A stretch of 64,000 bases of DNA from Nemertoderma westbladi. Taxonomy: Eukaryota; Animalia; Xenacoelomorpha. This document shows, one piece after another, positions 1 to 64,000 of the stretch; within the stretch, counting starts at the first letter, position 1; each line of letters begins with the position of its first letter. The DNA is taken from positions 92,072-156,071 of the forward strand of contig JAUCBJ010007177.1 of NCBI GenBank assembly GCA_032718475.1, read 5' to 3'. The position numbers were made by a program, and so were the translations under genes. The notes below the pieces were generated by a model. It did no database searches. It saw only the letters and a program-made list of their open reading frames with translations, and was not told the DNA's origin.

Positions 1-29853
<29,853 letters not shown>

Positions 29854-31189
29854 TTATAAAATATTTATATATATTTTATTTATTATAGTTAGTTAGTGTC
29901 ACTAAATCTTTATCACTAAATGTTATTTTGTTTTTTTTATCTTTAAACCAAATGTTAGGCACCCCCAAATAGGAATATATTAAGGAAAAAGTATGACATA
30001 TTTTAATTAAATCGCCACTTTTGTTCAAATTTTGGATGGGCACATTAAAGTTGATTTTTATTCAATTAACAGCATCTGTTACCCAAAACAACTAACAAGT
30101 GGGCCATGTAAAAATATGAAGTCCATGTTGTAAAGCATTATAGTCAGTTTACCTGCCAACTCCCGAAAATTAAGTTTAGATGGCATTTTTTGTTAATGGT
30201 TGGCATCCACCTGATTTTTGTACTTCAAGACATGGCGAATCCAGCTAGGCCGGATGCCACCTCTGCATTTTTGATTGAATGCCTTTTTTGGGCTTCAAAG
30301 TTTTTTGCTCAAAAATGTTTCTTTTCAATTTTAGGATACAAGTTCATGGTGAATGTTAGTGAATCTCGCCTCTTGACCAGTTGATATATTGAAAGTTAAT
30401 CAAAATGCATCAATATTGTCCTGAAACTGTTGTTATGAACACTTTGGTATAAAAGAAAATTTCCGAAATTTCCTTGCAGTCCGCCATCCCGGCCCTAGCA
30501 ACCAACCGCCTTAGCAGCAGATTTATGAAATTTAAATTATTAATTGTTTGTCTCACCATTCCTTTTCCTGAAAAAACAACAAACAGTTTTAAAAATTAAA
30601 AAACCCATCACACAACTTAAATAACATCCTGGGAACACATCAAGGGCAATATGAAATCAAATAGCGTCTTATGTCGCAAACACAGGCCCATTATTTGAAC
30701 TAGAGTAATTTACACAAGTATCAAAATATTAAGTTTAAGTGGAGAATTCGTGTCAACGATTTGCTTCCATATTTGTAATTATTTAAAAATATCACTACAG
30801 CTAAGTAGCATTGTGATACTTCCCGTCATATTGTACACATTCGGGTGACATTTACAGTCCACGTTACCATAGCAACAGACCAAATAAGACAATTTAATAA
30901 GAATTAAATTTACAGAGTATCTATAATGCAGTTTTCCTTAGTCTACCTTACCAGAGTTTTGAGAAATTAAATGTGACACACGTCGCATAGCTATAACCTT
31001 GAACTGTTAGTCAACATCCTATCGTGATTTGGGGAATATTGTTTACTACAAATATGAATTTTAAAGTATCTCGGGCGTCTATCGAGATCTACAGTTAATA
31101 GTTAACTCACTCTAAATTCTGCTAAGATATTAGTTTGCAACAGGCAGGTATATCAGACTATGCACCGTCGAGACAGGAGGACACCAATC

Positions 31190-31290
31190 CCATTTCGGCG
31201 AATTATTATTTTGTCTCAATGTTAAATTATCAATTTAGGGAAAGGAGCAGTTTACACTGGCACGTTATTCTAACCAAAATAATAAACGAA
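31190..31290 (+). repeat. Short dispersed repeat fragment (copy 1)
   Basis: TCTCAATGTTAAATTA...TGGCACGTTATTCTAACCAAAATAATAAAC resembles 59990-60040 and 63430-63510. An inverted CTAACCAAAATAATAAAC lies at about 62613-62630. Confidence 0.55.
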
Positions 31291-31416
31291 TCTCAATAGA
31301 ACTGAATTAAGTTTTATTTTTGATAGTAATCAGCTGTTATTTGCGTCGATCCTTTGCGTCATTTTGATTGTGATACGGATTTAGTTTTGGAACGGTGGTT
31401 TCTTTACGTAATACTG

Positions 31417-33618
31417 GGAGACACTGACTGGGAGGTACAGCCCCACCTAGAGACACTGACTGGGAGGTACGGCCCCACCTAGAGAGACACTGACTGGGAG
31501 GTACAGCCCCACCTAGAGACACTGACTGGGAGGTACGGCCCCACCTAGAGACACTGACTGGGAGGTACGGCCCCACCTAGAGAGACACTGACTGGGAGGT
31601 ACGGCCCCACCTAGAGACACTGACTGGGAGGTACAGCCCCACCTAGAGACACTGACTGGAAGGTACGGCCCCACCTAGAGACACTGACTGGGAGGTACAG
31701 CCCCACCTAGAGACACTGACTGGAAGGTACGGCCCCACCTAGAGACACTGATTGGGAGGTACGGCCCACCTAGAGACACTGACTGGGAGGTACGGCCCCA
31801 CCTAGAGAGACACTGACTGAAGGTACAGCCCCACCTAGAGACACTGACTGGGAGGTACGGCCCCACCTAGAGACACTGATTGGGAGGTACGGCCCCACCT
31901 AGAGTCACTGACTGGGAGGTACGGCCCCACCTAGAGACAATGACTGGGAGGTACAGCCCCACCTAGAGACACTGACTGGGAGGTACAGCCCCACCTAGAG
32001 ACACTGACTGGGAGGTACAGCCCCACCTAGAGACACTGACTGGGAGGTACGGCCCCACCTAGAGACACTGATTGGGAGGTACGGCCCCACCTAGAGACAC
32101 TGACTGGGAGGAACGGCTCCACCTAGAGACACTGACTGGGAGGTACAGCCCCACCTAGAGACACTGTCTGGGAGGTACAGCCCCACCTAGAGACACTGTC
32201 TGGGAGGTACGGCCCCACCTAGAGACACTGACTGGGAGGTACGGCCCTACCTAGAGACACTGACTGGGAGGTACAGCCCCACCTAGAGACACTGACTGGG
32301 AGGTACGGCCCCACCTAGAGACACTGACTGGGAGGTACGGCCCCACCTAGAGACACTGACTGGGAGGAACGGCTCCACCTAGAGACACTGACTGGGAGGT
32401 ACAGCCCCACCTAGAGACACTGACTGGAAGGTACGGCCCCACCTAGAGACACTGACTGGGGGGTACGGCCCCACCTAGAGAGACACTGACTGGGAGGTAC
32501 GGCCCCACCTAGAGACACTGACAGGGGGGGGGGGGGGGGGTGGGGGCGGCCCCACCTAGAGACACTGACTGGGAGGTACGGCCCCACCTAGAGTCACTGA
32601 CTGGGAGGTACGGCCCCACCTAGAGACACTGACTGGGGGGTACGGCCCCCACCTAGAGAGACACTGACTGGGAGGTACGGCCCCACCTAGAGACACTGAC
32701 TGGGAGGTACGGCCCCACCTAGAGACACTGACTGGGAGGAACGGCTCCACCTAGAGACACTGACTGGGAGGTACAGCCCCACCTAGAGACACTGACTGGA
32801 AGGTACGGCCCCACCTAGAGACACTGACTGGGGGGTACGGCCCCACCTAGAGAGACACTGACTGGGAGGTACGGCCCCACCTAGAGACACTGACTGGGGG
32901 GGGGGGGGGGGGACGGCCCCACCTAGAGACACTGACTGGGAGGTACGGCCCCACCTAGAGTCACTGACTGGGAGGTACGGCCCCACCTACCCACCTAGAG
33001 ACACTGACTGGGAGGTACGGCCCCACCTAGAGACACTGACTGGGAGGTACAGCCCCACCTAGAGACACTGACTGGGAGGTACGGCCCCACCTAGAGACAC
33101 TGACTGGGAGGAACGGCTCCACCTAGAGACACTGACTGGGAGGTACGGCCCCACCTAGAGACACTGTCTGGGAGGTACGGCCCCACCTAGAGACACTGAC
33201 TGGGAGGTACAGCCCCACCTAGAGACACTGACTGGAAGGTACGGCCCCACCTAGAGTCACTGACTGGGAGGTACGGCCCCACCTAGAGAGACACTGACTG
33301 GGAGGTACGGCCCCACCTAGAGACACTGACTGGGAGGTACGGCCCCATCTAGAGACACTGACTGGGAGGTACGGCCCCACCTAGAGACACTGACTGGGAG
33401 GTACAGCCCCACCTAGAGACACTGACTGGGAGGTACGGCCCCATCTAGAGACACTGACTGGGAGGTACGGCCCCACCTAGAGACACTGACTGGGAGGTAC
33501 AGCCCCACCTAGAGACACTGACTGGAAGGTACGGCCCCACCTAGAGTCACTGACTGGGAGGTACGGCCCCACCTAGAGAGACACTGACTGGGAGGTACGG
33601 CCCCACCTAGAGTCACTG
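31417..33618. repeat. 32-bp minisatellite, left part (about 69 units)
   Basis: Unit CTAGAGACACTGACTGGGAGGTACGGCCCCAC, with +AG (34-bp) and poly-G variants. Confidence 0.97.
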
Positions 33619-35787
33619 TGATAAACAACCGCGACCTCTATACTAACAGCAGAACTGTTGAACAGACCAATACCCGTTAATATCCTTCTGCCAACCTAAT
33701 AAGCTCTCGCCTATCCAATAAGACACAAAGACTGCTCTACTGTTAAGTAAAGGGGATCAGGAGTGTGCTATTACTAAATTGTAAGGGTTGCTAAATACAA
33801 AACCGCTACTTACCGTTAGATGGCGCTAATCTGCCGTCCACTAATATATTTTACTAATTTTACACAACTCCTGCAAAATCGCTTGTTCCTTTCTCTACCG
33901 ATTGCTCAATAGAGAGCTAACTGTTCGAATCTATGAGCCACGCGGGAATAACCAAAACAATAAACCCGAGTCGGCTCCCTAAGCTTACTTAAGACGAGTG
34001 CGAGAGGCCTTGCACTCAGAGTATTCTTACGCCTAATTTTATCACTATTGAAGCACGCTATTACCTACGTCTTTCTAATCGCGAATACTGGGGTTTCTCT
34101 AACGTAATGTGTGAATGCGAGAATATTTAAAAATATCAAAATGGTACAGTATCTGTTTCTACGTGGATAATACCACCCCGAGTCTAAAACTGCCCGCGAC
34201 TGGCTTTAGGCCAGCAAAATTACTAGCGTATCGTGCGTACCGAATAGTGCGTTCTAGCTGATTGCCCGCTAATGCAAATAACCGCTCAGCGTGAATAGTT
34301 TACAGTACACTAATTATTACCTTAGCTACTCTCCGCTATGCTGCGTACTAATTCTTAATTTTTTACTAATTAGTTACAGTCACAAATATTTAACAGCGTA
34401 CTAATTACTAAGAGTTCCAGAATACGTAATTCTAATTTATCACGCAACAGGTTTCGATAGTAATAGCCTAATTTGCCGTATTACTTTGACCTAATCAATA
34501 ACTAATTATTGTAACTAAGAAATAGAAATCAATCAAAGGAAAAGAGCGCCTATCTAAACATTCGTAATCTTAGGCACACTTCAATAACACACCAATCAGC
34601 GTTAGAAATCACAGTTTACAATTATGCAATTCACTACTCGTACTCCACACTCAACGTTGTAATACGCGCAGGCCTCTCCCGGGTACATCTAGGATTCCTA
34701 ACTAACCCAATTCCTGCCCCCCTAATACTAAATAGAGACAAAACCTGGATCATCAGCCCCCTAGATACTGTACCGGCGATCGGTCTGCGTGCCGCAGTGC
34801 AAGTTACCCGCCCGCAACGGTGACTCTGGCCAGCGTTGCCCGCTTTGAATCCTCCGCTCTCTCCTAGTCGCTCAACCCCCCGATGCGCCCACCGCCCACT
34901 GGCACCTTAGCCCTTCATGATGCTAATAGCTACCGTAGCGGCGCATGCAAATCACAAAGTCTGACAGTCTCAGGAATCCCTTAGGATTATTGCGCAGAAA
35001 AGAATCACATAGAACCATTAATCAAAAGGTAGAAATCATAGTTCAGTTGTAATTAGCAGTAATCGAAGGAATTAATTGAGAAACACAAGCAAAGTAATCG
35101 CACTAGCAAATCATTCCAAGAAATTAATCAAAATTAGCAAATTGCAGAAAATACGATATCCTAATACAAAATTAGAGACAGCTCAGCAAGTAAAATGTAA
35201 CAGGGGTGTGTCATGTGATAAAGCATGAACATATGAACAAATATATGAACAACAAAGGCCCTACCGGCACACCGCCAATTTATAGGTGATCCGGATGGGG
35301 TGATGCAATAAGGTGACTCAATCGCTCTCCCATTGGCTCTCCAGTCCATGCTAGCATTAAACCAACCTGGAAGCAGTTAATCCAATAAGGAGACCGGATT
35401 GTAGCCCTATGCCCTCAAATTATTACCATATATGGTAATGGATCACGTCTCTGGCTGCTGAATGGCCAGGACAGCGTCCCTATATGCTAGCCCTATCAAA
35501 CTAATATCAGCAAGCACAGAATCCAGGGTCCGAATAAACTTGCTACCCTGGGACTATCTACATATCCTAATACAAAATTACGTAGGTAGGGCTACATACT
35601 ATACAAAATGAATGGATGCAAAATATATGGGCGTTTTAACTTCCTTACCTAAATACCACTGCGTTATTATGCCTTATCTAAAATATCATGCTGCACAACG
35701 GACTAATATTACGTACAGTATAACGGACTAATATTGCATACTGCATAACGGACTAATACTGTGGATACAGCGCCATATACCGTAACA
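33619..35787 (-). repeat. 3' LTR (2169 bp)
   Basis: Plus strand reads TGATAAAC...CCGTAACA. Same length as 50201-52369 and identical wherever spot-checked. Confidence 0.96.
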
Positions 35788-35795
35788 CCGCTCCA
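35788..35795 (-). other. Short, atypical polypurine tract (TGGAGCGG) directly before the 3' LTR
   Basis: Minus strand ...CCCTTGGAGCGG|TGTTACGG is in the PPT position but short and interrupted by a C. Confidence 0.45.
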
Positions 35796-36276
35796 AGGGA
35801 AATCATACAATGTTTCCCTCCAATTGTAGAAGAGTATAAGGTGATGTATACAAAACAAAATAAATTTCTTCCAACCAATCTAAATAACATAATAATTCTA
35901 CTATTTACAAATATTGCCATAGATATTGCATAATGAATTTACATACAAATTAAAATTACAAAATATTATCTCTCTCACTGTTTAACGATTATTACATACA
36001 AATTAAATTTACAAAATATTGTTTCTCGTTCATTCTTACTACATAATGATTACTACATACAAAATCAAATATAAAATTTTGCTAGGGCAAGTGAAAAGAG
36101 TAAGCCAAACCCGCAGGTTTGTCTCCCCAATCACTTCCTTCGCCTCTTTCATAATATAAATTCAAATAACTCAACTAGTGTATATGAGTCTAGTCGAAGA
36201 TTTTCAAATGCTACAATATACATCAGAGCGACGATGATGTATATATCTAGAGTCTGTCGCCCTGTGCCATAATGTA

Positions 36277-39200
36277 TTATCGACCCGCTCCTGGGTTCTT
36301 TGGGCTCGCTCCTCTCTTTCGCCCCCTTCCCAGATACACTAATCTACCTCTAGTCGACTCCGTTGACGGCGTCCGTGAGGCGTCACTCCCCGGAACTCGG
36401 CTCGAACTTCTCCCTCGGCCTCGTCCCAATTGTCGCGCTCCCGTGGTCGCTTCCGCCAACTCTTCCTTCTGCAGTTGCACACGCGCTTTCTCAGACGCCC
36501 CCTGCGCCTTGCGCTGCAACCTCTGTGCTTCTATAATTGAATGATAGTGGTCGTCCTTGACTTGACGCTTGTCTTGGACCCCTCCTCCTGGTTCTTTCCG
36601 CGAGCCTTGAGCTCCAGCGGTCGTCGCTGTGGTCGCTGCGATCCTTTGCTCTTGTATCCTCTCAGCGGTCAATGAACCCACTGGCACATGAGTTAACAAG
36701 AATTCGTTGCGGTACTGTATAGCCGCCATCCTCCAATCTCCTCGCGCGCGTACCACCTTTCTAGTCTCCGTAAATACACCCTTCGTAATGCGATCGCAAA
36801 TGGCAACGAAGTTCCATGTGTACTTATTGTCCATGTTCAATTGTCTGAAGTACTCTCGAACTACGATAACTCCAGTGTTCTGTGGAAGGTCTTGAGCAGT
36901 TAGGATGAGCTCCTGATATTGTGGTAGCGATTGTAGATATGGCTCGTACGCAACATGCGATGGGTCTACCGCCCAAAACCCATATCCCGCTTTAAATGGT
37001 AACCAACGCATCTGCGCTTGAATATGGTAATCCGCCACACTCTCCCACTTATCTAACATCTCCCGAAGTAGGTTAGCGCTATGGTTTTGAAAGGAATCAT
37101 CTCGCAGCTGACATCTCGCGCTACGATGTCCCTTTACCCCGCAATATCCGCATTGAGAAATGAAGACGGTGCACGTATGAAACGAATGGTCGGTCTCATT
37201 ACACCAACGACAGACCTTATGCGCCGCCTCTATTACCGCGTCGCACGACTTTAGATTGTGCCTTGTGCTGCCGCACAATTTGCACCTACGCGCTTGTGGA
37301 AACCAGGCCCTCTCGTATATGAGGTCTCCAATCAGTTTCGCACTTCCTTCCTTCCCAATGTCTAATACGATGTCGTCCTCTCCGGTCAACGGTTGTCGAT
37401 CCGGAACAAAGTAAACATCCTCGCCCTTGTCCTCTATCTCCAATATTTCCTCCCGCGTTCGTTTCGGATATGTCTTCTCCACCGGAAGATCTACTCCGAA
37501 CACCTCTACTAACGTTTCCGGCCAGCCCTCCTTAACAGGTCTATCAGCCTCCGAGTGGAAGGGAGTACCAAACCCGCGGGTTTGATTCCCGAACCACTTC
37601 TCCAAAGCTTCTGGCGTTGGATATTCCATCGACGGTCGGTCTCCCAAATCTCCGATGTTCTGTCGATATACTCCTTCGAATATCGCTAATCCTCTCCTCA
37701 CCATCGACGTATTCTCTAACGATTGGTTGAAGAACGGGGTTAAGAAACGCTTCATCACGTCGGATTGGATTCCCCCTTTCGAGCGAACGTATTGATCTCC
37801 TCCGAATACCAATGGATGACGCTTCAAAACTCGCGCAACGATATCCGCTAATAAACAAGTCACCGTGTTCGACTCAAGCACCAAATAATATTGTAGCGAC
37901 GCACGGGGTGGCGCGCAAATGTTCCAATACACTAACGCTTGCCGCTTGAAGTGGGATTTGAACTCCGCTCCCGGTGGCGTGTTGTATTCGCCATACGCCT
38001 CCTCGTACTTCTTCTGCGTCTTCAACTTAAAGTCCCAATTATACAACAAGTGTGCTATAAAGCCCATACCAGTCTTGGCAGAGTTGGGATACTCCCTATA
38101 AATTCCAATATCCTGTGCCCATAGCAACAATAGCTTGGTGTCGACAAACGGTCTCGGCAATCTATCTTCCAGATCAGTCATGGCGTTGAAGTCGCTCTCC
38201 AAATCGCTCTGGACTCCCGATCCCACCTTGACGTAATCTTGGTTGAGAATAGCCTCTCTAACCTTCTTTGGTAACATCCTGGCGTCGATACGCTCCGCTC
38301 CGTGCATACCTCCTCGCCTGCATACCTCCAAAATCTGTTCCCTAGGATCCTTCCCCTTCCGATATTGTGTCGTTATGATGGGCTCCGGTCTCTCTCGATC
38401 CGCCCTCACACGCATAAACACATGAGTCACACCATCGGCCGCACGAATCTGAATACACTTGCTGGTCAAGCATTCTTGATGGGACCCTCCTTCATTGTCG
38501 TAGAACATCACCCTCCAATCTTGCAGTGATTCCTCCGTTTTCCTCCACTGACGCTGAATCTCATCTGATGGGGTCCACATGCGCTCGATCGCCTTGTGGT
38601 CATCATATCGGGTATAAGAACCCTTCCTCCTCAGCCACGTCTGGTCTACCTCCTCGTCATCTGGGAATGTAGCCACCGCGACCCATACCTTGATGTACTT
38701 ATCCAACCATCCGAATAACTTACTCTCCTTCCCCGGAGCTCCAATCTTATCCAACGTGTCATAATCTGTGATCTGCATTGGGACATCACGCAAGAACTTC
38801 GCGCATAAAACTTCCCGTAAACAGTCAACGTTCCAATGGTCCGCCATTCTTACCATCGGCAAGAATCGTATCGCTTCTCGCGACTCCGGATGATCTACTA
38901 ATATCGCAGGTTCGGTGCCGTCGGAATAATACACCGGTCCGGGTTGAGATACGACCTGTGGAACAAATCCGGTCACTCTCCTCGTCTCCTCTTGATGTCT
39001 ATCCGCGGTCTTATTATACTCCGCTATCCTGTTCTCAAATAACTCCTTCGCCTTCGCCGCTCGCTCCTCCTGCCGCAACGCGTCCATGTCGTCCTGATGC
39101 TCAGGCGTGAGGCTTCTCACTCGGTGAGGTGAAGTAAACGCAGTCCAGGGACTCGAGAGCTCCAAACCCGCGGGTTTGGTACCCGAGTCCCGCGCCGCTT

Positions 39201-39951
39201 CGCGCCGCGCCTCTAGATCCTTATAGGCTCGGTACAGCGAAATGGCCGCTGCCGTCTCTATCAAACTGGGTGTCGAACAGGGTTTAATCTCCGTATACGG
39301 ATCTAATGTCGTAACGGTCGGCGTAATGGGTCTCGGAGGTCGCTTTCCGCTGAAGTCGATACTGATCATCGGGTTGCTCATCGGGTAACCTCCCTCGTTA
39401 TATCTAAGGAATTGGTGAGCTGGACATCGCGTTAATATCGGTTCCGGATGTTGCTCGTCTAATCGGTCGGGAATCGCCACGTCCTGTTTATTCATGCATT
39501 CACCACACTTGTAGAAGAGCTTGTATACGCTGAAGACTTTCGGCGTCTCCTGATCCTCGCCTCGAGTCCTCCGATACAGATGCATTCCGTCGAACTGGTC
39601 TCGGACTGCAGGTAGAGGCTCCTCATGTCGTAAATACATATTCATATGGTATAGTCGTGCGATTTCCTCGTCCGGATCTGCGCTAATGTCGCACACGTCC
39701 AAAGCAAAGTCGTAGGGATACCGCGTGCGATACTCTCTCCGCAAGACTTCCATCCGGTCCCCCAATGCTCTCATTCTTTCTCTCCGTAATTCTTTATCAT
39801 AACTTGGTTTATACTTCCCGTTCAGCTCCATCACGGACCGCCCATGGTAGTAAACGTTAGAGTTTTTACATCCTGGTCGCGCGAATGGTAGCTCCGCCTC
39901 CTCTCTGGCAGTAAATCCTCTGCGCGGTTGCGCTCTAATATCCCTCTCCAT
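36277..39951 (-). CDS. Extra retrotransposon ORF, 1224 aa: DnaQ/DEDDy (WRN/EXD/Mut-7-like) 3'-5' exonuclease domain, three CCHC zinc knuckles and an RG-rich tail
   Basis: ExoI-like VMFYDNEG (D485, E487) followed by CIQI; LPKKVREAILNQDYVKVGSGVQSD (D583); FVDT; GMGFIAHLL; W...QYYLVLES (Y689xxxE693). Knuckles CKLCGSTRHNLKSC, CRWCNETDHSFHTC and CGYCGVKGHRSARC (aa 890-947). C-terminal GRGRGR and GRGRKRG. The ORF is certain; the domain call is by motif recognition. Confidence 0.8.
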   Translation of the reverse strand: MERDIRAQPRRGFTAREEAELPFARPGCKNSNVYYHGRSVMELNGKYKPSYDKELRRERMRALGDRMEVLRREYRTRYPYDFALDVCDISADPDEEIARLYHMNMYLRHEEPLPAVRDQFDGMHLYRRTRGEDQETPKVFSVYKLFYKCGECMNKQDVAIPDRLDEQHPEPILTRCPAHQFLRYNEGGYPMSNPMISIDFSGKRPPRPITPTVTTLDPYTEIKPCSTPSLIETAAAISLYRAYKDLEARREAARDSGTKPAGLELSSPWTAFTSPHRVRSLTPEHQDDMDALRQEERAAKAKELFENRIAEYNKTADRHQEETRRVTGFVPQVVSQPGPVYYSDGTEPAILVDHPESREAIRFLPMVRMADHWNVDCLREVLCAKFLRDVPMQITDYDTLDKIGAPGKESKLFGWLDKYIKVWVAVATFPDDEEVDQTWLRRKGSYTRYDDHKAIERMWTPSDEIQRQWRKTEESLQDWRVMFYDNEGGSHQECLTSKCIQIRAADGVTHVFMRVRADRERPEPIITTQYRKGKDPREQILEVCRRGGMHGAERIDARMLPKKVREAILNQDYVKVGSGVQSDLESDFNAMTDLEDRLPRPFVDTKLLLLWAQDIGIYREYPNSAKTGMGFIAHLLYNWDFKLKTQKKYEEAYGEYNTPPGAEFKSHFKRQALVYWNICAPPRASLQYYLVLESNTVTCLLADIVARVLKRHPLVFGGDQYVRSKGGIQSDVMKRFLTPFFNQSLENTSMVRRGLAIFEGVYRQNIGDLGDRPSMEYPTPEALEKWFGNQTRGFGTPFHSEADRPVKEGWPETLVEVFGVDLPVEKTYPKRTREEILEIEDKGEDVYFVPDRQPLTGEDDIVLDIGKEGSAKLIGDLIYERAWFPQARRCKLCGSTRHNLKSCDAVIEAAHKVCRWCNETDHSFHTCTVFISQCGYCGVKGHRSARCQLRDDSFQNHSANLLREMLDKWESVADYHIQAQMRWLPFKAGYGFWAVDPSHVAYEPYLQSLPQYQELILTAQDLPQNTGVIVVREYFRQLNMDNKYTWNFVAICDRITKGVFTETRKVVRARGDWRMAAIQYRNEFLLTHVPVGSLTAERIQEQRIAATTATTAGAQGSRKEPGGGVQDKRQVKDDHYHSIIEAQRLQRKAQGASEKARVQLQKEELAEATTGARQLGRGRGRSSSRVPGSDASRTPSTESTRGRLVYLGRGRKRGASPKNPGAGR

Positions 39952-40708
39952 TATATTACGCGTATATACATATATATATATCCCAATAAGTGCCGTTACG
40001 TAACCAACTACACTGTGGGTAAATCAGTTAGATGTCGCCGAAGGACAGACCTCCCGAACCCCCCCCGCCTTCCAGCAGTTCAGGTTCGACTCTCTAGATC
40101 CCGTCTCTTCCTAACTAACTATCCTCTAACCTATTCCCATGCATAGCGCAAAAACTTTGGAGATAAACTGGCCGTGACCAACTCACTTTTTGATGCCCAA
40201 ACTACTCCCATTACTCCTACTAAACTACAGTAGTTAGAAAGGACCATAGTCACAATACTCGACTATACCAAACCCACAGGTTTGATAATCGAACATCACA
40301 CATCCTGCAAACTACTGAGTGGGGTCCATGTACGCCTCTGGTGCTACTAACCTTTAGCACCTTAGTTGCACTGTTGGCACCAATCTGTGGAAGTTGCTAA
40401 ACTCAATTTACACTCCTACGTAATATAGCCGTCACCATGGTTTCTAAATGCTATTTTCCAGGTTTCACGACTTTTCAAATTACTGTTTATCTATAGACGA
40501 ATTCTAAAACGCGTCTATATACAGCGTCTGGAATTGTCTTGGGTTCACTTTTCTAATTTTAAAATTTTTAATTTTCCAAAATTTTGAAAATAAAATTTTG
40601 TTTGATACCCACCAGACAAAACTCAATGCAAATCACCACAACCCCGCTCCTATGCATTTCCTTGTATTTGCATACGAGGAATGCATACGAAGTGAGTTGC
40701 GTCCAACA

Positions 40709-41590
40709 CTAACTCTGTTTTGAGGCAGGAGACAAATTATAATCTCCCGTCTCGATACGTGTCTCCTCTAATAACACAATATCTTGGACCGGTCGGTCCA
40801 AGGTGTGTAAACCTTTAGTTTTACACTTTTTTGGGTGCGGACACTTGCACCTAATTTTCACAGTGACTGTGCGCACTATGTTTTGCACGTCTGGGTGTGT
40901 GTGCAAGATCACTCCAGTCTCCCAATACTTTCTCTTGACAATCGGTTCGGTTATCAACACGTAATCTCCCCTTTGGAGACTCCGAACCGTTTTGTACCAC
41001 TTTGTTCTGGTAGATATGGTGGGAAGATAGTATTCCCGCCAATATTCCCAGAATGTGTACGCCACAAACTGTGTTACTTTCCAGCTTTTACGACTATATA
41101 GGTCGGCACTAATGGGTTCTGATGCCGGCACAAGAAATGCTGGACTCTGCATTAGCAAATGATTCGGCGTTAATGCAACACCGTCTGGCAACATAGCTAT
41201 CGGCCTCGAGTTTAGGGTATGCTCGATTTCAATGAAAGCTGTGACCAGTTCGTCGTCGGTAAGTTGTTTGTTCACAGGCAACGTTTTGGCAATGGCCTGC
41301 TTCACAGAGCGAACTAAACGCTCCCAACTTCCTCCTCTCCAAGGACTTTCTGGAGTATTGAATCTCCACTCAACTCTTTGCGGCAAAAGTGCTGCAGAAA
41401 TTTCCTTATTCTGTGCTGCTTTATGAGCCGCGTTCAACTCGCTATTCCCTCCGACAAAGTTTGTACCCTTGTCAGAGTAGAATGCCTTTACTAGTCCTCT
41501 CCTGGCCATAAATCTCTTTAAGGCCAGGAGCAGAGATTTGGTCGACATGTCTGCCACACGCTCAATGTGTATGGCTCTACTCGCCATACA
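40709..41590 (-). pseudogene. C-terminal part of the Bel/Pao integrase (DDE core and C-terminal domain), out of frame with gag-pol
   Basis: CMASRAIHIE...LKRFMARRG...SDKGTNFVG...PWRGGSWERLVRSVK...LNSRPI...LTPNHLL...FWEYWREYYL...RPVQDIVLL are typical Bel/Pao integrase motifs. Confidence 0.9.
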
Positions 41591-44500
41591 TCCATCGCTT
41601 GTGGGTCAGCCGTCCACTCTTTGCTTCAATCGGACCAAAACAGTCCACCCCTGTATTCGTAAAGGGTGGGTCATATGCCTGCACTCTCGCTTCCGGGAGT
41701 TCAGCCATCTCCTGTTCCAATACTCTGGCGTTCACCCTCTTGCAAACCAGACAGGCGTCGTACATAGTGCCGACTGCCCTGCTTGGCTGCAATAGAATGA
41801 ATCGCTGTCTCGCTGCCGACAAACAGTGTAACCTTCCCGCGTGATGCAACCTCTTATGTATATCCCATAGAATCGCTCTTTGCAATTCCATCGGGTAACT
41901 AGGGATTATCACTGGGAATCGAAACTGTGAGTTTATGTCGACAGTCTGGATTCTCGATCTATGACAAATTAAACCCTTATGGATTAATGGACTCCATTTT
42001 CTAAGGGGTTTATAGAGAACTGGTCGTTGAGCCGATAATAGATGGAATTCTTTAGGGAAGGCACACATTTGATAATATCTCAAATGCTTTAATTCCGCTT
42101 GATCAATCTCATCCTCTGTCAGAGGTTGTTTCAATTTCCGAATTCGCTCACTATTGGTGCTCAATGGTTCTCTCAAATGTTTCGAATGTTTTATACAAAG
42201 GTACGAAACGTATCGGCTTAACCACGCAGTTCTTTTACAAATTGTCAGCCAAGAGGCAGACGAATTTAGTAATTTGTCATAAATACTGCATGACTCTAAT
42301 GCCAGCGACGGTTGTCCGCTAACTAATGGAAGTTTCGAATCCAAACCCGCAGGTTTGGAAACCAAGGGATCCATTGTGTCGGTCATTTTCTGTCCGTCAC
42401 TTACCAATTGTGACTCCAGTTTAGTCTGTAAGGGTGGTTTTATGTCGTAACTTACCCTTCCTGACCTAGTAGTCACGTAAGTCTGTTGGTCTGACAGGTC
42501 TCCGGGCCGCTCCAATGACTCTTCAGGCCGCTCCAATGACTCTTCAGGCCGCTCCAATGACTTAAGTTTGGCTTTAGACTTTGACTTAGAGACTTTCTCC
42601 ACCTTGACTTCTGCATCTTCAGGCATCGGATTGGTCACTATCTTTAGTCGCTCTGGCCAATGTTCCTGTGTCCTCGTTAGAAAATCAGGTCCATGCAACC
42701 AAAACTCCTGCGACTCTTCCTGACAGAATTCTGCCGGCATTACACCTCTCGAAGTTATGTCGGCCGGGTTCAACACTCCCGGACAATGTCTCCATTGTTC
42801 CTTCGTCGAAAAGTCAACGATCTGAGCGCGTCTATTGGCCACAAATGTCTTTAGTGCAATATTGTCGGCCGCAATGTATACTAACACCAAGGATGCGTCC
42901 GTCCAATAGAATAAGGTCAATGTCGTGTCTAACTCCTCAATTATTTGCTTACTTACCTCGACTGAAACTACAGCCACCTGTAACTCTGCACGAGGGACAG
43001 TCATGTATTTGACCGGCATTGTCTTTGATCTAGAAGTCACAAAGGCCGTCTCAAATTTGTCCTGACTTACCTCTCGGCAAAGGTAGGCTACCATACCAAA
43101 GCCGGTGTCACTTGCGTCACTAAATAGGTGGAGTTCGAGATCAGCTGGAAATACCAGCTGATTCGGAAAGTAGGATCGGGGCACATCTATATTTTTCAAT
43201 AGATGCAACTCGGCTTCCCACTCTCTCCACTGCTTTGCATGTATAGGAGATATTGGTTCGTCCCACTCTAAGTCGGACAACCAAATTTTCCTCATGCACG
43301 CTCGTGCCTGTAATATAACCGGACTGATAAAGTTCATCGGGTCAAATAGTCTACTTAGTGTCGATAAGCAAATTCTCTTTGTCAAAACTTTGTCTGGGCT
43401 ACTGGGCTCAAATCTAACTCTTACCTGGAACTTATCCGAATTCGGATTCCAAGCGAGTCCCAGTACTCGCGCCATGGGGATTGGTTCTACCCCCAATTCT
43501 ATGTCTCCGCTCCCGCGATCTTTTACCGGGAACGATTCTAATAGGGCCTCCGAATTAGTAGTGAACTTGGTCAGAGGAAATCCCCCTGTAGCCAAGCACT
43601 CCTGTAGGCCGTGAGCCACTTCTATGGCTTGTTCCGCCGTGTCCTTGGACACCAATCCGTCGTCCATGTAGAAGTTTCTCAGGATGGACTCGATAACCTC
43701 TACTGGGTACTTACCAATCTGGGCTGTTGCCGTTTTCTTTAAAACGAACAGCGTGCCATTCGGACTATCGCGGGCGCCAAATATCCTAACGTACATTTGG
43801 TATGTAACCACTGGGCCGGATAAGTCTTCATTCTCGTACCAGAGAAAGCGAAGGCTATCCTGGTCTGCCTTACAGGCTCTTACCTGGTGGAACATCGCCT
43901 CGATGTCACAAGTAAATGCGAATCGCCGCTGTCTAAAACGCAACAGTATTCCAATCAAATAGTTATTCAGGTTGGGACCATCCATCAACTCTGAATTCAG
44001 GGACATACCTCTATAGACTGCTGCGCAGTCGTTGACTACTCGGACTTTGTCTGGCTTGTCAGGGTGAGTCACATAGTGGTGTGGAAGGTAATAAGTCTGG
44101 TCTGTCACTAAGTCAGGGTCCTCTACCTTCCCAGCAAATCCCTTGGCGAAATAGTTGTTGATCTGGGCGCAATACTTCTCCCTAATGCCTGGATTCCTCA
44201 ACAACCGAGCCCTTACTCCGTTCAATCTTTTCAAGGCTAAGTTGTAGTTGTTCTCCAACTTAGGAGGTTGTCGACGCCACAACATTCCAACTTCAAAATG
44301 TCCAGTCGGTAGCAGACGTATGGTGTCTTCCATCATCTCCAGCGACCGTTTCTCATCAGTAGACATGGCTAGGTCATATCCACCGGGTTCCATTGCGTCC
44401 CTGTCCAGCCATTCGACGGTTCTAGCTCCTGTCTCGAGGTCCTGGCGTATCAATTCCTTCTGTAGCTCCTCCTCACTGTATTGGAAAATGTCGAGGTCTC

Positions 44501-47500
44501 GATATTTAGCCACTTGACCCTCCACTATGTCTGTATAAGTCAAAACGTTAGTCAAATAGGTAGCGTGGGCCGCTGAACCAGACCCACGGGTCTGATAACA
44601 GTAGTCCTCGGGTTCACTATCTGTCCGGTCGTTATGAAGTGGTTCCGACAACCTAACATTATCGGGAATCAACTCCTCGTCCGACTCGCTAAAGTCACTA
44701 TAGTGGTCAATACAGGTTCTCCTAAACTCGTCTATGTCTGGTGGTTCTACTAACGGTGGTTGAGTTATAGGCTGTAATTCATCGTATCTGTTCATTGGCT
44801 TGTCGCCACCTGTAAACTCATAAGACATGGGTACTCTTGTATACCAACCTAGTATGGTCCTATGGGCATGTGGTCCATTGACATGCGGCTCAGCTGGTCT
44901 CGTTTCCCATATCTGGTGTGCGATCAGCTGTTCTGCACCAATTAACATGGAAACATTCCTATAACCTACCTGGTGTCTGGGTATCCTGAGCTTGTCAAAA
45001 TACTCCTGTGCTATGGGACTCATCGGCGGCACCTTACCTAACTGCCTGCCGAATCCCTTCATAGCTAGACACTTAAATCCGTCCAATGGCAAAGCTTTCC
45101 GTTCTTGTCGAGTGTGTTGGTCTCTCGGAAGTAGGGAATCTAGTTCTACCGAAATTCTGTGTCCCTTGAGGTCTCCTACCCCGTGCATAGACTTCAACTC
45201 TATTTGGATCTCCTCGGCGTCCTGGAAGCTAGAAACGGCTCTCGCCACTTCCTCGTCGATATAAGATAATGTGGACGCAGTGTCCAACATCACATATATT
45301 CGCTTCGATCCCTTATCGCCAGTGAGTTTCACCGGAATCACGCTAAATATTTCCGACGTGGCCGATGATAAATACGTCCGCGCGCTGGTCGATGAACTAT
45401 CCGCGGTGAAACCTTGGCAGGTCACTTCTCTCGCGCTCGACTCGCCATCCTCGTCCGACGAACCTGGTTGGTAACCATCGTCCTGGATGCCAGTGTACGT
45501 ATTCCTCCTTATCGATATGGGTTCTTTGCTCCCCTTCCTGTGAGGATTTCGCTGTAAGTAACGGTCCGTTGGGGTGTGGAAATCCGCATGTAGCAACTTG
45601 TGATGTAGTCTGCCGCATTCCATGCATCCGTCCTTGCTGTTCGGGCACTGCCGCCGTACATGGCCTGGCGCAAGACATGCCCAACAGGTGTCCAACGTCC
45701 GCACTTGAACTCTTCTCTGTTCCGAATTTAATTCTTTGAACCGTCTGCAACTATCTAACTTATGGTCGTCAGATCTTACCTCCTTTAGTAAACAGTATTG
45801 GCAACCTACAAATCCATCCGGCAACTCCTGTTGCTTTAACCTAGGTCTATCTAACCGCTCACCTGACCATACTCGCGAGTCTGATCTAAAGGCTGGGGTA
45901 TTCGAATTATATCTGTCTACTGAGTTAAATGTCACAGTGGTCCTGTCATCGTCAAAACTTACCATAGACTTACCGGTAACAGGTTTAGACTCTCTCATAT
46001 TCTCTTCTGAGAAGTTTGATTTCATCTCTGCTACTGCGTCTGTGGCTATCATGTCATGAATATGCTGAAGTGTCAACACCTTACCTTGGCCCTCCAACTT
46101 ATTCTCTAATTTGCGCCATTTCTGTCTGTAACGCATGTTTAAACGTCTTATTACGCTTTTCAAAACTTCGGCGTGATCACCATGATGAGGTAGATTCACC
46201 GTCCTCAAGATGTCCAATGCGTTCGAAATAGCGTTCGCTAAGTTCAACAGCTCTAACGGAGTTGTAATCCTTCCGCCCTTACCCAAGTCTTCTACTATCG
46301 ACTGTGCCATCTTGGTTTTATTCCCGTAGATGTCACTAAGTGTCTTCATCGCTAACTCGAATGCTCTTTCGTTGCCGACGAAGTTATCAGCAATGGCTCT
46401 AGGTTCTCGATGGAGCATCTGAAGCAAATAGTTGAACTTCTCGTTGGGAGTAAAGGTGCTGTTGGTTAGCTGCTCGTCGACATAGGTTTTGAAGGTCCTC
46501 CAATGTTTGTGGTTGCCCATAAACTTCTGGGGTTGTTGCGTCGGCAGTCCTTGCCTAGCAGCAAACTTACCTATGTCTCTAAGGGTTGCGTCGTTCCGGG
46601 TTAACAAATGGTTTAGTTCCGCAGGGTTATTAAGTCTGGTCCTTTCCCGGTGGTTCCAACTTACCTGCTCCGCGTCGGTCCTTCTTTCCTTATAGTTTCG
46701 GGACTTCTGACGTCTCATTTCTTCCTCTTCATCGCTTGACTCAGTGTCAGTCCTTAGCGCTCGCGATGGTTTGCGCGCCGAGGCCCTGACCCAAGCATCC
46801 TCAATAAATTTCTCTGCCGAATTTTCGAAATTGGGATTATGAATATTCGGGACAGGCGTCCTTACCTGAGGTCTATGTGGTATAGTCTCCTCCGATATGC
46901 GTACTCGTTGACTAGGCTGGACTTTATCTAACTCAGGCCTGCTGGGATTAGAATTACTTCTTACCTGGGCTGCTTCCTTTAACCGTAGGTTGCTAAGCAT
47001 GTCCGTTATAGGTTGGATGTGCGGCGATATAGCTTGCGCTAAACTAGCACTTAACTCATCCCTCGTAATAAATTCCTGGCTAGGGTTCTGTTGTATAGTC
47101 GGCTCTATCTGAGTAATCCGCTGTCTCTCATATGATCCCTCTTCCGGTTTAACCCGGAAGTTCTCCGTCGAACTGGGTCGGCGCTCCGTCCCCGTATTCC
47201 AAACCCGCGGGTTCGGTTCGCCCAATACTCGGCCCGTCGGAGTTTCTCTAAACTCTTCATTGTCTCGTTCGGTATACAGTGGTGCGGTGTTCCGATGACG
47301 TAGATCCTGCGCGATAGGTGAAGCACTAATACCAACTGGCGTGCGATATGTAGAGAATGGTTTAGCGATCCGTGTACTCGTAATAGCTGGACCAGGTATA
47401 GGAATTCTGGTCGTCGTCGACTCGCGTATGGTCGGAGTTCTCGCTTCCTGTTCGGCCTTCTGCAGTGCGAACAGTTCTCGCAACTCAGTCCCTACACTCG

Positions 47501-48773
47501 CCCCACATTCTTCGATCATTCGCATCCCCTTCTCGGCGATTTCGTTCGCCTTCCTAGTCCGTTCTTCGCTCTCTAAACTTAATCTCGCACTTTCCAACTG
47601 CGCCAGTTTACGTTCTTCTTCCTCCCTTGCTCGTCTCGCTGCGCCCTCTTCTTCTACACGCGCCTTCTCTTCATACAACGCCCGTCTCTCCCTCTCGCGC
47701 TCAAGTTCGCGCTCCTTGCGCTCGCGTTCGAGTTGGAGTTCGTATTCCCTGTGTTCGCGTTCCTTCTGTTCGCGTTCGAGCTGGAGTTCGCGTTCCTTGC
47801 GTTCGCGTTCCTTCTGTTCGCGTTCGAGCTGGAGTTCGCGTTCCTTGCGTTCGCGTTCCGCTTGCTCGCGCTTACCTTTCTCTTCCAACTCTCGCAACTT
47901 TGCGTCTAACTTACGTGTTCGCTCCCGTTCCCGCTCGGCTTCCTTCCGTGCTTCCGATGCACACAAAACTTCTGCCTGTTGTTCGTCTAGTCGGCGTCTT
48001 CTCTCCTCTGCCGAGTTGTGAGAAACAAGGGATCTAGCACATATTACCTTACCTCGCGCGTGACTAACCTGGGAATCGCCGCTGTCTCTAGATGCGTCAT
48101 CAGGTGGAGTCAACGTCCTCTGTTGGATGTTCTCCGTCGTCGGTAGCACCTGACCTGGTACCACCACTCCATTCTGCATCAGCCAGCTAGTAACTTCCCT
48201 TTGATACCTGCGCTCCTCCTTGTCTTGGATCTCTTCTCGCTCCACTAACTCTCTCAACTCTGCGTCACTCACTTGAGTCGCCTGCGCTTGTGATGCCCAT
48301 AGCAGCCAGTTCTCCGTCCTAACTCGTCGGAATCGCTCTGATAACTCGCGGTGTTCCAACAAGGCTGCTAAAACCCTGTCGTAAATCCTCGTTGCTACGT
48401 CGCTTGACTGAGACTCTACTGCCTTCTTCGCTAGGACTGCAAGCTCCTCCGTCTGCTTGAATAACGCTGAGTTATATCCTCTTCTAATCTCTACTAACCC
48501 TTCCCGTCCGATGTTCGCTGAGTCGGCTAACATCTTCCTTACCTTGTCCGTCGTCCGAGTTATATGTCCGGCGTGCGCGCGAAGTTTCTTTTTTATCGCG
48601 ATATCGAACTCTCTATCACTCACCTGACTTACGCTCGGTGGACTTGAAGGATTATTTCGGGAACTACGGGTACTCCTTACAGCCGTCGGGACCACGGCAC
48701 TTACCATACCCACAGGTCTGGAAACCGGGCTCCGGGCTCTCGCTTCTGCTACACTACCCTCCCTATCACTCAC
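41577..48773 (-). CDS. Bel/Pao Gag-Pol polyprotein (coiled coil, Gag, three Cys/His knuckles, aspartic protease, RT, RNase H, integrase N-terminus); start codon uncertain and frameshifted inside integrase
   Basis: Gag PQKFMGNHKHWRTF...EKFNYL; knuckles CWACLAPGHVRRQC and CMECGRLHHKLLH; protease LDTAS (about 45273-45284); RT YLPHH...KVRVV...GPNL...DIEAMFHQV...YMDD (43659-43670); RNase H FSDAS...PRAEL...WTDA...NPAD; integrase H-H-CLVC and GVDCFGP. Confidence 0.95.
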   Translation of the reverse strand: MSDREGSVAEARARSPVSRPVGMVSAVVPTAVRSTRSSRNNPSSPPSVSQVSDREFDIAIKKKLRAHAGHITRTTDKVRKMLADSANIGREGLVEIRRGYNSALFKQTEELAVLAKKAVESQSSDVATRIYDRVLAALLEHRELSERFRRVRTENWLLWASQAQATQVSDAELRELVEREEIQDKEERRYQREVTSWLMQNGVVVPGQVLPTTENIQQRTLTPPDDASRDSGDSQVSHARGKVICARSLVSHNSAEERRRRLDEQQAEVLCASEARKEAERERERTRKLDAKLRELEEKGKREQAERERKERELQLEREQKERERKERELQLEREQKEREHREYELQLERERKERELERERERRALYEEKARVEEEGAARRAREEEERKLAQLESARLSLESEERTRKANEIAEKGMRMIEECGASVGTELRELFALQKAEQEARTPTIRESTTTRIPIPGPAITSTRIAKPFSTYRTPVGISASPIAQDLRHRNTAPLYTERDNEEFRETPTGRVLGEPNPRVWNTGTERRPSSTENFRVKPEEGSYERQRITQIEPTIQQNPSQEFITRDELSASLAQAISPHIQPITDMLSNLRLKEAAQVRSNSNPSRPELDKVQPSQRVRISEETIPHRPQVRTPVPNIHNPNFENSAEKFIEDAWVRASARKPSRALRTDTESSDEEEEMRRQKSRNYKERRTDAEQVSWNHRERTRLNNPAELNHLLTRNDATLRDIGKFAARQGLPTQQPQKFMGNHKHWRTFKTYVDEQLTNSTFTPNEKFNYLLQMLHREPRAIADNFVGNERAFELAMKTLSDIYGNKTKMAQSIVEDLGKGGRITTPLELLNLANAISNALDILRTVNLPHHGDHAEVLKSVIRRLNMRYRQKWRKLENKLEGQGKVLTLQHIHDMIATDAVAEMKSNFSEENMRESKPVTGKSMVSFDDDRTTVTFNSVDRYNSNTPAFRSDSRVWSGERLDRPRLKQQELPDGFVGCQYCLLKEVRSDDHKLDSCRRFKELNSEQRRVQVRTLDTCWACLAPGHVRRQCPNSKDGCMECGRLHHKLLHADFHTPTDRYLQRNPHRKGSKEPISIRRNTYTGIQDDGYQPGSSDEDGESSAREVTCQGFTADSSSTSARTYLSSATSEIFSVIPVKLTGDKGSKRIYVMLDTASTLSYIDEEVARAVSSFQDAEEIQIELKSMHGVGDLKGHRISVELDSLLPRDQHTRQERKALPLDGFKCLAMKGFGRQLGKVPPMSPIAQEYFDKLRIPRHQVGYRNVSMLIGAEQLIAHQIWETRPAEPHVNGPHAHRTILGWYTRVPMSYEFTGGDKPMNRYDELQPITQPPLVEPPDIDEFRRTCIDHYSDFSESDEELIPDNVRLSEPLHNDRTDSEPEDYCYQTRGSGSAAHATYLTNVLTYTDIVEGQVAKYRDLDIFQYSEEELQKELIRQDLETGARTVEWLDRDAMEPGGYDLAMSTDEKRSLEMMEDTIRLLPTGHFEVGMLWRRQPPKLENNYNLALKRLNGVRARLLRNPGIREKYCAQINNYFAKGFAGKVEDPDLVTDQTYYLPHHYVTHPDKPDKVRVVNDCAAVYRGMSLNSELMDGPNLNNYLIGILLRFRQRRFAFTCDIEAMFHQVRACKADQDSLRFLWYENEDLSGPVVTYQMYVRIFGARDSPNGTLFVLKKTATAQIGKYPVEVIESILRNFYMDDGLVSKDTAEQAIEVAHGLQECLATGGFPLTKFTTNSEALLESFPVKDRGSGDIELGVEPIPMARVLGLAWNPNSDKFQVRVRFEPSSPDKVLTKRICLSTLSRLFDPMNFISPVILQARACMRKIWLSDLEWDEPISPIHAKQWREWEAELHLLKNIDVPRSYFPNQLVFPADLELHLFSDASDTGFGMVAYLCREVSQDKFETAFVTSRSKTMPVKYMTVPRAELQVAVVSVEVSKQIIEELDTTLTLFYWTDASLVLVYIAADNIALKTFVANRRAQIVDFSTKEQWRHCPGVLNPADITSRGVMPAEFCQEESQEFWLHGPDFLTRTQEHWPERLKIVTNPMPEDAEVKVEKVSKSKSKAKLKSLERPEESLERPEESLERPGDLSDQQTYVTTRSGRVSYDIKPPLQTKLESQLVSDGQKMTDTMDPLVSKPAGLDSKLPLVSGQPSLALESCSIYDKLLNSSASWLTICKRTAWLSRYVSYLCIKHSKHLREPLSTNSERIRKLKQPLTEDEIDQAELKHLRYYQMCAFPKEFHLLSAQRPVLYKPLRKWSPLIHKGLICHRSRIQTVDINSQFRFPVIIPSYPMELQRAILWDIHKRLHHAGRLHCLSAARQRFILLQPSRAVGTMYDACLVCKRVNARVLEQEMAELPEARVQAYDPPFTNTGVDCFGPIEAKSGRLTHKRWMYGE

Positions 48774-49018
48774 CTCTGTCCGACTGCTATACAGTCCTTC
48801 CTTACAGTAGCGGTAGGGGATCCTAATACTATTACTTGAGGTTGTTGTTCTTCCTCACTAGTCACTGTCTCGTCCTCCTGTTCACTTACGTCAGCGTCGC
48901 TCGCTGCGTCGTCATAGTCGGCATTGTCATCAACAGTAATGTTTACGCTATCGTCAGTCGGCGGTCCAGCCGCCGTCTCATAGCTGTCCTCTAGTGCCTC
49001 TTTGTCTGAGACACTCAT
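48770..49018 (-). CDS. 82-aa acidic leader ORF overlapping the gag start (GTGA overlap); either the true N-terminus of gag or the first exon of a spliced mRNA
   Basis: ATG-initiated, D/E-rich. Its TGA overlaps the GTG that opens the 2398-aa ORF, and the junction reads AG|GTGAGT. Confidence 0.55.
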   Translation of the reverse strand: MSVSDKEALEDSYETAAGPPTDDSVNITVDDNADYDDAASDADVSEQEDETVTSEEEQQPQVIVLGSPTATVRKDCIAVGQR

Positions 49019-50190
49019 AGTCTAAATAATGTTTGCCTTCCGGCAAAATATCTCACAAAATTCGAGATATAATTATAATTTAACCGAAACACGGTCAAAT
49101 TATTTGTCAAATATCAGTTGGTCCAAATGTCAAATAAATTCGCAATGCAATATTGTGAATTTAATGGGGTATATAGTTATAGCAAATACTAACACAATAT
49201 TTAAACAAAAATATTATTCTATAGCTACTATATAGTATTAAATACCGGTATAGCACAAAATAACTTTGAATCTAATACAAAATATTCAAAATATACTTGC
49301 CGCCCGAATATTTCTAATTTTATATATAGCTCTAATCAACGTAATTTTAATTTCAAATATTATATGTATCCACTAGCGCGTGGCTACATCTTCGGGTTGC
49401 GACTCTCTCTAACTCTCTCTCTAACTTGAGCGATTCAAAACCATGGCCGGCTAAACCTAAATATCCTAACTAATAAATTGAGTTCAGCTTCGCAGTTAAA
49501 CAACCGATAATTTTTTACTGCTTCCACAAACACACTGGTGCCAACAGAACAACTAACCTTGTTTGCTGTGAGATTCCACGTCCGCGTCCAAAGATTCAGG
49601 CCCTTCGCTGATTGCAAACCGAACCCGCAGACCCACACGAACCCCAAACTCAGAAGTCCCGTCTTGCCATGTATCTCCAGATGGTATAAAATAACTAAGC
49701 GGTTACCTAACATACCGGTACAAAACTCTAGAATTTTACAAAATAATTTTGACCGAAACTGAATTCTCGCAAACCTAGCTAATAATTTTCAAAAAAACTT
49801 ACTAATTACTGTTTGCCCTAAGGCCTAAGGAACTGCTGTATTCGCAATTAGCAAAACGTACTACCGTACATCCACTGTATGCAGTACAGTAAGTAAAACA
49901 GTACACCAACCTAACAGCCTAATGATACTGTATGTGGTACGGCAAAACAAATGTCCCTTCTACCGTACGCAGTAACAACAATCAGCCTAATGTACTACTG
50001 TACTATTGTACGCAGCCAGTGAATACAGTAATCTAAACTAACAGCCTAACAGAATATACTTAATGTTCTACCGTACGCTAGCCTATAGCCTACAGCAGAC
50101 GATCACGTGCTCCAATTTATTACTTAATACTGTGATACTACTTTCAGCCTAAGAATACACTATTGACCGCTGCAAGCAACAGCCAATAAA

Positions 50191-50200
50191 CGCGTATTAC
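50191..50200 (-). other. Putative primer-binding site GTAATACGCG, complementary to LTR-internal sequence rather than to a tRNA CCA end
   Basis: Immediately follows the 5' LTR end (TTATCA|GTAATACGCG). Its exact reverse complement on the RNA strand is at 51241-51250 and 34659-34668. Confidence 0.6.
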
Positions 50201-52369
50201 TGATAAACAACCGCGACCTCTATACTAACAGCAGAACTGTTGAACAGACCAATACCCGTTAATATCCTTCTGCCAACCTAATAAGCTCTCGCCTATCCAA
50301 TAAGACACAAAGACTGCTCTACTGTTAAGTAAAGGGGATCAGGAGTGTGCTATTACTAAATTGTAAGGGTTGCTAAATACAAAACCGCTACTTACCGTTA
50401 GATGGCGCTAATCTGCCGTCCACTAATATATTTTACTAATTTTACACAACTCCTGCAAAATCGCTTGTTCCTTTCTCTACCGATTGCTCAATAGAGAGCT
50501 AACTGTTCGAATCTATGAGCCACGCGGGAATAACCAAAACAATAAACCCGAGTCGGCTCCCTAAGCTTACTTAAGACGAGTGCGAGAGGCCTTGCACTCA
50601 GAGTATTCTTACGCCTAATTTTATCACTATTGAAGCACGCTATTACCTACGTCTTTCTAATCGCGAATACTGGGGTTTCTCTAACGTAATGTGTGAATGC
50701 GAGAATATTTAAAAATATCAAAATGGTACAGTATCTGTTTCTACGTGGATAATACCACCCCGAGTCTAAAACTGCCCGCGACTGGCTTTAGGCCAGCAAA
50801 ATTACTAGCGTATCGTGCGTACCGAATAGTGCGTTCTAGCTGATTGCCCGCTAATGCAAATAACCGCTCAGCGTGAATAGTTTACAGTACACTAATTATT
50901 ACCTTAGCTACTCTCCGCTATGCTGCGTACTAATTCTTAATTTTTTACTAATTAGTTACAGTCACAAATATTTAACAGCGTACTAATTACTAAGAGTTCC
51001 AGAATACGTAATTCTAATTTATCACGCAACAGGTTTCGATAGTAATAGCCTAATTTGCCGTATTACTTTGACCTAATCAATAACTAATTATTGTAACTAA
51101 GAAATAGAAATCAATCAAAGGAAAAGAGCGCCTATCTAAACATTCGTAATCTTAGGCACACTTCAATAACACACCAATCAGCGTTAGAAATCACAGTTTA
51201 CAATTATGCAATTCACTACTCGTACTCCACACTCAACGTTGTAATACGCGCAGGCCTCTCCCGGGTACATCTAGGATTCCTAACTAACCCAATTCCTGCC
51301 CCCCTAATACTAAATAGAGACAAAACCTGGATCATCAGCCCCCTAGATACTGTACCGGCGATCGGTCTGCGTGCCGCAGTGCAAGTTACCCGCCCGCAAC
51401 GGTGACTCTGGCCAGCGTTGCCCGCTTTGAATCCTCCGCTCTCTCCTAGTCGCTCAACCCCCCGATGCGCCCACCGCCCACTGGCACCTTAGCCCTTCAT
51501 GATGCTAATAGCTACCGTAGCGGCGCATGCAAATCACAAAGTCTGACAGTCTCAGGAATCCCTTAGGATTATTGCGCAGAAAAGAATCACATAGAACCAT
51601 TAATCAAAAGGTAGAAATCATAGTTCAGTTGTAATTAGCAGTAATCGAAGGAATTAATTGAGAAACACAAGCAAAGTAATCGCACTAGCAAATCATTCCA
51701 AGAAATTAATCAAAATTAGCAAATTGCAGAAAATACGATATCCTAATACAAAATTAGAGACAGCTCAGCAAGTAAAATGTAACAGGGGTGTGTCATGTGA
51801 TAAAGCATGAACATATGAACAAATATATGAACAACAAAGGCCCTACCGGCACACCGCCAATTTATAGGTGATCCGGATGGGGTGATGCAATAAGGTGACT
51901 CAATCGCTCTCCCATTGGCTCTCCAGTCCATGCTAGCATTAAACCAACCTGGAAGCAGTTAATCCAATAAGGAGACCGGATTGTAGCCCTATGCCCTCAA
52001 ATTATTACCATATATGGTAATGGATCACGTCTCTGGCTGCTGAATGGCCAGGACAGCGTCCCTATATGCTAGCCCTATCAAACTAATATCAGCAAGCACA
52101 GAATCCAGGGTCCGAATAAACTTGCTACCCTGGGACTATCTACATATCCTAATACAAAATTACGTAGGTAGGGCTACATACTATACAAAATGAATGGATG
52201 CAAAATATATGGGCGTTTTAACTTCCTTACCTAAATACCACTGCGTTATTATGCCTTATCTAAAATATCATGCTGCACAACGGACTAATATTACGTACAG
52301 TATAACGGACTAATATTGCATACTGCATAACGGACTAATACTGTGGATACAGCGCCATATACCGTAACA
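50201..52369 (-). repeat. 5' LTR (2169 bp)
   Basis: Minus strand reads TGTTACGG...GTTTATCA. Direct repeat of 33619-35787. Confidence 0.96.
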
Positions 52370-55300
52370 CACTGACTGGGAGGTACAGCCCCACCTAGAG
52401 ACACTGACTGGGAGGTACGGCCCCATCTAGAGACACTGACTGGGAGGTACGGCTCCACCTAGAGACACTGACTGGGAGGTACAGCCCCACCTAGAGACAC
52501 TGACTGGAAGGTACGGCCCCACCTAGAGTCACTGACTGGGAGGTACGGCCCCACCTAGAGTCACTGACTGGGAGGTACAGCCCCACCTAGAGACACTGAC
52601 TGGGAGGTACGGCCCCATCTAGAGACACTGACTGGGAGGTACGGCCCCACCTAGAGACACTGACTGGGAGGTACAGCCCCACCTAGAGACACTGACTGGG
52701 AGGTACAGCCCCACCTAGAGACACTGACTGGGAGGTACAGCCCCACCTAGAGACACTGACTGGGAGGTACGGCCCCATCTAGAGACACTGACTGGGAGGT
52801 ACGGCCCCACCTAGAGACACTGACTGGGAGGTACAGCCCCACCTAGAGACACTGACTGGAAGGTACGGCCCCACCTAGAGTCACTGACTGGGAGGTACGG
52901 CCCCACCTAGAGAGACACTGACTGGGAGGTACGGCCCCACCTAGAGAGACACTGACTGGAAGGTACGGCCCCACCTAGAGTCACTGACTGGGAGGTACGG
53001 CCCCACCTAGAGAGACACTGACTGGGAGGTACAGCCCCACCTAGAGACACTGACTGGAAGGTACGGCCCCACCTAGAGTCACTGACTGGGAGGTACGGCC
53101 CCACCTAGAGAGACACTGACTGGGAGGTACAGCCCCACCTAGAGACACTGACTGGGAGGTACAGCCCCACCTAGAGACACTGACTGGAAGGTACGGCCCC
53201 ACCTAGAGTCACTGACTGGGAGGTACGGCCCCACCTAGAGAGACACTGACTGGGAGGTACAGCCCCACCTAGACACACTGACTGGGAGGTACGGCCTCAC
53301 CTAGAGACACTGACTGGGAGGTACGGCCCCACCTAGAGACACTGACTGGGAGGTACGGCCCCACCTAGAGAGACACTGACTGGGAGGTACGGCCCCACCT
53401 AGAGACACTGACTGGGAGGTACAGCCCCACCTAGAGACACTGACTGGGAGGTACGGCCCCACCTAGAGACACTGACAGGGAGGTACAGCCCCACCTAGAG
53501 ACACTGACTGGAAGGTACGGCCCCACCTAGAGTCACTGACTGGGAGGTACGGCCCCACCTAGAGAGACACTGACTGGAAGGTACGGCCCCACCTAGAGTC
53601 ACTGACTGGGAGGTACGGCCCCACCTAGAGAGACACTGACTGGGAGGTACAGCCCCACCTAGAGACACTGACTGGAAGGTACGGCCCCACCTAGAGTCAC
53701 TGACTGGGAGGTACGGCCCCACCTAGAGAGACACTGACTGGGAGGTACAGCCCCACCTAGAGACACTGACTGGGAGGTACAGCCCCACCTAGAGACACTG
53801 ACTGGAAGGTACGGCCCCACCTAGAGTCACTGACTGGGAGGTACGGCCCCACCTAGAGAGACACTGACTGGGAGGTACGGCCCCACCTAGAGACACTGAC
53901 TGGGGGGGGGGGGGGGCGGCCCCACCTAGAGACACTGACTGGGAGGTACGGCCCCACCTAGAGTCACTGACTGGGAGGTACGGCCCCACCTAGAGACACT
54001 GACTGGGGGGTACGGCCCCCACCTAGAGAGACACTGACTGGGAGGTACGGCCCCACCTAGAGACACTGACTGGGAGGTACGGCCCCACCTAGAGACACTG
54101 ACTGGGAGGAACGGCTCCACCTAGAGACACTGACTGGGAGGTACAGCCCCACCTAGAGACACTGACTGGAAGGTACGGTCCCACCTAGAGACACTGACTG
54201 GGGGGACGGCCCCACCTAGAGAGACACTGACTGGGAGGTACGGCCCCACCTAGAGACACTGACTGGGGGGGGGGGGGGGACGGCCCCACCTAGAGACACT
54301 GACTGGGAGGTACGGCCCCACCTAGAGTCACTGACTGGGAGGTACGGCCCCACCTACCCACCTAGAGACACTGACTGGGAGGTACGGCCCCACCTAGAGA
54401 CACTGACTGGGAGGTACAGCCCCACCTAGAGACACTGACTGGGAGGTACGGCCCCACCTAGAGACACTGACTGGGAGGAACGGCTCCACCTAGAGACACT
54501 GACTGGGAGGTACGGCCCCACCTAGAGACACTGTCTGGGAGGTACGGCCCCACCTAGAGACACTGACTGGGAGGTACAGCCCCACCTAGAGACACTGACT
54601 GGAAGGTACGGCCCCACCTAGAGTCACTGACTGGGAGGTACGGCCCCACCTAGAGAGACACTGACTGGGAGGTACGGCCCCACCTAGAGACACTGACTGG
54701 GAGGTACGGCCCCATCTAGAGACACTGACTGGGAGGTACGGCCCCACCTAGAGACACTGACTGGGAGGTACAGCCCCACCTAGAGACACTGACTGGGAGG
54801 TACGGCCCCATCTAGAGACACTGACTGGGAGGTACGGCCCCACCTAGAGACACTGACTGGGAGGTACAGCCCCACCTAGAGACACTGACTGGGAGGTACG
54901 GCCCCATCTAGAGACACTGACTGGGAGGTACGGCCCCACCTAGAGACACTGACTGGGAGGTACAGCCCCACCTAGAGACACTGACTGGAAGGTACGGCCC
55001 CACCTAGAGTCACTGACTGGGAGGTACGGCCCCACCTAGAGAGACACTGACTGGGAGGTACGGCCCCACCTAGAGAGACACTGACTGGAAGGTACGGCCC
55101 CACCTAGAGTCACTGACTGGGAGGCACAGCCCCACCTAGAGACACTGACTGGAAGGTACGGCCCCACCTAGAGTCACTGACTGGGAGGTACGGCCCCACC
55201 TAGAGAGACACTGACTGGGAGGTACAGCCCCACCTAGAGACACTGACTGGGAGGTACAGCCCCACCTAGAGACACTGACTGGAAGGTACGGCCCCACCTA

Positions 55301-57976
55301 GAGTCACTGACTGGGAGGTACGGCCCCACCTAGAGAGACACTGACTGGGAGGTACAGCCCCACCTAGAGACACTGACTGGAAGGTACGGCCCCACCTAGA
55401 GTCACTGACTGGGAGGTACGGCCCCACCTAGAGAGACACTGACTGGGAGGTACAGCCCCACCTAGAGACACTGACTGGGAGGTACAGCCCCACCTAGAGA
55501 CACTGACTGGAAGGTACGGCCCCACCTAGAGTCACTGACTGGGAGGTACGGCCCCACCTAGAGAGACACTGACTGGGAGGTACGGCCCCACCTAGAGACA
55601 CTGACTGGGGGGGGGGGGGGGGGGGGGGACGGCCCCACCTAGAGACACTGACTGGGAGGTACGGCCCCACCTAGAGTCACTGACTGGGAGGTACGGCCCC
55701 ACCTAGAGACACTGACTGGGGGGTACGGCCCCCACCTAGAGAGACACTGACTGGGAGGTACGGCCCCACCTAGAGACACTGACTGGGAGGTACGGCCCCA
55801 CCTAGAGACACTGACTGGGAGGAACGGCTCCACCTAGAGACACTGACTGGGAGGTACAGCCCCACCTAGAGACACTGACTGGAAGGTACGGCCCCACCTA
55901 GAGACACTGACTGGGGGGTACGGCCCCACCTAGAGAGACACTGACTGGGAGGTACGGCCCCACCTAGAGACACTGACTGGGGGGGGGGGACGGCCCCACC
56001 TAGAGACACTGACTGGGAGGTACGGCCCCACCTAGAGTCACTGACTGGGAGGTACGGCCCCACCTACCCACCTAGAGACACTGACTGGGAGGTACGGCCC
56101 CACCTAGAGACACTGACTGGGAGGTACAGCCCCACCTAGAGACACTGACTGGGAGGTACGGCCCCACCTAGAGACACTGACTGGGAGGAACGGCTCCACC
56201 TAGAGACACTGACTGGGAGGTACGGCCCCACCTAGAGACACTGTCTGGGAGGTACGGCCCCACCTAGAGACACTGACTGGGAGGTACAGCCCCACCTAGA
56301 GACACTGACTGGAAGGTACGGCCCCACCTAGAGTCACTGACTGGGAGGTACGGCTCACCTAGAGAGACACTGACTGGGAGGTACGGCCCCACCTAGAGAC
56401 ACTGACTGGGAGGTACGGCCCCATCTAGAGACACTGACTGGGAGGTACGGCCCCACCTAGAGACACTGACTGGGAGGTACAGCCCCACCTAGAGACACTG
56501 ACTGGGAGGTACGGCCCCATCTAGAGACACTGACTGGGAGGTACGGCCCCACCTAGAGACACTGACTGGGAGGTACAGCCCCACCTAGAGACACTGACTG
56601 GAAGGTACGGCCCCACCTAGAGTCACTGACTGGGAGGTACGGCCCCACCTAGAGAGACACTGACTGGGAGGTACGGCCCCACCTAGAGTCACTGACTGGG
56701 AGGTACAGCCCCACCTAGAGACACTGACTGGGAGGTACGGCCCCATCTAGAGACACTGACTGGGAGGTACGGCTCCACCTAGAGACACTGACTGGGAGGT
56801 ACAGCCCCACCTAGAGACACTGACTGGAAGGTACGGCCCCACCTAGAGTCACTGACTGGGAGGTACGGCCCCCACCTAGAGTCACTGACTGGGAGGTACA
56901 GCCCCACCTAGAGACACTGACTGGGAGGTACGGCCCCATCTAGAGACACTGACTGGGAGGTACGGCCCCACCTAGAGACACTGACTGGGAGGTACAGCCC
57001 CACCTAGAGACACTGACTGGGAGGTACAGCCCCACCTAGAGACACTGACTGGGAGGTACAGCCCCACCTAGAGACACTGACTGGGAGGTACGGCCCCATC
57101 TAGAGACACTGACTGGGAGGTACGGCCCCACCTAGAGACACTGACTGGGAGGTACAGCCCCACCTAGAGACACTGACTGGAAGGTACGGCCCCACCTAGA
57201 GTCACTGACTGGGAGGTACGGCCCCACCTAGAGAGACACTGACTGGGAGGTACGGCCCCACCTAGAGAGACACTGACTGGAAGGTACGGCCCCACCTAGA
57301 GTCACTGACTGGGAGGTACGGCCCCACCTAGAGAGACACTGACTGGGAGGTACAGCCCCACCTAGAGACACTGACTGGAAGGTACGGCCCCACCTAGAGT
57401 CACTGACTGGGAGGTACGGCCCCACCTAGAGAGACACTGACTGGGAGGTACAGCCCCACCTAGAGACACTGACTGGGAGGTACAGCCCCACCTAGAGACA
57501 CTGACTGGAAGGTACGGCCCCACCTAGAGTCACTGACTGGGAGGTACGGCCCCACCTAGAGAGACACTGACTGGGAGGTACAGCCCCATCTAGAGACACT
57601 GACTGGGAGGTACGGCCTCACCTAGAGACACTGACTGGGAGGTACGGCCCCACCTAGAGACACTGACTGGGAGGTACGGCCCCACCTAGAGAGACACTGA
57701 CTGGGAGGTACGGCCCCATCTAGAGACACTGACTGGGAGGTACAGCCCCACCTAGAGACACTGACTGGGAGGTACGGCCCCACCTAGAGAGACACTGACT
57801 GGGAGGTACAGCCCCACCTAGAGACACTGACTGGGAGGTACAGCCCCACCTAGAGACACTGTCTGGGAGGTACAGCCCCACCTAGAGACACTGTCTGGGA
57901 GGTATGGCCCCACCTAGAGACACTGACTGGGAGGAGGGCCCCACCTAGAGACACTGTCTGGGAGGTACGACCCCAC
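52370..57976. repeat. 32-bp minisatellite, right part (about 175 units)
   Basis: Same unit as 31417-33618, resuming in register after the TSD and degenerating near 57900-57976. Confidence 0.97.
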
Positions 57977-58142
57977 AAATCTCTACAAACTTTGACACAA
58001 AGTTTATAATGTAACTGTGTAATATCGAAATAAAATTGAAACCGGAGTCTCTCATTATAATAAATAATGTTAACAAAACAAAACTTGCAGACCCTAAACT
58101 CGATATAAATTAGTTAAACTGCTAGAATAATTCCACAAATTA

Positions 58143-58793
58143 CTAGTTCCGTTTCGCTTTCTTACGATGTCCACCTACAACACCGTTACAATGTAAATCC
58201 TTAGACCTTTTCTTTAAATCTTTCTTCTTTCGAACTTTACTAGAATTCCTCCCAGATTCTATAGGAATATCTCCCTCTGTCCCCTCCAACACAACTGTGC
58301 AACCGCCGGTTATATCAGCTTGTAACACAGTCCGAGTAACTTTATCTTTACGATACCCCAGAATACTGTCTATATCGCTTTTACTCGCCCGCGATAAATC
58401 TTTACTTTTCGCGAACTTTGTATAATGAATTCGGGATTTAGACGACTTAGATCGCGCTTCCAAACTAATTATAGACGGCAAGCCATCCCCATGGCTAGAG
58501 TCCGATATGTTATTAAGGGAATTCAATAGATTGGCGAAGTTATCCTGGTGTTGCATCCAGTTATCTACTGCGTTATCGGAATGACCCAACCCCGCTCTGT
58601 CTCTCTTATACGCCACATGCACGTGTTCTGTTCTCCCTGTACGACTGACACCCAATCCGTCTCCCTCCTTCCAACCCATCTTCTCCAACAATCTCTGGCC
58701 GAGTTTACCTTTATCTGCCGTCCACGACGTGGTTTTGGGGGTCAGCACCCATTGACGGTCCGATTTACGCTTCGGTTCAGCCAACATTGCCAT
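58143..58793 (-). CDS. PINX1: PIN2/TERF1-interacting telomerase inhibitor 1 (PinX1/Gno1)-like G-patch protein, 216 aa, intronless CDS
   Basis: MAMLAEPKRK..W...W....KLGQRLLEKMGWKEGDGLG (G-patch)...GLG...DNWMQHQDNFANLLNSLN...SLEARSKSSKSRIHYTKFAKSKDLS...DIDSILG are diagnostic PinX1 blocks, followed by a basic tail. Confidence 0.9.
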   Translation of the reverse strand: MAMLAEPKRKSDRQWVLTPKTTSWTADKGKLGQRLLEKMGWKEGDGLGVSRTGRTEHVHVAYKRDRAGLGHSDNAVDNWMQHQDNFANLLNSLNNISDSSHGDGLPSIISLEARSKSSKSRIHYTKFAKSKDLSRASKSDIDSILGYRKDKVTRTVLQADITGGCTVVLEGTEGDIPIESGRNSSKVRKKKDLKKRSKDLHCNGVVGGHRKKAKRN

Positions 58794-58821
58794 TACTCCT
58801 GTACTCTACAGCTCTAGACTG

Positions 58822-58879
58822 CTAGAGGGGATTAAATAATCCCAAGAGATTTGCTCCTATCCTACACTTCACTACTTAC
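58822..58879 (-). other. Probable 58-bp intron in the PINX1 5' UTR
   Basis: GTAAGT donor at 58879-58874 and TTTAATCCCCTCTAG acceptor ending at 58822, 28 nt before the ATG. Confidence 0.45.
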
Positions 58880-59062
58880 ATATTTCAGTACCGGTATTCA
58901 GGTATTTAGTACAGTGCACTTTCAGCCTCAGCCTTCTGGTACCGGTACCGGTCTGCCGGTAGGCCCCAACAAACAGTTTTAGCTGGTAGGCCGTATCTCA
59001 ATATAGGCCTAATGCTGTAATGTACCAACAAGTGCGCGCACGTGCATTATCAGATTGTAGTT

Positions 59063-59200
59063 TTTGACCACGCACCGATAGGTGTAGGCTATTGGAGCAG
59101 GTAGGCCAGTAGGCAGGGATATGCATTCAGATTGACCACGCACCGATAGGCAGATAGGTGTAGGCTATTGGAGCAGGTAGGCAGGGCTATGCATTCAGAT
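59063..59200. repeat. Local tandem duplication of about 69 bp
   Basis: TTGACCACGCACCGATAGG...TGTAGGCTATTGGAGCAGGTAGGC...ATGCATTCAGAT occurs twice. Confidence 0.75.
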
Positions 59201-59752
59201 ACTTATAGTGTCAAAATGATGAATAAATAATAATTTGAATAAAATATATGAATTTATTGTTTCGTTACCGGTATGTAAATGGCTTTTATTCCAAAATTGT
59301 AACATTACTCAACGCCGTTAGTATTAACAGCGAGTTGTTATTTAGCACTTTACAACTTTTGAGGACATTACACAGCATTGTATTGGCCTGTACATTTAGT
59401 ATTGTATTGGTGTTGTAATGTCCATGTTTATGTCGTAACTAATGACGGCGTGACTTTACAATCACGCCGTCATGTCATTGGTTATACCACATAAACAATA
59501 GGTGCCATTTATAATTAATTGCCTGACATCAAGATAAGCTTACTGCATTACCTACCGGTAGCTATTACTGTATTAATAACCGGTAGCTATAAACTATTAA
59601 CATGGCTCTAAAAGCTACCATAAATATAAGCTAACATATTTATGTCATTTTTACATTTACTTAAACAGCAACTAATTAAATTTGTGCAGTTTCTATCACT
59701 TATTATAGGGCCTATACAATCATTTCGTATTGTTACAATTTTGAAATAAAAC

Positions 59753-59893
59753 TACATACATGCTTGTTGCAAAGTACTTTACAGCGTTCTGATCTTCGTG
59801 GCTTTATTTTCACTCACTCACTAACGTTCGTTCGTGTAAGAAAGCAACTCAGATCATCACACTGTAAAGTGCTACTTTATACACAAGTATGTA
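59753..59893. mobile_element. Degenerate palindromic MITE-like element
   Basis: Imperfect inverted arms TACAT..CTTGT..AAAGTA.CTTTACAG..TGATCT and AGATCA..CTGTAAAG..TACTTT..ACAAGTATGTA around a CACTCACTAACGTTCGTTCGTG centre. Confidence 0.5.
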
Positions 59894-60107
59894 AATAGTT
59901 ATTACCGGGAAAGGTACTACATAATTGCGATATCTACTAAAGATACGAGATCGCTATGTAGCTATGACACTAGATTAGACTAGGCCTACGGAAAGGAACA
60001 GGTTACAGTGGCACGTTATTCTAACCAAAACAATAAACTAAAGTTAATAATAACATCGGTGGATGATTGAGGCCATAGTAATTTATTTCTTTTCAGGCAC
60101 CTCTAGC

Positions 60108-60805
60108 ATCTGGAAAATATTACGTCAATTAAATCACTTCTGGAAAACTATTACGTCAATTATTAAGTTACCTTTGGAAAAATATTACGTCAATGGAGTC
60201 ACCTTTGGAAAAATATTACGTCAAATTAAGTCACCTTTGGAAAAATATTACGTCAATTAAGTCACCTCTTGAAAAATATTACGTTAATTAAGTCACCTCT
60301 GGAAAAATATTACGTCAATTAAGTCACTTCTGGAAAACTATTACGTCAATTATTAAGTTACCTTTAGAAAAATAATACGTCAATTAAGTCACCTCTGGAA
60401 AAATATTACGTCAAATAAGTCACCTTTGGAAAAATATGACGTCAATTAAGTCACCTCTGGAAAAATATCACGTCAATTAAGTCACCTCTGGAAAACTATT
60501 ATGTCAATTATTAAGTTACCTTTGGAAAAATATTACGTCAATGGAGTCACCTTTGGAAAAATATTACGTCAAATTAAGTCACCTTTGGAAAAATATTACG
60601 TCAATTAAGTCACCTCTTGAAAAATATTACGTTAATTAAGTCACCTCTGGAAAAATATTACGTCAATTATTAAGTTACCTTTAGAAAAATAATACGTCAA
60701 TTAAGTCACCTCTGGAAAAATATTACGTCAAATAAGTCACCTTTGGAAAAATATGACGTCAATTACTAAGTTACCTTTGGAAAAATATTGAGCCATTTAA
60801 GTCAC
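60108..60805. repeat. 31/34-bp minisatellite (about 21 units)
   Basis: Unit AAGTCACCTCTGGAAAAATATTACGTCAATT. Confidence 0.92.
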
Positions 60806-60924
60806 ATGAGACTAAATCCTGGGAGGGAGCATTTCGTGTTAAAAACTATGATTGCTGATACTGTATGATGAATATCTCATCAAGGCTTTTTTTTTTATGT
60901 ATAATTGAATTATTTTTGGATGTA

Positions 60925-61053
60925 GGACAATTCGGTCCCGGACAATTCGGTCCCAAAACACTAAATAAATGGGACCGAATTGTCCGGGACCGAATTGTCC
61001 TAGGACCGAATTGTCCTAGGACCGAATTGTCCTAGGACCGAATTGTCCGGTTC
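60925..61053. repeat. GGACCGAATTGTCC repeats in inverted and tandem arrangement (cluster 1)
   Basis: Two copies of GGACAATTCGGTCC followed by five of GGACCGAATTGTCC. Confidence 0.85.
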
Positions 61054-61746
61054 CTGATAGCAATTTTGTAGTGCTTTTTTGATATTGGTGAATGTTCTAG
61101 AACATTAGTAGATATATTGTTTTATGGTATCTAGTGTTTTTTTACTACCTATAATTTTTTTAATTTTAAAAATACTGTATTTTTGTTATTTTTGTTATTG
61201 GTAAGTGTTCGAGAACATTATTATATATTATTTATTAAGGTGTAGCTAGTGTTTTTTTACTATTGTACAGTAGCTAGCATTTTCTTGAAATTATAAAAAA
61301 AATTCGTGAAAACATTGATACTTCAGAATTAGGGCTAAACTGTTGCAGAATATTATATTAATTACCAAAAATATTAATGATATTATAACAGTTTAAGCTG
61401 AACAGAAGATCGTGTGGCAGTACAGTTTTTTAAATCTAAATTCAGCAAAATGTCCCTTGAATGAGATCCAGCTATTATCCAGGATAATAATTAAGGCTTG
61501 TGAATCAACTAAAAACACATATACATACACAATACTGTATAGTATATATAACAAATTAGTTTTAAACATTTTAAATACATACTATTACTAAAAGTAAAAA
61601 AAAGTAAATTTTCTTCGGCCGCTAGGCCATTGATTGTGCACAAAGTCTGACGACTTATTTCTAGTGAAAGTAAAATTGTTATATTAAAAAAAAATACTAG
61701 TTAGTAAAAAAACACTAGCTACCATATAATAATATCTATTAAGTTA

Positions 61747-61949
61747 AATTCGGTCCCGGACATTTCGGTCCCATTAATATGTTTGTTTTGGGACCGAATT
61801 GTCCTAGTCAGTATCCGGACAATTCGGTCCCAAAACACAAAATTAATGGGACCAAATTGTCCGGGACCGAATTGTACGGACCGAATTGTCCGGACCGAAT
61901 TGTCCGGGACCGAATTGTCCGGACCGAATTGTCCGGGACCGAATTGTCC
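61747..61949. repeat. GGACCGAATTGTCC repeats in inverted and tandem arrangement (cluster 2)
   Basis: Same motif as cluster 1, with the spacer CCCAAAACA...AATGGG in both orientations. Confidence 0.85.
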
Positions 61950-62643
61950 TGCTTCCATTATTTTTATACTATTAAATAATTAATTTACATAATAATAAAT
62001 AAGACAGTGTCTTCGCCAAACAAGTATGTCACGTAAATTATTATTAGGCAGGGAGTTGAGATAGGTATTTATTAAGAAATGTGTTTAATGGGTAGCAGCA
62101 GTCATATGGTACACGACACCGACAGTATCCTTCCTTGGAGAGATGCCTTAGTTGGGTTACAAAATGTTCAAAGTTACTTTTATTCCACACCTCTGCAGGT
62201 ATTTCATAAGACAAAGAAACTCAATTCAAATTAACATGACCAGTTTATGCTGGACGATCTATCGCTTCCTGAGGACAAAGAAGCTATCAAATGACCAGTT
62301 CTAGACCAGAGTCGGCCTTGAACGAACACGCGAGAACCCTTGGAAATCGGGCTAAACATTTCATAGATTTTTATATTGTGGTCTTGCGTTATGTGTGTCC
62401 GGTGGTCCTGTCACCAGTGCAGTATCGTATGCACTTCCGTCTGCTGTGTACTGTAGTTGGTCTCTGTACGCGCCTCTTGCCTTCGTGCTATAGTACCAGC
62501 AGGATGATACAATGTCCAAGTGACGTTTCTACTTACTCGCTTACTCGTTACTGCTATCTACTGTTACTGTCATAGGCCTATCATAACCATTTATTCTTGT
62601 AAAGATGGTTTGGTTTATTATTTTGGTTAGGGTTAGTTGGTCA

Positions 62644-62771
62644 GGCCTCAACCCTAATTAAAACTGTCATGTAACCCTAACCCTAAGTCATAATCTAAGA
62701 AATTCCGCTAAATTTCTTAGATTATGACTTAGGGTTAGGGTTACATGACAGTTTTAATTAGGGTTGAGGCC
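62644..62771. repeat. Perfect 61-bp-arm inverted repeat with a 6-nt loop, containing TTAGGG/CCCTAA hexamers
   Basis: 62644-62704 is the exact reverse complement of 62711-62771; the loop is CCGCTA. Confidence 0.92.
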
Positions 62772-62979
62772 GCCACTACTGTAACCAGCGAATTTCATAC
62801 AGTATAAAAATCCAATGGCCGTGTAGGTACCCCATACCTGCAAACTGCATATTCCCGGCCTCCCTATGTACTACTGAGGTACCGGTACTTGGCTTGGCAG
62901 ACTTTTGACTTGACTGTTGGCCCGGCAAAGACACATCCGGCTAATATCCGGATAATATCCAGTTAAACCCCGCTAGCTT

Positions 62980-63255
62980 GGTTTTTAGCGTATTAATATC
63001 CGGCTGATAACTGGATAATGGTATCCGGTAATTCGCTGGAGAAAATATCCACTAGAAATCGTTGATTTAGCGTCACTTTAGCCTGTGAATAAATCGACCC
63101 AGTAAATAGCAGGTTTTTAGCGTATTAATATCCGGCTAATAACTGGATAATGGTATCCTGTAATTCGCTGGAGAAAATATCCACTAAAAATCGTTGATTT
63201 AGCGTCACTTTAGCGTGTGAATAAATCGACCCAATAAATAGCCGAGTTTTAGCTT
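62980..63255. repeat. 132-bp tandem dimer, probably internal to a non-autonomous DNA element
   Basis: GTTTTTAGCGTATTAATATCCGGCT... starts at 62981 and again at 63113. Confidence 0.85.
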
Positions 63256-63381
63256 ATAGTTTAGCATGTAGAGGAGCTAAAACTAGCTGAGAGTAGCGGG
63301 ATTTTAGCACCAATTTAGTCGCTAAATATAGAATTAAATAGCGGTGTTCTAGCGACTGAGAGATGGTGGATGGAGACGTGT

Positions 63382-63541
63382 GGGGGGGGGGGGGGGGGGG
63401 GGGGGGTGGGTTGTACCTGACACATATCCTATCTCGGTGAATTAATATCTCTTCTCAATGTTAAATTACTATTATTTTATGAAAAGGTGCAGGATAGAGT
63501 GGCACGTTATCCAGAGGGAAGGGGGGGGGGGGGGGGGGGGG
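63382..63541 (+). repeat. Two poly-G tracts (G-quadruplex-prone)
   Basis: G runs of more than 20 nt at about 63382-63406 and 63521-63541. Confidence 0.8.
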
Positions 63542-64000
63542 TTCAACGTTCAACGTCCCCCCGGGCGCACTGACTCAGGGGCTCTGAAATGTCAGGGAAT
63601 TCTTGTAAAAATAGGACAAATCAGTGAAAATTCAGGGATTGTGATACAGTATTTACAGGACATGTGTCTATAAGCGAAAATGTGGAAAAATTTTATCTGC
63701 TCGCTTCGCTCGCCATTCTCTATATTATAAGTGCACTAGGGATGCCACTGAGCCACAGAGCTCCGGTTCCGGCAATCCGGAGCTCCGGGCCAATTTTCTG
63801 GTTCCGGCTCCGGGCAAATTAATCCGGAGCCAATCCGGATCTTATGTTGTTGAAATTGGAATTAAAATAATAAGTTTTTCTGATGTATGAATTATGTAAA
63901 TATCATAGTAATTAACATAATAACTCATTAGTAATTTACAGGTTGTTTTTTTGAGTTTCCTGATAACCCCCCACCCCCCTTGTGAAATTGTTTAAATATT

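Follow-up and report, generated by a model that had tools for sequence, protein, structure and literature searches.

A candidate array of nine evenly spaced RNA hairpins in a BEL/Pao retrotransposon with an extra exonuclease-like gene

Described signal arrays and accessory proteins

Retroviral psi lies in the 5' leader, as does the retroviral dimer initiation site, a single hairpin with a palindromic loop. RNA selection and folding in LTR retrotransposons, above all in BEL/Pao elements, are poorly known, and attention has focused on the 5' leader. The RGAG loops of HBV are reportedly counted among the dispersed packaging signals of viruses. Here, we describe a BEL/Pao element, contained in a 64-kb window (the whole stretch of DNA that was analysed), that carries nine copies of an 18-base self-complementary motif. 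Its loops are self-complementary, but no copy lies in an LTR or in the leader, which sets the motif apart from a retroviral dimer initiation site.

Several described systems share some of these features. In single-stranded RNA (ssRNA) viruses, dispersed stem-loops drive assembly, and many of them, with a common loop motif, likewise run through coding sequence (MS2 TR; PMC6281560). TR is a translational repressor, and one hairpin copy here lies over the gag start codon. In contrast to the many degenerate viral signals, ours are nine near-identical, evenly spaced copies in an LTR retrotransposon. Stem-loop SL-C of Rous sarcoma virus (RSV) psi shares a UGCG tetraloop, there bound by a zinc knuckle of the retroviral nucleocapsid (NC), whereas in the present element such binding is a proposal; SL-C is, moreover, a single site in the 5' leader with no dispersed array, and its loop was dispensable for Gag selectivity in the study describing it (PMC5035970).

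Bdelloid Juno and Vesta LTR elements likewise have an extra ORF after pol, which encodes a DEDDy-type 3'-5' exonuclease, but they belong to other LTR clades, whereas our BEL/Pao element encodes a 1224-aa protein with three CCHC knuckles; cis elements are undescribed for these ORF3 elements in the accessible part of that paper (PMC5408684). VANDAL transposons with their VANC proteins also combine an extra gene with repeated cis motifs that face one way, but these are DNA transposons whose unstructured DNA motifs of 8-9 bp cluster in non-coding tandem repeats (PMC5735166). Our locus falls outside this class, as an LTR element in which seven of the nine copies are coding and single copies stand 1.1-2.2 kb apart. 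Finally, Egalitarian (Egl) reads a stem-loop of the I factor, and its ILS, GLS and TLS signals are likewise retrotransposon stem-loops with two helices and a 3' bulge, although they occur once or twice per RNA, are diverse in sequence and need U-A pairs (PMC13186709). We found no described case of a hairpin array like ours in the literature searched, which was mostly the main texts of papers open without subscription.

The element, its extra gene and the motif copies

The element is a young BEL/Pao LTR retrotransposon of 18.75 kb on the minus strand, inserted in a 32-bp satellite array with a 5-bp target duplication, CACTG, on both sides. Its class is indicated by TG...CA LTRs with a short target duplication, by DUF1759, Peptidase_A17, integrase Zn and DUF5641 domains, and by the order gag-PR-RT-RH-IN. 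Gag has three Cys-His motifs, with its knuckle region at aa 970-1045, and in this copy the gag-pol frame shifts inside integrase near 41.6 kb. No Rfam family matched across 33.6-52.4 kb. The main parts are:

50201..52369, minus strand: 5' LTR, 2169 bp, TG...CA, identical to the 3' LTR
50191..50200, minus strand: 10 nt directly after the 5' LTR, exact complement of a 10-mer within the LTR (51241-51250)
48770..49018, minus strand: 82-codon acidic leader ORF, its stop within a GTGAGT donor (48773, phase 2)
41577..48707, minus strand: gag-pol, with DUF1759, three Cys-His motifs, PR, RT, Pao RNase H/Peptidase_A17 and integrase Zn domain
40709..41605, minus strand: integrase core and DUF5641, in a second frame
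36277..39951, minus strand: ORF3, 1224 aa; frame open to 40023, with a predicted branch point and acceptor at 40031-40013
33619..35787, minus strand: 3' LTR, with the flanking 5-bp CACTG duplication and the 32-bp satellite array around the element

A tRNA primer-binding site beside the 5' LTR is usual in BEL/Pao elements. Here no TGG-type tRNA site adjoins the 5' LTR, and the 10-nt LTR-complementary stretch in its place could possibly serve for self-priming. The 82-codon leader ORF is predicted to be the first exon of the ORF3 mRNA, in its spliced form (predicted splice 48773-40012), within which three hairpin copies would fall.

ORF3 is a predicted DEDDy-like exonuclease, with a DnaQ-like fold in the model and acidic residues of Exo I-III in alignment (D485, E487, D583 and Y689-x3-E693), followed by three CCHC knuckles at aa 890-947 and a tail with conserved sequence of 'WGF' type. 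A profile search matches EXD2 (E 2.8e-5), the top VIA rows for the model are DnaQ-type exonuclease domains with a middling best score (Z 6.8, rmsd 3.8, 130 aligned), and the knuckle profile best matches the knuckles of Lin28 and NC. Other searches gave less: Pfam found no domain in ORF3, word-index protein searches found no relatives, Foldseek returned no match at E <= 0.001 for either of two models (the second without the Exo I strand), the full-core model was poor (pLDDT 41.8), and ESM Atlas matches stayed below 0.9 and serve as leads only. Trypanosoma brucei RNase D (PDB 7c42/7c45) likewise joins a DEDD exonuclease and a CCHC knuckle in one chain; unlike ORF3 it is a cellular enzyme, and the similarity is weak.

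The motif copies, all in the same orientation relative to transcription, are:

36105..36122, minus strand: hairpin core 1, loop UGCG, 3' UTR; stem reaches about 36089-36138
37568..37585, minus strand: hairpin core 2, loop CGCG, within ORF3; clear lower stem
39162..39179, minus strand: hairpin core 3, perfect palindrome, loop CGCG, within ORF3; 10-bp lower stem
40268..40285, minus strand: hairpin core 4, loop UGUG, intergenic; block 40258-40295 conserved across family copies
42341..42358, minus strand: hairpin core 5, loop UGCG, RNase H-integrase linker
44578..44595, minus strand: hairpin core 6, newly found, loop CGUG, A-U changed to G-C, PR-RT linker
45867..45884, minus strand: hairpin core 7, newly found and weakest, loop CGCG, C-G changed to U-A, one G-A mismatch, in Gag
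47199..47216, minus strand: hairpin core 8, loop CGCG, one G-U, Gag N-terminal region
48704..48721, minus strand: hairpin core 9, newly found, loop UGUG; 3' arm contains the first in-frame gag ATG (48707)
49617..49634, minus strand: half-motif, 3' half only, no hairpin

An earlier note on this DNA had reported six copies, starting at 36105, 37568, 39162, 40268, 42341 and 47199. All six are there, with 0-3 mismatches to the 18-mer, a level at which 100 shuffles gave 0 matches, but the total is nine, three having been missed. Two of these, at 44578 and 48704, have 4 mismatches each (0.05 expected, 300 shuffles); the third, at 45867, has 5 (0.29 expected by shuffling) and was kept because loop and stem are retained, whereas a 6-mismatch match at 38898, also inside the element, was dropped because it is at chance level. 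A mismatch scan and a covariance model agree with the same note that neither LTR has a copy; the covariance model finds none in the 5' leader, and no copy lies outside the element within the window. The partial copy reported at about 49619 does hold the 3' half of the motif, but it does not fold as a hairpin and is missed by the covariance model. This lone half-site hints at sequence recognition without a hairpin.

The spacing of the copies is even (P 1.8e-4 for nine sites, 1.6e-3 for eight), although for the six original copies alone evenness is not significant (P 0.055 and 0.28). The coding copies fall in all three frames, being read as KPAGL at 39162 and 42341, QTRGF at 37568 and PNPRVW at 47199, which supports the earlier proposal that the constraint is on nucleotides rather than protein. 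All copies but one are confined to non-coding or poorly conserved stretches, and at four of the five gag-pol sites almost no homologue aligns (0-0.7 of 30).

Both the motif and ORF3 are absent from the same 79 distant BEL loci (0/79 each), a joint absence that fits a link between them but is no test of it. No ORF3 locus was found in genome_contigs, and neither a BEL locus nor a locus with the ORF3 homologue P0125 in viral_contigs. The strict motif has 32 single matches in viral_contigs, which we treat as chance because two never occur together.

RNA hairpin versus DNA palindrome

The coding-strand RNA very probably folds into a stem-loop at the motif. The predicted hairpin has an upper stem of 7-8 bp (YCARACC/GGUYUGG) and a YGYG loop of UNCG type. 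Below the upper stem, about 2 nt bulge out on the 3' side, and a lower stem of variable sequence follows. Read on the coding strand, the 15 departures from the palindrome in the nine cores include 12 G-U and 0 A-C, compared with a ratio of 79:75 across the RNA's other near-palindromes (P 3e-4). Mutation bias does not account for this polarity, because the two classes of transition occur at similar frequencies among family differences (40 of 782 differences shown). The family differences and the near-palindrome background reject CpG decay and strand mutation bias as sole causes. Double changes that keep a pair occur in two copies, 44578 and 45867; a G-A mismatch in the upper stem of two copies counts against the hairpin. 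The loops (UGCG in two copies, CGCG in four, UGUG in two and CGUG in one) all fit YNMG/YNUG, the consensus of UNCG-class tetraloops (PMC5633025), and eight of the nine are closed by a C-G pair.

The flanks of the cores probably form a copy-specific lower stem, for which support is moderate (P 0.01-0.07). At 30 nt, own flanks outpair swapped flanks (P 4e-4), and in the +2 register 30 of 72 cells are Watson-Crick, versus 19 when flanks are swapped. Measured against other hairpins of the same RNA the support shrinks, with 48, 73 and 9 of 1000 draws as strong and P 0.039 in the register test. The copies at 44578, 45867 and 47199 have no own-flank advantage, and the flank-swap test, which reaches the same significance for the antisense strand, does not pick the strand.

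The earlier note's expectation of conservation in family copies holds at 40268, the one site checked. Only 2 of 38 positions vary inside 40258-40295, a block delimited after the data were seen, versus 26 of 92 outside. A loop C/U is the only change in the core; the four pairs next to it bear five changes, one of them double, with pairing kept in all. In a divergent copy, however, four of eight touched pairs break (the three outermost and one at the bulge), and other stretches of the 196-nt region around this site are likewise invariant.

Candidate readers of the hairpins

A short, evenly repeated hairpin is a direct handle on RNA recognition in such elements, and two of the element's own proteins, Gag NC and ORF3, are candidates to bind it. 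We tentatively favor the view, with a probability of about 0.4, that the nine hairpins are dispersed packaging or RNP-assembly signals bound by the zinc knuckles of Gag. Computationally, they form a set of multiple dispersed stem-loops with a common loop motif on the genomic strand, and the coding-strand evidence supports the second option of the earlier note, an RNA signal for packaging or dimerisation. In this model, Gag nucleocapsid knuckles would grip the loop guanines, and one high-affinity site per ~1.5 kb could nucleate Gag along an RNA of 15-17 kb and compact it. Where a copy covers the gag start codon, binding may be tied to a switch between translation and packaging. Finally, any two YGYG loops can pair, and loop-loop contacts of this kind may help to align or compact an RNA dimer. 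Gag as partner is the weak step and is putative; the finding that mutating UGCG in RSV did not lower Gag selectivity counts against it (PMC5035970). The three copies in the predicted spliced ORF3 mRNA weaken the case for selective packaging. The absence of a copy from the 5' leader, the place of retroviral psi, also counts against packaging. If Gag does bind, very long retrotransposons would join RNA viruses in having dispersed packaging signals.

It is possible, though doubtful, that the loops are instead docking points for the ORF3 knuckles, which would label the RNA as self, with the 3'-5' exonuclease protecting or processing element RNA or removing nearby silencing RNAs, as an RNA-level counterpart of VANC. 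An LTR retrotransposon would then have its own exonuclease-zinc-knuckle protein, recruited by hairpins every 1.5 kb, and perhaps a self-marking form of RNA-level counter-silencing embedded in coding sequence across all three frames. In favor of this model, ORF3 combines three CCHC knuckles with a DEDDy-like domain that keeps its acidic residues, even spacing would suit a protective coat, and copies in both predicted genomic and spliced RNA fit it better than they fit selective packaging. The missing hairpins and ORF3 at all 79 distant BEL loci also point this way, but co-absence in distant relatives is not co-occurrence (eight ORF3 homologues are known as proteins), and bdelloid DEDDy ORF3s are without demonstrated activity or target in the accessible part of PMC5408684. 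If ORF3 does bind, the DEDDy ORF3s of retroelements, so far unexplained, would have a first target in this hairpin.

It is unlikely that the hairpins serve a host RNA-binding protein in the export, stabilisation or transport of the long intronless RNA. The two helices and 3' bulge do resemble Egl signals, but helices of at least 6 bp above and below the bulge are clear in only about four copies, and the lower helix is 55.6% paired over all nine. Recognition by Egl depends on U-A pairs at two spaced positions, whereas the conserved upper stem here consists of C-G and A-U pairs, with no conserved U-A in the nine cores and U-A pairs in single copies only; Egl signals also have little sequence in common, in contrast to the strong conservation of this motif (PMC13186709).

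Protein-free zipping of two genomic RNAs in register, through multiple kissing or duplex-forming sites, is improbable. All 81 loop pairs are fully complementary when G-U is allowed, and for 9/9 cores the self-duplex of the coding strand is at least as strong as that of the antisense strand. However, this complementarity follows from the YGYG consensus itself, the lower stems favor the hairpin, and loops of the UNCG type are compact and not readily accessible to pairing.

The first option of the earlier note, a double-stranded DNA site for a dimeric protein of VANC type, or more broadly for an anti-silencing, insulator or chromatin factor that is dimeric or polar, likewise has a low probability. 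A palindromic 18-mer, even spacing, insertion into satellite DNA and the 3' half-site at ~49620 would suit it. We disfavor it because the asymmetry of the motif always faces the same way relative to transcription and is exactly G-U compatible on the coding strand, because the flanks pair in a copy-specific manner, and because ORF3 has an RNA-type nuclease and zinc knuckles, with no DNA-binding domain found in Pfam and ESM Atlas searches. The pair-keeping double changes also count against a DNA site, and VANC motifs are short, non-coding and built of tandem repeats (PMC5735166).

Selfish in-frame 18-bp micro-insertions or neutral relics, as a length divisible by three and sites in variable linkers might suggest, are very improbable and already largely refuted, given that no copy occurs elsewhere in the window, spacing is even, flanks differ and pair copy by copy, and the block at 40268 is conserved among family copies.

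Distribution of the motif

An 18-nt, probably hairpin-forming motif (YCARACC-YGYG-GGTYTGG on the coding strand) recurs across a young, 18.75-kb BEL/Pao LTR retrotransposon on the minus strand, which has the following parts.

33619-35787 and 50201-52369, minus strand: LTRs, identical across 2169 bp
36277-39951, minus strand: ORF3, an extra ORF after gag-pol
41577-48707, minus strand: gag-pol

The six copies reported in the earlier note (starts at 36105, 37568, 39162, 40268, 42341 and 47199) were confirmed, with 0 in 100 shuffles. Across the 14.4-kb interior, 1, 3, 1, 1, 2 and 1 sites have 0, 1, 2, 3, 4 and 5 mismatches to the motif, against shuffle means of 0, 0, 0, 0.007, 0.05 and 0.29; this search adds copies at 44578 and 48704 and, more weakly, at 45867. 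A covariance model, which recovers, as expected, the nine copies on which it was trained, gives no further site better than E 0.2 across the window. It also gives nothing notable in the LTRs, where the earlier note had noticed no copy.

Gaps between successive copies measure 1463, 1594, 1106, 2073, 2237, 1289, 1332 and 1505 bases, and the nine sites are spaced more evenly than under random placement (P 1.8e-4; P 1.6e-3 without 45867), whereas the evenness of the six original copies alone is not significant (P 0.055 and 0.28). RT-RNase H and integrase are the stretches spanned by the two longest gaps. At four of the five gag-pol copies, alignment depth is 0-0.7 of 30 homologues; 45867, the fifth and the most degenerate copy, lies where 13.5 of 30 align. 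The sites presumably arose at positions tolerated by the protein.

RNA stem-loop or DNA palindrome

Read as palindromes, the nine cores contain 15 departures from Watson-Crick pairing in total (12 G-U, 0 A-C and 3 other), whereas other near-palindromes in the same RNA have 79 G-U and 75 A-C (P 3e-4 for the contrast). Because both transition classes occur at similar rates among family differences, CpG decay and strand bias fail to explain the G-U excess and are rejected as sole causes of the polarity. Moreover, a pair has changed on both sides in two copies (A-U to G-C at 44578; C-G to U-A at 45867), and all four loop variants (UGCG, CGCG, UGUG and CGUG) fit YNMG or YNUG, the consensus for UNCG-class tetraloops in passages of PMC5633025. 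In a 318-nt context, the coding-strand upper stem is predicted with a mean probability of at least 0.94 in six of nine copies; the remaining copies have 0.45-0.73, and for the opposite strand this probability is 0 in two copies. The copies, their spacing, their polarity and the conservation at a single site are observed directly; that the motifs form stem-loops in coding-strand RNA we infer with a probability of roughly 85%.

Support for a lower stem, clear in about four copies, is moderate. Flanks pair better with their own partners than with flanks swapped from another copy (P 4e-4 at 30 nt), mostly with the 3' side shifted by two bases (Watson-Crick cells: 30 of 72, versus 19 when swapped). 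The nine-copy alignment, whose structure derives from the same nine sequences that it scores, has double changes at 11 of 16 pairs, with 91.7% pairing in the upper helix and 55.6% in the lower. We grade this support moderate because the antisense strand gives an equally strong swap result, 48, 73 and 9 of 1000 draws from other hairpins in the same RNA reach as high a flank score (3.9% reach the register peak), and own flanks rank first in two of nine copies and among the top three in six.

Family variation was read at one site, 40268, by comparing four runs with 40180-40375, where 31 differences occur at 28 positions. Conservation among family copies, a check proposed in the earlier note, is seen here in part: 2 of 38 positions vary in 40258-40295 versus 26 of 92 around it (P 0.002, with block boundaries drawn post hoc), and the sole change within the core is C/U at the first loop position. 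In one contig ~83% alike, the four pairs following the core carry five changes, all of which keep pairing, one by a double change; three outermost pairs and one at the bulge are broken. The loose ends of more divergent contigs fall at 40258 and 40295, either side of the stem. In the pol-ORF3 spacer, 40226-40239 and 40308-40326 are also invariant among family copies.

Candidate partners and ORF3

We infer the hairpins' partner more weakly than the stem-loop itself. Our tentative preference is that zinc knuckles of the element's Gag would bind the hairpins as dispersed packaging signals, because a nucleocapsid knuckle binds the UGCG loop of RSV psi (although that loop does not set Gag selectivity, according to sections of PMC5035970), dispersed stem-loops guide assembly of ssRNA viruses (parts of PMC6281560) and the first in-frame gag ATG falls within one of the copies.

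ORF3 is the next, less likely candidate. It has 1224 aa, and a search of 1.8 billion representatives gave 8 distant relatives, all sharing its knuckle block and most a clear exonuclease-like block. The family profile has EXD2 (E 2.8e-5) and Lin28/NC knuckles among its matches, the top structural matches of the domain model are DnaQ-type exonuclease folds throughout (best Z 6.8, middling), and acidic residues D485, E487, D583 and E693 are retained in the alignment. Bdelloid LTR elements already provide examples of DEDDy ORF3s, for which the relevant passages of PMC5408684 show no function. The homologues, P0121-P0128, form an unnamed knuckle-protein family with a DEDD-like exonuclease block in most and hardly any Pfam annotation; in P0121 the knuckle module occurs in two copies. 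An acidic leader ORF of 82 codons (48770-49018) has its stop within a splice-donor consensus (48773) whose phase matches that of a branch point and acceptor spanning 40031-40013. This phasing predicts a spliced, env-like mRNA for ORF3, which would keep three hairpins and lose six.

A host transport or export factor is a more doubtful partner, as the hairpins depart from the Egl U-A rule described in part of PMC13186709. Slightly less probable again are protein-free kissing of the hairpins and, on a par with it, a DNA site; VANC motifs, in the account excerpted from PMC5735166, are unlike this motif in size, place and origin. Neutral insertion of the copies is by far the least credible explanation.

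Judged by sequence, the hairpin array is not a general BEL trait, as 79 BEL loci (from the best 80 of 570 confirmed, 600 scanned of ~1700; RT 33-44% alike, many partial) contain no motif within 3 mismatches and, per locus, no near-palindrome dispersed in more than two copies, versus six in the element, with a best covariance-model match of E 0.017. Searching these loci by tblastn with ORF3 or its homologues gave no match. The individual parts have precedents; within partial literature coverage, neither an evenly spaced hairpin array in an LTR retrotransposon nor a BEL/Pao element with an exonuclease ORF turned up.

The element and its surroundings

The element, its LTRs flanked by a 5-bp duplication, interrupts a 32-bp satellite (arrays at 31418-33618 and 52369-57976), and satellite or centromere targeting is possible. 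It encodes DUF1759, Peptidase_A17, integrase zinc and DUF5641 domains (Pfam); its closest proteins are BEL/Pao polyproteins (at most 41% identity; named ones of animal origin), and pol of this copy has a frame shift within integrase at ~41.6 kb. In contigs from three DNA runs, each of the element's 30 bins is covered, with many variants, so the element belongs to a multi-copy family. The first 10 nt past the 5' LTR (50191-50200) are the exact complement of a 10-mer inside the LTR (51241-51250, also 34659-34668), and the LTR lacks an adjacent TGG-type tRNA site. The element may use Tf1-like self-priming, which is reported for Tf1/Sushi, Tcn1 and TAR elements in passages of PMC6317226 that leave BEL/Pao unmentioned.

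Elsewhere in the window, a 46-bp satellite occupies 1-29687 in ~655 copies. An intact G-patch ORF of 220 codons (58143-58805, minus strand; Pfam), which we take to be PINX1-like, adjoins satellite. At 62644-62771, a perfect inverted repeat has 61-bp arms around a 6-nt spacer. Tandem arrays at 60109-60805, 60925-61048, 61848-61949 and 62980-63257, with units of 31 bp, 14-16 bp (GGACCGAATTGTCC-type) and 132 bp, are possibly DNA transposon ends.

Follow-up and report, generated by a model that had tools for sequence, protein, structure and literature searches.

A Bel/Pao retrotransposon with a predicted exonuclease and zinc-knuckle protein in the env position

A young Bel/Pao retrotransposon of Nemertoderma westbladi, unusually long for an animal retrotransposon, carries between pol and its 3' LTR an intact second open reading frame (ORF2) whose product joins a predicted DEDDy-type exonuclease to three CCHC zinc knuckles. 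We found that this accessory gene, although invisible to Pfam, is widespread, and that selection maintains it in dozens of Bel/Pao families. The LTR retrotransposons of animals are considered poorly armed against piRNA/siRNA silencing, and it seems likely, if still tentatively so, that ORF2 helps its elements to escape silencing by the host.

The element lies in a window of 64,000 nucleotides, the whole stretch of DNA that was analyzed, and all coordinates below refer to it. It spans 18,751 bp, with identical LTRs of 2,169 bp each and a 5-bp target-site duplication (TSD), and has the following structural and pol features.

33614..33618, no strand: left copy of the TSD, 5 bp, within a 32-bp satellite
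33619..35787, minus strand: 3' LTR, 2,169 bp, TG...CA, identical to the 5' LTR
40709..41605, minus strand: C-terminal part of the integrase (DUF5641), in a frame different from that of gag-pol
41577..48854, minus strand: gag-pol ORF, first Met at 48707, with DUF1759, knuckle, protease, RT, RNase H/Peptidase_A17 and integrase zinc finger
50201..52369, minus strand: 5' LTR, 2,169 bp
52370..52374, no strand: right copy of the TSD, 5 bp

The first-pass annotation of this DNA had assigned the element to Bel/Pao. This assignment was borne out by the LTRs and TSD, by the gag-PR-RT-RH-IN domain set, by Pao-type Pfam domains in pol (DUF1759, Peptidase_A17 at 3e-37, Integrase_H2C2 and DUF5641) and by a tree in which RT/RNase H groups with Bel/Pao proteins, with PF05380 present in all 120 matches listed. 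The gag-pol ORF also contains DTAS and YMDD motifs. Its domain set and order are those of ordinary Bel/Pao elements (Belpaoviridae), and its relatives are marine, with RT/RNase H 38-41% identical to proteins of the sea urchins Lytechinus and Diadema and the jellyfish Rhopilema. By contrast, ordinary elements measure 4.2-10 kb with LTRs of 0.2-1.2 kb, according to the available part of PMC3118150, against 18.75 kb and 2.17 kb here; the present element further differs in its enzyme-like second ORF and in the absence of a tRNA-type PBS. The pol reading frame shifts within the integrase (about 41577-41605), where one sister contig has a 14-letter gap, and the sequenced copy is therefore likely non-autonomous despite its intact ORF2.

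ORF2 is stop-free over 1224 aa and is flanked by the end of the integrase (40709) and the 3' LTR (33619-35787). Its uninterrupted frame, its motifs and its terminal features were all recovered where they had originally been placed.

36277..39951, minus strand: ORF2, 1224 aa, predicted accessory exonuclease-knuckle protein (P0001)
39415..39507, minus strand: N-terminal CxxC...CxxH cluster, a possible zinc site (CGEC at 39496-39507, CPAH at 39415-39426)
37816..38568, minus strand: predicted DEDDy-type 3'-5' exonuclease domain, aa about 462-712 (D485, E487, D583, Y689, E693)
37111..37284, minus strand: three CCHC zinc knuckles, aa 890-947
36904..37074, minus strand: post-knuckle family-conserved domain, aa about 960-1016, weakly conserved in P0001
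36304..36429, minus strand: Arg/Gly-rich tail, aa about 1175-1216
40013..40031, minus strand: putative branch-point and splice-acceptor-like motif, 61 nt 5' of the ORF2 ATG, with an out-of-frame ATG in between

The knuckles and post-knuckle domain jointly reach E 1.4e-10 (E 0.015 for the post-knuckle domain by itself), and the C-terminal 54 aa hold 5 RG and 12 R. The hydropathy maximum of ORF2 is 1.34 (19-aa window), so it has no transmembrane segment; with no TM anchor and no Pfam match of P0001 at E 0.1, ORF2 is not an env or fusion glycoprotein, in agreement with the initial reading. Neither P0001 nor alignment A1 gave a match in word-based homologue searches, and no ORF2 relatives were found in the viral contigs searched. 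Comparison of P0001 with the PDB by phmmer returned noise only (e.g., rotavirus VP4), and an Atlas search with aa 875-1075 returned merely knuckle look-alikes, under 0.9. The N-terminal 445 aa had no homologue in the fetched loci or in Pfam. A 12-nt word common to the LTR and the ORF2 leader was attributed to chance (115/1000 shuffles).

The middle domain of ORF2 is predicted to adopt a DnaQ-like DEDDy exonuclease fold, as the first-pass annotation had anticipated. An AF2 model from a 53-sequence alignment reached pLDDT 78 and pTM 0.77, compared with pLDDT 35 from the single sequence, and its catalytic register depends on the supplied alignment. All 37 Foldseek matches listed were DnaQ-like nucleases or proteins containing such a domain, the best being EXD2 (E 5e-4), with modest TM-scores of 0.23-0.43 by query length. 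The model aligned with the WRN exonuclease at Z 12.8 (rmsd 3.3, 168 aligned), and DNA-polymerase proofreading domains ranked among its close folds. Moreover, the family profile matched EXD2 at E 9e-13 and TbRND at E 6e-8; only 1/53 aligned family members matches PF01612.

D485/E487 is the best predicted Exo I register, in keeping with the first-pass annotation. The DNE motif (aa 485-487, 38491-38499) closes strand 1 of the AF2 model (aa 481-487), and position-specific scoring put D485 at 17.1 and the next site at 1.7 when 32 intact relatives were used, and at 9.8 and -0.9, respectively, with all 57 relatives; against the 22 dead relatives alone, both Exo I registers score poorly. The same scoring ruled out HVFMRVR (aa 510-516), which several MAFFT runs had set in the Exo I position and which would have made this a dead copy. 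In Exo II, D583 of KVGSGVQSD (aa 575-583, 38203-38229) aligns with the family GS...D. Exo III reads Y689-x3-E693 (37873-37887), with Glu where Y-x3-D is expected. Glu693 had been reported at the outset as leaving activity uncertain; the residue was confirmed, and the same Glu occurs in two relatives, P0004 and P0010, so that it is a subfamily trait rather than decay. P0001 has acidic residues at all four sites, along with an insertion of ~30 aa after strand 3.

Seven proteins have an architecture like that of P0001, and related ORFs, intronless and 500-1600 aa long, occur in dozens of elements. Of 80 flanked metagenome loci that a search for the knuckle motif brought up, 40 carried a Bel/Pao integrase directly upstream in the same orientation; among loci with 1.5 kb or more of upstream sequence, the integrase lay 5' of the ORF in 30/34. 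The exonuclease ORF has codiverged with the RT of these elements: the exonuclease tree tracks the RT tree, and the two sets of distances across 20 loci gave rho 0.83, with 0/2000 permutations as high. Free trees set the window RT apart from 24 metagenome RTs. The AU test did not reject their union in one clade (p 0.146, 52/73 rows), so separate origins of the ORF-bearing pols were discarded and cassette exchange is unsupported.

ORF2 is held by purifying selection. Among sister copies, 34 of the 40 variants listed for the exonuclease region were synonymous, against an expectation of 13.1 and at most 25 in any of 5000 draws; so were all frequent variants in that region (23/23) and 15 of the 17 listed across ORF2 (5.4 expected). 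Together with the upstream integrases, these counts run against a neutral one-off capture, in line with the first-pass annotation. Exo I is lost in 18/51 complete domains, about a third, whereas 26/51 retain all four acidic residues across deep divergence. Dead-site members with an RT form one clade in the tree, and their close pairs have dN/dS of 0.09-0.27 (only close pairs were used, distant ones being saturated and disregarded). On this sequence evidence, catalysis is dispensable in one lineage. Since selection continues despite the loss of Exo I in about a third of domains, RNA binding may be more important than catalysis for the ORF2 family. The coexistence of natural versions with predicted intact and dead sites allows catalysis and RNA binding to be compared directly.

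A DEDDy ORF after pol is already known from rotifer Ty3/gypsy elements, and the arrangement was less unprecedented than initially claimed; the Bel/Pao host and the knuckles appear to be the new part. Rodriguez et al. 2017 (PMC5408684) reported a DEDDy ORF3 3' of pol in bdelloid rotifer Juno, Vesta and Terminons. Like ORF2, it is a separate ORF after pol, in the env position, that encodes an RNase D-like DEDDy exonuclease with one acidic residue changed from D to E and no TM segment, and its authors proposed roles in 3'-end processing or silencing (PMC5408684). The rotifer hosts are Ty3/gypsy and Penelope-like elements whereas ours is Bel/Pao, and the motif is DEED there and D-E-D-E here (PMC5408684). 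Neither CCHC knuckles, a dead clade nor a selection test on the DEDDy ORF is described in that report, which mentions neither BEL nor Pao as a whole word (PMC5408684). Our literature search found no DEDDy ORF in Bel/Pao, or with knuckles, in the env position. The question posed by the rotifer report, of what use a retrotransposon makes of a 3'-5' exonuclease, can now be addressed (PMC5408684).

TbRND (PDB 7c42/7c45) likewise couples a DEDDy exonuclease to tandem CCHC fingers on its C-terminal side, and these fingers contact RNA on the 5' side of its 3' terminus according to the available text of PMC7797062. The family profile match covers both parts, and the TbRND fold compares with the ORF2 model at Z 10.7-11.3. 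As far as that text goes, TbRND differs in being a cellular guide-RNA enzyme of about 350 aa with four fingers; it lacks both the long N-terminal region and the post-knuckle domain. Because identity is 12-14%, the two layouts likely represent a parallel architecture. EXD2, WRN-exo, Nibbler, Egalitarian and EXD1 share the fold and the Exo I-III motifs with ORF2, and some members bind RNA without catalysis; they differ in being host genes with 6-15% identity, and we know of no knuckle-plus-domain block in any of them. A DEDDy exonuclease with four intact acidic residues also occurs in Dada DNA transposons (Laccaria and Ectocarpus), where it is embedded in a DDE transposase and presumed to work on DNA ends (PMC3706591).

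We tentatively favor the reading that the ORF2 product is an accessory protein that binds host small RNAs and trims or sequesters them. The protein would be translated from its own subgenomic mRNA, which may be spliced; its knuckles would grip single-stranded RNA and guide the 3' end into the nuclease site, much as trypanosome RNase D does, with host piRNA/siRNA precursors or tRNA fragments as possible targets. Where the site is intact, the protein would trim or degrade these RNAs; where it is dead, the protein would sequester them or serve as a decoy for host EXD-family factors. The 3' ends of mature piRNAs are methylated and so protected from nucleases of this kind, which counts against this reading, and the Exo III Glu in place of Asp in P0001 speaks against its catalytic part. 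Overexpression of TbRND, with the same exo-plus-knuckle layout, lowers small guide RNAs (available part of PMC7797062). However, rotifer DEDDy-ORF3 elements are still covered by small RNAs, with no clear gain in copy number (PMC5408684). It is doubtful that the broader version holds, namely a Bel/Pao family of small-RNA antagonists (EXD-type nuclease plus knuckles), active or decoy, swapped between distant lineages, with the present element self-priming too and its nuclease perhaps finishing the primer.

It is somewhat unlikely that ORF2 acts instead as an RNA escort or localization adaptor, which would bind element RNA through its nuclease-like surface and knuckles and protect it or route it to the germline as a stand-in for env, with catalysis secondary. 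Purifying selection on the dead-site clade, the env position and the RG tail are consistent with such a role, and a homologue-only profile matched Egalitarian (E 0.0013) about as well as EXD2 (E 0.0016). Egl transports I-factor RNA with its catalytic residues unneeded, as stated in the accessible portion of a preprint (bioRxiv 10.1101/2025.08.03.668247). However, a larger profile placed EXD2 and TbRND above Egl, which was not among the matches listed up to E 1, no motor-binding motif was noticed, and the retention of all four acidic residues in half of the complete domains also counts against this role.

The element also bears a candidate Tf1-like self-priming signal.

50190..50200, minus strand: PBS position immediately following the 5' LTR, without TGG, pairing with LTR nt 1119-1129 (10 Watson-Crick pairs and one G-U)
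51241..51250, minus strand: candidate self-primer in the 5' LTR, LTR nt 1120-1129
34659..34668, minus strand: 3' LTR copy of the 10-nt PBS complement

A TGG-type, tRNA-primed PBS is usual in Bel/Pao and non-diagnostic. No TGG was found at the LTR edge in this element, and a scan of the window found no tRNA genes. The 10 nt from offset 0 after the 5' LTR are perfectly complementary to LTR nt 1120-1129; only 22/14,403 internal 10-mers find a complement of this kind, and the pairing was present in the MFE fold from 4/4 start points tried. In the available part of PMC6317226, self-priming is recognized by a complement of at least 10 bp beginning 0-5 bp after the LTR; here it is 10 bp at offset 0. 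Tf1/Sushi-type elements likewise have at least 10 nt after the 5' LTR complementary to an LTR-internal site and no tRNA PBS, but the accessible parts of PMC6317226 and PMC4600332 report them in Ty3/gypsy and some Ty1/copia lineages. No Bel/Pao case was found in the available portions of the literature on self-priming elements; the signal, if real, would make Bel/Pao a third LTR superfamily with this mode of priming.

That ORF2 processes the element's own RNA or primer is unlikely. LTR nt 1119-1129 would pair with the PBS and, after a downstream cut, the 3' flap would be trimmed to the duplex edge to yield the primer; in relatives, the ORF would, improbably in our view, trim tRNA primers or clear RNA inside the particle. 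The missing TGG, the rare exact complement, its pairing in every fold, the agreement with the published rule and the acidic residues at 4/4 sites in this copy all suit this function. However, the ORF also accompanies a conventional TGG-type PBS in relatives (L013 and L023, with LTR ends mapped, and, by motif, about 20 loci) and hence does not depend on self-priming; dead-site relatives persist as well. To our knowledge, Tf1 self-primes without such an ORF.

The first-pass annotation had also suggested a proofreading or fidelity factor that enables copying of a long genome, in the manner of nidovirus ExoN, and this we consider very improbable. The length of 18.75 kb, beyond the usual 4.2-10 kb (available part of PMC3118150), and the closeness of DNA-polymerase proofreading domains to the model favor it; it is weakened by the occurrence of an equivalent ORF in relatives assembled as ~10-kb circles and by the loss of catalytic residues in many members, among them one whole clade. 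ORF2 also stands apart from pol, 760 nt downstream, and the knuckles point to RNA. Finally, the selection tests refute a neutral passenger, a captured host gene without function: rare internally deleted copies (joints skipping 36741-39145 and 38079-40064) and a summed contig depth over ORF2 ~half that of pol, depth being no copy number, are outweighed by the strong synonymous excess, the close-pair dN/dS well under 1, codivergence with RT and intronless ORFs in dozens of elements.

The first-pass annotation had placed a DEDDy exonuclease gene in the env position of a Bel/Pao element, and translation confirmed a real, uninterrupted 1224-aa ORF without a stop (ORF2, encoding protein P0001). ORF2 and the LTRs lie as follows:

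36277-39951, minus strand: ORF2, exonuclease and zinc-knuckle ORF
33619-35787: 3' LTR, 2,169 bp, TG...CA
50201-52369: 5' LTR, 2,169 bp, TG...CA, same sequence as the 3' LTR

The exonuclease motifs, knuckles, N-terminal cluster and RG tail previously read in ORF2 were each found at the position assigned to them. A Pfam scan of ORF2 gave no match and no transmembrane segment was present in it, in keeping with the reported lack of fusion-glycoprotein features. Because ORF2 has a separate ATG 760 nt downstream of pol and a splice-acceptor-like motif, its sequence context suggests production from a subgenomic mRNA. We are highly confident that ORF2 is a selected Bel/Pao accessory protein with a DEDDy fold. 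It represents a real, conserved and apparently undescribed accessory gene family of Bel/Pao with an unexplained split between active and dead members, and its host element is possibly self-priming.

A homologue search of 1.84 billion representatives returned seven relatives of 514-715 aa. The knuckle block is present in each, and six have a recognisable exonuclease domain, which is degenerate in P0005. A profile of six relatives, with P0001 left out, matched Egalitarian (E 0.0013), EXD2 (E 0.0016) and WRN (E 0.8), and the 53-row family profile matched EXD2 (E 9e-13) and trypanosome RNase D (E 6e-8), which also has CCHC fingers. An AF2 model built on the 53-row alignment, and not independent of it, reached pLDDT 78 and pTM 0.77. 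Foldseek matches among the PDB and viral rows listed were DnaQ/RNase H-like nucleases wherever named, and a second fold comparison returned NrnC (Z 13.0), WRN (Z 12.8; rmsd 3.3, 168 aligned), Nibbler and Egalitarian (both 11.4), and Trypanosoma brucei RNase D (TbRND) and EXD1 (both 11.3). Model confidence, the WRN score and the EXD2 profile match thus support the predicted DnaQ-like/DEDDy fold that had been anticipated. Two alignments of Exo I were possible in P0001, one of which would leave the protein dead; scoring with relatives only preferred the annotated D485/E487 (17.1 vs 1.7 for the next site), at the cost of an insertion of ~30 aa where the model has low confidence. The last catalytic Asp, previously read as Glu, is indeed an Exo III Glu in P0001 and also in the related P0004 and P0010, which cluster with it (SH-aLRT 86, with a long-branch warning).

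Scanning JGI metagenomes for the knuckle motif gave 120 of about 300 estimated loci, 80 of them with flanks. An exonuclease domain was matched in 58/80, and a Bel/Pao integrase lay directly upstream on the same strand in 40/80, so that other Bel elements do carry such a gene; 37 had both. Among loci with at least 1.5 kb of upstream DNA the integrase was present in 30/34 and, by Pfam and profile, in L022 as well; it was not found in L008, L032 and L075. All 11 pol ORFs scanned contained DUF5641 and nine contained Peptidase_A17. Exonuclease domains were mostly more than 10% different (62/66), but most loci come from a few related accession series. Exonuclease and RT distances were correlated (rho 0.83, 0/2000 permutations, 20 loci), and therefore the ORF was inherited together with pol. 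Two loci (L051:1-4767 and L079:1-1869, both minus strand) have another long same-strand ORF after ORF2 (at least 1589 and 623 aa) without a Pfam match. L008, L016, L032 and L072 share an N-E-E-N variant at the catalytic sites, with no integrase in the 0.9-1.9 kb of upstream sequence available (none for L016); domestication of the gene or a spacer of greater length could account for this. In L047, L059 and L023, Bel/Pao pol is followed by a knuckle ORF without an exonuclease-profile match; another domain may have taken its place, or divergence may be too great.

The identical LTRs and a 5-bp flanking duplication indicate a very young insertion. The element (18,751 bp) and its LTRs are longer than the usual Bel/Pao ranges (4.2-10 kb and 0.2-1.2 kb, respectively; PMC3118150). 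Pfam identified DUF1759, Peptidase_A17 and Integrase_H2C2 in gag-pol, with DUF5641 in a second frame. A sister contig has a 14-letter gap where the frame changes, within the integrase at about 41577-41605, so the window copy is, from its sequence, likely non-autonomous. The named proteins closest to its RT come from sea urchins and jellyfish (38-41% identity), and its host is probably an invertebrate animal. Region 35788-35860 contains an atypical polypurine tract with a small hairpin before it. A 46-47-bp satellite (~30 kb) and the 32-bp satellite that received the insertion occupy 1-29687, 31418-33618 and 52369-57976 and are likely heterochromatin.

Contigs from four runs of four studies were aligned to the element. 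In two deep runs, tens of thousands of contigs covered all 30 bins, and the family is therefore multi-copy. Of 40 element-wide variants listed (1,239 more exist), 17 fell in ORF2, 15 of them synonymous (expected 5.4). In the exonuclease region, 34 of the 40 listed (7 more exist) were synonymous against 13.1 expected, as were all 23 frequent variants, and none of those 40 touched a catalytic codon; the lists were picked by support, not randomly. This pattern argues against a neutrally evolving, one-off host capture. ORF2 contig depth was about half that of pol, a difference these data do not interpret. Rare, internally deleted sister copies lacking most of ORF2 appeared as low-depth contig joints (36741-39145 and 38079-40064).

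Among 51 complete exonuclease domains, 26 kept all four acidic residues, 18 had lost Exo I and seven were partial. Dead members with an RT formed one clade (support 99). Close dead pairs had dN/dS values like those of intact pairs (0.09-0.27 and 0.09-0.22), from listed pairs with pN <0.25 and with dS near saturation. The window RT grouped with echinoderm and cnidarian RTs (98), apart from 24 ORF-bearing metagenome RTs, which suggests that the exonuclease cassette may have been exchanged between Bel/Pao lineages; a single clade of ORF-bearing pols was not rejected (p-AU 0.146). Dead-clade loci (L033, L034, L037, L038, L039, L060, L062, L065, L066, L068, L007, L027) carry in the 3' UTR after ORF2 a short, tRNA-3'-end-like motif complementary to the primer-binding position (PBS), with the polypurine tract following some 50-110 nt further on. 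The motif was not found in DEDD-intact L029, L046, L053 and L076, and long-range RNA pairing is possible.

One lineage has retained function after losing catalysis, which others keep, and we therefore favor 3'-end binding or escort over primer processing or proofreading. Tentatively, the ORF2 protein would bind RNA 3' ends in conflict with the host. Against a piRNA target, mature piRNAs are methylated at the 3' end, which blocks nucleases of this type. TbRND has the same nuclease and knuckle layout; its fingers contact RNA at a site upstream of the 3' end, and its overexpression reduces small guide RNAs (PMC7797062). An Egalitarian-like escort role (bioRxiv 10.1101/2025.08.03.668247) would equally outlast catalysis but is a rather unlikely alternative to 3'-end binding. 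Primer processing fits that persistence less well and is improbable; proofreading, which shares this difficulty, is very improbable.

Directly after the 5' LTR, 50190-50200 lacks the TGG that marks a tRNA-type PBS. Instead, its first 10 nt pair without mismatch with LTR nt 1120-1129 (51241-51250), and one G-U pair adds to these; an exact complement of this kind exists for 22 of 14,403 internal 10-mers. Such a complement in place of a tRNA-type PBS agrees with Tf1-type elements and with the criterion used to predict self-priming (PMC6317226, PMC4600332), making self-priming possible on sequence grounds. Relatives with the ORF have ordinary TGG-type sites, and thus the presence of the exonuclease does not depend on self-priming.

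DEDDy ORF3s downstream of pol occur in bdelloid Juno and Vesta elements and in Terminons (PMC5408684; also PMC6431247); Juno and Vesta share this position with ORF2 but are Ty3/gypsy rather than Bel/Pao. DEDDy domains are also known from some Dada transposases (PMC3706591), and ExoN provides viral precedents (bioRxiv 10.1101/2021.02.01.429129). A term search of PMC11599104, PMC6238403 and PMC554778 gave nothing on an ORF2-type gene. The literature search, mostly at listing level and with Repbase entries, subscription journals and supplements outside its scope, found neither a published Bel/Pao exonuclease ORF nor a precedent for Bel/Pao self-priming.

Elsewhere in the window, an intronless G-patch ORF (58143-58793, minus strand; Pfam E 1.6e-14) resembles the PINX1 N-terminus, adjoins satellite and is a host gene or retrocopy. 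Finally, a 31-bp array, short repeats of 14-16 bp lying in either orientation and an inverted repeat of 61 bp without mismatches (respectively 60109-60805, 60925-61949, 62644-62771) are possibly MITE or foldback remnants.

Follow-up and report, generated by a model that had tools for sequence, protein, structure and literature searches.

Self-priming of reverse transcription has been reported for Tf1/sushi elements, for Tcn1 and for the copia lineage TAR (PMC6317226, PMC6934838, PMC3601003). In Tf1, the RNA's first 11 bases pair with its primer-binding site (PBS), and RNase H cleaves between base 11 and base 12 (PMC7175516). Tf1 and Tf2 of Schizosaccharomyces pombe and the Tf1/sushi (Tcn1) chromoviruses have no tRNA PBS and carry a short segment of their own LTR that is complementary to the PBS adjoining the LTR end. 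In the TAR lineage of plant Ty1/copia elements (Houba, Osr-1), self-priming was likewise predicted from complementarity between PBS and LTR; the operational test for a self-primer was at least 10 nt of complementarity, with the PBS 0–5 nt after the LTR (PMC6317226).

In the ICTV profile, the Belpaoviridae have a PBS of 18 nt that binds host tRNA-Arg or tRNA-Gly, LTRs measuring 0.2–1.2 kb and genomes of 4.2–10 kb (PMC8742986). The tRNA-type PBS is a described trait of the family, and membership itself rests on reverse transcriptase (RT) phylogeny. By term search, the words primer, PBS and tRNA were absent from the accessible text of a Bel/Pao survey (PMC3118150), and self-priming was not mentioned in the accessible part of PMC3286476. 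Among open-access titles and the beginnings of abstracts, we found no self-primed or splice-primed Bel/Pao element. The nematode Bel/Pao element Cer7 is said to carry its own tRNA-like primer, which our search of the open-access literature did not confirm.

The element described here occupies positions 33619–52369 (minus strand, 18,751 nt) of the window, by which we mean the whole 64,000-nt stretch that was analysed. It shares Pao-type Gag-pol domains, TG...CA LTRs, a 5-nt target duplication and a polypurine tract (PPT) with the Belpaoviridae profile, and differs from it in lacking a tRNA-type PBS, in its LTR size (2.17 kb) and in its length (18.75 kb). Like the Tf1/sushi elements, it has an LTR segment complementary to its PBS, but those elements have a Ty3/gypsy chromovirus Pol, whereas the window element has Bel/Pao domains and so does not belong to that lineage. 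It also differs from Tf1 in that its R-U5 would be ~1 kb and no supporting stem was found; we infer its RNA start and cut. In most of its Bel/Pao relatives, unlike in Tf1, the primer spans a splice junction. The TAR lineage belongs to another superfamily and kingdom, and the accessible text describes no splice-built primer for it (PMC6317226). The bdelloid rotifer elements Juno and Vesta share with the window element an additional third ORF. Theirs is a DEDDy ORF3 (PMC5408684), whereas that of the window element has 1,248 aa with zinc knuckles and a stretch that is only putatively exonuclease-like.

Anatomy and genomic setting of the element

The features of the element are listed in Table 1. 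The domain order DUF1759, Peptidase_A17, Integrase_H2C2, DUF5641 is that of a Bel/Pao-type Gag-Pol (PR-RT-RH-IN), and the closest homologs of its pol were proteins of 35–42% identity with the same domains. The TG...CA LTRs, the target duplication and the PPT are likewise those of Bel/Pao elements. Judged by these features, the element is a member of Bel/Pao, and the pol domains confirmed the identity proposed in the first-pass annotation. On the RT tree, the element sat on a long branch next to neighbours without support, so its placement is unsupported. A pol query matched none of the viral contigs, and exact LTR-end patterns had no match in viral and prokaryote collections. An Rfam search of the element returned no family of note, and no tRNA genes were found within the window.

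Table 1. Coordinates of the features of the Bel/Pao element, counted along the window
Feature	Position	Strand	Remarks
Target-site duplication	52370..52374; other copy 33614–33618	-	CAGTG, 5 nt
5′ LTR	50201..52369	-	2,169 nt, TG...CA; 100% identity with 3′ LTR
Rival promoter	51861..51918	-	the LTR's only TATAAA (51866), with CCAAT (51918); predicted RNA start near 51835
GC/CpG-rich block	51370..51469	-	65% GC, 11 CpG per 100 nt; possible TATA-less promoter
Candidate self-primer	51241..51250	-	10 nt complementary to the PBS, ends in AC; eleventh pair G-U at 51251
Predicted intron	50322..50395	-	74 nt, consensus donor and acceptor, 120 nt from LTR end; junction a poor PBS partner
PBS	50191..50200	-	no TGG, starts with GT, directly 3′ of the LTR's CA
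Predicted hairpin	50161..50188	-	12 bp, immediately 3′ of the PBS
gag-pol frame	41577..48854	-	2,425 aa stop to stop; DUF1759, Peptidase_A17 (Pao RNase H region), integrase zinc finger
Integrase remainder	40709..41605	-	different frame (DUF5641)
ORF3	36277..40023	-	1,248 aa; three CCHC-type knuckles, weakly 3′-5′ exonuclease-like stretch
Putative PPT	35788..35794	-	short purine-rich tract adjoining the 3′ LTR
3′ LTR	33619..35787	-	2,169 nt; second copy of the 10-mer at 34659–34668

The identical LTRs and the CAGTG duplication indicate a recent insertion. Although the LTRs are identical, the pol frame stops inside the integrase core (41577–41605) and resumes in another frame; because of this break near 41580–41605, the copy may be defective or misassembled. 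The summed contig depth of the family reached tens of thousands in two samples, which suggests a high-copy family, depth not being equal to copy number.

The insertion site is a satellite with a 32-bp unit. Two large satellites occupy positions 1–29687, 31418–33618 and 52369–57976 of the window, the other one having a 46-bp unit in ~655 copies. An acidic ORF of 82 aa (48770–49018, minus strand) begins upstream of gag in another frame and ends at a consensus splice donor (48773), with more donors nearby at 48704, 48632 and 48623. This ORF may represent exon 1 of gag or of an ORF3 message made by splicing, or else reflect a frame break in this copy. Outside the element, a host ORF of 220 aa with a G-patch domain was found at 58143–58805 (minus strand), which we take to resemble PinX1.

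Complementarity between the PBS and the LTR

In the first-pass annotation, the 10 nt that follow the 5′ LTR were reported to contain no TGG and to be the exact complement of a segment inside the LTR, extendable by a G-U pair; direct reading confirmed this. Positions 50200–50191 form Watson–Crick pairs with 51250–51241 over 10 nt. The geometry claimed at the terminal CA of the LTR was also found, as the duplex stops exactly at the LTR boundary. TGG was absent at offsets 0–5 after the 5′ LTR. A TGG 15 nt past the LTR was considered as a PBS and ruled out, since the repeat and the target duplication define where the LTR ends.

A match of at least 10 nt at offset 0 arose in 13 of 5,000 dinucleotide shuffles, and a match at offsets 0–2 in 46 of 5,000. 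Complements within the LTR were present for 22 of the 14,403 internal 10-mers of the element; the chance of about 0.2% given earlier was thus about right. When the search was loosened (offsets 0–4, splicing allowed), the LTR reached 10 nt with two of 13 foreign PBSs, both of the same sequence. Because this looser search also matches foreign PBSs, the match taken alone is modest evidence for self-priming. With 10 nt at offset 0, the pairing falls within the operational definition of a self-primer (PMC6317226).

A spliced primer was also sought in the window LTR, where the best candidate paired over 8 nt, less than the contiguous 10. The predicted 74-nt intron sits where relatives have their primer intron, yet its junction pairs weakly with the PBS of the element, and no spliced joint for it was present among the 15 contig joints listed. 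The intron may be what remains of a former spliced primer.

Within the family, the 10-mer varies. In three runs, which came from two samples, two changes (plus strand: 51243 A>G, 51249 C>T) each made up 16–24% of the summed contig depth; they probably lie on one subfamily. Against the PBS of the window, the changed 10-mer weakened the computed duplex from -13.1 to -4.3 kcal/mol, a comparison in which the variant copies' own PBS may differ. The 10-mer was not better conserved than its flanks (two of 10 sites varied, versus 19 of 211 outside). Divergent forms of the family leave the alignment at the edges of the 10-mer (51250/51249 and 51240/51239); among 18 of the 43 loose ends, several lie at 51250/51249 and 51240–51236. 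Two of these forms, compared by eye, keep the C at 51250 and a TAC ten bases on, with other letters between; the consensus of one is mixed (agreement 0.82) and the other comes from a single contig.

Two further observations concern the family contigs. In several variants, the block 51735–51843, beginning 23 nt behind the TATAAA, is swapped for other sequence. On one contig of run X5, the loose end at 49980 (plus strand) resembles a template-switch adapter motif. X5 may be a cDNA library, with antisense RNA perhaps beginning at 49980, as judged from this single contig.

Covariation of primer and PBS in related families

Relatives were selected from an RT alignment, from which 80 loci were fetched (the best 80 of 503 confirmed; 36–43% amino-acid identity). 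The core set comprised 13 loci, one per family, in which the LTR's 3′ end was set by a direct repeat with CA or TA as its last bases. Of the initial 17 loci, four were left out: L003 because it belongs to the family of L004, L047 and L057 because their end does not fall on CA, and L058 because of a contig end.

In 10 of the 13 families, 11–15 nt of the PBS pair with a splice junction, formed by a GTAAG...AG intron that lies within the family's own LTR. When PBSs were swapped between families as a control, at least 11 nt were reached in two of 182 pairs (two families sharing one primer) and at least 10 nt in six. The remaining three families reached 10 nt each after post hoc relaxing of the search. 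In L022, the 10 nt are contiguous, at offset 0 and in the 5′ LTR, intron-less as in the window element; in L067, the 10-nt match is spliced and lies in the 5′ copy; in L006, it involves a weak donor. A blind scan found matches in 14 of 62 loci (of the 80) and none in two controls; many of the other loci had no LTR on the contig.

Across 21 families, eight of which were found through the search itself, there were 18 distinct primers, and in 19 families the primer ends in AC, like that of the window element. The sister loci L017 and L039 have primers that differ at two positions, and the PBS matches both changes. In L075 (1–240 and 6935–7265), the primer of one LTR copy is interrupted by a 117-nt GT-AG intron, and exactly this intron is missing from the other copy. 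The intron was thus lost precisely, with the reservation that the contig may be a join of two copies. Separately, L041 carries a 2.6-kb direct repeat (1–2631 and 6722–9352) that includes coding sequence and represents a tandem element or an assembly overlap.

In six of 10 loci (L004, L052, L058, L059, L066 and L080), the offset of the PBS (0–4) equalled the number of bases that separate the 3′ LTR from the PPT motif; it came within 1 of this number in three and was off by 3 in one, with the boundary of the PPT motif set by hand. This agreement fits a symmetric-ended cDNA that starts at the paired base, and the matching offsets suggest family-specific cDNA overhangs trimmed by integrase. The window element resembles L022: its offset is 0, its PBS starts with GT, its primer ends in AC and its purine tract adjoins the LTR. 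The distance from primer to LTR end is 1,040 nt in the window element versus 99–203 nt in the relatives.

Covariation among related families, a check set in advance, was thus found: the kind of pairing is the same and the letters differ. Because related families keep the pairing with different letters, elements of the group probably use their own RNA to begin DNA synthesis, and at the level of this Bel/Pao group self-priming is well supported by comparison of sequences. The self-priming proposed earlier thereby gained support from the group, to which the element's own PBS adds that it stands in the group's register (GT start, primer ending in AC).

Candidate priming route and alternative explanations

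We consider it probable, on the evidence of the pairing and its relatives, that this element is primed in a Tf1-like manner by the segment 51250–51241. The transcript would begin at about 51249–51251, and its 5′ end would fold back over ~1 kb onto the PBS, perhaps after shortening by splicing. The element's own RNase H would then cut behind the final AC of the primer, as in Tf1, and RT would extend the freed primer into U5 (PMC7175516). Most relatives have an intron within the primer, whose two parts would be joined by splicing; the window family would be the intron-less form. If plus-strand synthesis copies the primer into the PBS, the two would change in step. A PBS copied into single-stranded DNA is retained in about half of Tf1 cDNA (PMC11042837); such copying would couple primer and PBS, and this coupling would explain the many different primer sequences.

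Folding was predicted for the full unspliced 1.13-kb 5′ RNA, in which PBS and primer had a pairing probability of 0.0. Among relatives, a pairing probability of at least 0.65 was predicted for nine of 15 spliced RNAs and one of 15 unspliced ones. A Tf1-like extra U5 stem was not found by prediction in the window element (rank 341 of 410). An apparent extended duplex of -38.6 kcal was not special. Shortening of the leader restored the predicted pairing, but so did random deletions (median 0.86 of 30), which makes no case for a particular intron. Such long-range predictions are weak evidence either way.

A start of transcription at 51249–51251 is plausible, and the promoter motifs point both ways. 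We lean towards self-priming with this start. The main alternative is a sub-case of self-priming without the Tf1 feature that the primer is the first bases of the RNA. Here, transcription would begin at the TATA promoter (~51835), and the primer would be internal, with a 5′ tail of ~585 nt and one cut at 51240. The only TATAAA of the LTR, accompanied by CCAAT, lies 616 nt upstream of 51250; family divergence also starts at 51843, just behind it. The window copy has neither a TATA box 30 nt upstream of 51250 nor a CA initiator. Against this alternative, a CA stands at or beside the first paired base in 12 of the 21 families (P about 6e-6), where it would serve as initiator, and in L005/L017 a TATA box precedes that base by 31 nt. 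In addition, the window's family, in the forms seen, retains 51250 as C and 51249 as a purine, and the GC/CpG-rich block lies 120–220 nt upstream of the candidate primer. We therefore regard the TATA start as unlikely. No AATAAA was found within the LTR.

Priming by a host small RNA, such as a tRNA fragment, with the LTR match arising by chance, is rather improbable. It would agree with the host-tRNA priming given for the family by the ICTV (PMC8742986) and with half-tRNA priming in copia lineages (PMC6317226). The 10-nt matches of the long LTR to foreign PBSs in the loose search and the variation of the 10-mer within the family are also in its favour. However, TGG is missing at offsets 0–5, and all 13 delimited relatives are self-complementary with differing letters that one host RNA could not serve. 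The match of the window element, moreover, sits in the GT/AC register of the group.

The first-pass annotation had further suggested that an encoded exonuclease trims the primer. Maturation of the primer end by ORF3 is very doubtful. DEDDy ORF3s do occur in rotifer LTR elements; a term search of the main text of that paper found no link of ORF3 to priming and no occurrence of self-prim, PBS or tRNA (PMC5408684). A Pfam search of ORF3 gave no match. One homolog search returned nothing and another a single homolog, P0121 (27% identity over 162 aa), which itself has a sub-threshold 3′-5′ exonuclease match (E 0.2). In the pairwise alignment, however, the first acidic motif of P0121 falls opposite non-acidic ORF3 residues, and a D-x-E lies three places off. 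A search with P0121 returned only itself, and matches to solved structures were confined to the zinc knuckles. The middle part of ORF3 had no meaningful match, and its fold models (pLDDT 33–34) matched no fold. Most relatives show the pairing signature, and short relatives such as L004, L022 and L052 have it and lack a long third ORF between the LTRs; ORF3 is therefore not needed for the signature, and the proposed trimming found no support.

Retroelement leaders commonly contain long-range 5′ pairing, but a purely structural role of the pairing (packaging, dimerisation or a translation switch), with priming by something else, is hardly credible given that the pairing always starts 0–5 nt from the LTR end, that its offset tracks the PPT–LTR spacing as expected for the start point of cDNA, and that no other PBS is present.

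Returning to self-priming, on balance we favour a broader model. A broad animal group of Bel/Pao elements would have dropped tRNA priming, with the spliceosome building the self-primer from two LTR exons and replication depending on splicing. The giant family of the window would be an intron-less derivative, in which primer and PBS change together and subfamilies with private primer/PBS pairs co-exist in one genome.

Self-priming in Bel/Pao would run contrary to the textbook description of the family as tRNA-primed. Bel/Pao replication has been called poorly understood and is assumed to be tRNA-primed, and self-priming has so far been attributed to Tf1/sushi gypsy elements and predicted in one copia lineage. 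If true, ours would be a third independent origin of self-priming, mostly with splice-built primers, and the family description would need revision. It would also explain why PBS searches miss such elements, which may in this way escape control by host tRNA fragments.
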